A DNA stretch of 64,000 nt, taken from NCBI GenBank assembly GCA_963665665.1, contig OY762428.1:5184001-5248000 (forward strand), given 5' to 3'. Below the pieces are notes generated by a model that had not been told where the DNA came from, did not search any database, and saw only the letters and a program-made list of their open reading frames with translations. The position numbers were made by a program, and so were the translations under genes. Below, piece by piece: positions 1-64,000 of this stretch (position 1 is the stretch's first letter; every line of letters starts with the position of its first letter). The DNA is from Candidatus Kapaibacterium sp. (GTDB lineage: Bacteria > Bacteroidota > Ignavibacteria > Kapaibacteriales > UBA2268).

Positions 1-344
1 TTATGAACATATTTGAATCCCAGGCGCCGCAGAGCAGAGGGGAGCCTTGCCGCCTGCCATTTCTCGAAGTTTGCCATATAGGACGGTGCAACAATTGCCA
101 CCGGAAGAGGTGATTTATCAGATATTATTTTGGACAAATAAATATCATTCCTGTATTTCTTTGCGCCCTGCGGACATTCCCTGATACAAGTACCACAGGA
201 AATGCATCGCTCCGGAACTATCAGTGCCTGATTAATATCCATCCTGATAGCCTTAACGGGGCATACCCTGATACACCTGTAGCAATCCCTGCATTCAGCA
301 TTATCCGTATAAACTATTTTTGCCCTGCCTTCATTTTTTTCCAT
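1..344 (-). CDS. [FeFe]-hydrogenase-like protein, probable sensory/group C (HydS/HfsB-like); N-terminal part only, runs off the window edge
   Basis: Not in the ORF track; translated by hand from ATG at 344 (AGGAG upstream): MEKNEGRAKIVYTDNAECRDCYRCIRVCPVKAI...CISCGTCIRECPQGAK...VAIVAPSY...LRRLGF. Two CxxCxxCxxxCP ferredoxin motifs precede the APS and LRRLGF elements of the H-cluster domain start. Confidence 0.75.
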   Translation of the reverse strand, partial: MEKNEGRAKIVYTDNAECRDCYRCIRVCPVKAIRMDINQALIVPERCISCGTCIRECPQGAKKYRNDIYLSKIISDKSPLPVAIVAPSYMANFEKWQAARLPSALRRLGFKYVH

Positions 345-407
345 TCTAAGTCTCCTGTTCCGAGGCAATTTTCTTTTAGTGTCATGTTTTTTTGTGATAT
401 AAAGTAT

Positions 408-498
408 TGTCATTCTGAGCGCCAGCGAAGAATCCATTCTTCAATAATTCTTTAAGAAAAAGATGGATTCTTCAGTCGCAGGCTCCTTCAGAATGATA
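408..498. repeat. REP-like composite inverted-repeat element
   Basis: TGTCATTCTGAGCGCCAGCGAAGAATCCAT...ATGGATTCTTCAGTCGCAGGCTCCTTCAGAATGATA. Outer arms TCATTCTGA/TCAGAATGA and inner arms GAAGAATCCAT/ATGGATTCTTC flank an AT-rich spacer. Confidence 0.65.
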
Positions 499-588
499 TT
501 TTCAGGTTTTTTCTTCAAAATATTAAACCATCTGAGTGGTTACGATTAATTCATCCTGAAATTTTTTATTTCCAAATAACTTTTCAGC

Positions 589-619
589 AACCTTCCGAAG
601 GGATCAGCTTCGGAAGGTT
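589..619 (-). terminator. Hairpin after hydA (terminator or mRNA-stabilising stem)
   Basis: AACCTTCCGAAG-GGATCAG-CTTCGGAAGGTT, a perfect 12-bp stem just past the hydA stop; U-tract is weak. Confidence 0.55.
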
Positions 620-633
620 ATATAAATATAATT

Positions 634-2637
634 CTATGCCAATGCAAGTTCAGATTCTAAAAGCACGATGATCTTCTTCAGCGTTGCATTCGGAACGAGC
701 TTGCCGTTGAAAGTAGCGTTAGGGGCCTGCTCGCAATTTTCCATACAGAAGCCTGCTTTAACGCTAACCATTTCACTGAGTCCGTGTTTATCCACGTAGT
801 CAAGGAGTTGGCGCAGAAGCTGCTGAGAGCCTTTCACGAAGCAATTAGTTCCCACGCATACAGATATTTCTACTTTTGGAGATTCTGTACCAAGAATTGA
901 TATGCTTTGTCCGCTGATCCTTTTCCTGTTATAATATTTAGTATGTAGGATTTCATGCGGATCAATAGCGTTTTTACCATTAAATGTTTTGGCATACAGC
1001 TGTTTAATAAACGGATTTTCCTGAGGTTTGTGCAGTTGCAGCATCTTGTCGGCCTCGTAAAGAGCAGCCTTTCGTGAATCCCTTGTATCTGTATTCATGC
1101 ATACAGGCTGGCCTGCTCCGCCGATACAACCGCCCGGGCAGGACATAACTTCGATCATATCAAGTTTTCTTCTGCCTTCTTTTACATCGTCCATTACCCG
1201 CGATGCGTTTTTCAGGCCCTGAACGATAGCCATTTTTATTTCATTTCCGCCCAGTTTGATTGATATTTCACGAATACCTTCTTTGCCGCGTACTTCATGG
1301 AAATCTGCATTTTCCAGTTTAACTCCGTTGGTTTTTTCGTATGCATATCTCAGAACAGCTTCGCTAACTCCGCCGGAATTTCCGAAAATAACGCCCGCGC
1401 CTGTTTTAAACCCAAAAGGCATGTCAAGCGATTCCGGAGAGAGTTTGTTGAAGTTCACCCCTGCTTCGTTCATCATGGAAACAAGTTCCTGAGTTGTTAT
1501 CACGTGGTCAACTTCGGGGATTCCATCGGTATAGAATTCCGGCCTTTTTGCTTCGGATTTCTTGGCTGTGCATGGCATAACAGATACGATAACAATGTTT
1601 TTTGTCTCGACTCCGTATTCTTTCGGGAGAACTTTCTTTGCCAGGGATCCGAACATCTGCTGTGGTGAGCGGCAGCTTGAAATATTGTTCAGGAACTCGG
1701 GATAGAACTGTTCTGCATATTTTACCCAGGAAGGGCAGCAGGAGGTTAGTAGTGGGAGGTTCTCGTTATTCCTCTTTCTTTCAATAAATTCGTTTGCTTC
1801 TTCAATAACCGTCAGGTCGGCGGTGAATGAAGTATCGAAAACCTTGTCGAAGCCGAGCGCTTTCAGGGCAGCAACAGTTTGTCCGGTAAGAACCGATCCG
1901 GGTTTTCTTCCAAAAGCTTCACCAATAGCAACTCTGACAGCAGGAGCAATCTGAGCTATTACCATCTTCTCGGGGTTGAAAATATCTTTCCATACCTGAT
2001 CAGTTTCCGATTTCGGCATTATTGCACCTGTGGGGCAAACCCTGGCACACTGGCCGCAATCCACGCAGTTTACTTCAGATAAATTTTTATTGAATGCCGG
2101 CTGTACTTTTACGGAAGCCCCCCTGTTAATAAAATCAATTGCTCCTATACCTTGAATTTCCTCGCATGCACGAACGCAGTCTCCGCAAAGTATGCACTTG
2201 TTAGGATCCCTAACCAGGGCATCAGAGGATGTATCGATAGGTAGTTCGTTATCTGATTTTTTATACCGGATTTTTTTAACGCCGAGCCTGTGAGCAAGTT
2301 CCTGCAATTTGCAATTTGTATTCTTACCGCAGGTAGGGCAGTTATGATTGTAACTTGCAAGAAGCAATTCAATATTAATTTTCCGGATTTTCCTTATCTC
2401 TTCAGTATTTGTTTTTACAACCATTCCTTCTTCCGGAGGAATAGAGCAGGAAGCCTGAATACCGCGTCCTTCAATATCGACTATGCAAAGCCTGCATGCT
2501 CCGTAAATACTCAGCTCCGAGTGGTAGCAGAATGTAGGTATTTCAATATTTGTTTTCCTGATCACTTCAAGCAGGTTTCTTTCGTTATCGAAAAAAACTC
2601 TTTTACCGTCTATTGTTATCTGTTTTCTGTTTTCCAT
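634..2637 (-). CDS. hydA: [FeFe]-hydrogenase catalytic subunit, group A3 (electron-bifurcating), with C-terminal thioredoxin-like [2Fe-2S] domain
   Basis: H-cluster motifs TSCCPSW, MPCTAKKSE and EVMSCPGGCIGGAGQP; N-terminal 2Fe-2S and 4Fe-4S motifs; C-terminal CVGTNC...FCMENC. Confidence 0.95.
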   Translation of the reverse strand: MENRKQITIDGKRVFFDNERNLLEVIRKTNIEIPTFCYHSELSIYGACRLCIVDIEGRGIQASCSIPPEEGMVVKTNTEEIRKIRKINIELLLASYNHNCPTCGKNTNCKLQELAHRLGVKKIRYKKSDNELPIDTSSDALVRDPNKCILCGDCVRACEEIQGIGAIDFINRGASVKVQPAFNKNLSEVNCVDCGQCARVCPTGAIMPKSETDQVWKDIFNPEKMVIAQIAPAVRVAIGEAFGRKPGSVLTGQTVAALKALGFDKVFDTSFTADLTVIEEANEFIERKRNNENLPLLTSCCPSWVKYAEQFYPEFLNNISSCRSPQQMFGSLAKKVLPKEYGVETKNIVIVSVMPCTAKKSEAKRPEFYTDGIPEVDHVITTQELVSMMNEAGVNFNKLSPESLDMPFGFKTGAGVIFGNSGGVSEAVLRYAYEKTNGVKLENADFHEVRGKEGIREISIKLGGNEIKMAIVQGLKNASRVMDDVKEGRRKLDMIEVMSCPGGCIGGAGQPVCMNTDTRDSRKAALYEADKMLQLHKPQENPFIKQLYAKTFNGKNAIDPHEILHTKYYNRKRISGQSISILGTESPKVEISVCVGTNCFVKGSQQLLRQLLDYVDKHGLSEMVSVKAGFCMENCEQAPNATFNGKLVPNATLKKIIVLLESELALA

Positions 2638-2639
2638 CT

Positions 2640-4550
2640 TTACACCCCGATTATTGCGTTCAATTTACATACTTCCTTACATGCACCGCATTTTATACAT
2701 TTGGTTTCGTCAATAACGTGCGCTTCTTTTCTGTTTCCGCTGATAGCCCCGACAGGACATGCCTTTATACAAAGGCCGCATCCCTTACAGGCATCAGCGT
2801 CTATTTGTGGCGACAGCAGAGCCGTGCATTTTTTTGCAGGACAGGTCTTTTGCAGAACGTGGGCATCATATTCCTGCCTGAAATATTTCAGGGTTGATAA
2901 TACCGGGTTCGGGGCAGTTTTGCCCAGGCCGCATAGCGATGCTTTTTTTACAGCAAGTGAAAGTTCTGTAAGCAGGTCAAGAGTCTCAGCGGTTGCCGAT
3001 CCGTCTGTAATATCGTTCAGTATATTAAGTATTTGTTTTGTGCCCTCGCGGCATGGCACACATTTACCGCAGGATTCGTTCTGGGTAAATTCCATGAAGA
3101 ATTTTGCCACGCTTACCATGCAGGTGTTTTTGTTCATTACCACAAGCCCTCCGGAGCCAACCATAGCACCAACCGACTGAAGTGAATCAAAATCAAGAGG
3201 CAGGTCGAGATGTTCTTCTGTAAGGCAACCGCCCGAGGGGCCTCCGATCTGTACGGCTTTGAATCCTTCGCCTGTAATTTTACCTCTGTCGTCAGTAACA
3301 CCGCCGCCGATATTATAAATAATTTCCCTCAAAGTTGTACCGAAGGGTACTTCAATCAATCCGGTATTAAGAACATGCCCGGTAAGTGCAAAAGTTTTTG
3401 TACCCGGGGAATTTATTGTTCCGGTTTTCCTGTAATCCAAAGCTCCGTTGCGGATTATCAACGGAATGGATGCCAGGGTTTCCACATTGTTTATCACAGT
3501 TGGTTTTCCGAAAAGACCGGACTGAGCAGGGAAGGGTGGTTTGGGGCGTGGCATTCCTCGTTTGCCTTCCACCGAGGCAATAAGTGCTGTTTCCTCGCCG
3601 CATACAAACGCTCCGGCACCTTCCATAACGTCGATAGTGAAGTTCATTCCCGAGCCGAAAATATTTTCGCCGAGTATTCCCATATTCATAGCGTCTTTTA
3701 CAGCCTGGCGAATTCTTCTTACTGCAAAGGGATATTCAGTACGGACATAAACAACGCCCTCGTCGGCGCCTATAGCACGGGCAGCAATTATCATTCCTTC
3801 GATAACAGAATGAGGATTGCCTTCCATAACACTCCTGTCCATGAAAGCTCCGGGATCGCCTTCGTCGCCGTTGCAGATAACGTATTTCTTTTCGCTTTCC
3901 CTGACTCTTGTCAGTTCCCATTTTTTTCCTGTTGGAAAACCGCCGCCCCCGCGTCCCCTGAGTCCGGCATGAGTTACTTCTTCACATACTTCCTCGGGCT
4001 TCATGTATTTCACGGCTTTTTTTGCTGCTGCATAACCACCTCCGGCTATATACTCCTCGATATGCCCGGGGTTGATGTAACCGCAGTCTTTGAGCACAGT
4101 TCTCTTCTGAAGGCGGTAAAAATCAATTTCTGATGAACTGACGCATTTTTTCTTGTTAACGGGGTTGGTATAAACAAGGCGTTCAATTACTTCATGGCCG
4201 ATAATTGTTTTATTAATAATATCATCAGCGTCCGAAGGTTTTACTTTCAGGTAATGTATATCGTCCGGTTCGATAGTTACCAGCGGGCCCATCTGGCAAA
4301 ATCCCTGGCATCCGCTTTCCGATAAATATATATTGCTGCTGTCCTTTTCACATTTTTCGAAACGAATATCAACAATAAGATTAATTCCCGCTTTTTCAGC
4401 GCTTTCCTTCAGTGCTTCAAATACTTTCATGGAACCATTAGCAACACATCCGGTTCCTGCGCAAACAACAATCCTTTTCTGAAGCTTTGCGGATTTCTCT
4501 TTGTATTCTATAGAGATTTTATTCAGATCAATTAATTTTTCCATCTTCAT
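2640..4550 (-). CDS. hydB: Bifurcating hydrogenase NADH/FMN-binding subunit (NuoF-like)
   Basis: GLRGRGGGGFPTG, CNGDEGDPGAFMD, GAGAFVCGEETAL, GGPSGG, ESCGKCVPCREG, and two C-terminal 4Fe-4S motifs. Confidence 0.93.
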   Translation of the reverse strand: MKMEKLIDLNKISIEYKEKSAKLQKRIVVCAGTGCVANGSMKVFEALKESAEKAGINLIVDIRFEKCEKDSSNIYLSESGCQGFCQMGPLVTIEPDDIHYLKVKPSDADDIINKTIIGHEVIERLVYTNPVNKKKCVSSSEIDFYRLQKRTVLKDCGYINPGHIEEYIAGGGYAAAKKAVKYMKPEEVCEEVTHAGLRGRGGGGFPTGKKWELTRVRESEKKYVICNGDEGDPGAFMDRSVMEGNPHSVIEGMIIAARAIGADEGVVYVRTEYPFAVRRIRQAVKDAMNMGILGENIFGSGMNFTIDVMEGAGAFVCGEETALIASVEGKRGMPRPKPPFPAQSGLFGKPTVINNVETLASIPLIIRNGALDYRKTGTINSPGTKTFALTGHVLNTGLIEVPFGTTLREIIYNIGGGVTDDRGKITGEGFKAVQIGGPSGGCLTEEHLDLPLDFDSLQSVGAMVGSGGLVVMNKNTCMVSVAKFFMEFTQNESCGKCVPCREGTKQILNILNDITDGSATAETLDLLTELSLAVKKASLCGLGKTAPNPVLSTLKYFRQEYDAHVLQKTCPAKKCTALLSPQIDADACKGCGLCIKACPVGAISGNRKEAHVIDETKCIKCGACKEVCKLNAIIGV

Positions 4551-5046
4551 CTTCCCTTGCCTTAATTTTCTTAATCACTTTTTCCATCTTCTGAGCAGTC
4601 ATCATCGGGTAAACTTCTTCATTTACAACAACTACCGGGGCTAATCCGCAGGCACCGAGGCATGAAACTGTTTCGAGTGTGAACAGCATATCGTCGGTTG
4701 TGTTCTTTTCTTCCGTTAGCGAGAGAGCTTTCCTGCACGATTCGATTATCCTGCCTGAGCCTTTCACGTGGCAGGCTGTGCCGTTGCAAACTTTTATCAC
4801 ATATTTGCCTTTGGGTTCAAGTGCAAAGTGTGAATAAAATGTTGCCACGCCATAAACTCTTGCCGGCGAGATTTTGAGTGAAGTAGCAATAAATGAAAGT
4901 ATCTCTTCCGGCAGGTAACGGTATTCTTCCTGGACCTGCTGGAGTATTGCAATCAGTCTGTTTTCTTTGTTTTTGTTCTCTTCAAGAATTTCGCAGACTT
5001 TCTCGAATTTCCTTACCATCTGTGATGAATTTTGCATCGTTGTCAT
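4528..5046 (-). CDS. hydC: Bifurcating hydrogenase [2Fe-2S] subunit (NuoE-like)
   Basis: VATFY, VCNGTACHVKG and VSCLGACGLAP motifs; overlaps the hydB start. Confidence 0.92.
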   Translation of the reverse strand: MTTMQNSSQMVRKFEKVCEILEENKNKENRLIAILQQVQEEYRYLPEEILSFIATSLKISPARVYGVATFYSHFALEPKGKYVIKVCNGTACHVKGSGRIIESCRKALSLTEEKNTTDDMLFTLETVSCLGACGLAPVVVVNEEVYPMMTAQKMEKVIKKIKAREDEDGKIN

Positions 5047-5071
5047 ATCTTCTCCAAATTGTTTGTATCAT

Positions 5072-5719
5072 TTATTCATCAGTATTCGTTAAAATCGATA
5101 ATTTTCTTGTTAGTACGGCGAGGCTTTGCGAAAACTGTGCATGTTCCACGACTGCTGTTTCGGGAACTCTTACCCTGTGGGGGGCGAAATTCCATATAGC
5201 TATTACCCCGCCATCAAGCATGGCATCAACAACTGCCTGTGCAACAGTATTCGGAACTGCTACAACGCCGATCTTTATATCATATTTTCTTGCTATCCTG
5301 GCAATGTTTTTTACATCATGAACCTCAACTCCATTGATTTTAGTGCCAATTTTTGATTTATCATTATCAAAAGCAGCTTCGAAATGGAAGCCGTATCGCT
5401 CAAAAAATTTATATCCAAGCATAGCGCTGCCAAGATTACCAACGCCGGCAATAAGTGCACTTTTGTAATCGTTCCAGTGAAGACAATCCTTAATGGCATC
5501 AATCAGGTCATCAAGGTCGTATCCGGTTTTCGGCTTTCCGACAATGCCGGTGTATTGAATATCTTTTCTGATCTGGATAGGGTCAAGAAGCAAATCATCG
5601 GACATTTTAGTACTTGATATGCTAACTTCGCCTTCGTCCTGCATAACGCTCAGATAGTGCATATAATGAGAAAGCCTTTTCAATGTTATGTCCGGTATTA
5701 TGATATTTTTTTTCTTCAT
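5072..5719 (-). CDS. rex: Redox-sensing transcriptional repressor Rex
   Basis: N-terminal wHTH (TLKRLSHY...QIRKDI...GKPKTGY), Rossmann motif GVGNLG, and AIWNFAP. Confidence 0.93.
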   Translation of the reverse strand: MKKKNIIIPDITLKRLSHYMHYLSVMQDEGEVSISSTKMSDDLLLDPIQIRKDIQYTGIVGKPKTGYDLDDLIDAIKDCLHWNDYKSALIAGVGNLGSAMLGYKFFERYGFHFEAAFDNDKSKIGTKINGVEVHDVKNIARIARKYDIKIGVVAVPNTVAQAVVDAMLDGGVIAIWNFAPHRVRVPETAVVEHAQFSQSLAVLTRKLSILTNTDE

Positions 5720-5848
5720 TACAATATCCAGTTGCTTATTAAGTAATTTTTTATCGATATATTTTTATCGGTAAAAATTTATCGATTGCAAAATAGCATT
5801 TTCTGATAACATGTCAAGCATTTTTTTTTAAAATCTAAAAAATTGTTT

Positions 5849-5862
5849 GTTTCCATGGAAAC
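5849..5862. promoter_or_regulatory. Probable MarR operator (perfect 14-bp palindrome)
   Basis: GTTTCCATGGAAAC lies 24 bp upstream of the marR start, inside its promoter region. Confidence 0.6.
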
Positions 5863-5873
5863 TATTGTTTTTG

Positions 5874-5881
5874 TATATTTG
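5874..5881 (+). promoter_or_regulatory. Bacteroidota-type -7 promoter box (TAnnTTTG) for marR
   Basis: TATATTTG ends 5 nt before ATG 5887. Confidence 0.5.
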
Positions 5882-5886
5882 TATTT

Positions 5887-6351
5887 ATGGAAAGAATCAA
5901 AGGTGATATGGATACTGAAATTTCAGGGATAGTACTCGGTAAACTGATGAGTATAAGCGGAATTCTACAGCGTGAGGGCAACAGGCTTTTGCTGCCTTAC
6001 CAATTAAATCAGCAACAGTTTTCGATACTGTTTGAAATCGCTAAGGCAGGGGAAGTAATGCAGAAGAATATGATAAACCGCCTGGCGCTGGAAAAAGCCC
6101 ATGTTTCAAAAGTTGTAAAAAAGCTGAAAGTGATGGGGCTTATCGAAATAATCCCATTGCCGGACGATAAACGCTCGGCATTCCTAAAAACCACGTCAAA
6201 GGGTCGGGCGCTGGTAGAAGATTGCCGGTCTGTTTTCAGGGAATGGAACAGGGAATGGTTTGATGAATTCAGCGACGAAGAAATAAATAATATTCTTGAT
6301 AGTGTGGAACTTCTGCAAAAAGTATTCAATAAGAAATATGCGAGAAAATGA
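5887..6351 (+). CDS. MarR-family transcriptional regulator
   Basis: LNQQQFSILFEI, wHTH (VSKVVKKLKVMGLI) and the DDKRS...TSKG wing motif. Confidence 0.9.
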   Translation: MERIKGDMDTEISGIVLGKLMSISGILQREGNRLLLPYQLNQQQFSILFEIAKAGEVMQKNMINRLALEKAHVSKVVKKLKVMGLIEIIPLPDDKRSAFLKTTSKGRALVEDCRSVFREWNREWFDEFSDEEINNILDSVELLQKVFNKKYARK

Positions 6352-6368
6352 GACGATAGAATTATTAA

Positions 6369-7190
6369 ATGATGAAAGGCATGGAAAAAATGAAGATAGA
6401 AACTTTGAAAATAGTATATTTTTCGCCGACGGGGACCTCAAAAACAATTGCCGAAGAAATAGCTAAAGGAATTGATGCTGAAAGGATAGAAAAAATCAAT
6501 ATTACTAAACCTGAAGCAAGAAAGATTCCCTTGAATGTCTTAAAGAATGACCTGCTGGTTTTTGTCGTTCCTGTTTATGTCGGCAGAGTTCCCGCTTTGC
6601 TGAGTGAATACTTTCAGGCAATAAATGCTGATAAGACACCTGCCGTTTGCGTTGTTGTTTACGGAAACAGGGAATACGACAACGCCCTTCTTGAGCTTAA
6701 GGATATTCTAAAAAATCGTGGTTGTCTGCCGATAGCAGGGGCAGCTTTTATTGGCGAGCACTCTTTTTCATCAGACGATACCCCGATAGCACCCGGCAGG
6801 CCGGATATTCCTGATATGGAACTGGCGCGGGAATTCGGGAAAAGAATATCTGAAAAACTGAAAATTGTTCCGAATGTAAACGAAATTCAGGAATTAAAGA
6901 TACGTGGCGATTATCCTTACGGTGGGATAAACGAACTATGGGATGTTAATTTTATTGAAGTAAGCCCTGATTGTACTGATTGCGGGATTTGCTCTGATGT
7001 TTGCCCGACGGGTGCTGTTAATCCTGAAAACGGCAGAATCGTTAATATTAAAAAATGCATCACCTGTTGTAACTGTATAAAAACCTGTCCGGAGAATGCA
7101 AGAAAGATAAAACCCGGGCAGGTAATGGATGTCGCCATACGGTTGAGCGCTAATTGCCAGGCCAGGAGAGAGCCGGAATTGTTTTTTTAG
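6369..7190 (+). CDS. Flavodoxin-fold + 2x[4Fe-4S] ferredoxin (EFR1-type)
   Basis: YFSPTGTS, VVVYGNREYDNAL and FIGEHS; C-terminal CTDCGICSDVCP and CITCCNCIKTCP. Confidence 0.85.
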   Translation: MMKGMEKMKIETLKIVYFSPTGTSKTIAEEIAKGIDAERIEKINITKPEARKIPLNVLKNDLLVFVVPVYVGRVPALLSEYFQAINADKTPAVCVVVYGNREYDNALLELKDILKNRGCLPIAGAAFIGEHSFSSDDTPIAPGRPDIPDMELAREFGKRISEKLKIVPNVNEIQELKIRGDYPYGGINELWDVNFIEVSPDCTDCGICSDVCPTGAVNPENGRIVNIKKCITCCNCIKTCPENARKIKPGQVMDVAIRLSANCQARREPELFF

Positions 7191-7390
7191 GTAAGGATTT
7201 ATTTAGTATAAATCCTTTTTATTAATTGTAGAGTTAATGTATTAATCTGGAGAGTTTATTGGGCTGAAATTATTATTATCTTTAATAATATGTTTTTATC
7301 TGAGAATTGTCTGAAAAACAGTAGATTTATGTAATATACAATTATTATATTCGTTTTTGATTCTGAACGTTTAAAAAATAAAAAATTTCA

Positions 7391-7696
7391 ATGAATTTGA
7401 ACAGCTCCCAAATAATTAAAAAGGTAGAAGAATTTTCAGAAAAAATTCGACTTAACGGAGTTGAAAAACTTGGATTATTCGGATCTTATGCCAGGGATGA
7501 GGCAGATTACGAAAGCGATATCGACTTTATTGTTCAATTTGTTTCAGGTCAAAAATCTTATAAAAACCTGTCTGATTTATATTTCCTTCTTGAGGATTTA
7601 TTCGGAAAAAGGATTGAAATTGTAACGCCTGAAGGCATTAAACCATTGTTTTTTGAGAATATAAAAAATGATATAATTTATGCCAAGATCAATTAA
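7391..7696 (+). CDS. Minimal nucleotidyltransferase (MNT/MntA-type antitoxin)
   Basis: LFGSYARDEADYESDIDF (GS-x10-DxD), 101 aa, overlapping a DUF86 gene. Confidence 0.9.
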   Translation: MNLNSSQIIKKVEEFSEKIRLNGVEKLGLFGSYARDEADYESDIDFIVQFVSGQKSYKNLSDLYFLLEDLFGKRIEIVTPEGIKPLFFENIKNDIIYAKIN

Positions 7697-8015
7697 ACTA
7701 CTTATTGAAGATATCCTGGAGGAAATTTTTTTTCTTGAGAGAAATTCAAATATCAACGAAATAGAATTTTTGGATAATGAATTGCTCCAAAGAGCATTTG
7801 TAAGAAGTTTGGAGGTTATCGGGGAGGCTACAAAGAAAATTCCGATTTCAATTAAGGAACAATATCCGAAAATTCAATGGAGAGAAATGGCCGGAATAAG
7901 AGATATATTGATAAATGATTATTCAGGAATAGATTACTCTATTGTCTGGAATGTAGTAGAGGAATATATTCCGCTTTTGAAAGAAAAATTAACAAAAATT
8001 GAGATTGATGAGTAA
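7680..8015 (+). CDS. HEPN/DUF86 (HepT-type) toxin with catalytic His replaced by Asn
   Basis: AFVRSLEVIGEATKKI and PKIQWREMAGIRDILINDYSGID; R-x4-H reads R-x4-N. Confidence 0.85.
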   Translation: MPRSIKLLIEDILEEIFFLERNSNINEIEFLDNELLQRAFVRSLEVIGEATKKIPISIKEQYPKIQWREMAGIRDILINDYSGIDYSIVWNVVEEYIPLLKEKLTKIEIDE

Positions 8016-8066
8016 AAGATCAGAAATAATTTATTTAACTAAAATCCTTCAAAAATAATAATCCAA

Positions 8067-8819
8067 ATGAACGATAACAGATATTTACGGTTTATTTCCG
8101 GAATTGGAAAAGAGAAATTCAGCCAACAGGGAAATTCAGGCAAATGTCCATTTTGCCGGCCGGAAGAAAATTCCGAAATAATTGACAGAGATGGGCCTAT
8201 CGTGCTTGTTAAGAATAAATACGCCACTCTGGCCGACAGCTTCCAGACTGTTCTTATTGAAACTGATGACTGCAAAGCTGATATCAGATCATACAATACA
8301 GAATATCTTCGGAGAATTATAACTTTTGGTATTGATCACTGGCAAAAATTTGAGAATTCAGGAGATTTTAGGTCAGTTGTATTTTATAAAAATCACGGGC
8401 CGTTATCCGGCGGAACTATCGAGCATGCCCACATGCAAATTGTAGGGCTGGAAAAGATTGATTACAGGGCGAATCTACGGGACGAATTCTTTACAGGTAT
8501 AGAAATACTTAAGAATGAAAACAGCCTTGTAAACCTATCATGCAGTCCATTGAGTTCGGCTATTGAATTTAATATTATTGCCATGCAGCGAGACGATCAT
8601 TTTATGGCTGAATGCATTAAAATATTAGTTGAATATATTATGACTTATACTGAAAGCTATAATTTATTTTTTTACGATCGGAAAGGTTCGATAATATGTA
8701 AAATTGTTCCCCGATGGGTCTCGTCTCCGTATTTTATCGGTTATTTCCTGCCGCAGATTACCGACGGATTAACTGGTATTGCCCGGCAGGCAAAAAAGTT
8801 TTTTGATGCAAAAATATAA
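8067..8819 (+). CDS. DUF4931 family, GalT/HIT-like nucleotide-transfer fold
   Basis: CPFC, VKNKY and FYKNHGPLSGGTIEHAHMQIVG (HxHxQ). Confidence 0.75.
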   Translation: MNDNRYLRFISGIGKEKFSQQGNSGKCPFCRPEENSEIIDRDGPIVLVKNKYATLADSFQTVLIETDDCKADIRSYNTEYLRRIITFGIDHWQKFENSGDFRSVVFYKNHGPLSGGTIEHAHMQIVGLEKIDYRANLRDEFFTGIEILKNENSLVNLSCSPLSSAIEFNIIAMQRDDHFMAECIKILVEYIMTYTESYNLFFYDRKGSIICKIVPRWVSSPYFIGYFLPQITDGLTGIARQAKKFFDAKI

Positions 8820-8844
8820 TTTCAGGCTTTCGGAAAAACTGTTA

Positions 8845-10149
8845 TCAAAAAGGGTGATCCACGAACATTTGAATTTCTGTTGATTCCGCTCCTTTTCCAA
8901 CGTCAACTCTAATTACAATACCGTCCATGAAAAATCTTATTCCGCCGCCAACAGACCACTGTAAATCTTTGTGAAGAGTTGATAATTTCCATTCCGGGGC
9001 TACTCTTCCTACATCGGCAAAGGCAACTACCTGGAAAAAGTCTATCCCGATTTTTCGGGTAAAATCCCAGTATTCCATGGGATTCCATTTCAGGTTTTGC
9101 CTGAGTTCGGCTGAATAATAGATCATAGCTTTATCAAAATATCGGAAATTTATAAATCCCCGAAGTTTTTTAAATCCGCCAAGGTTTACACCTGCAAAGA
9201 ACTGCGGCCTTTTATATTCAATGTATTCGCTTCCGTCCTGAAGCGTTGTCCTGCTTTTTATATCATACCAGGAAGGCGTATCCATAGTATAAAAATTCAG
9301 GGCTAATACCCTCGGCGCTTCTCCTGATTCTTTATCATAAACAGGAATATACCATCTCAGGTCGGCCTTCCATGCACTGAACTCGCTGTTCGAACCCAGT
9401 GCACCCCAATCATCAAGTAATGCGAATTTAAAATAATTTCCGCATGTCGGATTAAAGAAGTAGTCCATATTTTCCCAGGTTAAGCCATATTCTAACCCGA
9501 ATGTAACTGGTTTCAATTTCACCCCGTTATCTGTTTCCAGGTTGTTATTTCTGTAGAAAGCTTTTACGTTGATAAAAGTCCGGCCGCTTTTAATCGGATT
9601 AATAAAATTATGCGCGCCGGTTTCACCTGATATCAGAATGCCTTTGTCAAATTTGTAGTTTGTGAATGGATTTTTTCCATCGCCGATAGGGAGGAGGTAT
9701 TTCAAAGTGAATTCATACCATTGGTCTGTTCCGTCCATAACAATATAGGAATCAGCCCTAGAATCGTTTGAACCGGCCGGAGGATCGTCAGGGCTTTTAG
9801 CAACAGCGTAGGACTTTACATTTTTTACTTTGCCGGCGTAAAGGTCCGGGCGAAAAAAAAGTCTTGGAAAAAATGGAAATTGAAATTCTTCAAGCTGAAG
9901 GTAACCATAATAAGTTCCAAGAGTGGAAACTATACCGCCAGCTTTCAAAAGAGTCTGTTCCTGGGCAAATCCCTTGTATCCGACAAAACCTCCGAAAGCC
10001 CAGTCAATAGAAGCATTGTAAAATGCAAAGGGCAGCATGACGAATGAAGGTTCTTTCTTAGAATTTAAACTGTCGCTGTCAGCTATAAGTAATGATTTTG
10101 CAAATAATATTATTACGATAAACGCGATATATTTTTTTAAATAATGCAT
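8845..10149 (-). CDS. Omp85/BamA-TamA superfamily outer-membrane beta-barrel, apparently without POTRA domains
   Basis: Signal peptide; GGFKKLRGF (VRGF-like lid motif); VAFADVGRV and SVGGGIRF strands; ends in F (HPF). Confidence 0.75.
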   Translation of the reverse strand: MHYLKKYIAFIVIILFAKSLLIADSDSLNSKKEPSFVMLPFAFYNASIDWAFGGFVGYKGFAQEQTLLKAGGIVSTLGTYYGYLQLEEFQFPFFPRLFFRPDLYAGKVKNVKSYAVAKSPDDPPAGSNDSRADSYIVMDGTDQWYEFTLKYLLPIGDGKNPFTNYKFDKGILISGETGAHNFINPIKSGRTFINVKAFYRNNNLETDNGVKLKPVTFGLEYGLTWENMDYFFNPTCGNYFKFALLDDWGALGSNSEFSAWKADLRWYIPVYDKESGEAPRVLALNFYTMDTPSWYDIKSRTTLQDGSEYIEYKRPQFFAGVNLGGFKKLRGFINFRYFDKAMIYYSAELRQNLKWNPMEYWDFTRKIGIDFFQVVAFADVGRVAPEWKLSTLHKDLQWSVGGGIRFFMDGIVIRVDVGKGAESTEIQMFVDHPF

Positions 10150-10152
10150 ATT

Positions 10153-12531
10153 TTACTTTTTCCTGAATAATTTTAATATCCCCGGAAGAATAACTAATGT
10201 TGCAAACCAGATCATGAATAAACCAAGGCAGGCGAAAATACCGATGGATTCAATGCCTGTGTGGTGGGCGAAAACCATACCCGAATATCCGAGAAGAGTG
10301 GTGAATGTTGCCAGTGAAAGTGGCCCTGTAAGTTCCTTCTGTGATTCGGATACATTTTTTCCCAATTCCCGCCAACGACGTATATAGTGTACTCCGCCGT
10401 CAACGCCCATTCCAAGAAGAGCGGGGATAACCACAATATTGAAGAATGATATTTTCAACCCTGTCAGCGACATAATACCAAGAGTAGCGCCGATTCCGAG
10501 TATTAAGGGTATAAGCACAAGCAGAGTGTCAACGATGGATTTATTACTGAGCCATACCAGCAATACAATAGCGGCAAATGTGGCGATACCTATCCAGGCG
10601 CTTTCGCTGAAGACGAGCCATAATAACTCTGCAAAGATCACTGTTTCACCGACCGGACCCTGAACTTTATCAGGAATATCCAGTGCGTATAAGTCGCGGG
10701 TAAATTTCATGGCGTTGCGGCCGTCTTTTCTTTCCTCTTCTGGATAGATTGTCAGCAGGTAATCATTACTGTCAAGCCCAACGAGAGAACTTTTCAAAAC
10801 ATCAGGGATTTCGTCAACGGAAGCGCATTTTTCCGGAATTTCCCATTCCCTGATTTTTTTGATTATATTCCTATATTCTTCATCCTCAACTTTATCGGCC
10901 CAGCTTCCTGAAAGTATATCTTTTATTTCTTCAATTAATTCAAGTCTTTCCTCTGCATCTTCTTCGACGGGGGCAAAATCTCTGATACTTCTTATCCTGC
11001 CTATCATAGACGAATCTTTGTTTGCCGCGTTCCTCACTTCTGCGTTAAATTTATCAAGAGCGTCTATTCCCTTAGCAAGATAAATTGCAGCCGGACTCAT
11101 TGATTTTGAAAATACTTTTCCGTGTTTTTCTCTTACCTTCAGGTAATCGCCAATTTCTGCCTTGTCGAAATTCATGTTGCTAAGATTATAATCAAAGCTG
11201 ATGGAGAATATCGAATAAATACCCAGAATCAAAGCAAGGGCGGCCAATGGAATTGAAACCCATGTTGGAAGGGTCATGGATTTTTCAGTTTTTCGGACGC
11301 CCTTACGAAATAGATTATAACGGGAAAAAATTATTAGAATGGATGGCAAAACAATATACATAGCCAGGAGAATGCACAATATTGATATTCCGGCTATGAT
11401 ACCAAATTCGGAGAATCCACGAAAACCGGAAAAAGCCAACACTGCAAGCGCCAACGCGGTCGTCAGTCCTGAAACAGTCACAGAAACACCTGTTGATTGG
11501 TATGTTATTATCAAAGCTTCCCGTACAGAATGATTTTCTAGCTCAAGAATATACCTTTTTACAAGATGTATGGAGAAATCAACCCCCATTCCAAACATTA
11601 TTAGAATAAGGAAAGAAGTAATCAGGTTAAGAGGCCCTACTGCCAGGGAGACAATAGCGAAGCCCCATATCAACCCGAATATTAAAGGAATCAGGACGGC
11701 AATCACTGGAAAAACCGCCCTGAAACCTATCACCAACAACAATATTATCAGAACTGAAGCAATTAATCCGGAAGTATTCAGGTCTCCGGTAATAGTATCC
11801 AGTTCATTTATTTTGTTTCTGTGATTGCCCCCGATACCGGTCCGGACAGAATATTTCCGTTCTGTACTTTTACAGATTGCTCCTATTTCAGAGTAAATAG
11901 TTTTAATCTTTCCTATGCTGCTTATTCCTTCAGCAGTTGGTATCATTATTCCGATAATTTTTCCGTCCCGGCTTTCGTAATATTCAGGCAGGCTAAGATA
12001 CTGCCTGATCATTACGTTCATATCCTGTTCGTTTTCAATATCATTATGAGTTTTGGGCTCATTATTATTGTCTGCATTACCCAGATCTTCGACGAAGGGA
12101 TTGGCTTTTGCCTCCCAGTCAATAGCCATATCATAAAGTGTTTCCAGGTAATCATTCGGAATCAGTGTAAAACCGTATTTACTTATAAATTCCATCGGAA
12201 ACTTTAACCTTACTTTATCAACATCGGGAAGCTTCTTAAGTTCGGCTGCTGCATAATTTGCCGCCTGAACAAGTTTATCCCGGTTTTCGGACTCAAGAAA
12301 TACAATAAAATGTCCCCTGTCGCCTATCTTATCTTCAATCAGGCTGTTATTAACAACGGATTTATTATCTTTCGGCAGCAGGCTCATCAGATTTGTATCA
12401 ATTTCCAGCTTGCTAAGTGTTAGTTCAGCAGGCGCAGTCAGAAGTAAAATCATAATCAGAGATAAAACAGGCCTTTTATAAATTGCTTTCAATATTCTTG
12501 TAACAGTTCTATCATACATCCCGTTCGGCAT
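10153..12531 (-). CDS. MMPL/RND-family lipid transporter (HpnN-like)
   Basis: Duplicated architecture with GMGVDFSIHL and GMGVDGGVH TM4/TM10 motifs, SGLTTALA and ATFTT. Confidence 0.9.
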   Translation of the reverse strand: MPNGMYDRTVTRILKAIYKRPVLSLIMILLLTAPAELTLSKLEIDTNLMSLLPKDNKSVVNNSLIEDKIGDRGHFIVFLESENRDKLVQAANYAAAELKKLPDVDKVRLKFPMEFISKYGFTLIPNDYLETLYDMAIDWEAKANPFVEDLGNADNNNEPKTHNDIENEQDMNVMIRQYLSLPEYYESRDGKIIGIMIPTAEGISSIGKIKTIYSEIGAICKSTERKYSVRTGIGGNHRNKINELDTITGDLNTSGLIASVLIILLLVIGFRAVFPVIAVLIPLIFGLIWGFAIVSLAVGPLNLITSFLILIMFGMGVDFSIHLVKRYILELENHSVREALIITYQSTGVSVTVSGLTTALALAVLAFSGFRGFSEFGIIAGISILCILLAMYIVLPSILIIFSRYNLFRKGVRKTEKSMTLPTWVSIPLAALALILGIYSIFSISFDYNLSNMNFDKAEIGDYLKVREKHGKVFSKSMSPAAIYLAKGIDALDKFNAEVRNAANKDSSMIGRIRSIRDFAPVEEDAEERLELIEEIKDILSGSWADKVEDEEYRNIIKKIREWEIPEKCASVDEIPDVLKSSLVGLDSNDYLLTIYPEEERKDGRNAMKFTRDLYALDIPDKVQGPVGETVIFAELLWLVFSESAWIGIATFAAIVLLVWLSNKSIVDTLLVLIPLILGIGATLGIMSLTGLKISFFNIVVIPALLGMGVDGGVHYIRRWRELGKNVSESQKELTGPLSLATFTTLLGYSGMVFAHHTGIESIGIFACLGLFMIWFATLVILPGILKLFRKK

Positions 12532-12548
12532 TTATTCCCCGCGAAAAA

Positions 12549-13112
12549 TTATTTCTTCAATTCTTTTAATTTGGACTTCAATCTTGATATGATTTGATCG
12601 TAGCTTTGCTTTTTGAACAATTTCCTGAATTGTTTTTTGTAATTTTTACTTGTGCTTATATCCTCTACGATATAGTTCACAATTTTCCATTTGCCTGATA
12701 TCTGTTTCATTTCGTAATTGATACTATAGCTTTTCTCTCCTGATTTAACATTAGTTTTAACAGTTGTCAGCCCGTCGTTTGTCTCTTCGCCAAGGTAACT
12801 GATGCTGTATGATGAGAAACCGGAAAGTTTATCTGCAATTGAATATTTTACCATTTCAGCAAAAACATCTTTTATATCTGCACACTGTTTGTCGCTTAAA
12901 TTCTTGCAGTATTTGTCCAGAACATCAGAGGAAATACATGAAAAGCAGGAATATTCTTCCAGTTCTTTAGCAATTTTCTCTTTGGATTTAACGCCGGATA
13001 TTTTTGAGTTTAGCGTCTTTATAATATCCGTTGCTCCGCCTCCGGCGGCATTTATCAGTGCAATTGCCGAAAAAAATATGATAATGTTAAAAATTAACTT
13101 CACTTTCATCAA
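12549..13112 (-). CDS. MlaC/Ttg2D/HpnM-family periplasmic lipid shuttle
   Basis: Signal peptide; INYEMKQISGKWKIVNYIVEDIS...NYKKQF matches the MlaC C-terminal pattern. Confidence 0.8.
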   Translation of the reverse strand: MMKVKLIFNIIIFFSAIALINAAGGGATDIIKTLNSKISGVKSKEKIAKELEEYSCFSCISSDVLDKYCKNLSDKQCADIKDVFAEMVKYSIADKLSGFSSYSISYLGEETNDGLTTVKTNVKSGEKSYSINYEMKQISGKWKIVNYIVEDISTSKNYKKQFRKLFKKQSYDQIISRLKSKLKELKK

Positions 13113-14472
13113 TCCACCTTAAATATTTTTCGAAAGTTGTTGTTTTTGAGGCAAGGTCGGCCAGAGCCTTATGATAATCAAGTATCATAGCTATTCTCCT
13201 GCCTTTAAGTTCGTAATAGGTTTTGTATGCCCTGATAAGCTTTTCAGCATCGCCAAATCCCATTTGCCAGTTATCCAGACCAAGAGCAAGCCACTTCTCC
13301 GCATTTTTAATGGATTCGTCAACTTTTGTTATCAGGCTGAAAATTCCGGAAGCATCGTTAAAAGACTGAATAACTTCAATTTTTACTTTTGTTTTGAGAA
13401 GTTCAAGATTCTCTTCCTGAACTTTAAGTTCCAATTTGTCAGAAGCGGCTTTGTCGCCGGAAGTAAGGAAATTTAAATTCCATGACATTCCGAGAAAAGC
13501 GCCCAGGTTCAGGTAATTGAAACTGTCGTACACAAATGGATTTGTCTGATCGTCCCTCCCCGGGGCGTACGCATACTGAACGCCTCCGGCCAGATATATC
13601 ATTGGCAGTGTTGAATTTCCCGCAAGCTGTGCCTTTTTTCTTAAAGCTTTAATTCCGGATTCGAGAGCTTTTATATCACTTCTTTCGGATAAAGCGGTTT
13701 CAATAGCAATCTGCCGGGCTGTGGCGGACGTATCCATTCGGGGAATTAATTCCATATCAAAAGAAATACTGTCACATCCGGTGATTTCTTTGAAAGCCAT
13801 TCTAACTGTTTGGTAGCCGTTTTTAGCTGTGGCAGAGACACTTTCAATCATGAAGTAATTGGATTTTACTTCCAAGAGGTCGCTTTCATCCAGGTCGCTG
13901 TCCTCTTTTTCAATTTCCTTATTTACTTCTTCAGTCAGCTTGGCAAAATTTGATTCAAGTTCATCAGCCAATTTAACAGAGTTTTTCAGAACGTTAACAG
14001 TCCAGTATGATTTTGCAATAATGTAACGGAATTTGTCAAGTTCAATTTCATTCATCCTGTCGCGGAGGTTGATTCCTTCTGTTGCCAAATCTTCGGCATT
14101 GTCGATTCTTCCAAAAGTATAAATCGGCTGCATAAATGTAAGTTCTGCCCTGACAAATGGCCCCCAGGAGTCAAGGTCTGTCTGTTTATCCTGCGAGAAA
14201 AAAACATCGCCCCTGGCATCGGGAACAATTCCGCCATTGATGTTCATTTTAATCTCAGGCAGGAATTTCATATCTTCAACCGTTCTGATATCCGTTTCAG
14301 CTAACTCTCTTTGAGCTTTGAGTTTCTCTAAAACATGAGATTCTCCGCCAAGGGCTGCCTTGACGACAGCCCTCAGTTCGTTTTGCCAAACCTTCGGTTC
14401 GGCCTTCTCTGCGGAGAAAATTTCAAGTTTGGGTTGTATTAAAAAAAATAATATAACGATTAATCTGGTCAT
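13087..14472 (-). CDS. TolC-family outer-membrane channel
   Basis: Signal peptide; two OEP repeats (FLPEI...QPIYTFGR; LPMIYL...MSWNL). Confidence 0.85.
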   Translation of the reverse strand: MTRLIVILFFLIQPKLEIFSAEKAEPKVWQNELRAVVKAALGGESHVLEKLKAQRELAETDIRTVEDMKFLPEIKMNINGGIVPDARGDVFFSQDKQTDLDSWGPFVRAELTFMQPIYTFGRIDNAEDLATEGINLRDRMNEIELDKFRYIIAKSYWTVNVLKNSVKLADELESNFAKLTEEVNKEIEKEDSDLDESDLLEVKSNYFMIESVSATAKNGYQTVRMAFKEITGCDSISFDMELIPRMDTSATARQIAIETALSERSDIKALESGIKALRKKAQLAGNSTLPMIYLAGGVQYAYAPGRDDQTNPFVYDSFNYLNLGAFLGMSWNLNFLTSGDKAASDKLELKVQEENLELLKTKVKIEVIQSFNDASGIFSLITKVDESIKNAEKWLALGLDNWQMGFGDAEKLIRAYKTYYELKGRRIAMILDYHKALADLASKTTTFEKYLRWIDESEVNF

Positions 14473-14515
14473 TTTATACTTTTAATATATACTAACATTT
14501 TTTAAAATGATAATA

Positions 14516-15832
14516 TTACACGCTGTGCCCATTTGAATCGAGATGAGTGATAACCTCTTCGCCCATCATTTTCCTCAAAGTGTTTTTCATCTTCATGAGC
14601 TGGATGAAAAGGTCATTTTCCGGAACCACATTTTTCTTATGCATCGGGCTTTTGAAATAGAATGAAAGCCATTCCTGAATACCTTTCATTCCGGCTCTGG
14701 ACGCGAGATCGTTCAGTAGTACAAGGTCGAGGCAAATTGGTGCTGCAAGGATAGAATCCCGGCACAGGAAATTGATCTTCAATGACATCTGGTAACCCAT
14801 CCATCCGAATATATCAATATTATCCCAGCTTTCCTTGTTGTCTCCACGAGGCGGATAATAGTTTATTCTTACTTTATGATAGTAGTTGTCGTAAAGATCA
14901 GGATAAACATCCGGCTGAATAATACTTTCGATCACTGAAAGTTTTGATTCTTCTTTTGTTTTGAATGACTCAGGATCGTCAAGAACTTCGCCATCCCTGT
15001 TGCCGAGTATATTACTCGAAAACCAGCCGTTAAGCCCAAGCATCCTGGCCTTAAGCATTGGAGCAATTACTGTTTTCAACATTGTCTGGCCGGTTTTAAA
15101 ATCCTTTCCGCAAATCGGAACTGAATTTTCAATTGCCAGTTCTTCAAGGGCCGGGACGTCAATTGTCAGGTTCGGAGCGCCGTTGATATACGGAACTCCC
15201 TCTTTGATTGCAGCCCAGGCGTATAGCATGGACGGAGAAATATCCTCGTGGTTATCCTTCATGGCCTGTTCGAAACGATGGATACTATTATGAACTTCTG
15301 ATTTACTTAGGAATACTTCCGTAGAGCCGCACCAGATAACCACGAGTCGGTCTAGCTCATTGTTTATTTTAAAATTTTGAATATCATTTCTCAGTTGCTC
15401 TGCAAGGTCATATTTTGTTGAAGCGGATTTAATATATTCGCCTTCAAGGTTATGTACGTAAGCCTGGTCGAAAACTCCGGGCATAGGTTTTATATTTTCA
15501 AGTTCGTCTTTTATATTGATATAGTCTCTTTCTTCGAGAACAGCATTGGACTGAAGAGATTCAAATAGGTTTTCATCCCGAATATCCCATCCGCCAAAAA
15601 CAATATCATCAAGGTTTGCCAGGGGTACAAAATCTTTTATCATCGGAAATTCATTGTTGATCCTTGCGCCTATCCTGATAGTCTGCATTTGTGTTACCGA
15701 GCCGACCGGTTGAGAATAGCCCCTTCGGATAGCTATTGTACCTGCTATAAAAGTCGAGGAAACAGCACCGTTCATACCTACAACGAGAACGCCGAGCTTA
15801 CCGTTTGCTTCTTTGATCTGTAACTTATCCAT
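14516..15832 (-). CDS. ino1: myo-inositol-1(3)-phosphate synthase (MIPS)
   Basis: IWCGSTE, YINGAPN, GKDFKTGQT, NILGNRDG, PPRGDNKESWD and CRDSILAAP. Confidence 0.96.
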   Translation of the reverse strand: MDKLQIKEANGKLGVLVVGMNGAVSSTFIAGTIAIRRGYSQPVGSVTQMQTIRIGARINNEFPMIKDFVPLANLDDIVFGGWDIRDENLFESLQSNAVLEERDYINIKDELENIKPMPGVFDQAYVHNLEGEYIKSASTKYDLAEQLRNDIQNFKINNELDRLVVIWCGSTEVFLSKSEVHNSIHRFEQAMKDNHEDISPSMLYAWAAIKEGVPYINGAPNLTIDVPALEELAIENSVPICGKDFKTGQTMLKTVIAPMLKARMLGLNGWFSSNILGNRDGEVLDDPESFKTKEESKLSVIESIIQPDVYPDLYDNYYHKVRINYYPPRGDNKESWDNIDIFGWMGYQMSLKINFLCRDSILAAPICLDLVLLNDLASRAGMKGIQEWLSFYFKSPMHKKNVVPENDLFIQLMKMKNTLRKMMGEEVITHLDSNGHSV

Positions 15833-15855
15833 TTCATGCCCTTCAATAAATCTTA

Positions 15856-16560
15856 TTAATCCATGTTTATAATTACATTGGTTATTTCTGAAAAATCACT
15901 GATGATGATATCATAATCAGGTTGGTCATCATCATTTACCCACGATTTGTTTTTTAGCCAAATTGATCTTGCACCCAGTTCGATTGCAGGAGCAATATCA
16001 TTTTTATATGAATCTCCAATAATTACAACTTCATTATTTTCAAGCTTCAAAGCATCTATACCCATTTGCCATATTGTCTTATCAGGCTTCCTGATATTGA
16101 TTTCACCCGAATCGATCAAGCAGTCAATTTGATATAATACTTCGAATTCCTGCATTATTGATTTCAGGTTTCCATAGAAATTTGATACAATCCCAATTTT
16201 ATAAAATTGTTTTAATATCGACAGATATTCAATATTTCCGGCTATGGTTTTTGATACTTTATGGAAAATATTATTACAAATATTTCTCCCCGTTTTATCA
16301 GAAATCTGAATACTTGTATTCTTTCTTAGATAATTTATTTGAGAATAGATTTTCAAGCCTAATGTTTCGGAAAGCCTCGTATCCGGAGGGATAATTATCT
16401 TAGCCATTCTTCTTTCTGCAAAGATGTATGCTTCTCTGAATATATCTTCGTCAATATCCAAATCAAACTCTTTGTAGGATTGTAAAAAATACCTGAACCA
16501 GTGAATACCACCGGTATCGATAGTTCCTCCGAAATCGAACAATAATCCTTTTATACTCAT
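15856..16560 (-). CDS. HAD-family phosphatase (putative inositol-lipid phosphate phosphatase)
   Basis: FDFGGTIDT, VSNF, RKPD and IGDSYKND motifs; operon context. Confidence 0.8.
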   Translation of the reverse strand: MSIKGLLFDFGGTIDTGGIHWFRYFLQSYKEFDLDIDEDIFREAYIFAERRMAKIIIPPDTRLSETLGLKIYSQINYLRKNTSIQISDKTGRNICNNIFHKVSKTIAGNIEYLSILKQFYKIGIVSNFYGNLKSIMQEFEVLYQIDCLIDSGEINIRKPDKTIWQMGIDALKLENNEVVIIGDSYKNDIAPAIELGARSIWLKNKSWVNDDDQPDYDIIISDFSEITNVIINMD

Positions 16561-17549
16561 GCCCCGGTCCTTTTGTTAAGAATTGGTATTATCAGAAATC
16601 CTGCTGCTATCCAGAATATTTCCCGGATACGTGTTGTAAGTGAAACAAATAATCCCAGGCCCGGAGCAAGGCTTAATGTTGCAATTATAAATGTAAGGCT
16701 GCCTTCACGGACTCCAAGCTGCATCGGTATGAAAAATATCATATTAGCTATCAGCGATGATGCCGCTGAAATATATATTGCGTCAGCAAAACTTATATTA
16801 ATTCCAATTGCTTTCAGAATCAGGAAAAACTCAAAAGAAGCAACAATTCTGGAAACTAATTCAAAGCCCAGTGATTTATAAAATCCACTTTTGTCATTTT
16901 GATAAAAATCAGATATTAATACATCAATTTCTTCAAGCTTTGCTATATAATGTTTTTCCGAAAGGATTTTTCCTATAAGCGGCAACTGTACAAGGATTTT
17001 GTGCAATTTGATAATAAATCCCTTTTTGAACAGGGACATAAAAATTGTCAAAAGCAATCCTGTAAAAATTACAGAGCAACAGATAATCATAAGGTTGTCG
17101 CCTTCAAGCCCGAGGCTTGCCAGCATGATAATCAGGCCAAGAATCCAGAACCATACATGTGAATACATGTGCATCATTGAATACAGAAGAACTGCCGCAG
17201 CAGATCTTGAGCCGGTAATTTCTTTTCCGAGAACAGACATTCTGTATGGCTCGCCGCCAAGGCTGACAAAAGGCGTTACATAATTAATTGCATACCCTGA
17301 AATTGTTAACCCGAGTATTTTTGAAAATGAAACTTTGTCTGATTTTGAATTAATAATAAATTTCCACGACATGGCATTCAGAAGATAAACCGCAAGCCAT
17401 ACGAATAATATCGGAATAAAATACCAGGATACTTGCGAAATTTTTTCTAACATCAGCACTATTCCGTAATTATTTATCATAAGCGCAATGGCGATTAATC
17501 CGGCTAAATAAAGAAGGATTTTGAAATATTTTTTTAGTACAGCCTTCAT
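16557..17549 (-). CDS. Lysylphosphatidylglycerol-synthase TM domain / flippase-like membrane protein
   Basis: About 8 TM helices; INYVTPFVSLGGEPYR and PMQLGVREG motifs. Confidence 0.85.
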   Translation of the reverse strand: MKAVLKKYFKILLYLAGLIAIALMINNYGIVLMLEKISQVSWYFIPILFVWLAVYLLNAMSWKFIINSKSDKVSFSKILGLTISGYAINYVTPFVSLGGEPYRMSVLGKEITGSRSAAAVLLYSMMHMYSHVWFWILGLIIMLASLGLEGDNLMIICCSVIFTGLLLTIFMSLFKKGFIIKLHKILVQLPLIGKILSEKHYIAKLEEIDVLISDFYQNDKSGFYKSLGFELVSRIVASFEFFLILKAIGINISFADAIYISAASSLIANMIFFIPMQLGVREGSLTFIIATLSLAPGLGLFVSLTTRIREIFWIAAGFLIIPILNKRTGA

Positions 17550-18457
17550 TACTCAGCAAACTCCCAAATCAGTTTCCTGCTCATACTTTCATGCCTTAAA
17601 ACCATATATATCAAAAGTAGATTCAATACCGTCAGTTCAAACCACAGGTAAATCCAAACATTGCCGAGAAGAACAGAGATGAATAATGTGATCATCCTTG
17701 TATTGGTAGTAAGGATATTTGTATATTTCATTAGTGGTTTACTCAGTTCACGGTATCTTTCGCGCATGTAAGCCGGTATATTGTCTCCGTATTTTCCAAC
17801 AACAAAATCTCTGAAAATTCCGTATTTGCGGGCAATAAATTGCTGCTGGCTAACATAATTAATAAACATTCTTAAATATAATTTCCTGAAAAAATCCGAC
17901 TTCCAACTAAGTGATTTGTAGTCCTCTTTAAGTTGTTTCAGGTCTTCGATATCTTTCAAGCTGTTCTTGCCGATAAATATCAGATGCTGCGTACGATAAT
18001 AATCAGCCATGGCTGCCTGGAGGGAGTGGAAAGCACCCACCATTATCATGAATAAGAATATAGCTGGAGAGTAACCTTCATTTATAAGCCTCAACATTAG
18101 GTGAACGTAAATACTAACAAACCAGAGATTGCCTGCAAATCCGTCCAGGAATCGCCCGAGTTTGGTACAGTTATTTGTCATTCTGGCAAGTTGGCCGTCG
18201 GCGCTGTCCAGCAGATTGGCAAATACCAGGCTGATAATACCGATAATATTCAAAGTCAGATCATGATAATAGAACATGTGCCCGGCAAGTATTCCCCAGA
18301 AAATGCTAATGATAGTTATCGGATTTGGCGTTAGGCCTACTTTTTTTGAAAACAATGCAATCAGGTAGCCAACCGGCCTGTAAAATATCAGGTCGAGTGT
18401 TTCTTCCGTGTCGGCCGATTTTAATGTTGATTTTAGTGTACTTTTTTGCTCTACCAT
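17549..18457 (-). CDS. CDP-alcohol phosphatidyltransferase (putative PIP / inositol-lipid synthase)
   Basis: TPNPIT and DSADGQLARMTNNCTKLGRFLD (DxxDGxxAR...GxxxD). Confidence 0.92.
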   Translation of the reverse strand: MVEQKSTLKSTLKSADTEETLDLIFYRPVGYLIALFSKKVGLTPNPITIISIFWGILAGHMFYYHDLTLNIIGIISLVFANLLDSADGQLARMTNNCTKLGRFLDGFAGNLWFVSIYVHLMLRLINEGYSPAIFLFMIMVGAFHSLQAAMADYYRTQHLIFIGKNSLKDIEDLKQLKEDYKSLSWKSDFFRKLYLRMFINYVSQQQFIARKYGIFRDFVVGKYGDNIPAYMRERYRELSKPLMKYTNILTTNTRMITLFISVLLGNVWIYLWFELTVLNLLLIYMVLRHESMSRKLIWEFAE

Positions 18458-19329
18458 GTCTGTTCTTCCAGTTCAAATAATTCAAATTTCTGTGATCTGC
18501 GTTGTTCAATATTTTGAAATATAACTTTTGCTATCATTCCCGAAGCCTCTTCCCGAACAGGAGCGAAGCTGGGCCAGTCGTTGATATCTATAAAATAAAT
18601 CTCTCCGTCCGGTGTAATTATCGCATCACCCCCGAAAAATTTAAGGTCAAACAAGTTTGCGCAACGAAATATTTCATTTTTAAGCTTACTTTTGCTGAAA
18701 GGATATTCGTTATGGCCATTTGCGTAATACCAGTAGATGTAATCTGCTTCAGGGACGGCATAAAATTTAATCTCATCGCCGCCAATATGCTCCATAACCG
18801 AGGCTTTGCTGATTCCCCTTCTCATGAACTCTTTCAGAATATTACCTAACTCGGAGGGGGAATAAACTTTCACAATATCTTCGCGGTGATTTATATGCCC
18901 TTCCCTTTTTACCCAAAGTTTATTTTTCGAGAATGCGGATGCTATCCTTTCGGCATATTTGTAATCTTCAGTACTCACGGTAATATTAACCGGGGTGGAA
19001 ATATTATTTCTGGTGAGTATGTCCATCATGTTTTCCCTGTGACAGTTCCTTACACCCCTGACCGAGTTAAGAATCATGGAATTATTATTCTCTAGATTTT
19101 TAAGATTTTTCAAAGCGTTTGAACTTCTTGCCATCGTAAAAATTACATCTTCTGTAATATTTATTTTATCTAAATCATTTTCATCATAATAGTTTACTAT
19201 TGTACCCATATTTTTAAGTTTTTCGCCTGTTAGCTGGAGTATAATACTGTCGTTATCCACGTGGTTGGGTGAGAACCTTGTAGCCCTTCTGATAGCAGCG
19301 ACACTTTTTATCATATACTCGCCTTCCAA
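18451..19329 (-). CDS. ATP-grasp protein, ITPK1 (inositol phosphate kinase)-like
   Basis: LWVKR, VMEHIGGDEIKFYAV and FFGGDAII...IYFIDINDWPSF ATP-grasp motifs. The kinase role is inferred. Confidence 0.65.
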   Translation of the reverse strand: MEGEYMIKSVAAIRRATRFSPNHVDNDSIILQLTGEKLKNMGTIVNYYDENDLDKINITEDVIFTMARSSNALKNLKNLENNNSMILNSVRGVRNCHRENMMDILTRNNISTPVNITVSTEDYKYAERIASAFSKNKLWVKREGHINHREDIVKVYSPSELGNILKEFMRRGISKASVMEHIGGDEIKFYAVPEADYIYWYYANGHNEYPFSKSKLKNEIFRCANLFDLKFFGGDAIITPDGEIYFIDINDWPSFAPVREEASGMIAKVIFQNIEQRRSQKFELFELEEQTW

Positions 19330-19334
19330 ATAGT

Positions 19335-19778
19335 TTAATAATTTATCTTAATGACCTGTTCAACTTGTTTGTCCTTTACTTCAAAACACGCGTCGTCGAA
19401 GTCCGGAATACCCATTCCGAGGAATGCTTTTGCATTGTTCGAGCAAGCCCAGCCTTCGCTGGGAAGGCCAAGAAAAGTCTTATCCATTTTCTTGTTTCCG
19501 TTTTCATCATGATGAACTGTAAAAGCATACTTGCCTGGTTTAAGCCCTGCGAAAAGGAATTCGGCCTGCATATCATCAAGATCGAAATCATTAATATATT
19601 TCATAGCTTTTTTTGAATTAGTAGGATAGCCGTCCTCGCTATTAAAAATGTGGCAAACCACCCAGCCGTTTGAATTTCTGAGCCCGTTCACCACGACATG
19701 AACCGAGCCGGTTGAACCAGCGCCGGTGTCAGACGGAGCTATGAGCAGCAACACAAATAAATATATTATTATATTCAT
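19335..19778 (-). CDS. DUF2141 family exported protein
   Basis: Signal peptide; PGKYAFTVHHDENGNKKMD...GLPSEGWACSNNA. Confidence 0.85.
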   Translation of the reverse strand: MNIIIYLFVLLLIAPSDTGAGSTGSVHVVVNGLRNSNGWVVCHIFNSEDGYPTNSKKAMKYINDFDLDDMQAEFLFAGLKPGKYAFTVHHDENGNKKMDKTFLGLPSEGWACSNNAKAFLGMGIPDFDDACFEVKDKQVEQVIKINY

Positions 19779-20476
19779 TTCTCATCCTTTAAAAATTTTT
19801 CGGCTTTATCAATATCTTTAATATGGTCAACATCAATTATCTTTGAAAATTCAAAGGCTTTAACTTTAAGTTGTCTTTCAAGAAGCATTCTCTGAAAATT
19901 TCTGAGCATGTGAATTCCTTTGTCAAAACATTCATTCAGAACATCAATAACTGTCGGAGCGAAGTAATATATTCCTCCGGATACAAGGCTTGTATCTTCC
20001 CGATCATCCGGGAATGCCGTTATATCATGGAATTGATTGGTTCTTATATATAGCGGCTTTTCGTCGTCGATATAGGGGGTTGCAGCCATAACAGCATCAT
20101 AATCGTCAAGATTTCTTGCGTAATTGATGTAACTGCTAAACTCTTTTTCCCTGAAAACGGTGTCAACAGTAAACAGGCAGAAATAATCGTCTTTCAGCCA
20201 ATCTCTCATTTCATACAGGCTGTGCATAGAACCGGGTGTATTCTTAACGAGAAGATTGATATTCATTCCATTTGTTATTTTTTTAATGTGTTTCTCCAGG
20301 GTTTCCGAATTTCCATTGATAATAATTGAAAGGCTGTTATAATCAAATTTTGATATTAGTTGTATCAGTCTTTCTATCATCGGAATGCCGTTGAGTTTTA
20401 CTAAACCTTTTGGTTTATTAAGGCCTTCATTGTTGAGCCTGGAACCCAACCCCGCTGCGAGAATGGCGAAATTCAT
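19775..20476 (-). CDS. NTP transferase (putative inositol-phosphate cytidylyltransferase)
   Basis: MNFAILAAGLGSRL...PKGL and IDVD. Start placed at ATG 20476; the track's upstream extension to 20575 crosses a palindromic operator. Confidence 0.85.
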   Translation of the reverse strand: MNFAILAAGLGSRLNNEGLNKPKGLVKLNGIPMIERLIQLISKFDYNSLSIIINGNSETLEKHIKKITNGMNINLLVKNTPGSMHSLYEMRDWLKDDYFCLFTVDTVFREKEFSSYINYARNLDDYDAVMAATPYIDDEKPLYIRTNQFHDITAFPDDREDTSLVSGGIYYFAPTVIDVLNECFDKGIHMLRNFQRMLLERQLKVKAFEFSKIIDVDHIKDIDKAEKFLKDEK

Positions 20477-20511
20477 ATTTAACCTGTTAATATATCTAAA
20501 TGATTTAACAT

Positions 20512-20539
20512 AAAAGATTAACCAATTGGTTAATCTTTT
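20512..20539. promoter_or_regulatory. Perfect 28-bp palindrome, probable operator of the inositol-lipid operon
   Basis: AAAAGATTAACCAATTGGTTAATCTTTT, 35 bp upstream of the operon's first ATG. Confidence 0.7.
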
Positions 20540-20760
20540 TTTTTTCAATTTACAATTTTTTTTTAATACCAGCAAAACATTTTTAACTGAATGGTTAAAT
20601 AATATTTATAATATATGTATTACTTTCACTTAAAACATATAATAAACTACATAGGTATAAATAGTATACATAAGAGTATAAAAATTTCTGTCCGATAAAA
20701 ATTATTAACGGATTTTCACTATTCCGACTATGCAGAATATTTTATTTTATTACCTGACTT

Positions 20761-21393
20761 CTATCTTTTAACCAAGCCATTCATGGTAATATCCATGAAA
20801 ACTTTTGAAATTCGTTCAAAATCGGAATCTGAATGATCACCCATGATCAATGCGTCAAAAAAGACGTGAGTTAAAATTATATAAGCATCAATATCGATAT
20901 CTTCTCTTATAATGCCATCTTTTTGGCAATCGTCCATAAAATTTTTGAATATTTCATGGCTGACTTCATCTTTCTGTTTCAATTCTTTCTTAAGCAAAGG
21001 ATATTCTATTGACACATCCTTTGCAAATCTTCTCGTAAAACCACTGAATCGCTTCGGAATATCGTTGAACAATATTTCAAGTTTTTCTTTATTAGTTTTG
21101 TTGCTTGAAATAATTTTTTCAATAGCTGCTTTATTATCTAACATGCCGCTCAGAAAAAGTCTGGATATCAGATTTTCCTTGCTGCCTATAATCGCATATA
21201 ATGTTTTCTTTGCAAGACCACTGTTCCTGGCAAGATCGTCCATATTCCAGCCTTTTATGCCATATTTCTCGATTAATTCCAAAGCGTTCTCATAAACAAC
21301 TTCTTCGTATTCTTTGTTATTAACTTTTTTCATCCTTCTCGCACCTTGCTTATACTGTCTCGTTTCATTTAGTGTAAGATACGAATTTTCCAT
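20761..21393 (-). CDS. TetR/AcrR-family regulator
   Basis: ALELIEKYGIKGWNMDDLARNSGLAKKTLY HTH; GGAG upstream of 21393 (alternative start 21333). Confidence 0.88.
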   Translation of the reverse strand: MENSYLTLNETRQYKQGARRMKKVNNKEYEEVVYENALELIEKYGIKGWNMDDLARNSGLAKKTLYAIIGSKENLISRLFLSGMLDNKAAIEKIISSNKTNKEKLEILFNDIPKRFSGFTRRFAKDVSIEYPLLKKELKQKDEVSHEIFKNFMDDCQKDGIIREDIDIDAYIILTHVFFDALIMGDHSDSDFERISKVFMDITMNGLVKR

Positions 21394-21454
21394 AGTAACT
21401 CCAAAAAAGTATTTTTATTTTAAATTATTTTCAAATCATTAAAAAAAATTCTTT

Positions 21455-22798
21455 TCAATACCTGGCTGTTGCAACTAAATAATTAGCCTGCTTGATTTTA
21501 TAGTTAGCTTTTGCATCTGTAAGATCATTAAGCGTAGACTGGTGAATTGCCCTGGCTTCAAGGAGGTCGGAAGTAGTTACTATTCCGGCATCGTAATTGT
21601 CCTGTATTACTTTCAGGTGTTCTTCTGCCTGAAGTACTGATGCTTCGGCAACTTTTATTTGCTGAAAACTATCGAACAGGTCGCGGTATGATTTTTCAAT
21701 CTGCAGGGCAATCAGTTCGGATTTTTCCTCCAGATTATTTTTTGCAATTTCAATTTCAATTTCTTTTTCCTCGATTTCATGCGAACCTCCCCACCAGTCA
21801 GAGATTGGGACACTAAGGTTGACCATTCCTATTAAATTTGAACTTTCCGTATCCATAATATCAAGATAAAGCGCCTGTGCCCCAATGCTTAATTGCGGAT
21901 AATATTCTCCGGCCTGAATATCTTTCTGTAAATTCCCGGCTTCAACAGCCATGTTCAGCAGCTGTATTTCATTTCTTGATTTAAGTGCTCCGGGATGGTC
22001 TGTTTTTATTGTTTCAGGAGCAGGGGTGTCAAATACCGGGGTGCTGATATCGAATTCTTCTGAATATTCAACCCCGATATGCTGTGCAAGGCTCATTTTC
22101 AGTAGTGTTGTACCGTTTGTTAATTTAATTTTGTTTGCATTTATTTTGCTTATTTCAAGCTGAACTTTCAGCAGGTCGCTTTTTTGTACAAGTCCTGCGT
22201 GCAATGCTGTTTGAACATCGGATTCAAGTGTTTTCAATAGTTTTTCATAACTCAGCAGCGTGTTCATCTTTTCTTCCAGGGACCTTATAGTCCAGAAGTA
22301 ATTCTCAGTTCGGAGCAGGACTTCATCAATAGTCAGCAGAGATTTCTTCTTTTTGATATCAATAGCAAGGCCTGCAAGTTTGTTGGCATTTCTTATACGT
22401 CCTCCTGCATATATTGGCTGAATTATATTAACAGCAGCAAGATTTGTGTAGTCAAGCAGCTCCAGTTTCATACCCGGAAAATAAGCAAATTCTGTTGCAG
22501 TACGCAAGTTAGCCGGGTTGCCGTCGTAAACCGGTAGGTTCATTTCGGGTACTTCAGCTTCAAGTAACGGGTCCATAGCTTTCATTACAGTTGCATTTGC
22601 ACTTATATTGGGATAATATTTCGTGTATGCCGATTTTTTAACTTCTTCAGAAGCTTTTATTTCGTAATTACTTTCCCTGATCTTTTTATTGTTTTCCAAT
22701 GCATATTTTTTGCATATTTCCAGGCTTAATTCTTCTGCAGAAATATTTACCGCCATAGATACTATTAACACTAAAAAAACTGATATTTTATTAAACAT
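21455..22798 (-). CDS. TolC-family outer-membrane efflux protein
   Basis: Signal peptide; LSLEICKKYALENN, YYPNIS, QPIYAGG and YYPQLS...VPISDW. Confidence 0.92.
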   Translation of the reverse strand: MFNKISVFLVLIVSMAVNISAEELSLEICKKYALENNKKIRESNYEIKASEEVKKSAYTKYYPNISANATVMKAMDPLLEAEVPEMNLPVYDGNPANLRTATEFAYFPGMKLELLDYTNLAAVNIIQPIYAGGRIRNANKLAGLAIDIKKKKSLLTIDEVLLRTENYFWTIRSLEEKMNTLLSYEKLLKTLESDVQTALHAGLVQKSDLLKVQLEISKINANKIKLTNGTTLLKMSLAQHIGVEYSEEFDISTPVFDTPAPETIKTDHPGALKSRNEIQLLNMAVEAGNLQKDIQAGEYYPQLSIGAQALYLDIMDTESSNLIGMVNLSVPISDWWGGSHEIEEKEIEIEIAKNNLEEKSELIALQIEKSYRDLFDSFQQIKVAEASVLQAEEHLKVIQDNYDAGIVTTSDLLEARAIHQSTLNDLTDAKANYKIKQANYLVATARY

Positions 22799-22814
22799 TT
22801 TTATTCCTTGCCTA

Positions 22815-25800
22815 TTATATACTTACATTCTCAGGTTCAATTTCTTTTTGCGATGTTGTCTTCCAGTAGAGTACGGGGACTACAAACAGAGTTTGCAACA
22901 TACCGAATATCAGGCCAAAGCAGATAACAGCACCGAGCGGGCCCCATAGTGGCGAATTGCTGATTATCATTGGTACAACGCCAATTGCGGCTGCCATGGA
23001 AGTCAGAAATATTGGTCTCATTCTGCGCCTGCCTGCTGCAATTCCGGCTTCCATAAAGCTCATCCCGTCTTTTTCCACGAGTTGCATTGCGTAATCAACC
23101 AGTATTATTCCATTCCTGACAGTTATTCCCATTAATCCTATTAACCCTATAAAAGATGTAACTCCAAAAGGATAGCCTACTATTAACAGCCCTAAACTAA
23201 CGCCAAATAAGCTTAGCAACATCGTTGACATAATTAAAAGTGACCTGCGTATTGTTTTAAACTGGAATAAGAGAATGAAGAATATCAATACAATACTTGT
23301 TGCTAAAGCTTTACCCATAGGTACAAATACTTCCAGTCCCATTTCTTTTTCACCACCGTACACGATATTAACACCCTGGGGTAATTTAATTGATTCAATT
23401 GCTTCATGGACTTCATTGAATACTTTTGAGTAGATAACAGCTCTCTCAATATCTGCCTGCACAGTAATAGTTCTGACTCCGTTTCTCCTTACAATTTGTC
23501 CTTCGGTCCATTCCGGATGTAAAGTTGCTACAGACCTTAGCGGAAGTGATTCCATTGTAAAAGGAGAAACAACATATTGATTTTCAACATCTTTTATATC
23601 GTTTTTAAATTCTTCTTCATTTGAAAGGACCACTTCAACAGGATAGTCACCTTCCCATACTGTAGTCACAGGAAGTCCGCTAAGTGCGGTCATCAAAGAA
23701 GTGGAAACAAAAGTTTTGGTATAACCCATACGGTTTGCTTTGTCCCTGTCAAGCTCTACCTGGATACCCCGTCTTTTTTCAAGCCAGTCGGTTCTTATCC
23801 ATGTTGTTTTCTCATTTCTGTCAAGAATACCGGAAACTTCAGAAGCCACTTCTTTGATTTCCCTTATATTATCTCCGGAAATTCGAATTTCGATAGGAGC
23901 GGGGAAACTTTCCATAGCAATTTGTTTCCATTTAATGTGGGCCTGCGGGAAGATGTCTCTGTACTTTTGGCTGTATTCGTCAAGTACTTCAACTGTTGCA
24001 TTGTTTGATACTGTATTTACCAGTATCTGCCCGTAATTTTTCGCCGGCATGTGAGGTGCGTATAAATCGTGAAACCTTGGCGATCCGCTGCCGACAAAAC
24101 TTGCTACATTGGTAATCCTTTTGTCATCCATAAGAATATTTTCAAGGCTGTCAATTACTGTTTCTGTTTGTTCCAGGGAATATCCCTCCGGAAGATAAAC
24201 TTCAACTGCGAACTGCATCCTGTCCATCGAAGGAAATACCTGCATATCAATATTTTTAAACATAATTATTGCGATTAAAACCGATAATACACCGGAAAAA
24301 ATTGTTGTTTTGGGCCATCTGAATGCAAGATCGAGTATCTTATCGTATTTTTCCTGAACTATGTCCAGAAAGCTTTTTTTATTTTTTGTTTTGGAACTGT
24401 CGTGCAGCCCTTTTTTTATAAATATGAAGCAGATTACCGGCACAAGGAGTATTGCGATGATTAATGATATTCCAAGAGCAATACCGATTGTTAACGGAAA
24501 ACTACCTACAAAATCACCAGCCATTCCCACAAGGAACATCATCAATGGAAAAAAAGCAGCACATATTGCAGCTGTAGCCGAAAGGACTGGTATATACAGG
24601 TCGGTTGCTGCTTTCCAGGCCGCATCCCATGGAGAATCCCCGTGATCGAGTTTTTCAACATGGTTGTCTATTATCACTATTGCGTTATCCACAACCATGC
24701 CCAGAACAACTATAAGCCCGGCAAGTGAGACGGTATCGAGTTGTATACCAACCATCTGCATGATTCCAAGTGTGATCATAATTGTTATTGGGATAGTAAC
24801 TGCTGCAACCGATGCTATCCTGAATGGCAAAAGGATCATCGTAACAATTATAACTGCAAGCACTGCTATCAAAAATTCTTTCAGAAAATGACTTATTGAG
24901 TTATCAACCACTTCACCCTGATTTGATATTATATTCAAATCAATTTTTCCCGAATATTTTGAAGAGAAATTATCAAGTATTGTTTCTACTTCTTCGCTGA
25001 ACTCGACAATATTTCTTCCGAGCTGCATTTCCAGGGATAAAAGAAGAGCATTTTTTTTGTTATTTCGAATATAACTGTCTGGCTTATCGTATTTTCTTTC
25101 TACTCTGGCAATATCTTTCAGTCGAATTACATTTCCCATAGGATCTGAATATACGATCTGCTCTTCAAGGTCTTTTACAGATTCAAAACGGGGTGGAAGG
25201 TGAACAGGCATTGTCAGAACATTATTATCCAACATTCCTGCATAATTGAGTGCATCCTGTATTTTAAATGATGCAAGAATACTCGTTGGATTTACAGAGT
25301 ATTCGTTTAATTTTTCAGGTTTTGTATAAATAAATATTTTTTCTTTTTGCTCTCCGTATTTTTTAATTTTCGAAACTGATTCAAGTTTACGGATTTCAGT
25401 TTCCAGCTCTTCCATTGAATCTTCAAGTTCCCGGTAATCTTTGCTTTCCGATGACATAGTAACAAGTAGGGCGGAGGTATCGCCAAAATCATTTGTACCA
25501 AACAGGGCAAGCACACCTGATGGAAGTTTCATTTTAAGTTCCTCAAGCCCATGCCTGAGCTTGGACCAAAACTGGTCTGAATTTTCGACGTCGTCATTTA
25601 GTTCCACGAAAACTATCATCATTCCTTCGCGGGACTGGGAATAAGTTTTCTCTTTGTTGATTTCCTTGTAGCCAAAAAGATAATTTTCAACATCTTTAGT
25701 AAGCTGCTGCTCAACTTCCAGAGAAGTTGCCCCGGGATATACTCCTATAACAAGGCCCTGGCGTATAGTAAAATGAGGAAATTCATTTCTTGGCATTGTT

Positions 25801-25901
25801 GCAAGGGAAAAACCTCCGATAATCATCATTACCAGAACAATTGATATTATAACCTGGCGGTATTTCATTGATAATTCTATCAGATTCTGCTTTTTCATCA
25901 T
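22815..25901 (-). CDS. AcrB/AcrD/AcrF-family RND efflux permease
   Basis: 1028 aa; GMVVDNAIVI, NGIILVD and RRRMRPIFLTS. Confidence 0.95.
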   Translation of the reverse strand: MMKKQNLIELSMKYRQVIISIVLVMMIIGGFSLATMPRNEFPHFTIRQGLVIGVYPGATSLEVEQQLTKDVENYLFGYKEINKEKTYSQSREGMMIVFVELNDDVENSDQFWSKLRHGLEELKMKLPSGVLALFGTNDFGDTSALLVTMSSESKDYRELEDSMEELETEIRKLESVSKIKKYGEQKEKIFIYTKPEKLNEYSVNPTSILASFKIQDALNYAGMLDNNVLTMPVHLPPRFESVKDLEEQIVYSDPMGNVIRLKDIARVERKYDKPDSYIRNNKKNALLLSLEMQLGRNIVEFSEEVETILDNFSSKYSGKIDLNIISNQGEVVDNSISHFLKEFLIAVLAVIIVTMILLPFRIASVAAVTIPITIMITLGIMQMVGIQLDTVSLAGLIVVLGMVVDNAIVIIDNHVEKLDHGDSPWDAAWKAATDLYIPVLSATAAICAAFFPLMMFLVGMAGDFVGSFPLTIGIALGISLIIAILLVPVICFIFIKKGLHDSSKTKNKKSFLDIVQEKYDKILDLAFRWPKTTIFSGVLSVLIAIIMFKNIDMQVFPSMDRMQFAVEVYLPEGYSLEQTETVIDSLENILMDDKRITNVASFVGSGSPRFHDLYAPHMPAKNYGQILVNTVSNNATVEVLDEYSQKYRDIFPQAHIKWKQIAMESFPAPIEIRISGDNIREIKEVASEVSGILDRNEKTTWIRTDWLEKRRGIQVELDRDKANRMGYTKTFVSTSLMTALSGLPVTTVWEGDYPVEVVLSNEEEFKNDIKDVENQYVVSPFTMESLPLRSVATLHPEWTEGQIVRRNGVRTITVQADIERAVIYSKVFNEVHEAIESIKLPQGVNIVYGGEKEMGLEVFVPMGKALATSIVLIFFILLFQFKTIRRSLLIMSTMLLSLFGVSLGLLIVGYPFGVTSFIGLIGLMGITVRNGIILVDYAMQLVEKDGMSFMEAGIAAGRRRMRPIFLTSMAAAIGVVPMIISNSPLWGPLGAVICFGLIFGMLQTLFVVPVLYWKTTSQKEIEPENVSI

Positions 25902-25931
25902 TTCTCGCTTCTTTTTTCCAAATAAATTATT

Positions 25932-26966
25932 CTATAAACTGATTTCTGTTTTACCATTTAACTTATCCTGTCCGTCTATCAGCACCTGGTCTCCTTCGGA
26001 TAATCCCGATTTAACTTCAATGTCGTTGTTACAAAAAATTCCGGTTTTAATATCCTGTCTGATTATTTTATTAGTTTTTGTATCTACCATGTAAATATAT
26101 TTATCATTATTTTCATCCTTAAGCACGGCCTTATAGGGGATAGTAAGAGCCATATCGCTGGCGCTTGTCTCAAGATTAACATCGCAGGCCATACCCGGTT
26201 TGATTTTATGCCCGGGATTATCCACAACAATTTTTACTTCGTATGTTTTGGATACGGGGCTTGCCATTACGCCTATCTTATCTACTATTCCGGTGGCGTT
26301 ATCAATTCCGGCAGCAGGGATTGATATATTAGCTTTATCTCTTGTGCTTATCCTTGATATTTCATTTTCCGGAACTGATACTTTTACATATATTCTATTA
26401 ATATCAACAAGTTCGAAAACAGGAATACCCGGAGCTGCGTTAGATCCAATCTCAATATTCCTTGAGCCAATAACACCTGCTACAGGTGCTTTCAATAAGC
26501 AGTCGTCCAGGTTTTCTTTAGCAATATTACTGGTTGATTTTGCCTGCTGAAGTTTCGATACAACTTCTTCCCATTTAATGTCCGGCAGGCTTCCGTTCTC
26601 ATGAACTTTCCTGAGTCTTTCGTGGGCGTCTTCAGCCTGCTCAAGCATGGCAAGTGAAGCATCGTATGAATTCTGCATAGTGGTTTTGTCTAAAATAGCC
26701 AAAGTTGCTCCTGCAGATACCATGTCTCCAATATCCACCTTTATTTCATGAACGGAGCCTGGTATGCTAAACCCAAGAGAGGTTTTCTTGAATGGCTCGG
26801 CTACGCCACTATATTCAAATTTATTAGATCGATATTTCATCTTGGCTTTAACTGTCTGAATTTTTATCTTTTCGTTCTTTCTGGTTAATTGACTGCTTTC
26901 ATCAGTTCCGCAGGAACTAATTAAAAATGAAATAAGAACACTTGTAAATATGATTTTTGCCTTCAT
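25932..26966 (-). CDS. RND efflux membrane-fusion (periplasmic adaptor) lipoprotein
   Basis: Lipobox ISSC; LKAPVAGVI and VKSGLSEGDQV. Start set at ATG 26966 (AGGA upstream). Confidence 0.92.
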   Translation of the reverse strand: MKAKIIFTSVLISFLISSCGTDESSQLTRKNEKIKIQTVKAKMKYRSNKFEYSGVAEPFKKTSLGFSIPGSVHEIKVDIGDMVSAGATLAILDKTTMQNSYDASLAMLEQAEDAHERLRKVHENGSLPDIKWEEVVSKLQQAKSTSNIAKENLDDCLLKAPVAGVIGSRNIEIGSNAAPGIPVFELVDINRIYVKVSVPENEISRISTRDKANISIPAAGIDNATGIVDKIGVMASPVSKTYEVKIVVDNPGHKIKPGMACDVNLETSASDMALTIPYKAVLKDENNDKYIYMVDTKTNKIIRQDIKTGIFCNNDIEVKSGLSEGDQVLIDGQDKLNGKTEISL

Positions 26967-27074
26967 GAAAATAGTCCTTCGTAAATCGTATATAAAAATA
27001 TTATTCAAATTTTATCGATAATCAGAAAATATCAAAAATCTTTTAGCTGAATTAGTGTAAATTACTTAAAGAAT

Positions 27075-27103
27075 ATAATACTATATTAGTATTTTAGTCG
27101 AAT
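27075..27103. promoter_or_regulatory. Probable TetR operator copy upstream of the RND pump
   Basis: ACTA-N5-GTATT-TTAGTCGAAT aligns with the site at 27784-27814; the left half-site is degenerate. Confidence 0.5.
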
Positions 27104-27118
27104 TAAGTACAAAAAAAA

Positions 27119-27703
27119 TTAACAGATCAATTTTGGTATCAATTTATCTACAGTATTTTTCAATTTTTCGGTATCAAAGCCTTTTTCCCTGATAGTTGAG
27201 TATTTAACTATACCAATAAAAGCTGCATATAATATTTCAGATGTCCATTCGATATCGTCTTTTTCGATAGTTTTAATTTCACCAATGTCATATCCGTCTT
27301 CAAGAAGCCTTTGAATATAAGACCTCTCATATTCCATTATACGGTCGAAATACTCCTGACCCTTACGGCTGATGTTTACTTCCTTTTTCAGGATTGAATA
27401 AAGGTTCAACTTATTCAATACCTCGGTATGGAATTTTATGAGATATGTTGATACCTTATCCTGGACTGTAATAGCCTTATCAACTTCCTGTTTGACCATT
27501 CTGCGAAGGTTAGTTATTTCCTTTTCAATAACGCTTTTGAATACTTCCTCCTTGCTTTTGAAATAGTGATAAAGCGTGCTTTTCCCCTTACCGCATTCTG
27601 CGGCAATTTCGTCCATTGTAGTTTTTTTAAGTCCGAATTTCCTGAATAAATGCTGTGCAGCAGATATTATTTCATCCTTAACTATTTCGTCTTTCGATCT
27701 CAT
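27119..27703 (-). CDS. TetR/AcrR-family regulator of the RND pump
   Basis: AAQHLFRKFGLKKTTMDEIAAECGKGKSTLYHYFKSKEE. Confidence 0.93.
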   Translation of the reverse strand: MRSKDEIVKDEIISAAQHLFRKFGLKKTTMDEIAAECGKGKSTLYHYFKSKEEVFKSVIEKEITNLRRMVKQEVDKAITVQDKVSTYLIKFHTEVLNKLNLYSILKKEVNISRKGQEYFDRIMEYERSYIQRLLEDGYDIGEIKTIEKDDIEWTSEILYAAFIGIVKYSTIREKGFDTEKLKNTVDKLIPKLIC

Positions 27704-27783
27704 ATCTTCTCTAAATCAATGTGAATTTCTTTTCGAAACAAAATTACATTTTTATTTACGAACATACAAGACAAATGTTGTAA

Positions 27784-27814
27784 TATTCGACTAAAAATGT
27801 ATTATGGTCGAATA
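27784..27814. promoter_or_regulatory. Probable TetR autoregulatory operator
   Basis: TATTCGACTA-N11-TGGTCGAATA inverted repeat (1 mismatch) upstream of tetR. Confidence 0.6.
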
Positions 27815-28075
27815 ATAATAATCCAATTTTGGGGGAAGATCATTGCTTTTAAAAATAATTAAATTGATAATAACAGCAAATACAAGGAAATTTATGATAT
27901 ATGTATGATTGTCTGACAAGATAAAAAGTCTCAATCAAAAAAATTCTCCTAAATATCTAATAATATTATGTTATTTTGAGTTTTAATATCAATATTAAAA
28001 GTAAAAAAAATTAGCCTGTTAACATATTCGATTTTAAATTGCATTTTAGAATTGTGACATATTATTGAAATTGTT

Positions 28076-29413
28076 ATGAAATATACTATTATTGGAGCGG
28101 CAAGAAGCGGTATGGCTGCCGCAATACTTGCAAAAGAACTCGGACATGATGTTTTCCTGACAGAATCGCAAGCAATTGAAAAACATGAAGAATCGGTTAG
28201 GAAACTTGACAGAAAGGGAATTGGTTACGAATTTGGAGGAAACAGCGATAAAGCACTTGAAAATACTGACTGTATCATCACTTCTCCCGGAGTACCCCCG
28301 ACAGCGGATATCATTATTAAAGCTGAAAAAGCCGGCATTCCTATTATCAGCGAGCTGGAATTTGCCTACAATCAGATAGATAATCCTATTATTGCCATTA
28401 CAGGAACCAACGGAAAAACGACAACAACAGCGCTAACCGAATTTATTTTTAATAATTCCGGAAGAAAAGCTATTGCCGTGGGAAACATCGGCAGGCCGCT
28501 CTCGTCAGTTGTTCTCGGGCTTGAGCCTGATGTTGTAATTGTTGCGGAGGTAAGCAGTTACCAGCTTGACCGTATAGATAAATTTGCTCCGGACGTGGCA
28601 ATAATAACCAATATTACACCCGATCATATAAGTTATCACGGTAGTTTTGAGAATTATCAACAGGCTAAGTGGAAAATTTCTTCTAAACAAATTGCGAAAA
28701 ATTTGTTAATTTTAAATGCAGATGATGAGTTTGCTTCACAACCGAAGATAAATATCGAAGCAACTCTTGCCTGGGTTTCATTGTCGCCTCTTGAAAGGGG
28801 GATCTTCAAGGACGACGGAAAGATGAAAATCAGGTTTCCGGAACAGCATAAAACGGAGGAAGTAATGTTTTTCGACGAACTAAGCCTGCCCGGCGTTCAT
28901 AACGCCTATAATTCTATGGCAGCAGCTCTGGCAGCAAGAGCTTTCGAGATCAGCAACGAAGATATCCGCGACAGCCTGATGACCTTCAAAGGCGTGGAAC
29001 ACCGCCTTGAATTCGTGCGTACTATCGGAGGGGTGGATTTTGTGAACGACACAAAGGCTACCAACATTAACGCATGCTGGTATGCCCTGCAAAGCTATAA
29101 AAAGCCTCTTATATGGATTGCAGGCGGAAGGGGTGACAATAACGACTACAGCGCCCTGGATCAGCTTGTAAAAGATAATGTAAGAGCTATTATCGCCATA
29201 GGCGAAGAGCAGGATGCAATTTTTAATCATTTCTGCGCAAGTTCCCGCTGCATTAAAGCCGACGATCTTGAAGACGCTGTTATCAAAGGTTTTTCAGAAG
29301 CAGATAACGGCGATATTGTTCTTTTATCGCCGTCATGCAAATCATTTGATATGTTCATGAGTTTCGAGCACAGGGGCTTCGAATTCAAGAAAATTGTTAA
29401 CAACCTGAAGTAA
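28076..29413 (+). CDS. murD: UDP-N-acetylmuramoyl-L-alanine--D-glutamate ligase
   Basis: SPGVP, ITGTNGKTTT, EVSSYQL, NITPDH, EHRLE, NDTKATN and LLSPSCKSFD. Confidence 0.96.
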   Translation: MKYTIIGAARSGMAAAILAKELGHDVFLTESQAIEKHEESVRKLDRKGIGYEFGGNSDKALENTDCIITSPGVPPTADIIIKAEKAGIPIISELEFAYNQIDNPIIAITGTNGKTTTTALTEFIFNNSGRKAIAVGNIGRPLSSVVLGLEPDVVIVAEVSSYQLDRIDKFAPDVAIITNITPDHISYHGSFENYQQAKWKISSKQIAKNLLILNADDEFASQPKINIEATLAWVSLSPLERGIFKDDGKMKIRFPEQHKTEEVMFFDELSLPGVHNAYNSMAAALAARAFEISNEDIRDSLMTFKGVEHRLEFVRTIGGVDFVNDTKATNINACWYALQSYKKPLIWIAGGRGDNNDYSALDQLVKDNVRAIIAIGEEQDAIFNHFCASSRCIKADDLEDAVIKGFSEADNGDIVLLSPSCKSFDMFMSFEHRGFEFKKIVNNLK

Positions 29414-29416
29414 GCA

Positions 29417-30568
29417 ATGGAATTTCCAACGAAAAAGGGCCGTATCGACTGGTATATATTTCTGCCGGTTGTAGGCCTGATGCTTTTCAGTATAGCATTC
29501 GTTTACAGCGCCAGCGCTTCTATTGCAAGTATAAAGTTTGGCTCAGCCGAAGGGCTTTTCGTAAAGCACACATTCAGGGTGCTGCTCGGTATAGCTGTTA
29601 TGCTTGCTTTTTCCGTGATTGATTACCATAAGTATAAGAAAATTGCAAAACCGATAATGTATGTGGCTATCGGGCTGCTTATTGTAGTATTGTTCACTAA
29701 CCCTCTGAACAATGTGTCACGCTGGATACAACTCGGGCCTGTCAGTTTTCAGCCATCGGAATTTGCCAAGTTCGGGATGGTTATTTACTTCGCGGCATTG
29801 CTTGAAAAGAAACAGCATATTATTAAAGACTTCAAGGAAGGCTATGTACCATTCCTGATATGGACCGGTATTATCTGCTTTCTGATTGCGCTACAGCCAA
29901 ACTTTTCAACTGCTACGGTAATATTTCTGATAGCAATAGTAATGCTTTTCGTTGGCAATACAAACCTGCTCCATGTTCTCGGTACATTTGGCGCCACAAT
30001 GCTCCTTGCTTTTGTTTACCTGACTTCAACACAAAGCTACAGGCTGAACAGGATTCTTGCATATTTCGGCGACCAGGAGATGCTCAGCAGTGAAAAAAGT
30101 ATAAATTACCAGCTGGACCAGGCCTTGATTGCAATCGGTAACGGAGGCCTGTTCGGAGTCGGCCCGGGGCAGAGCCGCCAGAGTCATTTATATCTTCCGG
30201 AATCTTATGGTGATTTTATTTTTTCAATAATCGGCGAGGAATATGGCCTTTTCGGGCTGACTGTTATCCTGGCTGCTTTTGGATTTATTTTCTGGAGGGG
30301 ACTAAAAATTGCGAAAAATGCACCCGACCTATTCGGTTATATGCTTGCAACAGGTATTATTATTACTTTTGCCCTGTACGTGTTTGTAAATGCCGGGGTT
30401 AATTGCGGTCTTCTGCCAACTACGGGGCTTCCGATGCCCTTTATCAGTTACGGAGGTACTGCAATATTTTTCTATGCCGCAGCAATTGGTATTTTGCTGA
30501 ACATCTCAACACAGGCAGGGGTATATCCTTCGAATAAACAATATAATGATTTGAATCCCGATTATTAA
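29417..30568 (+). CDS. ftsW: Peptidoglycan glycosyltransferase FtsW (SEDS)
   Basis: RWIQLG, FQPSEFAK, DFIFSIIGEEYG and PTTGLPMPFISYGG; directly follows murD. Confidence 0.92.
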   Translation: MEFPTKKGRIDWYIFLPVVGLMLFSIAFVYSASASIASIKFGSAEGLFVKHTFRVLLGIAVMLAFSVIDYHKYKKIAKPIMYVAIGLLIVVLFTNPLNNVSRWIQLGPVSFQPSEFAKFGMVIYFAALLEKKQHIIKDFKEGYVPFLIWTGIICFLIALQPNFSTATVIFLIAIVMLFVGNTNLLHVLGTFGATMLLAFVYLTSTQSYRLNRILAYFGDQEMLSSEKSINYQLDQALIAIGNGGLFGVGPGQSRQSHLYLPESYGDFIFSIIGEEYGLFGLTVILAAFGFIFWRGLKIAKNAPDLFGYMLATGIIITFALYVFVNAGVNCGLLPTTGLPMPFISYGGTAIFFYAAAIGILLNISTQAGVYPSNKQYNDLNPDY

Positions 30569-30628
30569 ATATTCAGATTTTGTTTATATTGCGTCGGGAA
30601 ATAACTAAAATCGAATTAAAGGATAAAT

Positions 30629-31099
30629 ATGAATAAGTTAGATCCGCAGGTCAAAGCAATATGGGCTTTCAGGATTTTTTTAAAATTCTTCTTTATTGGA
30701 TTGATCATTTTATTAGCTGAAATAATATTTGTTCCGTCTCATTGGGATTTTATGCCGCCTTCCGGAGTAATAGGATTATCTATAATAGTTCTTGCTCTTT
30801 TAATGGCATTGATTTGGCCGCCGTTGATGTACAGATTCTGGGCATTTGATATACGGGAACAGGAAATGTATATCGAAAGGGGCGTGATCACAAGAATCCA
30901 CACAACTGCTCCTTATACACGTATTCAGCATTTAGATGTACGCCAGGGGGTATTTGAAAGAATGTTCGGGCTGGCATCGCTGGTCGTTTACACTGCCGGA
31001 ACACGTGGTGCTGATATTGAAATACCCGGACTTCCAAGGTCTTACGCTGAACAGTTAAGAGATAGTTTGAAGAATTATTCACCCGAGGATGCGGTATGA
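30629..31099 (+). CDS. Bacterial PH-domain membrane protein, YdbS-like
   Basis: Two TM helices followed by PYTRIQHLDVRQG...GLASLVVYTAG. Confidence 0.85.
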   Translation: MNKLDPQVKAIWAFRIFLKFFFIGLIILLAEIIFVPSHWDFMPPSGVIGLSIIVLALLMALIWPPLMYRFWAFDIREQEMYIERGVITRIHTTAPYTRIQHLDVRQGVFERMFGLASLVVYTAGTRGADIEIPGLPRSYAEQLRDSLKNYSPEDAV

Positions 31100-32607
31100 C
31101 GGGCTACGATTACAGTCATCCGCGCAGGCTTCATATCAATACCCTGGTTTACAGGCTGATCTCTTCATCGCCCGGCTACCTGATTCCTTTATATTTTGGT
31201 ATTAAGAATCAGGATATGTTTGAGTGGACATTTATAATTATTGCCGGTATCATTGCAATAATGTCTTTGCCGGTAACTATTCTTGCCTATTATTATTTCA
31301 CTTATTATATAAACGACAGGGAACTGATAATTCACTCGGGAATTCTGGCGAAGAACCAAAGAAACATACCGCTCGCAAGGGTGCAAAATGTTGATATCAG
31401 CCAGAACTTCCTGCAAAGAATATTGAAAATTGCCAAAGTTAAAGTTGAAACTGCCGGAGGGTCGGAAACCGAGGGGCTGCTGGAATTTGTTTCTGTTGCC
31501 GATTCGGAAATAATTCGGGATTTACTTAAGAAAAGAGCTAAAGAACAAACAGAATTGAAACAGGATGAAATCACTGATTACAATTTTGAAAGTAACATGG
31601 ACCCGGTTTCTCTACCTTTTGAACAAACTACTCAAAAATTATTATTTTCAATGAGTTATGTTGATCTATTAAAGTACGGAATGCTTACATTTCGTCCGGT
31701 TATGCTCGTATTTATGGCATGGGCTTTCCAAACAGCTCAGCAGTTTGCCTTCCTTCCTGATTTCGATGAAATGGATTCCGAATCAATAGCCGGTTATATT
31801 GAACAATATCCTCTTGAAGAAGCAATATTATATATAGTTATTGCTACTGTTATAATCCTGATTTTATCATGGTTATTTAATATTCTTCTGTCAGTAAACA
31901 AATATTGGAAGTTCAATATCAAACAGGATGATGACAAACTTCTTTCAGAATATGGCCTGCTAAATAAAAGAAAGGGGAGTATCCCTTTAAAAAAACTACA
32001 GATGCTTGTTATCAAAACGAATCCTGTCAGGAACTTCTTTGGTTTCTTCGGGCTGGATATGGAAACTGCCGGTATCGGTGAAAAGAACAAAGGAGCCGAA
32101 ACTGCCGTTCCTTTTGCAGTGAAAGAAAAAGTCTTTCCACTGGCTGAACTGCTTACAAATGCCATTATTCCTGATGATTTTATTCCTGTTTCAAGGAAAA
32201 CTATCAGAAGAGCATTCATTCGTTACAGCCTTTGGGTGATAATTATCAGTTTTGCTGCTTTTTGGTTTTATACATGGGCTATTACTCTATTGGGCTTGCT
32301 GCCACTTGTATATTATTTTGCTTACATACGCTGGAAATACAGGGGGTACAGGTTTAGTGAAGATTTTATTTATATAAAGCAGGGTTTCTTATCCAGAAGG
32401 ATTTCAGTTGTTCCAATTAAAAAAATCCAGACCCTGAATATATTCAGGACATTTTTCCAGCGCAGGCTGGGGCTTTCCACACTTCATATCGACACAGCGG
32501 CAACTTCATTGACCGGTGATGCTACAATTATTGATATCGATTCGGATGATGCCGTTATTATGATGGAAGACATTAACTCCAGGTTCAAGCAGAAACAGGC
32601 TTTATAA
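31096..32607 (+). CDS. Bacterial PH-domain membrane protein, YdbT-like (three bPH_2 domains)
   Basis: IPLARVQNVDI...ETAG, IPLKKLQ...ETAG and VPIKKIQ...DTAA; ATGA overlap with the YdbS-like gene. Confidence 0.85.
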   Translation: MTGYDYSHPRRLHINTLVYRLISSSPGYLIPLYFGIKNQDMFEWTFIIIAGIIAIMSLPVTILAYYYFTYYINDRELIIHSGILAKNQRNIPLARVQNVDISQNFLQRILKIAKVKVETAGGSETEGLLEFVSVADSEIIRDLLKKRAKEQTELKQDEITDYNFESNMDPVSLPFEQTTQKLLFSMSYVDLLKYGMLTFRPVMLVFMAWAFQTAQQFAFLPDFDEMDSESIAGYIEQYPLEEAILYIVIATVIILILSWLFNILLSVNKYWKFNIKQDDDKLLSEYGLLNKRKGSIPLKKLQMLVIKTNPVRNFFGFFGLDMETAGIGEKNKGAETAVPFAVKEKVFPLAELLTNAIIPDDFIPVSRKTIRRAFIRYSLWVIIISFAAFWFYTWAITLLGLLPLVYYFAYIRWKYRGYRFSEDFIYIKQGFLSRRISVVPIKKIQTLNIFRTFFQRRLGLSTLHIDTAATSLTGDATIIDIDSDDAVIMMEDINSRFKQKQAL

Positions 32608-32690
32608 TTTTGTGTCAGATTTTTTTCTTTTCTAAAAAAAATCTATCTTTGACAATATTATTAAATCAATTATGATTACCGAGGTAAAAA

Positions 32691-33530
32691 ATGGCTTGGT
32701 TTTTAAGATCGAAACAAAAAATTGAAACTGAAGAATCCAAAAATATGCCTGATGGCTTATGGACAAAATGTCCTTCATGCAGCGAGGTTATATATAAAAA
32801 AGAACTTGAGGAAAACCTTTTTACCTGTCCGAAATGTGATTACCATTTCAGGATAAGTTCTTTGGATTATATAGACATACTTCTGGACGAAGATAGTTTC
32901 GAGGAAACAAATATTAATATAAAATCTTCTGATCCTCTTGAATTTCATGATACTAAACCTTATCCGCAGAGAATAGAAGAAGGTTCAAAAAAGTCAGGAA
33001 TGAATGATGCCCTGACTACAGGAACTGCAAAAATTAACGGAAAAGATGTATCGTTTGCCATCATGAATTTTAACTTCATTGGGGGCAGTATGGGGGCAGT
33101 TGTTGGAGAAAAATTTTACAGGGCGGCTAAATATGCTCTTGATAAGAACATTCCTTTTATAATGGTTAGTGCCTCGGGAGGGGCTAGGATGCAGGAAGCG
33201 GCTCTTTCCCTGATGCAGATGGCAAAAACATCAGCAATCCTTTCGGAACTGGATGAAAACGGAGTGCCATATATATCACTTCTGACTGATCCTACCACCG
33301 GAGGCGTAAGTGCTTCATTCGGTATGCTTGGAGACCTGAACATAGCCGAACCAGGGGCGTTGATTGGTTTTGCGGGCCCGAGAGTAATCGAGCAGACTAT
33401 TCGCAGGAAGTTACCAAAGGGATTTCAAAGAGCAGAAGGAGTTCTGAAAAACGGTTTCCTTGATTTTATTACCCATAGGAAAGAATTAAAGGAAAAATTA
33501 GCTACCGTTTTGAAATGGTATGGATATTAG
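32691..33530 (+). CDS. accD: Acetyl-CoA carboxylase carboxyltransferase beta subunit
   Basis: LWTKCPSC...CPKC zinc finger, FIGGSMG, SGGARMQE, PTTGGVSAS and IGFAGPRVIEQT. Confidence 0.97.
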   Translation: MAWFLRSKQKIETEESKNMPDGLWTKCPSCSEVIYKKELEENLFTCPKCDYHFRISSLDYIDILLDEDSFEETNINIKSSDPLEFHDTKPYPQRIEEGSKKSGMNDALTTGTAKINGKDVSFAIMNFNFIGGSMGAVVGEKFYRAAKYALDKNIPFIMVSASGGARMQEAALSLMQMAKTSAILSELDENGVPYISLLTDPTTGGVSASFGMLGDLNIAEPGALIGFAGPRVIEQTIRRKLPKGFQRAEGVLKNGFLDFITHRKELKEKLATVLKWYGY

Positions 33531-33551
33531 AATTATTATAAAATAGTTGAT

Positions 33552-33590
33552 TATGTCCAATGTTCAGTTCGAATATTGGACATATTTTTT
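33552..33590 (+). terminator. Intrinsic terminator after accD
   Basis: TATGTCCAATGTTC-AGTTC-GAATATTGGACATA followed by a T-tract. Confidence 0.7.
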
Positions 33591-33704
33591 TAATTATTGA
33601 TAAAAATCAAACTTGTTTAATACTCAAATCGTTTATATTTTAAATAATCCCGGTTCAGAATATACTGAATTGGCCGATATTATTAGTGGATTGGTACGTG
33701 ATAT

Positions 33705-35321
33705 ATGAAAAGTAACAAATATATATTATTTATTTTGCTGGGGATATTATCATATTCCTGCTCTTCTGTTCCTGAAGAATCAGATTCAATGAGAAGGCTG
33801 CTAAAAGCAGAATTTTCCAGAATGAATTATATCGACACGAATGATATAGAAGATAAGGTTCGGGGCTTTGTTATCAAAGGTTCCGAATATCAGCAGCAAT
33901 GGGAATACGCAGAGGCTGCTATTGAGTTTCAGGAAGCTTTAAGGTATGATTCTTCAGCAACGATTCATTATGCCCTTGCCCGATGCTATAAAGAACTCGA
34001 AAAATATCATCTTGCTGTTGAGCAAATAAATTTTGCATTGGAAAGGGAACCAGAATTTGTACCTGCACTCGAACTTCTTGCAGAAATATATATCAGTACA
34101 TCTGAACTTAACAATGCGATAGCTGTATACAAAAGGCTTTCTGAAGTAAGTAACAATACTGAGTTTTTAAAAACTCTTGCCAGGCTTTACGAATTTGATG
34201 ACCGGGATAAAGCAATTGAAATATACGAGCAGTTACTTGAAAAGGGAGAATATCCAAACATCTTGAACAGGCTTTCGGGATTGTACAGGCAGGCCGGAAA
34301 ATATAATGAATATCTTGAAGTAAATAATAAATTATTTGATTATAATCCAAATGCCCGTAGTGCTGTTAATATTGTTGACGGCTACGTAAATGAAAAAGAT
34401 TATGAAATGGCGATAAATTTTCTTGAAAAAGTTGATAATTCTCTTCCATCAACAGAATTGCCCGTTATCTACTCTGCCATAGCTAATGCTTTGTACAGTG
34501 ATAATAATGTTGATACGAACTTGATCAAATCGTTTCTGTCAAAATTAGACAATAGATTTTATTTCGAATGGCGAATAATGATCATGGGGGGATTTCTTTG
34601 TCATAAGATAGATGAAGACGACAAACGAGATGAGTATTTCGACAGGGCAATATCTGTTTCGGACAGTGTTTCGGATATTCCATTTCAGATTGGCTTGTTT
34701 TACTTCCAGAACAAAGAATATTTACCTTCACTTGAGATTTTTCAAACAAATGAGAAAAATTTTCCCGATGACATTAGATATCCTCTACTTCAGGGAATCG
34801 TGCTTTCGCAAATGGGAAAAAATGAAAGGGCCATTGTACCACTAACCCGGGCCTTGGTAAAAGAACCTGAGAATGTTGAAATATTGTCGCAAATAGGAAT
34901 TATTTATGACCAACTGAAAAATTTTGATTCTTCAAGGGTATACTATCAAAAAGCTCTAATTGAAGCCCCCGGAGATCCACTTATAAATAATAATCTGGCA
35001 TATAATATGGCTGTTGCCGGGGAAAATCTTGAAAAGGCACTTAGAATGAGTAAACTTGCGATTACATCAGAGCCCGAAAATTCTGCATACATGGATACTT
35101 TTGGCTGGATAAATTATAAAATGGGAAAATATCATATAGCCCTGGAATACGTTTTGAAAGCTGTAAACAGCGGCGATGCAGGGGCAGAAGTATATGAACA
35201 TCTGATCGAAATTTATATTAAATTGGACAGGAAGGAAGATGCCTTAAAAACAATAGAAAAAGCGGCACGAATTTTTCCTGATAATAATATTTTTAAGAAA
35301 GAAAAATTCTTAATTAAATAA
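33705..35321 (+). CDS. TPR-repeat lipoprotein
   Basis: Lipobox SYSC; multiple TPRs; NNLAYNMA...AYMDTFGWINYKMG. Confidence 0.88.
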   Translation: MKSNKYILFILLGILSYSCSSVPEESDSMRRLLKAEFSRMNYIDTNDIEDKVRGFVIKGSEYQQQWEYAEAAIEFQEALRYDSSATIHYALARCYKELEKYHLAVEQINFALEREPEFVPALELLAEIYISTSELNNAIAVYKRLSEVSNNTEFLKTLARLYEFDDRDKAIEIYEQLLEKGEYPNILNRLSGLYRQAGKYNEYLEVNNKLFDYNPNARSAVNIVDGYVNEKDYEMAINFLEKVDNSLPSTELPVIYSAIANALYSDNNVDTNLIKSFLSKLDNRFYFEWRIMIMGGFLCHKIDEDDKRDEYFDRAISVSDSVSDIPFQIGLFYFQNKEYLPSLEIFQTNEKNFPDDIRYPLLQGIVLSQMGKNERAIVPLTRALVKEPENVEILSQIGIIYDQLKNFDSSRVYYQKALIEAPGDPLINNNLAYNMAVAGENLEKALRMSKLAITSEPENSAYMDTFGWINYKMGKYHIALEYVLKAVNSGDAGAEVYEHLIEIYIKLDRKEDALKTIEKAARIFPDNNIFKKEKFLIK

Positions 35322-35330
35322 AGGTTAAAC

Positions 35331-36185
35331 ATGTTTGTAATTATTGGTACTGTTATCGTTTTTGCCAGCCTTATTATCGGTTATACCATGCACCATGGTA
35401 ATCTTGCCGTTCTGATGCAGGTGAACGAGTTTATCATTATCGGCGGTGCTGCAATCGGATCGCTGTTAATTGCCAATCCAATGCATATAATCAAAAAAGT
35501 TATTGCAGGGCTGATCGGTACTTTGAAAGGTCCAAGTGTTAATAAAAAGGCATATATTGAGCTTATGCAGATGATGTATGAGTTATTTCAGTTTGCCAAA
35601 AGAGAGGGTTTGATAGCTCTTGAATCTCATGTTGAGGATCCTCCAAGTAGTCCGATAATTTCAAAATATCCGACTTTCCTTTCAAATCATCACGGAGTGG
35701 AATTTCTTTGCGATACACTGAAGATCGTTCTTTCAGGTGGCGTACCTGCACATGACCTGGAAGAATTAATGGATATTGATATTGAAGTTCTTCACGAAAC
35801 CGAAGCAATTCCGCCGGCAGCTATGACAACAGTTGCGGATGCTTTTCCCGGCCTTGGTATCGTGGCCGCCGTGCTTGGTATTATCATCACGATGGGCCAT
35901 ATCAACGAGGGTGCTGAAGCTGTGGGAGCCAGTGTGGCTGCCGCTCTTGTGGGAACTTTCTTTGGTGTGCTGATGTCATACGGCGTTATCGGGCCTATAG
36001 CAAAAAATATGGAAAACAATATGGTTACCGAAGCAAAATATATTATGGCAATTAAGTCTGCCTTGCTTTCTTTTGCAAAAGGTGCCCCGGCAGCTGTAGC
36101 TATTGAATACGGCAGAAGGTCAATTGATCCTGAAAACAGGCCAAGCTTCTCTGAAACAGAAGAAGCTCTTAAAGCAACTAAATAA
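35331..36185 (+). CDS. motA: Flagellar-type motor stator protein MotA
   Basis: EFIIIGGAAIG, KREGLIALE, DAFPGLGIVAAVLG, AALVGTFFG and EYGRR. Confidence 0.93.
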   Translation: MFVIIGTVIVFASLIIGYTMHHGNLAVLMQVNEFIIIGGAAIGSLLIANPMHIIKKVIAGLIGTLKGPSVNKKAYIELMQMMYELFQFAKREGLIALESHVEDPPSSPIISKYPTFLSNHHGVEFLCDTLKIVLSGGVPAHDLEELMDIDIEVLHETEAIPPAAMTTVADAFPGLGIVAAVLGIIITMGHINEGAEAVGASVAAALVGTFFGVLMSYGVIGPIAKNMENNMVTEAKYIMAIKSALLSFAKGAPAAVAIEYGRRSIDPENRPSFSETEEALKATK

Positions 36186-36198
36186 TTAGAGGTTCATT

Positions 36199-37128
36199 AT
36201 GGCTGAAGATCAAAATAGCGGTCAGCAAAAAAAAGAAGAACCGATTATAATAAAGAAAAAGAAGGGCCATGGCGGCCACGGGCATCACGGTGGAGCCTGG
36301 AAAGTTGCTTATGCTGACTTTGTGACGGCCATGATGGCGTTTTTCATTGTAATGTGGATTCTTGCTTCCAGTCAGGAAACAAGGGATTCAATCGACCAGT
36401 ATTTTAACCATCCCGAACAGTTTGACTTTTTTTCAGGTAAGCCACTTGTGGTGGATCTGAACCTGAAACCTACCGGTTCCGGCAAAGGTGATAAAGAAGG
36501 AGATAAGGATGGAACTCAGCCATTCCAGATTTCTTTCGATCAGGAAACGGTTGATTCCGTTGTTGCAAAATTGCAGCAGCAGGCAAGAGCAGACAGCGCT
36601 GCCGCCGCCGACAGAGTTGATAAGATCAGGCAAACCCTTGAAGAATATATTGATGAGATGGTTATCAGCAAGCCCGATCTGGAAGAACTGCTTAATTCTA
36701 TAAAATTTGAATATACCGATGAAGGGCTTAGGGTTGAGCTTATCGAATCTTCTGAATCAATGTTCTTCGAAGTTGGCAGTGCTACCCTGAAACCTAAGGC
36801 TGTTGAAATACTCCGTAAGCTTTCGGGTGAAATTGGTAAACTACTCAATGATGTTGAAATTGAAGGCCACACTGACAGCAGGCAATATGCTTCCTCATCC
36901 GGATATACCAACTTCGAGCTTTCATCCGACAGGGCAAATGCTGCCAGGAGAGTCCTTGAACAAACAGGACTTTGGGAAGGCCAGATAAAAATGGTTACAG
37001 GCTATGCCGACAGAAAGCTACGAAATCCTGATAATCCTTTTGATGTTTCTAACAGGAGGGTTAGCATTCTTGTAAGACATTTCAAATCAGATGATCTATT
37101 GCCAACAACAGGCGAGGAAGAGAAATGA
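36199..37128 (+). CDS. motB: Flagellar-type motor stator protein MotB
   Basis: GGAWKVAYADFVTAMMAFF (catalytic Asp, H+-type); OmpA-like domain IEGHTD...NFELSSDRA...NRRV. Confidence 0.93.
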   Translation: MAEDQNSGQQKKEEPIIIKKKKGHGGHGHHGGAWKVAYADFVTAMMAFFIVMWILASSQETRDSIDQYFNHPEQFDFFSGKPLVVDLNLKPTGSGKGDKEGDKDGTQPFQISFDQETVDSVVAKLQQQARADSAAAADRVDKIRQTLEEYIDEMVISKPDLEELLNSIKFEYTDEGLRVELIESSESMFFEVGSATLKPKAVEILRKLSGEIGKLLNDVEIEGHTDSRQYASSSGYTNFELSSDRANAARRVLEQTGLWEGQIKMVTGYADRKLRNPDNPFDVSNRRVSILVRHFKSDDLLPTTGEEEK

Positions 37129-38330
37129 GAAACACTATCCTTATAGTCGATGATGAAAAAGCTTCATTGCTGGCTCTGAAAAGAAATATTAATAAGGCCT
37201 TCAATGAACTTGATATTATAATTGCATCCGACGGCCTGGAAGCCTGGAATTTAATCAAAGATAACCGTCCGGATATCCTGCTTACTGACGTGGTTATGCC
37301 AAAACTTGATGGTATAAGGCTGCTGGAGAAGATACGTTCTTCAGAACAGTATAACAATCTATATATTATTATAATGACCGGACAGGTTGACCACAATCGT
37401 AGTATTGAAGCTCTTGACAAAGGAGCCGATGATTTTCTTTCCAAACCGGTTAATAACGATGAACTTATCGCGAGAATAAAATCGGCATTAAGATTTGCGC
37501 AGCTACAGAACAGGCTTATTGACGAAAATAGCCTGCTGATGCAGCTTGCTTCGGAATTGGAAAGAGATATTGATGATATGACCAAACTTGCTGTTAAATT
37601 TCTTCAGGCAAGAATACCACAATCATACGATACACTGCGTCGAGTTGCAGCAGCTTCAGTCTGGATTGCCAGGCAATTAGACGAATTGGATGATGATGAA
37701 ATAAAAGATATTGAAATAGCTGCTTTTCTTTGTCAGGCTGGAAAAGTTGTTTTACCTGATGAATTAATTAACAAGCCGGTTGTTTACGACGGGCAGGCTA
37801 CTGACAAAATTATGTATCAGGTGCCTGTAACGGCAAGGGATATTGTTGGTTCCGTTCGAAGATTCAAAGATGTGTCCGACATGCTTTACAGTATGTACGA
37901 GAATTTTGACGGAAGCGGATTTCCTGAAAAGAGGCAAAGCTGGCAAATTCCCATTGGAGCCCGCATTATTCGTGTGGCTCTGGATTATGAAATTTTCAGG
38001 GATTATTCCGGCATGACTGCCAGAAAAAGTGTGAATGCCATAAAAACTGCTGCCAAAAGATTTTATGACCACAGGGTGGTTCTTCTGTTAGAACACTATG
38101 TAAGAAGTATTTTGAAAGAAGACTATGACCCTGACGAGATGGCTGTTCGCTTGTCAAAACTTGTTCCAGGTATGCTTCTGACAAGAGATATCATAACTAA
38201 TTCGGGATTGAAATTAATGCCCTCTGGTGCCGTCCTGAAGGAAAGAACAATAAACCAGTTAATAAACATTAATACATCCGATCCTATTCTCGGAAATATT
38301 TACGTTAAGAAAAGATTATCATCAGGCTAA
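37125..38330 (+). CDS. Response regulator: REC + degenerate HD-GYP domain
   Basis: REC intact (VDDE, LTDVVMPKLDG, KP). HD-GYP-like ENFDGSGFP and IPIGARII are present, but the HD position reads CQ and HHE reads MYE. Confidence 0.85.
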   Translation: MRNTILIVDDEKASLLALKRNINKAFNELDIIIASDGLEAWNLIKDNRPDILLTDVVMPKLDGIRLLEKIRSSEQYNNLYIIIMTGQVDHNRSIEALDKGADDFLSKPVNNDELIARIKSALRFAQLQNRLIDENSLLMQLASELERDIDDMTKLAVKFLQARIPQSYDTLRRVAAASVWIARQLDELDDDEIKDIEIAAFLCQAGKVVLPDELINKPVVYDGQATDKIMYQVPVTARDIVGSVRRFKDVSDMLYSMYENFDGSGFPEKRQSWQIPIGARIIRVALDYEIFRDYSGMTARKSVNAIKTAAKRFYDHRVVLLLEHYVRSILKEDYDPDEMAVRLSKLVPGMLLTRDIITNSGLKLMPSGAVLKERTINQLININTSDPILGNIYVKKRLSSG

Positions 38331-39050
38331 TCCGATAAATGCAGACATACGTCCCGATTTATCACCATCCCTTCGGTAGGAGTGGTAATCTCTGTTTTCT
38401 ATTGTACAAACATTCGAAATCTCAATATTAGATTCCTTTATTCCTGATTTGACAAGCTGCCTTTCAATTTCTTTTCGGATATCAAGCAGATACTTTCCGT
38501 TGGTTTTTGCTTTTATACCAATTGAAAACAATTCTGCTACTTCACTTCCAACTTCATAATTATCTCCTGAAGCACATGCTGATAAATATACCTGCATGTT
38601 TTCTGGTGTGGAATCATATTCTTTTTCCATCATAGAAATTCCTTTCGCAGCAATATTCAGGCTTGTTCCGCGCCAGCCTGAGTGCAGCGCTGCAATTACC
38701 TTTAACACCGGATCATGAATCAATATAGCACAGCAGTCGGCAATTGTTACATTAAGAATCAGCCCCGGAATATTTGTAATCATTCCGTCGGATTCTTCTT
38801 CAATCGAATCCCTACTTATGATTCGAATTAAATTCTTGTGAACCTGCCTTTGGAATTTTAATCTGTCCAATTTACTATTCAGGTTTTCTGCCAGAATTCT
38901 ACGGTGTTGGATAACTTCTTCATTAGCCAGTATTTTTCCCGGGAATATCGAAAAACCCTTACCATGAAATATTTCAAAATTAGATTTTGTTACTCCCGAT
39001 ATTATTTCGTCGTTGTTAAATATTGTTGGTTTATTAATTTCAATTTTCAT
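38322..39050 (-). CDS. pgeF: PgeF/YfiH (purine nucleoside phosphorylase / laccase-domain) protein
   Basis: QVH, DGMIT, ADC, HSGWRG, CT and SYRR...GRM. Start set at ATG 39050. Confidence 0.9.
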   Translation of the reverse strand: MKIEINKPTIFNNDEIISGVTKSNFEIFHGKGFSIFPGKILANEEVIQHRRILAENLNSKLDRLKFQRQVHKNLIRIISRDSIEEESDGMITNIPGLILNVTIADCCAILIHDPVLKVIAALHSGWRGTSLNIAAKGISMMEKEYDSTPENMQVYLSACASGDNYEVGSEVAELFSIGIKAKTNGKYLLDIRKEIERQLVKSGIKESNIEISNVCTIENRDYHSYRRDGDKSGRMSAFIGLA

Positions 39051-40941
39051 TTTCAATCTCAATAATTTGTTCCAATCTTCTAATTCCGAGTTCCCCGCAT
39101 ATTCTGTCCTGCTCATATAGAGTCAGGTCGATAAGTTCGGCATCAGTATCATCACAAATATAATCATACAGATTATAACCATTATTCCCGTTAGCAAAAA
39201 TTTTAATCTCTTTATTATTTTGTTCTTTTAAATATTGTTCGAATGCAATATCTCTTTTGGGATATAATGCAGGTTTTCTGTCTGCGGCAATTATATATAA
39301 AGTATTGCTGTTATTAATTATTACAGAGGATAGGTGTTTTCTTGCGGATATTATAAGATCGTTGTTTCTTTCGTAATACTTATCTGTTATAGTTATCCCG
39401 GAAAATAAAATAAAAGCAGATACCATTAATCTGAAAAAAACTTGCTTTTGTCGGATTGAGTTTATTAAATATAAAATTACAATGCTGATTATTAGTGAAA
39501 GGACAAAAGCAGATTTTCCACTATAATGTGAGAATGGGATACTTGCTAACAAATCAGTAATGTAAAGGGAAACTGAAAAACAAAGGTCGGCAGTATTAGC
39601 AAAAATTTCTGATGCAAACGGGATAACAAAACTCAAGGCAATCCCGAGATATGAGTATATCATACCGAGAATCATACAAGGGACGACTATAAGATTGGCT
39701 ATTATCTGAGAGAAAGAAAATATACCGAAATAGTAAGCCGTCAGAGGAGCTACTGTTATCGTTACTGAAATAGTTAAAGCTATAGAACGCCATAAATAAT
39801 CTGCAATGAAGTCTCCGGATTTGAATATCATTTTTAACTTTTCCAGAATAACCGGGTAGAACAGCACAATTCCTGCCACTGCAAATACCGACATCCTGAA
39901 ACCGGCAGAAAATATGAGTTTGGGCTGCCATAGTATAGTAACAATAACAACGAATGCCAGGATATTTATGATGTTTATCCGATGGTTGAAAGTATAAACA
40001 TAATAAATCAGGCAGGATAATAAGCCCGCCCGAATTCCTGAGGGCTGAAATCCGGTCAGGAATATAAATAGCATAACAATTATCGAAAATAATAAAATTT
40101 TCGTTAGTCTGGATTTTATAGGCAATAAAATAAAATTAATTAAAAAGGCAATAATTCCAATGTGAAGCCCGCTTATTGCAAGTACATGGGCCGTTCCTGT
40201 AACAGAGAAATTTTGCTTTGTATCTCTGTCTATCCTGCTTTTATCACCAGTTGCCAGAGCATACACAATATTTCCGGAAGACTTGCCAAAAAGGAATTGA
40301 ATCTTGTTGTCAATATCCGAAAGAATTGAATTTCTGGTGGATTTAATGATGCCGGGTGCTGACAGGATCGAGATATTCCTATATCTTACAACTCCGCACC
40401 ATGAGACGCCGATTCCCCTGCAATAATCAGCCATTGGAAAATCAGTTTCCAGGTTTCCGTTGTTTGGTAATTCCAGATGAAGGTTAGCGAATATTTCACT
40501 TCCGCAATCAATCCTGTCTGTTGGTTTGTATTTGAATATTGTAAGTACTACTCCTTGTGACTGTATTTTGGGAAGATATTTCGTATCAACCATACCCCTG
40601 AAAATAACACGTGAATATCTATCAGTTTCGATTAATATTTTCTCTACTTGTCCTTTAATTATAGCCGGAGTATCCTGCATTATCTTGTTGGTTTCAGGCA
40701 AAACTAAATTGCTTATTCTGATAAACAAAATAATTGAAATGAAAAATGATGACAGAATATAAGCAGCAAAATATTTTCTGGATAATAAGGATAAAACTAT
40801 AATTATCCCGGTAAAAGCCAATATAAGCCAATAATTATTAAAAGTAATCAAATCTGAAATATATAATAAAAGGGAAAAAGTTGTTATCATTAGCAACAAT
40901 TTGACTGCGGGTAGTTTCAGGTATTTCATCTTTCTGATCAA
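39040..40941 (-). CDS. comEC: ComEC/Rec2 competence-family membrane protein
   Basis: TGTAHVLAISGLHIG, PSGIRA and GFRMS; multi-TM. Confidence 0.88.
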   Translation of the reverse strand: MIRKMKYLKLPAVKLLLMITTFSLLLYISDLITFNNYWLILAFTGIIIVLSLLSRKYFAAYILSSFFISIILFIRISNLVLPETNKIMQDTPAIIKGQVEKILIETDRYSRVIFRGMVDTKYLPKIQSQGVVLTIFKYKPTDRIDCGSEIFANLHLELPNNGNLETDFPMADYCRGIGVSWCGVVRYRNISILSAPGIIKSTRNSILSDIDNKIQFLFGKSSGNIVYALATGDKSRIDRDTKQNFSVTGTAHVLAISGLHIGIIAFLINFILLPIKSRLTKILLFSIIVMLFIFLTGFQPSGIRAGLLSCLIYYVYTFNHRINIINILAFVVIVTILWQPKLIFSAGFRMSVFAVAGIVLFYPVILEKLKMIFKSGDFIADYLWRSIALTISVTITVAPLTAYYFGIFSFSQIIANLIVVPCMILGMIYSYLGIALSFVIPFASEIFANTADLCFSVSLYITDLLASIPFSHYSGKSAFVLSLIISIVILYLINSIRQKQVFFRLMVSAFILFSGITITDKYYERNNDLIISARKHLSSVIINNSNTLYIIAADRKPALYPKRDIAFEQYLKEQNNKEIKIFANGNNGYNLYDYICDDTDAELIDLTLYEQDRICGELGIRRLEQIIEIENEN

Positions 40942-41091
40942 TTATTTCCGACAGAATACATTACAAAATAAAATACTGATAATAATTGTATTTCCAAATA
41001 GTTTTTTCATTGTTGAGCCGATATGTTATTTTTTCTTAGTTTTGTATTAATTAGAAATTAATACAAAATAAATTTATATCAGGGAAATTAT

Positions 41092-42924
41092 ATGTGCGGA
41101 ATTGTTGGTTATATCGGAAGTCAGAATGCAGCCGGATTATTGATGAACGGACTTAAAAGGCTGGAATACAGGGGGTACGATTCGGCAGGAATATCTTTAA
41201 TTGAAAATGGCGAGATCAAAACATTCAAGCAGGCAGGTAAAGTTAGCGATCTGGCAGATAATCTTGAATACGACAAATTGAAATCCACAATAGGAATTTC
41301 TCATACACGATGGGCAACCCACGGATTTCCTAACGATGTTAATGCTCACCCTCATACCGATATGAGCGGTAAGATCAGCATTGTCCATAATGGTATTGTT
41401 GAAAACTATGCTGCTATAAAAACAAGCTTGCAAAGGGACGGCTATACATTCAGGTCGGATACTGATTCTGAAGTTCTTGCAGTATTTATCGGGGCGATAT
41501 ATGATAAAACCGGCGATCTTGAAAAATCTGTTCGCTACGCTTTGAACGAAGTTGACGGAACATTTGGGATTTGCGTGGTTTCAAGCCACGACCCTAACCT
41601 TTTGATTGCTGCAAGAAGGGGCAGTCCTATGGTACTCGGCGTATGCAAAGGGGAGTATATTGTTGGATCGGATGCTGCTGCAATTATTCAGCATACACGC
41701 CAGGTTATATATCTTTCTGATAATGAAATGGCTGTTCTAAGACGTGAGGGATACACAACAAAAACTATTCACAACGAAAAAACACAGAATGAAGTTTATG
41801 AATTGGAATTTGACATCGACCAGATAGAGAAGTCCGGTTATGAACACTTTATGCTGAAAGAAATTTACGAGCAGCCAGAGACAATCCAGGATGCTTTCCG
41901 AGGCAGGCTTCTCGTAGACCAGGGAAATGTTAAGCTTGGCGGCCTGCGTCCGGTTCTTGATAAACTCAGGGACGCAAAGAGAATTATATTCACTGCATGT
42001 GGCACTTCATGGCATGCAGCCCTGGTTGGTGAATATATGATAGAAGCCCTTGCCGGCATTCCCGTTGAAGTGGAGTATGCTTCTGAATTCAGATACCGCA
42101 GCCCTGTTCTTTTCCCGGAAGATGTGGTTATTGCAATATCCCAAAGCGGCGAAACAGCAGATACTCTTGCAGCAGTGAAAGAAGCAAGGCAAAAAGGTGC
42201 AACTGTTCTTGGCCTTGTGAATGTTGTTGGCAGTACCATAGCCCGCGAAACAGAAGCGGGTACTTATATTCATGCCGGGCCGGAAATCGGAGTTGCCTCC
42301 ACAAAAGCATTTTCATCCCAGCTTATAGTATTATCATTATTAGCTTTGCAGCTTGGCAGAATGAAAAACCTTTCCCAGCTTGACGGAAAGAAAATTGCCC
42401 GTGAAATTCAGCTGCTGCCCGAAAAAATTAAAAAAATTCTTGCTACCGACGAGGAAATAAAGAAAATTGCGAAAGAATATTCCGCAGCAAAGAACTTTAT
42501 TTACCTCGGACGCGGATATAATTTTCCGGCAGCCCTCGAAGGTGCTCTGAAATTGAAAGAAATATCGTATATCCATGCAGAAGGTTACCCGGCAGCTGAA
42601 ATGAAACACGGCCCGATAGCTTTGATAGACGAGAATATGCCCGTAGTTTTCATAGCAACTCACGATGAAATTTACGACAAAATAATCTCGAACATCGAAG
42701 AAGTCCGTGCGAGAAAAGGCAAAGTTATAGCCATAGCAACTGAAGGGGACGAGAGAATAAAGGAAGTAGCAAACCATGTGATCTATATCCCGGATTCCCT
42801 GCCGATGCTGGCCCCGCTGCTTGCAGTTATTCCTTTCCAGCTTCTTGCATATCATATTGCAGTTGAACTTGGCTGCAATGTGGATCAGCCACGAAACCTG
42901 GCGAAATCAGTAACAGTTGAGTAA
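41092..42924 (+). CDS. glmS: Glutamine--fructose-6-phosphate aminotransferase
   Basis: MCGIVG, LEYRGYDSAG, HTRWATHG, SQSGETADT and PRNLAKSVTVE. Confidence 0.98.
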   Translation: MCGIVGYIGSQNAAGLLMNGLKRLEYRGYDSAGISLIENGEIKTFKQAGKVSDLADNLEYDKLKSTIGISHTRWATHGFPNDVNAHPHTDMSGKISIVHNGIVENYAAIKTSLQRDGYTFRSDTDSEVLAVFIGAIYDKTGDLEKSVRYALNEVDGTFGICVVSSHDPNLLIAARRGSPMVLGVCKGEYIVGSDAAAIIQHTRQVIYLSDNEMAVLRREGYTTKTIHNEKTQNEVYELEFDIDQIEKSGYEHFMLKEIYEQPETIQDAFRGRLLVDQGNVKLGGLRPVLDKLRDAKRIIFTACGTSWHAALVGEYMIEALAGIPVEVEYASEFRYRSPVLFPEDVVIAISQSGETADTLAAVKEARQKGATVLGLVNVVGSTIARETEAGTYIHAGPEIGVASTKAFSSQLIVLSLLALQLGRMKNLSQLDGKKIAREIQLLPEKIKKILATDEEIKKIAKEYSAAKNFIYLGRGYNFPAALEGALKLKEISYIHAEGYPAAEMKHGPIALIDENMPVVFIATHDEIYDKIISNIEEVRARKGKVIAIATEGDERIKEVANHVIYIPDSLPMLAPLLAVIPFQLLAYHIAVELGCNVDQPRNLAKSVTVE

Positions 42925-43296
42925 AGTGATTATTTTTCTGTTGGAGTCTCTTTACTCTCATTTTAGAATAATTGATAATATAAGAATGAAAATTCAATAG
43001 GGAAACTGTATCCTTGATGTTGTATTTGTTGATTGAGTTTTAGAAAAATGAAAGTTTATTGCAACTAAGTAATTGAAATATATAGTTTTCATTAAATGTT
43101 AAGATCAAAGTAGCACTCAATTTTTATAAGTGAAGCTATAAAGAATTTAATTTGATGAATAATTCGGGGCAAAGAATCAAGGAAAACCCTCAGAAGCTGA
43201 GTAAAGAATACTTATACTCCGCATAATTTGGGTTTTATCCCCGTGATTATATTTCCAACTGGCTTGGAAGATTTATTTATTACGTTGGAGTTTATC

Positions 43297-45741
43297 GTGA
43301 AAAATATTGCAATTATTTTATTAATATCATTATTTTCTTTACAATTCAATATTTCAGCCCGAGAGAGCGGAGCGCTCTGTAGCTGGGGATCTTTTCAATT
43401 TGGAGAACTTGGAATCGGGGAGGATTCATGGACTCCGGAGAAATTAACTGATCAAAACGATTGGGTATCAGTTGAATGTGGTACACAACACACACTTGCA
43501 ATAAAAGAAGATGGTACGCTGTGGGGGTGGGGTGGTAATCCTTACGGTCAATTAGGTGATGGAACATTTTTTACCAGTTTAATACCAATACAGATTGGCC
43601 TTGATAATGACTGGTCCGTTGTGTCATGCGGAATGAATCATTCGGTAGCAATAAAAACTGACGGATCGCTCTGGGCATGGGGAAGAAATTCTTATGGACA
43701 GGTTGGTGATGGATCAATCATGGATAGGAATATTCCGAGAAAAATTGGAAATACTTCTGACTGGAAATCAATTTCATGCGGCTGTTTTTATACCATTGCA
43801 ATAAAAACTGACGGATCACTTTGGGGTTGGGGACGAAATACTTTTGGTGAGATTGGTGTGGAATCAAGGAGAGACATAAACCAACCAATACAAATTGGAA
43901 CAAGTAATGATTGGGAAAAAGTAGCATGTGGAGCTCATTTTTCGTTGGCAATAAAAACAGATAGCTCCCTTTGGGCTTGGGGTGCCGGACCTCTGGGAAA
44001 TGGAACTGATGACGATCATTTTATTCCTGTCCGAATAGGACACGATAATACCTGGTCTTCTATTGATTGTGGTTATCATCATTCCATAGCACTGAAATCG
44101 GATGGTACTCTTTGGTGTTGGGGAGATAACGAATATGGTCAACTTGGCGATAGCAGCAATTCAGAATCAAAAATTCCTTTGTTAGTTGATAACAACAAAA
44201 AATTCAGATCGGTTTTTTCAGGATATAATAATTCCTTTGCTGTTGAATCGGATGGTACTCTTTGGGCCTGGGGGGATAATAGGTTTGGTAAACTGGGTAA
44301 CGGAATACCCGAAAATATTAATTTTCCGATTAAAATCGGAGAATCCAAAGACTGGTTGCATATAACTGGAAGTAGCGGAAAAACAATTGCCATAAAATCT
44401 GATGGTTCTTTATGGACTTGGGGAATTGGAGTGCTTGGAGAAAGGGAAAGAACAAGTAAAAATTCGATTTATAATATTGGAAAAGATATTGACTGGCATT
44501 CTGTAGATTGTGGTTATCATCATACTTTGGCTATAAAAAAAGACGGCTCGCTTTGGGCCTGGGGATATAATTCTTTTGGGCAACTCGGTGATGGTTCTTA
44601 TGTTGATAAAAATATTCCTGTTCGTATAGGTAACGATTATGATTGGTCTGTTGTTACTTGCGGGTCAAATTTTTCTGTTGCGATTAAAACAGATGGCTCA
44701 CTTTGGGCTTGGGGAAATAACTATTATGGCCAATTCGGGAACGGATCGAATACAGATAGTAATGTTCCTGTTCGTTGTGGCAATGATAACGACTGGAATT
44801 CCGTTGCTTGTGGAAGTTCTCATACTGTAGCAATAAAAACTGACGGTTCACTTTGGGTTTGGGGCCAGAATTTTTTTGGAAATTTGGGAGATGGTACAGA
44901 AGAGCATAAATATTTACCCGTTCAAATATGCGATAGCATTAAATGGAAAGCCGTATCTTGTGGGTATGCACATACTATAGCTTTATCAAGAAATGGTGAA
45001 TTATGGTCCTGGGGATTAAATAGCAATGGTCAACTGGGTAATGAAAATATTTCATATAATGTTGTTGTTCCCATTCAAATCGGAGAAAGTAGCAACTGGG
45101 AAGCCATATCATGCGGAAGTTATTTTTCTGTTGGTATAAGAACTGATGGTACTCTTTGGTCTTGGGGAAATAATAAATACGGCCAACTTGGCGATAGTTT
45201 AAGGCAAAAATATAAAATTCCAGGTCAAATTGGCTACGATACTAATTGGTCATTTATAAAATGTGGACATGAACATTCCGTTGCATTAAAAAATGATTAT
45301 TCCTTATGGACATGGGGACAAAATAATTACGGTCAAATTGGTGACAGAACTTATGAAAATAAAAAAGTTCCGACAAGAATTGGCAAAGATAATAATTGGT
45401 TATATATTTCTGCCGGCGGCTATCATACAATGGCTATAGGAGTAAACCCAGTAGCAGTTATTGATAAAAATAAAATTGAGGATAATTTTGCTCTGTTCTG
45501 CATTCCCAACCCTGTAGCAGAAAGTACAACTATACACTATTACCTTCCGGCTACAGCCGAAGTTTCAATTAAAGTTTATTCAATAACCGGAGAATTAACC
45601 CGGAAAATAGATTTAGGTGTTGTTTCAGTTGGTGATCATTTTGTTTTATTTGATACAAATATACTTTCCAATGGGGTATATAATATTCAGTTAATTGCAG
45701 GAAAATATTCAGTTAATAAATTAATGGTTGTTCAGAAATAA
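43297..45741 (+). CDS. RCC1-repeat protein with T9SS type-A C-terminal sorting domain
   Basis: Start set at GTG 43297 (GGAG upstream, signal peptide follows); 14 L(W/C)xWG repeats; C-terminal PNP...IKVYSITGE...LSNGVYNIQL...KLMV. Confidence 0.88.
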   Translation: MKNIAIILLISLFSLQFNISARESGALCSWGSFQFGELGIGEDSWTPEKLTDQNDWVSVECGTQHTLAIKEDGTLWGWGGNPYGQLGDGTFFTSLIPIQIGLDNDWSVVSCGMNHSVAIKTDGSLWAWGRNSYGQVGDGSIMDRNIPRKIGNTSDWKSISCGCFYTIAIKTDGSLWGWGRNTFGEIGVESRRDINQPIQIGTSNDWEKVACGAHFSLAIKTDSSLWAWGAGPLGNGTDDDHFIPVRIGHDNTWSSIDCGYHHSIALKSDGTLWCWGDNEYGQLGDSSNSESKIPLLVDNNKKFRSVFSGYNNSFAVESDGTLWAWGDNRFGKLGNGIPENINFPIKIGESKDWLHITGSSGKTIAIKSDGSLWTWGIGVLGERERTSKNSIYNIGKDIDWHSVDCGYHHTLAIKKDGSLWAWGYNSFGQLGDGSYVDKNIPVRIGNDYDWSVVTCGSNFSVAIKTDGSLWAWGNNYYGQFGNGSNTDSNVPVRCGNDNDWNSVACGSSHTVAIKTDGSLWVWGQNFFGNLGDGTEEHKYLPVQICDSIKWKAVSCGYAHTIALSRNGELWSWGLNSNGQLGNENISYNVVVPIQIGESSNWEAISCGSYFSVGIRTDGTLWSWGNNKYGQLGDSLRQKYKIPGQIGYDTNWSFIKCGHEHSVALKNDYSLWTWGQNNYGQIGDRTYENKKVPTRIGKDNNWLYISAGGYHTMAIGVNPVAVIDKNKIEDNFALFCIPNPVAESTTIHYYLPATAEVSIKVYSITGELTRKIDLGVVSVGDHFVLFDTNILSNGVYNIQLIAGKYSVNKLMVVQK

Positions 45742-45787
45742 TTCTCAATAAACAACTTATACATTGAATTCAAAAGATAAAAAAATA

Positions 45788-45816
45788 AAAGCCCGGTTGA
45801 TAATCAGCCGGGCTTT
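45788..45816. terminator. Terminator between the convergent RCC1 gene and pnp
   Basis: AAAGCCCGGTTGA-TAA-TCAGCCGGGCTTT flanked by A/T tracts. Confidence 0.8.
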
Positions 45817-45841
45817 AAAAATATAATGGTCTCAGATATTA

Positions 45842-48124
45842 TTATCTGTTCCTGTTATCTCTTCTCGGAGGACGTCTGTCCCTGTCGCCGCCGGGCTTGC
45901 GATAATTATCGCGCCTGCCGCCGCGGTCGCGGTCGCGGTCGTTATATCTATTATTATCTCTTCTCGGAGGACGTCTGTCGTAATCGTCACTTTCAACCCA
46001 TCCTTCGGGTTTGGGAAGGAGTACTTTACGGCTGAGTTTAAATTTACCGTCGCGAGTAATATCAAGGAGTTTTATCTCGATTGTATCACCGGCATTCAGG
46101 TATTCAGCTACGTCTTCAACTCTTTCTCTTGCAATCTGGGAAATATGCAGAAGGCCTACCTTGCCGGGCATAAATTCAACCAGTGCGCCAAGTCCTTCCC
46201 TGATCTCTTTTACTTTACCCTCGTAAACTTTACCAATTTCAGGTTTTGCAGTAATGGCTTCAATCCATTCTTTTGCTTTCTCGGCAGCGTCGCCTGATGT
46301 AGCAGCAATTGTAATTACACCATCGTCGTCAATATTAATATCTGTTTCTGTATCCTTGCAGATAGCCCTGATAGTTTCACCACCAGGCCCTATTACTGCG
46401 CCAATCTGATCCTGATCTACAGTCATTCTTGTAAATCGGGGGGCATAGTTGGAAAGGTCTTCCCTCGGTGCTTCAATAGCTTCAGCCATCTTCCCAAGTA
46501 TATGTAGTCTGCCTGCTTTTGCTTGGTTAAGAGCTTTCGTCATGATATCAACAGAAAGGCCGTCGATTTTAATATCCATCTGGCATGCAGTGATACCGTC
46601 AACGGTACCTGTTACTTTAAAGTCCATATCGCCAAGGTGATCTTCGTCGCCAAGAATATCACTAAGTATAGCAACGCCTTCACCCTCTTTGATAAGTCCC
46701 ATTGCAATACCTGCAACAGGTTTTTTCATCGGGATACCTGCATCAAACATTGATAAACTTCCGGCACATACTGTTGCCATTGAAGAAGATCCGTTTGATT
46801 CAAGAATGTCAGATACAACTCTGATCGAGTATGGGAAATCACCATTACCGGGAAGCATACCCTTGAGCGCTCTCCATGCAAGATGCCCGTGCCCGATTTC
46901 TCTTCTGCCAACGCCCAATCTTTTAACTTCGCCAGTAGAGAAAGGCGGGAAATTATAATGAAGAATAAATCTTTCAGTATAGGTGGGGAGGAGGCCGTCA
47001 ATCATCTGTTCATCTCTGGAAGTACCAAGAGTAGCAGTTGACAGCGACTGTGTTTCGCCCCTTGTAAATAATGCGGAACCATGAGTTCTCGGCAGAATTC
47101 CAACTTCGCATTTAATATCCCTGATCTCGTCGAGTTTACGTCCGTCAAGACGTACCTGCTCTTCGATGATCATTTTTCTCATTTTATCTTTTTCAATATC
47201 TTCAAGCACTGTTTTTGCATATTTTTCAACAGGTACTTCTTCAAATTCTTCTTTTTCCGCGAATTCTTCAGCAACTGCTTCAACAACCTTTTCTTTAAGA
47301 TCGCGCCTGATCTTGGAACGTTCTTTCTTTGAAGTAGGTTTATGAATATATTCGTCCACGTCGTCGCTAATTAGGTTGGTAACGAAATCAACGATTTCTT
47401 CAGGTATTTCAGTTACTTCAACTTCAACTTTTTCCTGGGATGCCATTGTGACTAATTCACGCTGAAGATTGTTCAGAGTACGGATATGCACGTGTGCAAA
47501 ATCCAGGGCACCAAGGAAAACTTCCTCTGAAACTTCGTCGAATTCACCTTCAACCATAACAATTGATTCGTCCGAACCGGCAACTGTAATGTCCATTTCG
47601 GATTTTTCAAGAAGTTCGAACGATGGATTTAATACGTATTCTCCTTCAACCCTGCCGATTCTAACTTCTGCAATTGGCCCGGCAAAAGGAATGTCGGAAA
47701 TCATAAGAGCAGCAGAAGCGCCAAGTGCTCCGAGCGTGTCCGGATCAACTTCCGGATCGAAAGAAAATACTGTTGCGAGTATTTGTGTTTCATAATACCA
47801 GCCTTTTGGAAACAGAGGCCTGATAGGCCTGTCAATAAGCCTTGATGATAAAATTTCCTTTTCAGAAGGCCTTCCTTCTCTTTTCAGGAAGCCACCCGGG
47901 AATTTACCCGAAGAAGCTGTTTTTTCCCTGTACTCAACCTGCAGGGGCAGGAAGCCTGCATCAGGAATAGGATCCTTGGATGCAACTGCTGTAACTAAGA
48001 CCATACTGTCGCCGGCCCTAACCATAACGGAACCATTTGCAAACCTGGCCATTTTGCCGGTTTCCAGCGAGTAAGTTTTTCCGTCTAATTCAATGGATAC
48101 TTTGTGTTCTGCCATATAATTCAA
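45842..48124 (-). CDS. pnp: Polyribonucleotide nucleotidyltransferase
   Basis: RLIDRPIRP, RREIGHG, ESNGSSSMA and DHLGDMDFKV; KH and S1 domains. Confidence 0.98.
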   Translation of the reverse strand: MNYMAEHKVSIELDGKTYSLETGKMARFANGSVMVRAGDSMVLVTAVASKDPIPDAGFLPLQVEYREKTASSGKFPGGFLKREGRPSEKEILSSRLIDRPIRPLFPKGWYYETQILATVFSFDPEVDPDTLGALGASAALMISDIPFAGPIAEVRIGRVEGEYVLNPSFELLEKSEMDITVAGSDESIVMVEGEFDEVSEEVFLGALDFAHVHIRTLNNLQRELVTMASQEKVEVEVTEIPEEIVDFVTNLISDDVDEYIHKPTSKKERSKIRRDLKEKVVEAVAEEFAEKEEFEEVPVEKYAKTVLEDIEKDKMRKMIIEEQVRLDGRKLDEIRDIKCEVGILPRTHGSALFTRGETQSLSTATLGTSRDEQMIDGLLPTYTERFILHYNFPPFSTGEVKRLGVGRREIGHGHLAWRALKGMLPGNGDFPYSIRVVSDILESNGSSSMATVCAGSLSMFDAGIPMKKPVAGIAMGLIKEGEGVAILSDILGDEDHLGDMDFKVTGTVDGITACQMDIKIDGLSVDIMTKALNQAKAGRLHILGKMAEAIEAPREDLSNYAPRFTRMTVDQDQIGAVIGPGGETIRAICKDTETDINIDDDGVITIAATSGDAAEKAKEWIEAITAKPEIGKVYEGKVKEIREGLGALVEFMPGKVGLLHISQIARERVEDVAEYLNAGDTIEIKLLDITRDGKFKLSRKVLLPKPEGWVESDDYDRRPPRRDNNRYNDRDRDRGGRRDNYRKPGGDRDRRPPRRDNRNR

Positions 48125-48172
48125 TTCTCAAAAAAATAAATCATTTATTAAAATATCAGTTTCAGTATATAC

Positions 48173-48199
48173 AAAAAAACGGCGTAGCCGCCGTTTTTT
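48173..48199 (-). terminator. Terminator/hairpin between rpsO and pnp
   Basis: AAAAAAACGGCG-TAGC-CGCCGTTTTTT; gives a U-tract on the minus strand. Confidence 0.75.
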
Positions 48200-48206
48200 C
48201 AAGAAT

Positions 48207-48473
48207 TTACTTACGAAGTTTAAGCGCTTTCAGGATAGCCCTGTAGCGTTCAATGTCTGTCTTGATCAGGTAATCAAGAAGCTTCCTGCGTTTGCTAACA
48301 AGTTTTATCAGGCCGCGGCGGCTGTGATTGTCTTTCTTGTGTGATAGCAGGTGCTGGGTTATATCATTGATCCTGGCTGTGAGAAGCGCAATCTGAACCT
48401 CGGCTTTACCGCTGTTCTTGGTCTCACCACCGAATTTCTCGATGATACCCGCTTTTTCTTCTTTAGTAATCAT
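48207..48473 (-). CDS. rpsO: 30S ribosomal protein S15
   Basis: [15 protein letters not shown]...[11 protein letters not shown]...KRRKLLDYL. Confidence 0.98.
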
Positions 48474-48570
48474 TTCAAATCTCCAAATAGTGATTATTTT
48501 ATCAAAACTCAGATAACTTACAAAATTAGTTAATATTTCTTATAAAGCCAAATAATACTTGCAATTTGTT

Positions 48571-49545
48571 CTAATTCTCTTTTTCTTTTATTCTGTTATG
48601 GCATTCCTGCCGATCCTTTTTCAGTTGATTAAGGAACTCATCTTTTCCGGAGAATTTCTCTTCATGGCGTATAAATGAGTGGAATTCAATAGTTAAGTCT
48701 TCATCATAAATATCCTGGTCGAAATCAAAAAAGTTTATTTCAAGAACTGACTGAATATCATCAGTAAACGTAGGGCGGAATCCGATATTTGCCATACCGT
48801 AGTATCTTTTGCCATGTATTATTGAGGATACAAGATAAACACCGTTTCCGGGCATAAGTTTATTTTCCTCGTAAGGGCGAATATTGGCTGTTGGTATCCC
48901 AAGAGTTCTGCCCCTGCCATCTCCGCGGACAACCCGTCCATAAACATAATAGTCATATCCAAGCATCTCGTTTGCTATCGAAACATTAGAGTCGGAAATG
49001 TGATTTCGGATTTTTGTACTGGATATAATTATATCTTTGTTTTGCAGGGCAGGCATTTTTTCTACTGAAAACTGTAATTCACGGCTTAACTCATCAAGAA
49101 GCAGGGGAGTGCCTTTCCTGTTTTTACCGAACATGTGGTCGTACCCGATAAGAATTTTTTTCATTCCGACTTGTCCGTGAATATAGTCGCGAATAAAAAT
49201 ATCCGGGGGTGTTTTAGCAAATTCTTTTGAAAATGGAATTATCAATAGATGTTTAATACCCAGCTTTTCGAAAATAATTATTCTTTCTTCAATTGATGTC
49301 AGAAGCTTAACAGGGGGGAGGCCGTCTTTTTTCAGGACTATTTGCGGATGCGGGTAAATTGTCATTGCAACAGCACGGAGATCGTCTTTAGCAGCAATTT
49401 TCATCAGCCTGTCCAGAATTAACTGGTGTCCTTTGTGAACGCCGTCGAAAGTACCCAGGGTAACGACCGTGTTTTCGTTTCTTTCAATTTCTTCGAATGA
49501 CCTGTATATTCTCATTTTCTTTTCAGTATATCCGGATGTTCGCAT
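48571..49545 (-). CDS. ribF: Bifunctional riboflavin kinase / FAD synthetase
   Basis: GTFDGVHKGHQ, ISSTKIR, GRTLGIPTAN and NIGFRPT. Confidence 0.96.
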   Translation of the reverse strand: MRTSGYTEKKMRIYRSFEEIERNENTVVTLGTFDGVHKGHQLILDRLMKIAAKDDLRAVAMTIYPHPQIVLKKDGLPPVKLLTSIEERIIIFEKLGIKHLLIIPFSKEFAKTPPDIFIRDYIHGQVGMKKILIGYDHMFGKNRKGTPLLLDELSRELQFSVEKMPALQNKDIIISSTKIRNHISDSNVSIANEMLGYDYYVYGRVVRGDGRGRTLGIPTANIRPYEENKLMPGNGVYLVSSIIHGKRYYGMANIGFRPTFTDDIQSVLEINFFDFDQDIYDEDLTIEFHSFIRHEEKFSGKDEFLNQLKKDRQECHNRIKEKEN

Positions 49546-49550
49546 ATAAA

Positions 49551-50282
49551 TTAATCTGTAAATGTCTTTTTATGTTTTTCCATTAACTCAACCATATCGG
49601 AAATTGTAAGAGCTTCAGCAACATTGTATTCACCGATATCAGTTCTCCTGAGAGCAAGAAGATAGCCTCCTGTTTCAAGTGTATTGCCAATGTCTCTGGC
49701 CAATGCCCTGATATAAGTGCCCTTGGAACATTCCACTTCAATATCAATCAGGGGATTATCGAATGAGTTCATTTTCAGGGTATGAATTTCCACTTCAACA
49801 GCTTCTATCTCTATTTCCTGATTCTTTCTGGCAAGCTTGTAAAGTCTTTTTCCTTTTACTTTCTTAGCAGAAAATATAGGTGGTTTCTGCATTATTTTAC
49901 CGGTATACTCCGGCAGCACCTTATTAACCATTTCATGAGTAATATGTGAACTGTCGGTTATATTTTCTTCCTCGCCTTCGGAATCATCTGTTTTAGTTGT
50001 AGCACCAAGTTTAATCACACCACTGTATTTTTTGGGAAGATTCTGGTAGTTGACAATAGTCTTTGTTGCTTTTCCAAAGCAGAGAATCAAAAGGCCTGTG
50101 GCCAGTGGATCCAGAGTACCGGCATGGCCAATTTTTTTGATATTCAGAAGGGGCCTGAGCTTTCCGATCACATCAAATGAAGTCCAGTCCGTACTTTTAT
50201 CAATCAGGGCCACAGCTCCGGTTGATTTTGCTTCTTTTAGCCAGAATGAGAAATTGTCTTTGTTTGATTTTGTGAGTATCAT
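49551..50282 (-). CDS. truB: tRNA pseudouridine(55) synthase
   Basis: KIGHAGTLDPLATG, PPIFSA and CSKGTYIRALARDIG. Confidence 0.97.
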   Translation of the reverse strand: MILTKSNKDNFSFWLKEAKSTGAVALIDKSTDWTSFDVIGKLRPLLNIKKIGHAGTLDPLATGLLILCFGKATKTIVNYQNLPKKYSGVIKLGATTKTDDSEGEEENITDSSHITHEMVNKVLPEYTGKIMQKPPIFSAKKVKGKRLYKLARKNQEIEIEAVEVEIHTLKMNSFDNPLIDIEVECSKGTYIRALARDIGNTLETGGYLLALRRTDIGEYNVAEALTISDMVELMEKHKKTFTD

Positions 50283-50653
50283 TATTCCGCGTCGTTATTT
50301 TCTTCAGTTTGTTCGGTTTTCTTAACAGAATCCAGCAGATCCTGAATTTTGTCCATCTGATCGAGTGTGTCGTCAAGGAAAAATCTGATCTCGGGGGTTT
50401 TTCTGGTTCTAATACTTCTGCCTAAAATTGAGCGAATATATCCGGCCTTAGCTTCCAAAACATTGATAAAGGCCGCGGGAGTTGTTTTTCCCCCGTAAAT
50501 ACTGACATATATTTTTGCAACGGAAAGGTCGCGCGAAAGCCGGACACTTGTTATGGTAACAAGCCCTGCATTTTTTTCCTCGGCAATTTCACTTATTGGC
50601 CTTGACAAGGATTTTTTTATTACGCTGGAAACTTTGTCTGCTCTGATTGACAT
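50282..50653 (-). CDS. rbfA: Ribosome-binding factor A
   Basis: VTITSVRLSRDLSVAKIYVS and RKTPEIRFFLD; syntenic position. Confidence 0.95.
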   Translation of the reverse strand: MSIRADKVSSVIKKSLSRPISEIAEEKNAGLVTITSVRLSRDLSVAKIYVSIYGGKTTPAAFINVLEAKAGYIRSILGRSIRTRKTPEIRFFLDDTLDQMDKIQDLLDSVKKTEQTEENNDAE

Positions 50654-50697
50654 TTTATTCCGTCCATTTTATTATCTATAAATAATTCAATTACTAA

Positions 50698-50740
50698 TTT
50701 GCCGAAAAGCATTCAATAGAGTTGACTGCTTTCCGGCAAA
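50698..50740 (-). terminator. Long hairpin between infB and rbfA
   Basis: TTTGCCG-AAAAGCA-TTCAA...TTGAC-TGCTTTC-CGGCAAA imperfect stem; could be a terminator or a processing stem. Confidence 0.5.
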
Positions 50741-50759
50741 AAATATTGTTTACTTTCTT

Positions 50760-53700
50760 TTACGAGAATTTTCTTTTTATTTCGACTTCTCTGTATGCTT
50801 CAATAATGTCATCCTGACGAACATCATTGTAGCCGTCAAGCTGAATACCACATTCATATGCTGTGTCAACTTCTTTCGTATCGTCTTTACCTCGTTTAAG
50901 CGAAGCAATAGTTCCGTTGAAAATTTCTAATCCGTCGCGTAAAAGTCTTACTTTATTGTTACGGTGAATCTTTCCGCTCAGTACATAACAACCGGCAATC
51001 GAGCCAAGACGACTGATCTTGAATACTTTTCTAACTTCAACAGTACCAAGAATTTCTTCTTCAATATCAGGAGTAAGAAGGCCTTCAAGAGCCAGTGTAA
51101 CATCATTAATACAATTGTAGATAATATCGTACTGGCGAATTTCAACAGCTTCGTTTTCTGCGATTCTCTTTGCCTGGCTTGTAGCGCTTTGATTAAATCC
51201 GATTATGATAGCGCCTGACGCAGATGCCAGAGTAACATCAGATTCTTTTATGGCTCCAACGCCTTTCAGGATAATATTAACCCTTACTTCATCACGTGAA
51301 AGCTTAAGCAATGAATCGCTTAGTGCTTCAACTGAACCAGCTACATCGCCTTTAATAATAAGGTTCAGATCTTTAACTCCACCAAGCTGAATTTGTGCAG
51401 AGATGTCATCAAGAGTAACATGCCTTATCTGCCTGAATTCCTGCTCGCGGCGCAGCTGCTGCCTTTCGATAGAAATCCTTCTCGCTTCGGAATCAGATTT
51501 TGCTACCATAAATATATCACCAGCTTCAGGTATTCCGTCGAAACCGATAACTCTTACGGGAGTACTCGGACCAATCTCAAATACTTTATTGCCTCTTTCA
51601 TCAAGCATTGCCCTTACTCTGCCGGAGAATGACCCTGCAACGAAAGGATCACCGATTCTGAGAGTACCTTTCTGGACGATAATTGTGGCTATGTTTCCAA
51701 GGCCTTTGGTCATGTGGGATTCAATTACAGTGCCTCTGGCAACCCTGTCAGGATTGGCTGTAAGTTCCAGCATTTCAGCTTCAAGCAAAATAGCGTCCAA
51801 AAGTTTGTCAACATTGATGCCTTTTTTAGCTGAAATTTCTACACTCTGGTATTTACCGCCCCAGTCTTCCACAAGAATATTGTGATCTGAAAGCTGTTGT
51901 TTAATCCTGTCGGGATTGGCATCAGGTTTGTCAATTTTGTTAATAGCCACAACAATTGGAACTTCTGCCGCCTGGGCATGGCTGATAGCTTCAATTGTCT
52001 GAGGCATAACAGCATCGTCGGCAGCAACAATCAGGATAACAATATCAGTTACCTGAGCACCCCTTGCCCTCATAGCCGTAAATGCTTCGTGGCCCGGAGT
52101 ATCAAGGAATGTTACTTTATTACCGCTATCAGTTTTCACCTGGTAGGCTCCAATATGCTGAGTGATTCCACCCGCCTCACCGGCAACAACGTTAGAATGC
52201 CTGATATAATCAAGAAGTGATGTTTTACCGTGATCAACATGGCCCATGATAGTAACGATAGGATGCCGGGGTAATAATGATTCTTCCGGATCTTCAATAT
52301 CAGTTACAACATCGAATGCTTTCTGTTCTACGAATTCCACTTCATAGCCATAATCATCAGCAATAAGAGTAATGGTGTCTTTATCAAGCCTTTGATTAAT
52401 TGTCACCATAATTCCAAGAGCAAGACATTTAAGGATAACATCGTTGGAATTAACATTCATCAGGTTTGCCAGGTCGCTGGTAGTCACAAATTCAGTAAGT
52501 TTAAGAATTTGAGATTCTTTTTCGGCCTGCTGTGCTGCAGCCATTTCTTTCTCTTCTCTCTCGGCTTTTTTCTTTTGCCTCATTTTGGAGCGTGAACCAC
52601 TGCCACCATGATGTTCCATACCCCTGAGAGTTTCCTTGATTGCCTTATCAACATCTTCCTGAGAAATAGATTCCCTGATAGATTTCCTTTTGCGTTTACG
52701 TTTTCTATCTTCAGGTTTAGCTTTTTTCTGCTGCTGTGCTTCCTGCTCGATGTTGATTTCCTTACCTTTGGTTTTTTTACGTCTTCTTTTTGATGTCTTT
52801 GTGTCCTGACTGTCGTCATCTTTTTTTTCGGCATCAGCTTTCTGAGGCCTTTTCTTTTTATTTCTTCTTTCCTGTTCCTGTTTCGCAGCAATATCAATTT
52901 TTCCTACAATTGTCAGGCCGGGGAGTTTCCTGTCGTCTTCTTCATCAAGATCGACTTCGAGTATTTTCTTGGATTTTTTCTTTCTCCTGGTAGGTTTACG
53001 GTCTGACTTGGAATTTCGGGAACTATTCCCGGATGAATCAGATTTGCTATCCTCGGAAACCTCTTCTCCGGATTCTCCGGTGGTTTTCTGAGCAGCAGCT
53101 TTTCCAGCAACATCCGCACCTTTATCTGATTTTATAGTATCGGCCTTAGCTTCCTGTTTTTCAGATTTTTTATCAACAACTTTATCTTTTGCAGTTTCAA
53201 CAGGTTTCTTTTCAGCAACAGGTACCTGGTTTCGTTTATCAGTTTCAACTTTGTGAACTTTTTCAGTGCCATCCTGAGATTTTACAGAAGCAGCATTCTG
53301 AGTTTCGGATTTAGATTCCTGTACAGGCTTCACTTCAGGAGCAGGCGCTTTTTCAACCTTCACTGTTGATTCATGTGCCTCTTTTTTCCTGGAACTGCGT
53401 TTAGCAGGCCTGGTGGGTTCCATTCTTTTTTCTAATTCAGCAAGGTCAATTTTTTCGAAAGGCTTGGGCTCGTCAGATATCTCATCTGTTTTGTCAACTG
53501 CAGGCTTTTCTTCTTTCTGCGGAACGGCTTTAGGTTCCTCAATAATTTTTTCTGCTTCGGTTGTACTTTTCGAAGCGTTATCAGTTACAACAGCTCCTGT
53601 ATCCGGCTGATCGTCAACGGAAGCAACGCCACTTACACTTGAAGTTTCATCATCAGATTGTTCTTCCGATTTGTCTTTTGTCCTGATTATTTTATGTTTA

Positions 53701-53930
53701 ACCAGTTTTTCTCTTTGAACTTCGGCAGCGCGTTTTTCCCTTTTGAATTTATCATAAATAAGTTCAATCAGATCGGGAGTAAGTGTGGTTGTTGCCTTGT
53801 TATCAATTTCATGGCCCTTGCTTGCCAGGAAGTCAACAATAGCATCCTTACCGATGTTTATTTCCGAAGCTATTTTAAAAAGTCTTTTTTTTCTGCCAGC
53901 AGTCATAAATCTTAATAATTTATTTATCAA
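50760..53930 (-). CDS. infB: Translation initiation factor IF-2
   Basis: MGHVDHGKTSLLD, EAGGITQHIGA, DTPGHEAF and NKID; long charged N-terminus. True start may be ATG 53906. Confidence 0.98.
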   Translation of the reverse strand: MINKLLRFMTAGRKKRLFKIASEINIGKDAIVDFLASKGHEIDNKATTTLTPDLIELIYDKFKREKRAAEVQREKLVKHKIIRTKDKSEEQSDDETSSVSGVASVDDQPDTGAVVTDNASKSTTEAEKIIEEPKAVPQKEEKPAVDKTDEISDEPKPFEKIDLAELEKRMEPTRPAKRSSRKKEAHESTVKVEKAPAPEVKPVQESKSETQNAASVKSQDGTEKVHKVETDKRNQVPVAEKKPVETAKDKVVDKKSEKQEAKADTIKSDKGADVAGKAAAQKTTGESGEEVSEDSKSDSSGNSSRNSKSDRKPTRRKKKSKKILEVDLDEEDDRKLPGLTIVGKIDIAAKQEQERRNKKKRPQKADAEKKDDDSQDTKTSKRRRKKTKGKEINIEQEAQQQKKAKPEDRKRKRKRKSIRESISQEDVDKAIKETLRGMEHHGGSGSRSKMRQKKKAEREEKEMAAAQQAEKESQILKLTEFVTTSDLANLMNVNSNDVILKCLALGIMVTINQRLDKDTITLIADDYGYEVEFVEQKAFDVVTDIEDPEESLLPRHPIVTIMGHVDHGKTSLLDYIRHSNVVAGEAGGITQHIGAYQVKTDSGNKVTFLDTPGHEAFTAMRARGAQVTDIVILIVAADDAVMPQTIEAISHAQAAEVPIVVAINKIDKPDANPDRIKQQLSDHNILVEDWGGKYQSVEISAKKGINVDKLLDAILLEAEMLELTANPDRVARGTVIESHMTKGLGNIATIIVQKGTLRIGDPFVAGSFSGRVRAMLDERGNKVFEIGPSTPVRVIGFDGIPEAGDIFMVAKSDSEARRISIERQQLRREQEFRQIRHVTLDDISAQIQLGGVKDLNLIIKGDVAGSVEALSDSLLKLSRDEVRVNIILKGVGAIKESDVTLASASGAIIIGFNQSATSQAKRIAENEAVEIRQYDIIYNCINDVTLALEGLLTPDIEEEILGTVEVRKVFKISRLGSIAGCYVLSGKIHRNNKVRLLRDGLEIFNGTIASLKRGKDDTKEVDTAYECGIQLDGYNDVRQDDIIEAYREVEIKRKFS

Positions 53931-54010
53931 TAACTTGTTTCAATCTTGTGTTCAATAATATTTGTATTGCCCGTAAAGGGATAACTATCAAATTCAATAA
54001 AATGCACTAA

Positions 54011-55381
54011 CTATATGTTATCGTCGGCCCTGTCCAGTATATCGTCGATAACATGGTCATCATCAGAATAGTTCTTTATTTCATCAATTGTTTCCTGGGT
54101 TTCTTTTTCTTCGAACTCTTCAAGCATAATTCTTCTGAGTTCAATAAGTTTATCCTTGGAAATCTCATCAAAAGCGAGCATAAACCCGACATCAGAATCA
54201 AGGAAGTCACGGGCGGACATAATACCTGATTCATTAAGAATATCAAGCAAGTCTTCGCCAAGTTCATCCTGGAATTCACTAAGGTCAATATCCTCGGCAC
54301 CTTCTTTGATCAGTGTAAGTGAGAATCCAGTAAGCTTGGATGCAAGGCGCACGTTCTGTCCGCTTTTACCAATTGCAAGCGATACCTGGTCTTCTGCTAC
54401 TGTAACATTTGCCGTTTTAGTTTCGCGGTCGAGAGAAATATCTTTAACCTTTGCCGGCGACAGACTTCTTGCAATAAATACTTCAAGGTTGTCTGAGTGC
54501 TGTATAAGATCGATATTCTCGTTGTTCAATTCTCGAACGATGGAATGTATCCTGATACCTTTCATACCAACGCAGGCTCCAACAGGATCGACTCTGTCGT
54601 CGAAGGAAACCACGGCAACTTTAGATCTTTCACCGGGATCGCGGGCTATAGCTCTGATTTGAATGATTCCGTCATAAATTTCAGGAATTTCAATTTCAAA
54701 CAATCTGGCAAGAAAGTCTTCCGAAGCTCTGGAAAGAATTATTTCCGGTTGGCTTCCCTGGCCTGACCTTTTTACTTCTTTAATAATTGCCTTGATTGTC
54801 TGGTTTTTCTTGAATTTATATGGTTCGTTCGGAATTTGCTCTTCCCTTGTCAGGCGCATTTCCACACCTTCGTGCATGATAAGAATATCATGTCGTCTGA
54901 CCTGGTATATCTCACCAATGATGATCTCGCCAACGCGTTTTTCATATTCCTGGTAAATGTTGTCTTTTTCAACTTCCCTGATCCTCTGGTTCAGGTTCTG
55001 TGTTGCCAGAGATATAAGCCTTCTGCCGAAGTTGTCGGCAATATTATCAAGGGTAATTTCTTCGATGAATTCATCGCCAAGCTCGTAATCATCCTCGACA
55101 GCATATTTCATAGCCTCTTCAAGGCTGATTTCGAGTGAAGGGTCTTCGACTTCTTCAACAACGGTACGTAGCAGGTAAATTTCAATATCACCTTTGTCCA
55201 TATTTACAATTATCTCGAAATTAGCCTCGGGGGTGTATTTTTTCCTGATAATCATTGATATGGTTTCTTCGACGATACCTTGCAGAAGGTCGCGGTCGAT
55301 ATTCTTGCTTTTAGCCATCTCTGCAAAAGCATCGATGATTACTTTTTTATCTACCTGGAATTTCTTTTTGCGACGACGCAT
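54011..55381 (-). CDS. nusA: Transcription termination factor NusA
   Basis: LFEIEIPEIYDG, ARDPGERSKVAV, DPVGACVG and SLAIGKSGQNVRLA. Confidence 0.97.
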   Translation of the reverse strand: MRRRKKKFQVDKKVIIDAFAEMAKSKNIDRDLLQGIVEETISMIIRKKYTPEANFEIIVNMDKGDIEIYLLRTVVEEVEDPSLEISLEEAMKYAVEDDYELGDEFIEEITLDNIADNFGRRLISLATQNLNQRIREVEKDNIYQEYEKRVGEIIIGEIYQVRRHDILIMHEGVEMRLTREEQIPNEPYKFKKNQTIKAIIKEVKRSGQGSQPEIILSRASEDFLARLFEIEIPEIYDGIIQIRAIARDPGERSKVAVVSFDDRVDPVGACVGMKGIRIHSIVRELNNENIDLIQHSDNLEVFIARSLSPAKVKDISLDRETKTANVTVAEDQVSLAIGKSGQNVRLASKLTGFSLTLIKEGAEDIDLSEFQDELGEDLLDILNESGIMSARDFLDSDVGFMLAFDEISKDKLIELRRIMLEEFEEKETQETIDEIKNYSDDDHVIDDILDRADDNI

Positions 55382-55713
55382 GATCTAAAACAACTATGTT
55401 AATAAAAATTTCTTTAGTTAGCAGCGGACAAATTATTCCCCGAATAAAAAAAGGGCTCATCAGCCCGTCACTGATTACAAAAATACAACTTTTTGAGTGT
55501 TCGGCAATGACATAAATTAAAAAAATCAATTTTTTTTATTATCAATCCTTGCTTCAATCCGTTTAATTTTCAAATTTTCAACAAAATTATGAAACTTATC
55601 TGTAATTTAAAGCTAATTAATTCGTTAAATCAGAAAATTAACAAAATTTTCTACATTTAACTAAGTTATTGAAAATTATATGATATTATAAAAATTACTA
55701 TTGGAGATTAATA

Positions 55714-56877
55714 ATGGCTTTTCAGGGTGTTGACTATTATAACATGGATGAACTTTTTACATCCGACGAAATACTTGTAAGGGATACGGTTAGAGATTTT
55801 ACTACTAACGAGGTAATACCACTTATAGAAGAATATTATATGAAGGGAGAATTCCCGATGGACCTTATTCCGAAGATGGCGGAACTTGGCCTGTTGGGAA
55901 TAACCATTCCGGAAGAGTTCGGTGGTGCCGGAGCCAACAGTACCTGCTACGGCCTTGCGATGCAGGAACTTGAAAGGGGAGACTCGGGCGTTAGGTCATT
56001 TGCATCTGTTCTTAATTCACTTGTGATGTTTCCTATCAATGAATATGGGACAATTGAACAGAAAAAGAAATGGTTGCCAAAGCTTGCTTCGGGTGAGGCC
56101 ATAGGATGCTTCGGCCTGACAGAACCGGATTATGGCTCAAATCCCGGCGGGATGGTAACCAAAGCTGAAAAAATTGACGGCGGATACCTTCTTAACGGTG
56201 CAAAAATGTGGATTACGAATGGTACTTTTGCCGATGTTGCTGTAGTTTGGGCAAAATTTGAAGGCAAAGTGCATGGTTTTCTTGTAGAAAAAGGAATGAA
56301 CGGATTCACAGCCCCGGAAATGAAAGGCAAACATTCATTAAGGGCTTCTGTTACTTCCGAATTGGTATTCAGGGATGTTGAAATACCCGAAGAAAACAGG
56401 CTTGAAGTTACAGGTTTAAGGGGGCCGCTCAGCTGCCTGAACAAAGCCCGCTACGGAATAGCCTGGGGAGCTGTAGGAGCGGCAATGTCTGTATATGATT
56501 CGTCCGTGGAATACGCAAAATCCAGGATTCAGTTCGGCAAACCGATTGCCGCTTTCCAGATACAGCAGCAAAAACTTGCCGATATGCTTACCGAGATCAC
56601 TAAAGCGCAATTGCTGAATTTCAGGCTAGGACGATTAATGGACGAAGGCAGGGCGCGCCACCAGCAGGTTTCGCTGGCAAAGCGTAACAATGTATATATG
56701 GCTTTGCAGGCCTCGCGCACAGCGAGGGAAATCCACGGAGCCAATGGCATAACTAATGAATACCCGATTATGCGCCATGCAGCTAACCTGGAATCGGTAC
56801 ATACTTACGAGGGAACTTATGACATTCACACATTGGTTCTCGGGGAGGATATTACAGGCATTCCGGCTTTTAAATAA
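55714..56877 (+). CDS. gcdH: Acyl-CoA dehydrogenase, glutaryl-CoA dehydrogenase type
   Basis: ELERGDSGVRS, GCFGLTEPDYGSNP, GAKMWITNG, ARYGIAWG and NLESVHTYEGT. Confidence 0.85.
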   Translation: MAFQGVDYYNMDELFTSDEILVRDTVRDFTTNEVIPLIEEYYMKGEFPMDLIPKMAELGLLGITIPEEFGGAGANSTCYGLAMQELERGDSGVRSFASVLNSLVMFPINEYGTIEQKKKWLPKLASGEAIGCFGLTEPDYGSNPGGMVTKAEKIDGGYLLNGAKMWITNGTFADVAVVWAKFEGKVHGFLVEKGMNGFTAPEMKGKHSLRASVTSELVFRDVEIPEENRLEVTGLRGPLSCLNKARYGIAWGAVGAAMSVYDSSVEYAKSRIQFGKPIAAFQIQQQKLADMLTEITKAQLLNFRLGRLMDEGRARHQQVSLAKRNNVYMALQASRTAREIHGANGITNEYPIMRHAANLESVHTYEGTYDIHTLVLGEDITGIPAFK

Positions 56878-56880
56878 ACT

Positions 56881-56913
56881 CTTGTCAATAGTGATTTCTT
56901 ATTGCTAAATTTG
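56881..56913 (+). promoter_or_regulatory. Bacteroidota-type promoter (-33 TTG / -7 TAnnTTTG) driving the intergenic RNA
   Basis: CTTG (56881-56884), a 21-nt spacer, then TAAATTTG (56906-56913); no credible plus-strand CDS follows. Confidence 0.6.
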
Positions 56914-56920
56914 CTGTTTG

Positions 56921-57209
56921 TCATGGGGTACCCGTAAGGCGGGTTGGCGAAAAATTAGATTGAGAATAAATTCAAGAAGAAGAAACCACACCTTTAATCC
57001 CCTCCAATGGAGGGGAATGATATCTAATTTTTTCTTTTCCTTACGAAGCTTGGCATCAAAGTATCATAGTAAAACTTAGTAGGAAATACTCAATCCCAAG
57101 TTCAAATTGGGATGTAGAGAATAACTGTGGAAAGAGATAATATCACCACCATTTTTCTGATTATTCCTACTTGCAGATGTCCAACACCGTTAAGCGTAGG
57201 ACATCTTTT
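56921..57209 (+). ncRNA. Structured non-coding RNA candidate (~290 nt), possibly IMES-4-related (unverified recollection)
   Basis: Has its own promoter. Stems: CCCG/CGGG; AAAAATTAGAT/ATCTAATTTTT; ATCCCAA/TTGGGAT; GTAG-A-GAATAA/TTATTC-CTAC enclosing GTGG/CCAC; terminal AGATGTCC/GGACATCT followed by Ts. Lies between convergent genes. Confidence 0.6.
56998..57016. repeat. Short GC-rich REP-like palindrome inside the ncRNA candidate
   Basis: TCCCCTCCA-A-TGGAGGGGA, preceded by CCACACCTTTAA. Confidence 0.5.
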
Positions 57210-57236
57210 AATAAATCATTTTTTATGCTACCAGGC

Positions 57237-58049
57237 TTACACGTATTCTCTTCTAAGCTCATCAAGCATATCGTCCGTAAGTTTTTCTTTCTTACGGATT
57301 TCCGCGAACTTATCCAGCAGGTCGTTGGTGGTAAGGCGGCGTTTTTCCTCAAGGGAAATATCTTCAATTACTTCGCCTTTGTTCATCATTATTGTCCTGT
57401 TGCCGAGTTCCAGGGCCTGCTGCATGGAATGCGTTACCATTACAGTTGTCAGTTTGTCACGTTCAACAAATTTCTTTGTCAGCTTAATTACCTGCGCCGC
57501 CGATTTCGGATCGAGCGCTGCGGTGTGTTCGTCCAGCAGAAGCACTTTGGGCTTTAATATAACTGACATAAGCAGAGTCAGAGCCTGGCGCTGCCCGCCT
57601 GAAAGCGAGCCTATCTTGTTGGACAGCCTGCCTTCAAGCTGCATTTCCAATGCCTGAACATCTTCGGACAGTTCTCCCATTCGTGACTTGCTAAGCCCCC
57701 CGAAAGGCATCCTTTTCCTGCCGCGAAGCGAGGCTATATGCAGGTTCTCTGCAATTGTCATATTAGCGGCAGTCCCCTGGAAAGGATTCTGGAACACCCT
57801 TGAGATCAGCTTTGCCCGCTGGTAATCCTTTTTGTGAGTCATGTCCTTTCCGTCGATAAGTATAGTTCCCCTGTCGGGCAGGAAAGTTCCTGCTATTGCA
57901 TTCAGAAGCGTTGACTTTCCGGAACCGTTTGTTCCGATAATAGTAATAAAATCGCCGTCGTTTATATGGAGGTCAATGTTTTTCAGAGCATAAACCTCGT
58001 TTATACTACCGGGATTAAAAGTCTTGTGAAGGTTTTCAATTTTAATCAT
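57237..58049 (-). CDS. ABC transporter ATP-binding protein (putative aromatic amino-acid/TrpXYZ-type family)
   Basis: GTNGSGKST, RVFQNP, LSGGQRQ and LLLDEHTAALDP. Confidence 0.93.
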   Translation of the reverse strand: MIKIENLHKTFNPGSINEVYALKNIDLHINDGDFITIIGTNGSGKSTLLNAIAGTFLPDRGTILIDGKDMTHKKDYQRAKLISRVFQNPFQGTAANMTIAENLHIASLRGRKRMPFGGLSKSRMGELSEDVQALEMQLEGRLSNKIGSLSGGQRQALTLLMSVILKPKVLLLDEHTAALDPKSAAQVIKLTKKFVERDKLTTVMVTHSMQQALELGNRTIMMNKGEVIEDISLEEKRRLTTNDLLDKFAEIRKKEKLTDDMLDELRREYV

Positions 58050-58058
58050 TTTTCTCTC

Positions 58059-61000
58059 CTAATCCCTGTATTTTTCAATATTATCAGATAATTCAGACGG
58101 GAGTTTAAGCCCGTATTCTTCCATCAGCTTCATGTTAACCGCTCTCTTTTCGGGAACATAATCCTGTATGGGTATTCCTGCCGGTTTTTCTCCATTCATT
58201 ACCATAATGGCAACTTTTGCTGTTTGCTCGCCAACTGTTACATAATCGGCGCCTATCCCCATTAGTGCACCCCGGCCTCCTGTAACATCAGTAGGATCGT
58301 TAGTAAAGTATGGAATTTTATCTTTGTGAAGCAAATCTGCAATGGTCGGTATAGCAAGAAATACGGTATTGTCGCCCGAAGTAAGGAAAGCGTCAATATC
58401 TTTACCAATCAGTGTTTTGGTTGCATCAAGAACCTCGCTTGTTGATGATACAGTAGATTCGATTAGTTCAAAGCCGTATTTCTTTGCTGCGTCCCTTGCT
58501 TTGTATGTGCAGGCTTCCGAACATGCTTCGGAAGGATTCCAGACAATACCGATTTTCTTTGCATTGGGGAGCAGCGCCCTGATAGCTTTGATAGTGGATT
58601 CAACCGGTTGGAATGTAGCCACGCCAGTTATGTTTTCCCGATGCTTCTTTGAACTTTCAGCAATTCCCATCCGGTAGGGATCGGTTACTGCGCCGAAAAT
58701 GTGAGGGATGCGGGTATTGGCATTTGCCATAACCTGCAAAGCCGGAGTAGATACCGTTATTATATAATCAAATTCCTGTCTGACAATATCATCAGCAACA
58801 GACTGGGCCATTGTAAATTCATTCTGGGCGTTGAAATCGGTTATTTCAATATTGTTATCGTTCAAATAACCTGTTTTCTTAAATTCGTTCAATATTCCTT
58901 TTCTGGTTTGGGTCAGCACCGTATTGTCGCTGAAAAGGAATAGAGCAAGGTCTTTCTTTTCTTCAGTTTTCTTTTTTTCAATTACTTTATCTGCCCTGGA
59001 AAGAATACCCTTGTTGATTTCAATTCCCATTTTATCCGAAAGCTCTTTATTGATATATAGCAGGGTTCTTTCAGTCTGGTGAATCGGAATATCTGCTGTT
59101 TTCTCTCCGTTTAGTACCCGTGACAAATACAATCCGCCTTCGAAACCGGTTTGAGTGTAATCCGGCCCGAGGCAAACCATAGCTCCGTTCTCGATCAATT
59201 CTGAATCAACTGAAAATACAGGGATTTTATTATCACCTGCTACCTTGGCAAAACTGTCGAATGAAACATTCAGCGTATTATCGCCGGCATTAAGGAAAAT
59301 TTCAGCTCCTTTATTTGCGAGTGACCGCGAAGCTTCAAGAACTTCAGATGGAGTAGTAACTGTTTGCTCAATAATATCGAGCCCGATTTTCCTGCCGTAA
59401 GGCCGTAGTTTATTCATTACTGCTTCGGAATTTGCTTCGGAACTGTTCCATACTATCCCGATTTTTTTCCTGGCGGGGAACATTTCCTTTATTAGCCCAA
59501 GAACTTCCTGAACAGGGGGGAAGCATGCCACGCCGGTCATGTTTGGTTCGTGTTTTTCGGGTGTTTCTGCCGCGCCGATTTTATATGGATCGAAAATATA
59601 TGTAAATACCACTTCCGGTTTCTTTTTTCCCCTTGTCAGGTTTACAGCTGACTGAACACATGGTGTTGAAAGAGGAACTATAATATCGACGTCACGCCTG
59701 ATGAAATCCTGGATAATGGAATTTATCATTGCGAAATCAGCGTTGGCATTTTTATAAATTATATCAATATTTTTCTGATCTTCGTAGCCGTTTACCTTCA
59801 GCGCCGCAAGGATACCTTTCTTACACATTTCAACATTGGGTTCCATAGCAAACTGAACTATCCCGATTTTCTTTTTCTCTTTGGTTTCAACGGCATCAAT
59901 TCCGACAAAAGTAGTTGCTCTTGCCAGTACGCTAACGGGAACTTCGATACCACTTTCTTTTGCAGTTTTCAGATTTATCCCGAGTTCGGTTTTCTTGTAT
60001 TGTTCGAAGGGAATATCAGCAGGGCTTTCCCCGTGGAGTATTCTGTCAACAAGGTGAGCCGCCTGGTGGCCGCTTGATGTATAATCATATCCATAAGCAG
60101 CAAAAGCACCGTCTTTAAGTCTTGAAACATCGCTTAGGATGATAGGAGTTTTAGATTTCATTGCTGCTTTTACAACAGCTTCAAATGCAGAATAAACCGT
60201 GTTATCCGGTGGTAGAAGTATCAGGTCAACATCTTCTTTTATCAGTGCTAGGGCTGCATCATGAACTTCGGTTGTTGATGTTACGGTCATGCCTTCCATT
60301 TCAACATTCGGATTATTTGCAACTGCTTTTTTCAGCCTTTCTACATTGAAAACAGAGTTTGCATGAGCAGGATCCCACAGGGAACCGATTTTAAGCTTCC
60401 CTTTAAATATTTCCGCTGCAAGCTCAAGTGTTTCGTCCATTTTTACCCAGCCGTAAATACCCGTAATACCGGGTAAATGTTTTGTATCGCTTTCCCCTGC
60501 GTCGATAATGAAGGGGTTGGCAACGGTGGCGAATACGATTGGTATATCTTTAACTTTATTAAGTGCTGCCTGAGTTGCCGGCGTTGAGATTGTCACGATC
60601 AGGTCATAATCATCCATAATATATTTATCAACAATATTATTCAGGGTGTGCAGGTCTCCATTAGCATTATCCAGCCTGATTGAACAATTTTCCCCGTCAA
60701 AATATCCAAGTTCCTGCATTTTTTCTGAAAATGCGTCCCTTGTAACATTCAATAATCCGTTATCACTAACCTGCAAAACTCCGATTTTATAGTATTTATC
60801 TAATGTGGCAGGACCCGAACCTATATCCCTTATAAGCCATATCCCGACAGCAATAACTATAACAGCTCCAATTGTTGACCATACAAGTTTGGGCTTCTTT
60901 GCAATAGCTCCTATTCTTTTGCCTATACTTGCCGATCCGTTTGATTTGCCGGAAGCCATTTTGGAGACAAACAATGTAAGGAGTACAAAAACTGCCGTGA

Positions 61001-61805
61001 GCAATTTCAGGTCAATCGGATCCATACCAACGTAAAGTGCAAATGCTATCATAAACCTGAAAACAATTGAACCGATGATAGCACTTAGCACCATAACAAC
61101 AACTGAATCCTTTCGCAGAATCGCCTCACCGATAATAACAGATGCAAGGCCGATTACAACTGTACCGATACCCATTCCTATGTCGGCAAATCCCTGATAC
61201 TGTGCAACCATTCCTCCGGAAAGAGCAACAAGGCCGTTTGAAAAGGCGATGCCGAATATTTCCATACGGTTTACATTTATACCTGATGCGGATGACATTA
61301 TTTTATTATCCCCGGTTATCCTGAAGGTTATACCAAGGTCTGTTTTAAAAAATGCCGACAGCAGCATCCATACTAATGTCATTATCACAACAAGACAAAT
61401 TACCAGCCAGATTTCAGTATCCATTCCGGGATTCAGGTTGTTGAAAAAATCAACAAACCCCGGCATTTTCAACAGGGGAATATTTGAACGCCCCATAATA
61501 TGGAGGTTTATTGAATACAGCCCGATCATTACCAGAATACCGGCAAGCAGCCCGTTGATTTTCAGCCCGGTATATATCATACCGGTAACAGCTCCGGCAA
61601 GTGAACCTGCCAGAAATGCTATTAGCAATGCCAGGAAAGGATTCCAACCTGATATGATTAGCACGGCTGCAGTAGCAGCTCCCGTTGTAAAACTTCCATC
61701 CACAGTAATATCAGGAAAGTCCTGAATCCTGAAAGTTATCAGGACTCCGATTGCCATGAGAGCATATAAAAGCCCGAGATTTAAAGCTCCGATCCACAAT
61801 TCCAT
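58059..61805 (-). CDS. ABC transporter permease fused to three tandem ABC_sub_bind-type substrate-binding domains
   Basis: N-terminal permease (PDITVDGSF, QYQGFADIGMGIG), one extra TM helix, then three ~300-aa repeats (STPATQA / STPCVQS / STPALQV). Confidence 0.9.
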   Translation of the reverse strand: MELWIGALNLGLLYALMAIGVLITFRIQDFPDITVDGSFTTGAATAAVLIISGWNPFLALLIAFLAGSLAGAVTGMIYTGLKINGLLAGILVMIGLYSINLHIMGRSNIPLLKMPGFVDFFNNLNPGMDTEIWLVICLVVIMTLVWMLLSAFFKTDLGITFRITGDNKIMSSASGINVNRMEIFGIAFSNGLVALSGGMVAQYQGFADIGMGIGTVVIGLASVIIGEAILRKDSVVVMVLSAIIGSIVFRFMIAFALYVGMDPIDLKLLTAVFVLLTLFVSKMASGKSNGSASIGKRIGAIAKKPKLVWSTIGAVIVIAVGIWLIRDIGSGPATLDKYYKIGVLQVSDNGLLNVTRDAFSEKMQELGYFDGENCSIRLDNANGDLHTLNNIVDKYIMDDYDLIVTISTPATQAALNKVKDIPIVFATVANPFIIDAGESDTKHLPGITGIYGWVKMDETLELAAEIFKGKLKIGSLWDPAHANSVFNVERLKKAVANNPNVEMEGMTVTSTTEVHDAALALIKEDVDLILLPPDNTVYSAFEAVVKAAMKSKTPIILSDVSRLKDGAFAAYGYDYTSSGHQAAHLVDRILHGESPADIPFEQYKKTELGINLKTAKESGIEVPVSVLARATTFVGIDAVETKEKKKIGIVQFAMEPNVEMCKKGILAALKVNGYEDQKNIDIIYKNANADFAMINSIIQDFIRRDVDIIVPLSTPCVQSAVNLTRGKKKPEVVFTYIFDPYKIGAAETPEKHEPNMTGVACFPPVQEVLGLIKEMFPARKKIGIVWNSSEANSEAVMNKLRPYGRKIGLDIIEQTVTTPSEVLEASRSLANKGAEIFLNAGDNTLNVSFDSFAKVAGDNKIPVFSVDSELIENGAMVCLGPDYTQTGFEGGLYLSRVLNGEKTADIPIHQTERTLLYINKELSDKMGIEINKGILSRADKVIEKKKTEEKKDLALFLFSDNTVLTQTRKGILNEFKKTGYLNDNNIEITDFNAQNEFTMAQSVADDIVRQEFDYIITVSTPALQVMANANTRIPHIFGAVTDPYRMGIAESSKKHRENITGVATFQPVESTIKAIRALLPNAKKIGIVWNPSEACSEACTYKARDAAKKYGFELIESTVSSTSEVLDATKTLIGKDIDAFLTSGDNTVFLAIPTIADLLHKDKIPYFTNDPTDVTGGRGALMGIGADYVTVGEQTAKVAIMVMNGEKPAGIPIQDYVPEKRAVNMKLMEEYGLKLPSELSDNIEKYRD

Positions 61806-61843
61806 TTTATTAACCTAATTTATGTATCAATTATCAGTATATA

Positions 61844-63049
61844 CTAATCCAATTCCAGGGGAACAACTGCTATTAGTCCGTTGCTGAATTTACTTTTGCC
61901 GAGTAAATGCTGTACTTTTTTAGCTTCAAGAGTTGTTATAATCCTGGTAAGCTCATTGTCGAAATTATCAATATCAGGATTCAAGAGATCCTGCTCGAAT
62001 AAAGCAGCATGTATATGATGATTCGTGCTGCTTGTAAAAAACTCATCGAATTTACGTCCGTTATCTTTAGCTCTGATTAATCCGGATGCAACTATTACAG
62101 AATTAAAATCGGTAGGTTCAACCGGGAAATTCATCCATTCCGTGAAGTTTCTGTCCGAGAAAATTTCTTCCCCGTTTTCTGGTTTATTGTCAATAACGGG
62201 AGACTTCTTCAGATGCATCCCAAAAATACCCTTACTTTCCAATATCATAACAACACCGGCAGCATCAATATTCAACATTGATGAAATATCTTCAACAAGG
62301 GTATTCAGGTCAATAAATGATTCTCTTGCTTCGAAAGCTAATATTCCTGAAAAATCACCACTGAATGAAAAACCATGCAGGAAATTATAATTAAAATCCA
62401 TTTCAGGATCCAGGCTAAGCATAAAGTCCACATTCGGATTATTCATTGCCGGATAGAAAAATAAGCTATTTTTTATCACAACAGATTCCCCGAAATAAGG
62501 CTTGCACTCATCAAAATTCTGGCCGATTGCAGCCAATCCTGTTCCATAATCAATGCTTCTTGCCGATATAACCTGCATATCGCTGTCAGAATAATCCGAT
62601 TTTGCAAGTTTGCTACTGCTTCCTATTGTCCGTAGTTTCCCTTTTGTTTCATTGATACTTTTAATCTTATATGAAGTTCCGTTAATATTTTCTTCCTGTA
62701 TCCTGGCAGATATTTGTTCTGCATTCCCGTCATCAATTTCAGATTCTTCAATGATATTGAAGAATTTCAGGAAACCGCCCATTTTAAACACATCCATAAC
62801 GTGCGCGGGCAGGGCTGTAAGCATCAGGTTGCCGCCAGCTTGTTTCAGCGAGCCGTGGACTTTCAGGAAAACCCTCAATCCGGCACTGCTGATATAAGTT
62901 ACTTCCGAAAAATCTATCAGGATTTCCCTGTTGCCTTTTCTTGTAATTGAATCCAGTTCTTTTTGAAGTTCACCGGATGTAACACTGTCGATTCTGCCAT
63001 CAGGAACAACTTTAATAAATTTTTGATTTACTGTGGTTTTAATATTCAT
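61844..63049 (-). CDS. STAS (anti-anti-sigma) domain fused to an uncharacterised ~280-aa C-terminal domain
   Basis: GRIDSVTS...IDFSEVTYISSAGLRVFL...VFKMGGF. Start set at ATG 63049. Confidence 0.85.
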   Translation of the reverse strand: MNIKTTVNQKFIKVVPDGRIDSVTSGELQKELDSITRKGNREILIDFSEVTYISSAGLRVFLKVHGSLKQAGGNLMLTALPAHVMDVFKMGGFLKFFNIIEESEIDDGNAEQISARIQEENINGTSYKIKSINETKGKLRTIGSSSKLAKSDYSDSDMQVISARSIDYGTGLAAIGQNFDECKPYFGESVVIKNSLFFYPAMNNPNVDFMLSLDPEMDFNYNFLHGFSFSGDFSGILAFEARESFIDLNTLVEDISSMLNIDAAGVVMILESKGIFGMHLKKSPVIDNKPENGEEIFSDRNFTEWMNFPVEPTDFNSVIVASGLIRAKDNGRKFDEFFTSSTNHHIHAALFEQDLLNPDIDNFDNELTRIITTLEAKKVQHLLGKSKFSNGLIAVVPLELD

Positions 63050-63242
63050 TAAGAATTCCCCTTTGGAATATGAATTGGTCAATTTTTCTGATCCAAAATA
63101 TTTCGTTCACTTTCAGTATTTAATTTAACAGGAATAATAATAAATTGCAACTGATATTAACACTGTCTAAATTTTGTTTTTCTTTTTACTGGTTTTTGAT
63201 AAATTTGTACTATAGTTGAAAATAAAAAATACGGCTTCTAAA

Positions 63243-63659
63243 ATGGCGAAAACAATTGAATTATTCCTGAATAACGATATCGATGAAATACAAAGGCTTC
63301 ATGGCTTCATTGAAGAAAAATTTGCAGAAAATAATATCGACCCAAATATAATTTTTAGTTTCGATCTATCGTTGGATGAACTTGTAACAAATATTATTTC
63401 GTATGGCCTTGACGACAAAGAAGGCCATGAAATCAAACTTTACTTCGAATTAAATGAAAATTCTATCAAATGTACCGTCAGCGATACTGGAATTGAGTTT
63501 GATCCTTTCAATGCTCCTGAACCGGATACAAATATTCCTCTTGAAGACAGGCAAATAGGTGGGCTGGGCATACATTTTATCAGGAAAATGATGGATAACT
63601 TCGAATATAAAAGGGATAATGGACGAAATATCGTGATTTTGGAAAAGAAAATTAATTAA
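63243..63659 (+). CDS. RsbW/SpoIIAB-type anti-sigma factor / Ser kinase (HATPase_c)
   Basis: DELVTNIISYG, SDTGIEFDP and IGGLGIHFIRKMMD. Start set at ATG 63243. Confidence 0.92.
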   Translation: MAKTIELFLNNDIDEIQRLHGFIEEKFAENNIDPNIIFSFDLSLDELVTNIISYGLDDKEGHEIKLYFELNENSIKCTVSDTGIEFDPFNAPEPDTNIPLEDRQIGGLGIHFIRKMMDNFEYKRDNGRNIVILEKKIN

Positions 63660-63688
63660 TATTTAAATAAATAATTTTAAAGGATATT

Positions 63689-64000
63689 ATGAGTTTCGAA
63701 AAACAAATTGGATCGGATTACTCGCTGATAAAAGTATCGGGAAGGCTGGATGTAACAAATTCAGAATCACTGGAAAATGAATTTAACGAACTAATCAACC
63801 TTGATTCACCAAAAGTGATTGCTGACTGTTCGGGCCTGGACTATATTTCATCTTCCGGATTGAGGGTTTTCCTGCTTGTTCTGAAAAAAATATCAGCCAA
63901 GAAAGGTTCTTTTATACTTTCCGGATTGCAGGCAAACATCAAACAGGTTTTCGATATTTCCGGCTTTACATCTCTTTTCAAGCTGGCAGAAAACAATGAA
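63689..64000 (+). CDS. RsbV/SpoIIAA-type STAS anti-anti-sigma factor (runs off the window edge)
   Basis: Translated by hand: MSFEKQIGSDYSLIKVSGRLDVTNS...DCSGLDYISSSGLRVFL...QVFDISGFTSLF. Confidence 0.9.
   Translation, partial: MSFEKQIGSDYSLIKVSGRLDVTNSESLENEFNELINLDSPKVIADCSGLDYISSSGLRVFLLVLKKISAKKGSFILSGLQANIKQVFDISGFTSLFKLAENNE

Follow-up and report, generated by a model that had tools for sequence, protein, structure and literature searches.

A putative inositol-lipid gene cluster followed by an OEP-MlaC-MMPL transport module in Candidatus Kapaibacterium sp.

Eleven consecutive ORFs on the minus strand were recognized at 8845-20575 in the ORF listing of the window (the whole analysed stretch of 64,000 nt from Candidatus Kapaibacterium sp., GCA_963665665.1 OY762428.1:5184001-5248000). 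On balance, they appear to represent a single operon for producing an inositol-phospho(sphingo)lipid and for a dedicated transfer of it between membranes. Judged by gene content, the first seven genes are a putative alternative inositol-lipid cluster together with a conserved ATP-grasp gene and a DUF2141 gene. Pfam scores of all assigned families are above each curated cut-off. The features, in the order of transcription and followed by the upstream region, are:

19775..20476, minus strand: NTP transferase, cytidylyltransferase-like (Pfam NTP_transferase 51.1 bits, NTP_transf_3 50 bits)
19335..19778, minus strand: DUF2141 protein (Pfam DUF2141 100.5 bits)
18451..19329, minus strand: ATP-grasp-fold enzyme, ligase-like (profile and predicted fold)
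17549..18457, minus strand: membrane CDP-alcohol phosphotransferase of the "alternative cluster" type (Pfam CDP-OH_P_transf 49.4 bits)
16557..17549, minus strand: LPG_synthase_TM/flippase-like membrane protein, HpnL-resembling (Pfam LPG_synthase_TM 94.9 bits)
15856..16560, minus strand: HAD-superfamily protein (Pfam HAD_2 56 bits)
14516..15832, minus strand: myo-inositol-1-phosphate synthase, MIPS/Ino1 (Pfam NAD_binding_5 357.3 bits, Inos-1-P_synth 116.5 bits)
13087..14472, minus strand: TolC-like outer-membrane factor, OEP (Pfam OEP 111.9 bits, two repeats)
12549..13112, minus strand: MlaC-like periplasmic lipid-binding protein, HpnM-resembling (Pfam MlaC 94.6 bits)
10153..12531, minus strand: MMPL/RND inner-membrane transporter of 792 aa (Pfam MMPL 115.3 bits)
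8845..10149, minus strand: Omp85-family outer-membrane beta-barrel (Pfam Omp85 43.2 bits)
20477..20760, no strand: AT-rich spacer of 284 bp 5' of the operon, candidate promoter/operator region (from sequence)
21455-22798 (OEP) and 22815-25901 (AcrB): canonical RND efflux genes just upstream (Pfam)

Spacing between the genes, from Omp85 up to the NTP transferase, is 3, 17, -26, 43, 23, -4, -1, -7, 5, and -4 bp. The range of -26 to 43 bp bears out the sequence-only reading of one minus-strand run in which no gap exceeds 43 bp and several genes overlap, and all family calls of that reading were reproduced, the ATP-grasp call by profile and fold only. Its upstream end at 20539 did not hold, as the first gene's longest ORF extends to a TTG at 20575 and the probable start is an ATG at 20476. 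Since homologues of the NTP transferase align only from residue 31-34 on and this ATG is preceded by aggttaaat, the gene probably spans 19775-20476. Inside the spacer, a perfect palindrome of 12+12 bp is present at 20512-20539. A terminator scan found no minus-strand terminator-like sites within the intergenic gaps of the run. The genes could also be two unrelated units, namely an inositol-lipid operon (14516-20476) and a separate OEP-MlaC-MMPL-Omp85 unit with its own promoter and a function in general lipid, solvent, or envelope homeostasis. This reading seems unlikely; it draws on the largest gap (43 bp), which lies exactly at the MIPS/OEP boundary and has weak promoter-like matches (9 of 12), and the promoter scan overall was not above shuffles (54 found vs. 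45.4 +/- 6).

The NTP transferase carries a GLGSRL motif, read from the sequence, and is a candidate for the enzyme that converts CTP and inositol phosphate to CDP-inositol. The CDP-alcohol transferase has the signature DSADGQLAR...GRFLDGFAG and is a candidate for coupling inositol phosphate to either ceramide or diacylglycerol. In this signature, Gly replaces the fourth Asp, both in the window and in 36 of the 57 ORFs of the family. Motif I of the HAD protein is atypical as well, D-F-G-G-T here and D-[FY]-G-G-T in all 30 cluster orthologues, with Gly at Asp+2 in 30/30. These atypical motifs of both key enzymes were counted against the best explanation. The LPG_synthase_TM protein has seven hydrophobic segments and matches the flippase-like domain TIGR00374 with 53.9 bits (cut-off 43.2), and the DUF2141 protein has a hydrophobic signal-like N-terminal segment (residues 1-21). 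MIPS is encoded once in the genome of 5.46 Mb, where four CDP-OH-family, seven NTP-transferase-family, and one CerS-like ORF were counted at the same thresholds. No Pfam or NCBIfam family was assigned to gene 18451-19329. When a profile of 30 homologues was compared with PDB, ATP-grasp chains were matched (7drm with 2e-6, RimK 7qyr with 9.2e-5), and the AlphaFold model of the product (mean pLDDT 93.9) revealed in Foldseek similarity to D-Ala-D-Ala ligases (Ddl), RimK, PsnB, and LysX/ArgX, with E about 1e-13 and TM about 0.7; the earlier ATP-grasp call thus stands. The gene recurs in 23 of the 30 inositol loci, defined as those loci of the phylum sample with an orthologue of the CDP-alcohol transferase.

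Di-myo-inositol phosphate synthesis follows the same gene logic, with MIPS, a cytidylyltransferase, a CDP-alcohol transferase, and a phosphatase-like HAD protein. This shared logic would suit a soluble or polymer-bound inositol compound (an osmolyte of the di-myo-inositol-phosphate type or a capsule component), with the transport genes exporting it or being unrelated. Such a product is very unlikely. Inositol is found in the Bacteroides capsule (PMC9246714), and two cluster enzymes match the IPCT/DIPPS model NF041135 weakly, with 49.7 bits for the NTP transferase and 26 bits for the other, but both values are far under the cut-off of 580. An MlaC lipid carrier, an RND pump of the lipid type, and a membrane domain of the MprF type are conserved together here, and Spt-CerS-CerR ceramide genes adjoin the cluster, at no more than 20 kb from the inositol genes, in 4/30 loci. 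At locus L148, a single run contains them along with MIPS, NTP transferase, ATP-grasp, CDP-OH, LPG, and HAD genes. Species with the alternative cluster make an inositol sphingolipid, inositol-phosphoryl dihydroceramide (PMC9246714). The genome of the window has a Spt-like gene with NF047600 as the best model (486.9 bits, below the NCBI cut-off of 640); a CerS-like gene occurs in 384 of 401 phylum-sample genomes, so its presence in this genome says little.

The alternative inositol-lipid cluster was described as putative, also in its biochemistry, in Bacteroides vulgatus and Prevotella by Heaver et al. 2022 (PMC9246714). The biosynthetic half of the run resembles it, as had been proposed, in NTP transferase, CDP-alcohol transferase, HAD, and MIPS, and it shares the LPG-synthase-like neighbour. 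At 49-53% identity, the CDP-alcohol transferase matches proteins named from Bacteroides, Prevotellaceae, Barnesiella, and Coprobacter (Bacteroidales). The window differs by its conserved ATP-grasp gene, DUF2141, and the downstream OEP-MlaC-MMPL-Omp85 run, and the words MMPL, flippase, DUF2141, and ATP-grasp do not occur in the main text of that paper.

HpnN is an experimentally studied hopanoid RND transporter, and HpnL, HpnM, and HpnN are the best NCBIfam names of three genes of the run. It is extremely unlikely that they are a true HpnL-HpnM-HpnN hopanoid trafficking set placed by chance beside inositol genes, as all three scores are far below the cut-offs: 100.6 vs. 195.65 bits for the LPG_synthase_TM protein (HpnL, TIGR03476), 45.6 vs. 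160.1 for the MlaC-like protein (HpnM, TIGR03481), and 276 vs. 751.85 for the MMPL protein (HpnN, TIGR03480). No credible squalene-hopene cyclase was found in the genome, the best match scoring 29.6 bits and covering 94 of the 319 profile positions in a frame of 342 residues. In the FastTree tree, the pump is in a clade of 39 rows with 100% local support, together with ceramide-linked Acidobacteriota pumps and separate from four HpnN-labelled proteins; it appears to be HpnN-related but of a separate clade.

The MlaC-like gene is the sole member of its family in the genome, and no MlaA (MlaA/HpnS-type lipoprotein) was found anywhere in it. A complex of MMPL and MlaC was predicted with a score of 0.59 (best control 0.01), with no less than 93% of contacts shared between runs and a pLDDT of the partners of at least 82. 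Of 157 solved complexes, 116 attained the mark applied, as did 2 of 215 mismatched pairs; at a score of 0.60 or less, it was attained by only 18/157 solved complexes and both passing mismatches. These counts hold only roughly because own alignments were used. The prediction weakly suggests that the MlaC-like protein binds the MMPL protein. The Omp85 protein has no detected POTRA domain, and its model is of low confidence (pLDDT 57) and all-beta from about residue 35. A membrane-fusion adaptor is absent from all 11 trio-bearing loci annotated with Pfam. That the TolC-like protein would have to work without an adaptor was counted against the best explanation.

Related loci in several phyla, 74 in total, were found with the MMPL profile. 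The MMPL gene has OEP and MlaC as companions in 29 of them, and by this recurrence the three are a conserved module. The "four-part" transport module claimed previously is kept as this trio only, Omp85 being with it in a single locus (L031). The ten genes from NTP transferase to MMPL recur in unchanged order in six other loci (L022-L026 and L039) with proteins 27-71% identical, and on this ground the arrangement is not a product of chance. DUF2141 occurs in 6/74 loci, every time within the full cluster. The kin are not independent, as all six full-cluster loci belong to a single lineage, and the eight Acidobacteriota and ten Nitrospinota-type ceramide loci to two. Among 41 related genomes, only G008 (locus L026) also carries the pump.

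MIPS, NTP transferase, or CDP-alcohol transferase is present in 28/74 pump loci, two or more of Spt, CerS, and CerR in 17/74, and inositol-type or ceramide-type genes in 36/74. In the neighbourhood survey of MMPL and ino1, MIPS lies within about 10 kb of the related MMPL gene in 11/74 loci, so the two do co-occur elsewhere and the proposed coupling withstood this challenge. The trio has inositol/CDP-alcohol genes or Spt-CerS-CerR genes as neighbours. Layouts in Pfam annotation include a short MIPS-NTP transferase-OEP-MlaC-MMPL (L041), NTP transferase-CDP-OH-Wzx-DUF3047-OEP-MlaC-MMPL (L040), CerR-CerS-Spt-MlaC-OEP adjoining MMPL (L036), and Spt-CerS-CerR-CDP-OH-MMPL (L076). These meetings in several phyla and differing layouts speak against two unrelated units, as does the MIPS/OEP junction kept in the six full-cluster loci and L031 at the same protein identities. 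The two-unit reading has on its side the remaining 38/74 pump loci, where none of the searched lipid genes was seen (many are short contigs), and the inositol cluster standing without the trio in 30/30 phylum-sample loci. As none of the 30 has an adjacent RND trio, the coupling in the window is rare.

In 15/30 inositol loci, MlaE-ABC-MlaD (MlaE-MlaF-MlaD) genes are between the NTP transferase and the ATP-grasp gene, in the slot occupied by DUF2141 here. Clusters of this kind, with Pfam run on L101, belong to sister families of the same class. Five of the 15 genomes were tested, and none has an HpnN-like MMPL or any MlaC-family gene. With an RND trio here and MlaE-MlaF-MlaD there, the lipid-transport module would be a recurrent but interchangeable part of the inositol cluster, carried in RND or MlaFED type by many relatives, which is a further point against two unrelated units. 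Homologues of MlaE/MlaF in the genome of the window are elsewhere (C1:3407646-3409142). In 5/30 inositol loci, each of them without MMPL, Omp85 directly follows MIPS. Set against the single pump locus of 74, this suggests that Omp85 is associated with the inositol genes and not with the pump; its orthologues in G069 and G201, genomes from which the query used retrieved no MIPS, indicate that it is not tied to the pathway.

The same machinery could work in the opposite or a homeostatic direction, with the trio retrieving the inositol lipid or another one, or balancing it between the membranes, instead of exporting it to the outer one. The MlaC-family carrier favours this, as does MlaE-MlaF-MlaD of the sister clusters, a system that has been described as retrograde in E. 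coli (10.64898/2026.08.28.747810). We regard this reading as improbable, as HpnN-type MMPL/RND proteins have been described as exporters toward the outer membrane (PMC11713862, PMC12324291) and a place inside a biosynthetic operon suits delivery of a new product better.

In the HpnN-HpnM-HpnS model of hopanoid trafficking, the pump is followed by a shuttle and then the outer membrane (PMC12324291). The window shares a paired MMPL/RND pump and MlaC-family periplasmic protein and the HpnL-like LPG-synthase-TM protein, but it misses all three Hpn models widely, has no hopanoid cyclase, has a TolC-like OEP and here also Omp85 in place of MlaA/HpnS, and has inositol or ceramide lipid genes as neighbours instead of hopanoid ones. 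By analogy, the system may be a variant of HpnN/HpnM-type lipid trafficking. With the Mla system (MlaFEDB-MlaC-MlaA) it has in common the MlaC-family carrier, and sister clusters embed MlaE-MlaF-MlaD in the inositol operon; its inner-membrane partner, however, is an RND pump and not an ABC/MCE complex, and MlaA is absent. Tripartite pumps of the AcrAB-TolC type likewise encode an RND-superfamily pump and a TolC-family factor together, whereas the window lacks the adaptor, its pump is of the MMPL type and not ACR_tran, and a lipid-binding MlaC gene is between pump and OEP genes. How a specialised non-LPS lipid arrives at a diderm surface is also the subject of work on Caulobacter, in which sphingolipid transport depends on LptF2/LptG2, a different machine made of Lpt paralogues (10.64898/2026.04.12.717747). 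That no characterised system has such a composition holds in the literature searched. The nearest hint is one sentence in the same preprint, which proposes that an MmpL encoded downstream of Myxococcus xanthus spt could offer another route of sphingolipid export and names no MlaC, OEP, or Omp85 partners or inositol genes.

From the observed order of the genes, their families, their conservation, and their recurrent linkage to genes of lipid synthesis, we infer each chemical step, what is carried, and which way it is transported in the favoured reading of synthesis and delivery by one operon. MIPS, of which the family assignment is strong, would convert glucose-6-phosphate to inositol phosphate, the NTP transferase would turn this into CDP-inositol, and the CDP-alcohol transferase would place phospho-inositol on a lipid alcohol, preferably ceramide to give inositol-phosphoceramide, or alternatively diacylglycerol. 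The ATP-grasp enzyme, the atypical HAD protein, and DUF2141 may act on or with the head group. By analogy, the LPG-synthase-TM protein would flip the lipid to the periplasmic leaflet, where the HpnN-like MMPL pump would extract it at the expense of the proton gradient and hand it over to the soluble MlaC-like carrier. The carrier would deliver it at the outer membrane, with the co-conserved TolC-like protein as acceptor, since the genome is without MlaA; the Omp85 barrel may also take part in this delivery. The operon is a testable candidate for how inositol-headed lipids reach the outer membrane.

Eleven successive ORFs were found on the minus strand between 8845 and 20575 in the ORF listing of the window, which corresponds to C1:5184001-5248000 of G000, a single-contig genome of 5.46 Mb. 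In order of transcription, they code for an NTP transferase, a DUF2141 protein, an ATP-grasp protein, a CDP-alcohol transferase, an LPG_synthase_TM protein, a HAD-superfamily protein, MIPS, a TolC-like protein (OEP), a MlaC-like protein, an MMPL pump, and an Omp85-family protein. Spacings from the Omp85 gene upstream to the NTP transferase gene are 3, 17, -26, 43, 23, -4, -1, -7, 5, and -4 bp, which bears out the tight run of 11 genes described in the sequence-only reading. Ten of its 11 family calls were reproduced above the curated Pfam cut-offs (NTP_transferase, DUF2141, CDP-OH_P_transf, LPG_synthase_TM, HAD_2, MIPS, OEP, MlaC, MMPL, and Omp85), and the ATP-grasp call through protein names, profile, and fold. 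The end of the NTP transferase gene placed there at 20539 was not retained; the most likely start is the ATG at 20476, versus 20575 for the longest ORF.

An AT-rich spacer of 284 bp separates the putative operon from the upstream TetR gene. A perfect palindrome with 12-bp arms and a 4-nt centre (AAAAGATTAACC AATT GGTTAATCTTTT) lies in it at 20512-20539, 36 bp upstream of the probable NTP transferase start and downstream of the TetR gene, and could be an operator. Together with a second OEP and an AcrB-type pump, the TetR gene makes up a separate, canonical efflux set. Downstream, the neighbour of the operon is a convergent DUF4931 gene on the plus strand. The surrounding features are as follows:

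7391-8015, plus strand, MntA-like nucleotidyltransferase and HepT-like RNase (Pfam NTP_transf_2 and HepT-like)
20761-21393, minus strand, TetR gene of the upstream RND efflux set (Pfam)
21455-22798, minus strand, second OEP of the upstream RND efflux set (Pfam)
22815-25901, minus strand, AcrB-type pump of the upstream RND efflux set (Pfam)

The pair at 7391-8015 has a type VII toxin-antitoxin layout, with both members under the NCBIfam equivalog cut-offs. Among related loci, a TetR gene comes after the MMPL gene in L022, and an OEP gene stands before the NTP transferase in L025. Neither the promoter scan (54 vs. 45.4 +/- 6; a method ill-suited to promoters of this phylum) nor the terminator scan (16 vs. 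11.3 +/- 4.1) rose above shuffled sequences. Among the sequencing runs listed for 12000-17000, none is recorded as RNA.

The putative alternative inositol-lipid cluster of Heaver et al. [quoted passage not shown] It occurs in species that lack the B. thetaiotaomicron-type genes and make inositol-phosphoryl dihydroceramide; the steps of this pathway are unconfirmed, and homology to B. vulgatus proteins was accepted there at BlastP E below 1e-8. All four required families pass Pfam cut-offs together within 14516-20476 of the window, and the biosynthetic half matches this putative cluster type in gene content, in line with the resemblance pointed out before. The comparison for the CDP-alcohol transferase covered proteins named by source from uncultured Bacteroides, Prevotellaceae, Barnesiella, Coprobacter, Melioribacter, and Ignavibacterium, to which the enzyme shows 49-53% identity. 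It scored 27 bits against the model of the BT_1523-type PIP synthase (NF052561, BT_1522/23/25 cluster; cut-off 350). Against the IPCT/DIPPS equivalog of di-myo-inositol phosphate synthesis (NF041135; cut-off 580), the NTP transferase and the CDP-alcohol transferase reached 49.7 and 26 bits, respectively. In a phylum sample of 401 genomes, 30 had an orthologue of the CDP-alcohol transferase at E 1e-30 or better; 30 inositol loci from 29 genomes other than G000 were scanned with profiles built in this analysis.

Two enzymes of the cluster have atypical motifs. In the CDP-alcohol transferase signature (D-x2-D-G-x2-A-R-x8-G-x3-D-x3-D), the first three Asp residues are kept and the fourth is Gly (DSADGQLARMTNNCTKLGRFLDGFAG); of the 57 ORFs examined in the subfamily, 36 share this Gly and 13 have Asp there. 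Motif I of HAD phosphatases is D-x-D-x-T/V, with the Asp at +2 as acid/base. The window has D-F-G-G-T, and D-[FY]-G-G-T is found in all 30 cluster orthologues, so that Asp+2 is replaced by Gly throughout, while motif IV (GDSxxxD) is retained. As the genes are conserved, these motifs were not counted against function; to judge from them, textbook reactions should not be assumed for either protein.

The third gene belongs to no Pfam or NCBIfam family. Many of its homologues carry the JGI name "glutathione synthase/RimK-type ligase-like ATP-grasp enzyme", a profile of 30 sequences matches ATP-grasp chains in the PDB, and the model (pLDDT 93.9) is matched in Foldseek by D-Ala-D-Ala ligases (Ddl), RimK, PsnB, and LysX with E about 1e-13 and TM 0.57-0.72. 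The predicted fold is that of an ATP-grasp protein, in line with the original call. An ITPK-type inositol kinase was considered and rejected, with weak C-terminal profile matches (9.4e-5 to 8e-3) and ligases only among the Foldseek matches shown. The gene lies beside that of the CDP-alcohol transferase in 23 of the 30 inositol loci and is for this reason regarded as a regular cluster member; the main text of PMC9246714 does not mention it.

Sister clusters vary in gene content. In many of them (L135:8190-11455, L031:232-3466), a class-III aminotransferase is coded between the ATP-grasp and CDP-alcohol transferase genes and a GFO/IDH/MocA oxidoreductase after the latter, which points to a head group of the amino-cyclitol (inosamine-type) kind; neither gene is present in the window. 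Genome G139 has two copies (L103, L141), one with Omp85 and without MlaFED, the other with MlaFED and two tandem ATP-grasp genes, which are also present in L137, L138, and L142. A second head-group operon of G000 at C1:1163357-1166012 (L167:3357-6012, minus strand) codes for a HisC/CobD-like PLP enzyme and for one more member each of two families: a CDP-alcohol transferase of the subfamily found in the window (182 bits against a profile built in this analysis) and an NTP transferase (89.3 bits against the IPCT/DIPPS model). Its product may be an amino-alcohol phospholipid or sphingolipid, e.g., ceramide phosphoethanolamine. Besides the DUF2141 gene of the window (19335-19778), G000 has two further DUF2141 ORFs. 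According to a 2026 preprint (10.64898/2026.10.02.756314), DUF2141 aligns with the C-terminal domain of LptZ, a Bacteroides envelope protein associated with Lpt.

The MMPL protein has a Pfam MMPL domain in two stretches (115.3 bits) and hydrophobic segments clustered at residues 247-439 and 631-790, and was assigned to the MMPL/RND superfamily, which is defined by this domain and some 12 transmembrane segments split over two halves. In a set of 41 related genomes that includes G000, a full-length match outside G000 was obtained only in G008 (51% identity, E 2.4e-264); nine others gave partial matches to other RND proteins, and the protein is rare among the relatives. A profile of 47 homologues led to 74 loci from species-representative genomes, which were scanned by tblastn and locally built HMMs, with representatives checked in Pfam. 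In a FastTree analysis of 73 pump sequences, a quick method with midpoint root and several long branches, the window falls into a clade of 39 rows with 100% local support, which also holds ceramide-linked pumps of Acidobacteriota and leaves four HpnN-labelled proteins outside. The pump misses the HpnN cut-offs (TIGR03480, 276 vs. 751.85; NF052374, 139.4 vs. 1100).

The MlaC-like protein belongs to the MlaC/Ttg2D family (Pfam MlaC, 94.6 bits vs. 26) and has a hydrophobic N-terminus at residues 1-28, judged by eye to be a signal; against HpnM (TIGR03481), it scored 45.6 vs. 160.1. It is the product of the single MlaC-family gene of G000. No MlaE or MlaD was found within the operon by Pfam, and no match to the MlaA family in the G000 genome (99.5% complete), so the outer-membrane partner must be something other than MlaA, and the obvious choice of candidate would be the TolC-like protein, which is co-conserved. 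OEP and MlaC genes both stand beside the pump in 29 of the 74 loci and one of the two in seven more, and the loci bearing the trio belong to MAGs whose titles name Kapabacteria, Spirochaetota, Aminicenantes, Acidobacteriota, and other groups. In Pfam, a membrane-fusion adaptor was found neither among the 11 operon genes nor in 11 annotated loci with the trio. Prediction of a complex of the MMPL protein with the mature MlaC-like protein was graded "weak support", with a score of 0.59 vs. 0.01 for the best control, contact agreement of at least 93%, and a partner pLDDT of 82 or more. Of 157 solved complexes, 116 reached the mark, as did 2 of 215 mismatches; at scores of 0.60 or under, only 18 of the 157 solved complexes reached it, along with both passing mismatches. 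These counts apply only roughly here, since alignments of our own were used.

Head-group genes (28 loci) or at least two ceramide genes (17 loci) were found near the pump in 36 of the 74 loci. The content of the high-GC loci L071 and L091 is known from tblastn and local HMM matches only, their called ORFs giving no Pfam matches. At the same thresholds, the whole G000 genome contains one MIPS, four CDP-alcohol transferase-family, seven NTP transferase-family, and one CerS-like ORF. The full order from the NTP transferase to the MMPL gene recurs in L022-L026 and L039. L031 has a variant with the additional class-III aminotransferase and GFO/IDH/MocA oxidoreductase and with the Omp85 orthologue directly after the pump, as in the window. 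Shorter layouts are short-type MIPS, NTP transferase, OEP, MlaC, MMPL, and glycosyltransferase in L041; NTP transferase, CDP-alcohol transferase, Wzx-like, DUF3047, OEP, MlaC, and MMPL in L040; and MBOAT, DltD, NTP transferase, OEP, MlaC, and MMPL in L032. Eight Acidobacteriota loci have the order CerR-CerS-Spt-MlaC-OEP with a divergent pump, and ten loci of Nitrospinota/Nitrospirota type have Spt-CerS-CerR followed by a CDP-alcohol transferase of the window's subfamily and MMPL. In L078, the same four genes lie about 6.7 kb downstream of the pump; in L085 and L088, the layout ends at the contig edge. Layouts were counted rather than loci because kin are not independent, and the link between this pump clade and genes for inositol or ceramide lipids takes at least five distinct architectures.

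G165 was not counted as a coupled locus: its CDP-alcohol transferase gene has an OEP-MlaC pair at a distance of 9 kb, and no MMPL was found within 12 kb beyond the pair. The MMPL match of L138 is an AcrB-type protein (ACR_tran, 850 bits), and that of L142 was dropped as AcrB-type from a layout matching L138. In Desulfobulbia-type MAGs (L060:12421-15964, L045:10491-12473), a large GT4 glycosyltransferase comes after the related pump, and in L060 a PIG-L-family de-N-acetylase as well, with MIPS at the locus edge; this corresponds to the gene logic of GlcN-inositol (GPI- or mycothiol-like) glycoconjugates. In a Leptospirales MAG (L027:12826-16168), the related pump is flanked by genes for NTP transferase, HMGL-like, SDR, and 3-dehydroquinate-synthase-like proteins, the last from a family with cyclitol-forming sugar-phosphate cyclases among its members.

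The RND trio was adjacent to inositol genes in none of the 30 inositol loci. In 15 of them, all from genomes of the window's class and of other families, genes for MlaE, an ABC ATPase, and MlaD separate the ATP-grasp gene from that of the NTP transferase (in L101, Pfam MlaE 236.6 and MlaD 51.7 bits), in the slot held by DUF2141 in the window. In five tested genomes of these 15, no HpnN-like pump (E 1e-10 or better) and no MlaC-family gene was found, and neither the window nor G008 has MlaFED inside the cluster. The presence of two unrelated lipid-transport machines in the same biosynthetic operon of different lineages is in our view the strongest argument here, as it indicates that moving the product is among the tasks of the operon.

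The transport module had been described as four-part. The conserved part is the OEP-MlaC-MMPL trio; Omp85 stands outside it, following MIPS directly and without the pump in 5 of the 30 inositol loci. Its orthologues (40-46% identity) are found in 4 of 300 other sampled genomes, all of one family. In G069 and G201, Omp85 lies beside a DUF3943 gene, and MIPS was not found there with this query. Omp85 is associated with inositol genes in three layouts (window, L031, and L101-type) and is not bound to them. Its sole domain detected by Pfam is the Omp85 barrel (201-406), with no POTRA domains; the score against BamA (TIGR03303) is 24.5 vs. 297, which does not place it with BamA/TamA-type proteins. 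Its model is all-beta after the signal, at low confidence (pLDDT 57, alignment of only nine sequences). A DUF3943 gene, two small ORFs without Pfam family, and an Omp85-family barrel follow one another in L101:27-3429 and L104:9114-12785, and in L102:1841-4763 the barrel comes directly after DUF3943. This arrangement recurs in one family, in whose inositol-cluster genomes the cluster lies between paralogous and orthologous Omp85 genes.

As to the lipid itself, several findings speak for ceramide as the acceptor. Of the 30 inositol loci, 4 have Spt-CerS-CerR genes at a distance of no more than 20 kb, arranged in L148 in a single run with MIPS, fatty-acid hydroxylase, and head-group genes. A homologous CDP-alcohol transferase directly follows Spt-CerS-CerR in the Nitrospinota-type loci, and the lipid phenotype of cluster-bearing species in the main text of PMC9246714 is an inositol sphingolipid. 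A possible alternative acceptor is diacylglycerol. In G000, the Spt-like gene has NF047600 (CFB-type serine palmitoyltransferase) as its best model, with 486.9 vs. a cut-off of 640. CerS-like and CerR-like genes are also present there; since the CerS-like family occurs in 384 of the 401 genomes, its presence is uninformative and was dropped as evidence. Hopanoids are an unlikely cargo because G000 has no credible cyclase, only a partial SHC match of 29.6 bits.

In the proposed route, the lipid would be synthesized at the inner membrane and flipped by the LPG-synthase-TM protein; the RND pump would extract it and hand it to the MlaC-like shuttle, which would deliver it at the outer membrane. 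The route is modelled on the one proposed in PMC12324291 for HpnN-HpnM-HpnS in hopanoid producers. It differs from the Mla system, where the partners of MlaC are MlaFEDB and MlaA, an outer-membrane lipoprotein, in that the operon is without MlaE and MlaD and the genome without MlaA. In tripartite RND efflux pumps, a membrane-fusion adaptor is encoded with the pump and the outer-membrane factor, whereas the operon has none. A tentative reading, and a rather unlikely one when taken as a whole, is that the trio is a previously undescribed trans-envelope lipid exporter in which the RND pump loads the MlaC-like shuttle, an adaptor-free TolC-family acceptor replaces MlaA, and inositol-phosphoceramides or related sphingolipids are the natural cargo; Omp85 would insert or flip the lipid in the outer membrane.

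Literature searches, which for PMC9246714 covered the main text, found no inositol or sphingolipid cluster described with MMPL, MlaC, OEP, or Omp85, in agreement with the sequence-only reading, which knew of no characterised system of this composition. Nearest in print among the literature found are the HpnN/M/S model and a sentence in a 2026 preprint (10.64898/2026.04.12.717747) on a Myxococcus MmpL gene downstream of spt, where sphingolipid transport is said to possibly differ between taxa, and Bacteroidetes and Myxococci to possibly use another pathway. The finding would be the joining of RND/MlaC-type lipid trafficking to a known, still putative biosynthetic cluster.

For the unconfirmed "alternative" inositol-lipid pathway, the additions are the ATP-grasp enzyme and the atypical HAD and CDP-alcohol transferase motifs, which a biochemical reconstruction would need to explain. 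The concrete transport candidates are the RND/MlaC/TolC-like trio and, in sister lineages, the MlaFED set within the same inositol-lipid operon, natural alternatives that are open to knock-out, swap, and assay. If the exporter reading is true, it would be one answer to the question of sphingolipid passage to the outer membrane in those diderms that are without the LptF2G2 route of Caulobacter.

Follow-up and report, generated by a model that had tools for sequence, protein, structure and literature searches.

An ATP-grasp enzyme of a large family with neither a name nor a Pfam model is a constant, overlooked member of a bacterial inositol-lipid gene set, in which it is often fused to its neighbours. 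Within the window, the whole 64,000-nucleotide stretch of Candidatus Kapaibacterium sp. DNA that was analysed, its gene belongs to an operon that also encodes inositol and lipid head-group enzymes. We propose that the enzyme is a cyclitol(-phosphate) kinase working in pair with a HAD phosphatase in CDP-inositol head-group synthesis, a proposal that we regard as evenly balanced between right and wrong. A phosphorylated intermediate of the inositol head group is the best reading of the available evidence, and a helper kinase for this head group is more likely than an enzyme that produces inositol polyphosphates of the eukaryotic type.

The operon and its ATP-grasp gene

The operon consists of ten genes, all on the (-) strand, with overlapping and translationally coupled open reading frames (ORFs). 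In the order of transcription, these genes are:

19775..20575, (-): nucleotidyltransferase (NTP transferase), candidate CTP:inositol-phosphate cytidylyltransferase (PF00483, 1.8e-13; PF12804, 5e-13)
19335..19778, (-): DUF2141 protein, accessory gene (PF09912, 6.9e-29)
18451..19329, (-): ATP-grasp enzyme of the unnamed family (ORF call, predicted fold and invariant motifs; no Pfam or NCBIfam match)
17549..18457, (-): CDP-alcohol phosphatidyltransferase, candidate head-group transferase (PF01066, 8.8e-13)
16557..17549, (-): flippase-like membrane protein, LPG_synthase_TM / HpnL-like (PF03706, 8.4e-27)
15856..16560, (-): HAD-family phosphatase (PF13419, 7e-15)
14516..15832, (-): myo-inositol-phosphate synthase, MIPS (PF07994, 1.2e-106; PF01658, 8.2e-34)
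13087..14472, (-): outer-membrane efflux (OEP, TolC-like) protein, likely the first gene of a lipid-export module (PF02321, 4.2e-32)
12549..13112, (-): MlaC-like periplasmic lipid-binding protein (PF05494, 7.6e-27)
10153..12531, (-): MMPL/RND-type transporter (PF03176, 3.8e-33)

The nucleotidyltransferase also matches the archaeal IPCT/DIPPS model NF041135 below threshold (2.8e-13), the flippase-like protein matches TIGR03476 under the model cut-off (1e-28), and the CDP-alcohol transferase gene overlaps the stop of the ATP-grasp gene by 7 bases. The preliminary description had set the ATP-grasp gene next to MIPS; the two do share an operon, but MIPS is not the immediate neighbour, being three genes downstream.

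In the ORF list, the ATP-grasp gene encodes 292 amino acids from a TTG start. Because the database copy of the protein (P0001, 100% identity) has 287 amino acids, the ATG at 19314 (Met6), which yields this length, is probably the start. The ORF is real, with exact coordinates in the list, and its translation contains both motifs from which its function had first been read, 'EIKFYAV' and 'KFFGGDAIITPDGEIYFIDINDWPSF'. To judge from the homologous sequences, these motifs are not due to chance: W134, K136, K183-F-Y185, G228-G-D230 and D243-x-N245-D-W-P-S-F250 are invariant in 30 of 30 homologues, and the same motifs are invariant (K136 and N245 among them) or at least 90% conserved (as for K183, D230 and D243) across 146 representatives at 50% identity.

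By synteny, RS13100 of Bacteroides vulgatus should be the ATP-grasp gene. The locus tags given by Heaver et al. (2022; PMC9246714) run from the NTP transferase, RS13095, to the CDP-alcohol transferase, RS13105, with RS13100 skipped. By its gene content, the window operon is the 'alternative inositol lipid cluster' which these authors put forward in B. vulgatus and Prevotella as a putative pathway, unverified by their own account. Their cluster is made up of the same genes, for an NTP transferase, a CDP-alcohol phosphatidyltransferase, a HAD hydrolase, MIPS and an LPG-synthase-like protein. The difference is the ATP-grasp gene, which here lies after the NTP transferase and before the CDP-alcohol transferase; the main text of Heaver et al. 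(2022) mentions no ATP-grasp enzyme, ligase or kinase in the cluster.

Comparison with RimK-type ligases and ITPKs

The AF2 model of the protein is confident (pLDDT 93.9, pTM 0.88), displays the three-subdomain ATP-grasp fold and has no membrane segment. In alignments, the ATP lysines and the three acidic or amide metal ligands correspond to those of RimK, PsnB and the ITPKs. The gene product is thus predicted to be a soluble ATP-grasp enzyme with intact nucleotide- and metal-binding residues, and the original assignment to this superfamily is borne out by the fold and its structural matches.

Sequence databases have so far left the family without identity, despite at least 562 representative clusters at E<=1e-30 and a presence in at least 594 species genomes. 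A single-sequence search of Pfam at E<=10 returned nothing but one sub-threshold SAM_2 match, the NCBIfam search gave no match, and phmmer against the PDB gave only three chance-level matches (E>=0.035). The 30 matches in the ESM Atlas are the same unnamed family, 28 of them lacking any Pfam family, with RimK appearing on 16% of the members in one cluster set, and gave no information as to function; JGI applies the label 'glutathione synthase/RimK-type ligase-like' to 10 of 31 homologues. No mention of the family was found in the literature searched.

Regarding the proposed kinship with ITPK1, the catalytic motifs of the C-terminal half do align with ITPKs, but membership of the ITPK family found no support. 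At E<=10, the ITPK model PF05770 matches neither the protein nor anything else encoded in this genome; among 30 relatives it reaches E<=1 in six (best 0.005), always below threshold. The RimK-type model PF08443 likewise leaves the gene unmatched at E<=10, although it finds six other sites in the genome, and reaches E<=1 in eight of the 30 relatives (best 0.003). With a broad family profile searched against the PDB, the best match was PsnB, an ester-forming ligase (2.8e-8), while ITPKs made up five of the top eight sequences. AtITPK4 scored 1.8e-6, with the KFY strand covered, HsITPK1 6e-4 and EhITPK1 7e-4.

Structure comparison gave a similarly divided answer. RimK, LysX and ArgX (PF08443; PDB 4iwx, 5k2m, 3vpb) are the closest structures overall, the nearest full-length folds all being ligases (RimK, ArgX/LysX, Ddl) with RimK ahead by about 3 Z units. 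For the catalytic half alone, VanA, RimK, AtITPK4, LysX, StITPK1 and Ddl tie within 1 Z. Fold rank was hence rejected as a discriminator between kinase and ligase, the full-length protein lying nearer to RimK and the catalytic half being as near to two ITPKs. The majority of ATP-grasp enzymes are ligases, and we counted this against the kinase reading.

In comparison with RimK (7qyr), the Gly-rich phosphate loop 'EGTQGIGV' is replaced by a His/Arg/Glu/Asp loop, 'gdvhaehreDv'; 'DIRCF' becomes 'eiKFY', the strand ahead of the hinge hairpin having Lys where RimK has Arg; and 'MEVNSSPG' becomes 'iDlNDWPS'. The metal-ligand motif is D-x-N, as in ITPK1 and as had been claimed at the outset, instead of the E-x-N of RimK and PsnB. 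D230...D243-x-N245 and the lysine of the KFY strand align with 'FGxD...IDxN' and 'FKFY' of ITPKs (PDB 2qb5, 1z2n, 8oxe, 7pup), and HMMER alignments to AtITPK4, HsITPK1 and EhITPK1 match the D...D-x-N motif and this lysine, which is K199 in HsITPK1. Past the ATP lysine, the family loop reads K-R-x-x-H-x-x-H-x-E-D, H140 and H143 being conserved to 90% or more among 36 sequences, and we take it to correspond to the loop that carries H162 and H167 in HsITPK1. In the human enzyme, these two histidines are described as inositol-phosphate contacts, K199 as a conserved contact and R212 as among the most conserved ones (PMC6900528). At the R212 position, no conserved basic residue is evident in the family when the alignment is read by eye, and no conserved Arg lies about 13 residues past K183 in the 30 homologues or the 146 representatives. 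The family further differs from ITPKs in its N-terminal half, which aligns with ligases, and in its genetic setting, a lipid head-group operon as opposed to soluble signalling.

The main alternative is an ATP-grasp ligase that would convert a carboxylate to its acyl phosphate and couple the acid to an amino or hydroxyl group on an inositol-type head group or its CDP-activated form, leaving the product acylated or aminoacylated. The nearest full-length folds, PsnB at the head of the PDB matches and the RimK-type name given by JGI all argue for it; the loss of the RimK E-x-N motif and Gly-rich loop argues against it. We judge such a ligase unlikely, though deserving of serious attention.

Conserved linkage and gene fusions

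In 80 loci seeded on the ATP-grasp protein, and hence containing it in 80 of 80 by construction, a CDP-alcohol transferase co-occurs in 78, a HAD phosphatase in 74 and an NTP transferase in 72, with MIPS inside the fetched flank in 51. The usual order is NTP transferase, ATP-grasp, CDP-alcohol transferase, (flippase), HAD. Other genes of the window operon are less constant: the flippase-like gene is found in 29 of the 80 loci, the DUF2141 gene in just four, and the OEP gene at the same position (L015 and L040), the MlaC-like gene and the MMPL gene in two each.

These loci also bear on the ligase. A class-III aminotransferase (15/80) and a Gfo/Idh/MocA oxidoreductase (14/80) would provide it with an amine, and tandem ATP-grasp pairs in four genomes (Ignavibacteria-type) are in keeping with it. 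However, the ATP-grasp gene is retained in 65 of the 80 loci, and in the window, where no aminotransferase is present, so that the minimal cluster offers an amide ligase no amine. No gene for a protein or carrier substrate, nor any small conserved ORF, accompanies the ATP-grasp gene in the 80 loci, another difference from the RimK group. Moreover, for species with the cluster, Heaver et al. (2022; PMC9246714) report plain PI-dihydroceramide and no acylated form.

NTP transferase-ATP-grasp fusions occur in six of the top 150 representatives and in P0032 (seven protein clusters), P0103 is a HAD-NTP transferase-ATP-grasp fusion and P0180 an NTP transferase-ATP-grasp-CDP-alcohol transferase fusion; at least one fusion also came from a search of longer proteins in which 8000 candidates were scored, the survey of representatives giving more. 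The soluble nucleotidyltransferase is the commonest fusion partner, and fusions of kinases with nucleotidyltransferases are a common pairing, as in HldE and FKP. In a phylum sample of 401 genomes, all 23 with the ATP-grasp protein also encode a CDP-alcohol transferase orthologue (E<=9e-72). Another five genomes encode the transferase orthologue (E 8e-75 to 1.5e-58) without an ATP-grasp match, and nothing within about 8 kb of it matched an NTP transferase, HAD or MIPS. Clusters combining NTP and CDP-alcohol transferases without ATP-grasp, sought for co-variation with HAD, were absent from the 401 sampled genomes.

A candidate kinase step in head-group synthesis

Under the kinase proposal, we infer that phosphate would be transferred to a hydroxyl of a cyclitol head-group precursor, with the MIPS product Ins(3)P, free inositol and CDP-inositol as candidates. 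In the proposed order of events, MIPS would supply 1D-Ins(3)P, the ATP-grasp enzyme would add a second phosphate, and the HAD phosphatase would remove one, acting on the soluble bisphosphate or, at a later stage, on the lipid. The nucleotidyltransferase would form the CDP-activated head group, the CDP-alcohol transferase would join it to a lipid alcohol, and the flippase-like protein with the OEP/MlaC/MMPL proteins would move the lipid outward. The kinase and phosphatase could serve in one of two ways. They may shift the phosphate from the MIPS position to the position to be activated, as in ADP-heptose synthesis, or the removable phosphate may render CDP-alcohol transfer irreversible, as with PgsA/Pgp and PIP-synthase/PIP-phosphatase. 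As precedents for a kinase, ITPK1 phosphorylates Ins(3)P, and in a Lokiarchaeon MIPS genes are flanked by ITPK homologues (PMC6900528). The ADP-heptose pathway indeed combines a kinase (HldE), a HAD phosphatase (GmhB) and a nucleotidyltransferase (HldE), sometimes fused, and moves the phosphate before nucleotide activation; it is an analogy only, its kinase having a ribokinase fold and its substrate being a heptose.

Known CDP-inositol pathways, IPCT/DIPPS of hyperthermophiles and IPCT with BEPIS of Rhodothermus marinus, likewise pair a cytidylyltransferase with a CDP-alcohol transferase using CDP-inositol, and to our knowledge both have been described without any ATP-grasp step. The R. marinus CDP-alcohol transferase is said to have been found by Jorge in 2015 to use CDP-L-inositol directly, so that a kinase is not chemically required. 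The CDP-inositol operon of this species is cited by Megson et al. (2015; PMC4587543), and in the DIP route, drawn on as an analogy in PMC9246714, the phosphatase comes after.

A role at the lipid stage, such as phosphorylation of the finished inositol lipid, or another ATP-dependent step new to the fold, appears improbable to us. The HAD gene adjoins the membrane transferase gene in the majority of the 80 loci, and in Prevotella veroralis the two form one fused gene (Heaver et al., 2022; PMC9246714), which is compatible with a lipid-stage reaction; R10, D22, N83, R93, D146 and W247, residues particular to the family to which we could assign no counterpart, could signal some other chemistry. 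The lack of a membrane segment in the model and the soluble nature of the commonest fusion partner speak against it.

Last, the preliminary description had suggested an ITPK1-type kinase whose end products would be soluble higher inositol phosphates (InsP2 and above). This is very improbable, and the making of such phosphates is unsupported. In its favour are catalytic motifs resembling those of ITPKs, the profile matches in the C-terminal part, the shared operon with MIPS and the ability of ITPK1 to start from Ins(3)P (PMC6900528). Against it, searches of the 99.5%-complete genome revealed no kinase of the IPK or IPK1 families, PF05770 does not match, an R212 equivalent is not evident, and the constant, sometimes fused partners are lipid head-group enzymes.

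It is conceivable, though somewhat short of an even chance, that this family is the first in bacteria of ATP-grasp inositol(-phosphate) kinases resembling ITPKs, and that it provides an obligatory step hitherto missing from the 'alternative' CDP-inositol lipid route of gut Bacteroidales, Sphingobacterium, Ignavibacteria and other phyla. If so, the HAD and ATP-grasp enzymes would together move a phosphate to a new position or add one for a time, allowing activation of the inositol head group and its irreversible transfer, the scheme of three enzymes as published would be incomplete, and ATP-grasp cyclitol phosphorylation would be older than eukaryotes and Asgard archaea, or of independent origin. 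Inositol lipids of gut Bacteroidota are reported to affect capsule, antimicrobial-peptide resistance and host fitness (Heaver et al., 2022; PMC9246714), and the route by which Prevotella, Phocaeicola vulgatus, Muribaculaceae and many environmental bacteria make them is a genomic proposal only. Assigning the reaction of the ATP-grasp enzyme would complete or correct this pathway, show whether bacteria possess ITPK-like cyclitol kinases, and open a widespread class of membrane lipids in bacteria to intervention by knock-out or inhibitor.

Operon context and distribution of the ATP-grasp gene

The ATP-grasp gene is one of ten consecutive minus-strand ORFs, which mostly overlap or lie less than 45 bases apart, and MIPS, initially described as the gene's direct neighbour, is located three genes away. 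Beyond a TetR-family regulator lie three ORFs whose translations resemble an outer-membrane factor (447 aa), an RND pump (1028 aa) and a membrane-fusion protein (358 aa).

10153-12531, minus: MMPL
12549-13112, minus: MlaC
13087-14472, minus: OEP
14516-15832, minus: MIPS
15856-16560, minus: HAD phosphatase
16557-17549, minus: LPG_synthase_TM/HpnL-like flippase-like protein
17549-18457, minus: CDP-alcohol phosphatidyltransferase
18451..19329, minus: ATP-grasp ORF, 292 aa, TTG start
19335-19778, minus: DUF2141 protein, between the NTP transferase and the ATP-grasp
19775-20575, minus: NTP transferase
20761-21393, minus: TetR-family regulator (Pfam), directly upstream of the inositol operon
21455-22798, minus: 447-aa ORF
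22815-25901, minus: 1028-aa ORF
25932-27008, minus: 358-aa ORF

This operon is what Heaver et al. (2022; PMC9246714) described, in B. vulgatus and Prevotella, as a "putative alternative inositol lipid cluster", with a putative scheme in which the NTP transferase makes CDP-inositol and the CDP-alcohol transferase the lipid, plus a HAD hydrolase. The text of that paper contains no ATP-grasp, ligase, RimK or glutathione, and "kinase" only once, in a reference title. A full-text literature search returned no paper joining "CDP-inositol" with "ATP-grasp" and, among the matches listed for "CDP-inositol" since 2021, no title or abstract opening deals with this enzyme.

By tblastn of the window's proteins against 80 related loci seeded on the ATP-grasp, the CDP-alcohol transferase was found in 78, the HAD phosphatase in 74, the NTP transferase in 72 and MIPS in 51, while the flippase-like gene (29/80), DUF2141 (4/80) and OEP/MlaC/MMPL (2/80) were less frequent. 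NTP transferase, ATP-grasp, CDP-alcohol transferase, (flippase), HAD is the near-universal gene order. Five of the six HAD-less loci are short contigs ending near the ATP-grasp or transferase gene, and in the sixth, L019, the HAD match is partial and falls under the 40% coverage filter. The DUF2141-bearing loci have Kapabacteria or Hyphomicrobiales MAG labels, and two of these loci (L015 and L040) also carry the OEP-MlaC-MMPL tail.

Taxonomically, the 80 loci span Ignavibacteria, Kapabacteria, many Bacteroidales (Muribaculaceae, Parabacteroides, Dysgonomonas, Prevotellaceae, Bacteroides graminisolvens), Sphingobacterium, Dyadobacter, plus a few MAGs with other labels. Occurrence is patchy: the gene was found in 2/24 genomes of the window's own family and 23/401 sampled genomes of its phylum. 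In a search space of 1.84 billion, the ATP-grasp profile found 1693 representatives at E<=1e-3, a number that falls to 1070 at 1e-10 and to 562 at 1e-30; the peptide pattern DxNDWPSF[AS] matches at least 599 stretches in GTDB species genomes, at least 594 of them confirmed as relatives. The superfamily is already known; this family is unnamed and uncharacterised.

Within the 401-genome sample, all 23 ATP-grasp genomes have an orthologue of the CDP-alcohol transferase (E<=9e-72), and no genome of the sample was found to have a cluster with NTP transferase and CDP-alcohol transferase but without ATP-grasp. Five genomes (G076, G165, G260, G168 and G267; loci L085-L089) have this orthologue (E 8e-75 to 1.5e-58, 38-41% identity) without an ATP-grasp match, and no NTP transferase, ATP-grasp, HAD or MIPS occurs within ~8 kb around it, which recalls the lone BEPIS homologue of Tannerella forsythia, where inositol is taken up from outside (PMC4587543). 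The genome itself (G000) contains a second, distant CDP-alcohol transferase paralogue (G000:C1:1164141-1164950; L096 9142-9981; 30% identity), adjoining a weak NTP-transferase-like match. As ATP-grasp, HAD and MIPS are all absent from its vicinity, this paralogue probably belongs to a different CDP-alcohol system.

Fold and conserved residues

The motifs reported in the preliminary description, "EIKFYAV" and "FFGGDAIITPDGEIYFIDINDWPSF", are present in the window ORF listing and are part of the conserved core of the family. Indeed, W134, K136, K183-F-Y185, G228-G-D230 and D243-x-N245-D-W-P-S-F250 are unchanged in 30/30 homologues and invariant or >=90% conserved among 146 representatives at 50% identity. 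Because the database copy (P0001, 100% identity) has only 287 aa, the true start is probably the ATG at 19314.

Single-sequence searches were poorly informative: the sole Pfam match at E<=10 was a sub-threshold SAM_2, NCBIfam gave no match, the best phmmer E against the PDB was only 0.035, and PF08443 (RimK), searched genome-wide, did not match the gene. Thirty relatives scanned singly gave matches to ATPgrasp_ST (11), RimK (8), Ins134_P3_kin (6), YheCD (4) and ATP-grasp_3 (2), all at E>=0.003, below threshold. Against the PDB, a 30-sequence profile matched PsnB (2e-6, in two pieces), RimK (9e-5, positions 68-270) and AtITPK4 (9e-5, C-terminal 60 residues only). With 146 sequences, PsnB (2.8e-8) was followed by AtITPK4 (1.8e-6, spanning 178-269, "FKFYVLG" aligned to "vKFYgV"), RimK (1.5e-4), HsITPK1 (four entries, ~6e-4) and EhITPK1 (7e-4), with ITPKs making up five of the eight best PDB sequences.

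AlphaFold2, run with the family alignment, confidently predicts an ATP-grasp fold (pLDDT 93.9, pTM 0.88), in line with the enzyme class first proposed. Foldseek placed Ddl, RimK, PsnB and LysX/ArgX on top at full length (~1e-13), the lead of RimK coming from the N-terminal part. The catalytic half, folded separately (182 aa, pLDDT 92.1), gave Z scores of 11.6 for VanA, 11.1 and 11.0 for RimK, 10.7 for AtITPK4 (rmsd 2.5, 160 aligned, 19% identity) and 10.6 each for LysX, StITPK1 and Ddl, a tie within 1 Z unit. Fold comparison, in which ITPKs equal ligases on the catalytic half although ligases lead at full length, thus supports "ATP-grasp" and no finer class.

In printed alignments, RimK and PsnB have E-x-N where the family has D-x-N, RimK has Arg where the family has Lys in the strand before the hairpin, and the loop after the ATP lysine reads K-R-x-x-H-x-x-H-x-E-D in the family versus the Gly-rich "EGTQGIGV" of RimK. 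The two histidines of this loop may, from sequence, correspond to H162/H167 of HsITPK1, which presumably sit in the matching ITPK1 loop. Among the inositol-phosphate contacts of HsITPK1, H167, K199 and R212 are the most conserved, and K18, K59, H162 and G301 less so (Desfougères et al., 2019; PMC6900528). K199 has an equivalent in the family; for R212 none was evident on reading the alignment. The ITPK1-like assignment retains the D-x-N motif, the KFY lysine and the ITPK profile matches, but PF05770 (ITPK), searched genome-wide, misses the gene.

A putative cyclitol kinase in head-group activation

MIPS, a cytidylyltransferase and a transferase reportedly suffice for the Rhodothermus marinus CDP-inositol route (Jorge 2015, cited in PMC4587543). 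That the loci analysed here almost always carry both an ATP-user and a phosphatase needs explaining. We propose, at about an even chance, that the ATP-grasp protein is a putative kinase for a cyclitol head-group precursor, which is plausible for this fold since ITPK1 accepts Ins(3)P as a substrate and, in a Lokiarchaeon, ITPK homologues lie on the flanks of MIPS genes (PMC6900528). In the simplest scheme employing every conserved gene, the ATP-grasp would put a phosphate on and the HAD would take one off. This might serve a position switch: with the MIPS phosphate at D-3 and a second one elsewhere, removal of one would leave a position other than the MIPS-made one to be CDP-activated. ADP-heptose synthesis follows an equal logic, the HldE kinase being succeeded by the HAD phosphatase GmhB and then by the HldE nucleotidyltransferase. 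Alternatively, it might confer irreversibility, as the CDP-inositol donor would carry a removable phosphate only if a kinase supplied one. To our knowledge, in the known CDP-alcohol transfers yielding polyol phosphodiesters a phosphatase comes next, as for PgsA/Pgp and DIPPS. The PIP synthase/PIP phosphatase pair of B. thetaiotaomicron likewise acts by transfer then phosphatase, and a CDP-alcohol transferase-HAD fusion is reported in Prevotella veroralis (PMC9246714). That fusion and the conserved gene order fit a sequence in which CDP-inositol would be phosphorylated and the lipid dephosphorylated afterwards, while a HAD-NTP-GRASP fusion (P0103, 802 aa) fits the soluble order.

Most ATP-grasp superfamily members are ligases, as are the top fold matches at full length and the strongest profile match, which counts against the kinase reading and towards a decorating ligase, an alternative we consider unlikely. 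An extra class-III aminotransferase (15/80 loci) and an extra Gfo/Idh/MocA oxidoreductase (14/80) occur mostly in Ignavibacteria-type clusters that also have MlaDEF genes; since 65/80 loci and the window keep the ATP-grasp without amination genes, acylation of an amine cannot be its conserved job. Tandem ATP-grasp pairs are found in four Ignavibacteria-type genomes of one family (G139:C51, G209:C4, G410:C9, G414:C1), with coordinates 7669-9361 in L098 and 7956-9595 in L099, both inside larger clusters; by Pfam, that of L098 includes a radical-SAM gene, a gene with a nucleotide cyclase domain, MlaE/F/D genes, a class-III aminotransferase, a Gfo/Idh/MocA oxidoreductase and an EEP-family phosphatase/nuclease.

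A role at the lipid stage, or another one, appears improbable. Besides P0103, the best 150 representatives of the family include six NTP_transferase-GRASP fusions (P0063, P0065, P0086, P0122, P0129, P0130), and P0032 is an additional one outside this tally; P0180 (818 aa), likewise among the 150, is an NTP-GRASP-CDP-OH_P_transf fusion. In several lineages, the ATP-grasp is therefore physically part of the soluble head-group activation machinery. P0174 (691 aa), from the same 150 and with histidine-kinase-type PAS, HisKA and HATPase_c domains at the N-terminus of the ATP-grasp, may be a genuine sensor fusion or else a gene-calling artefact. Production of higher inositol phosphates, as first suggested, is very improbable, being weakened by the lack of any IPK or IPK1 family match in the 99.5%-complete genome and by exclusive linkage of the gene to lipid genes. 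With the ATP-grasp as putative cyclitol kinase, the alternative inositol lipid pathway is recast as a five-enzyme scheme, open to direct testing.
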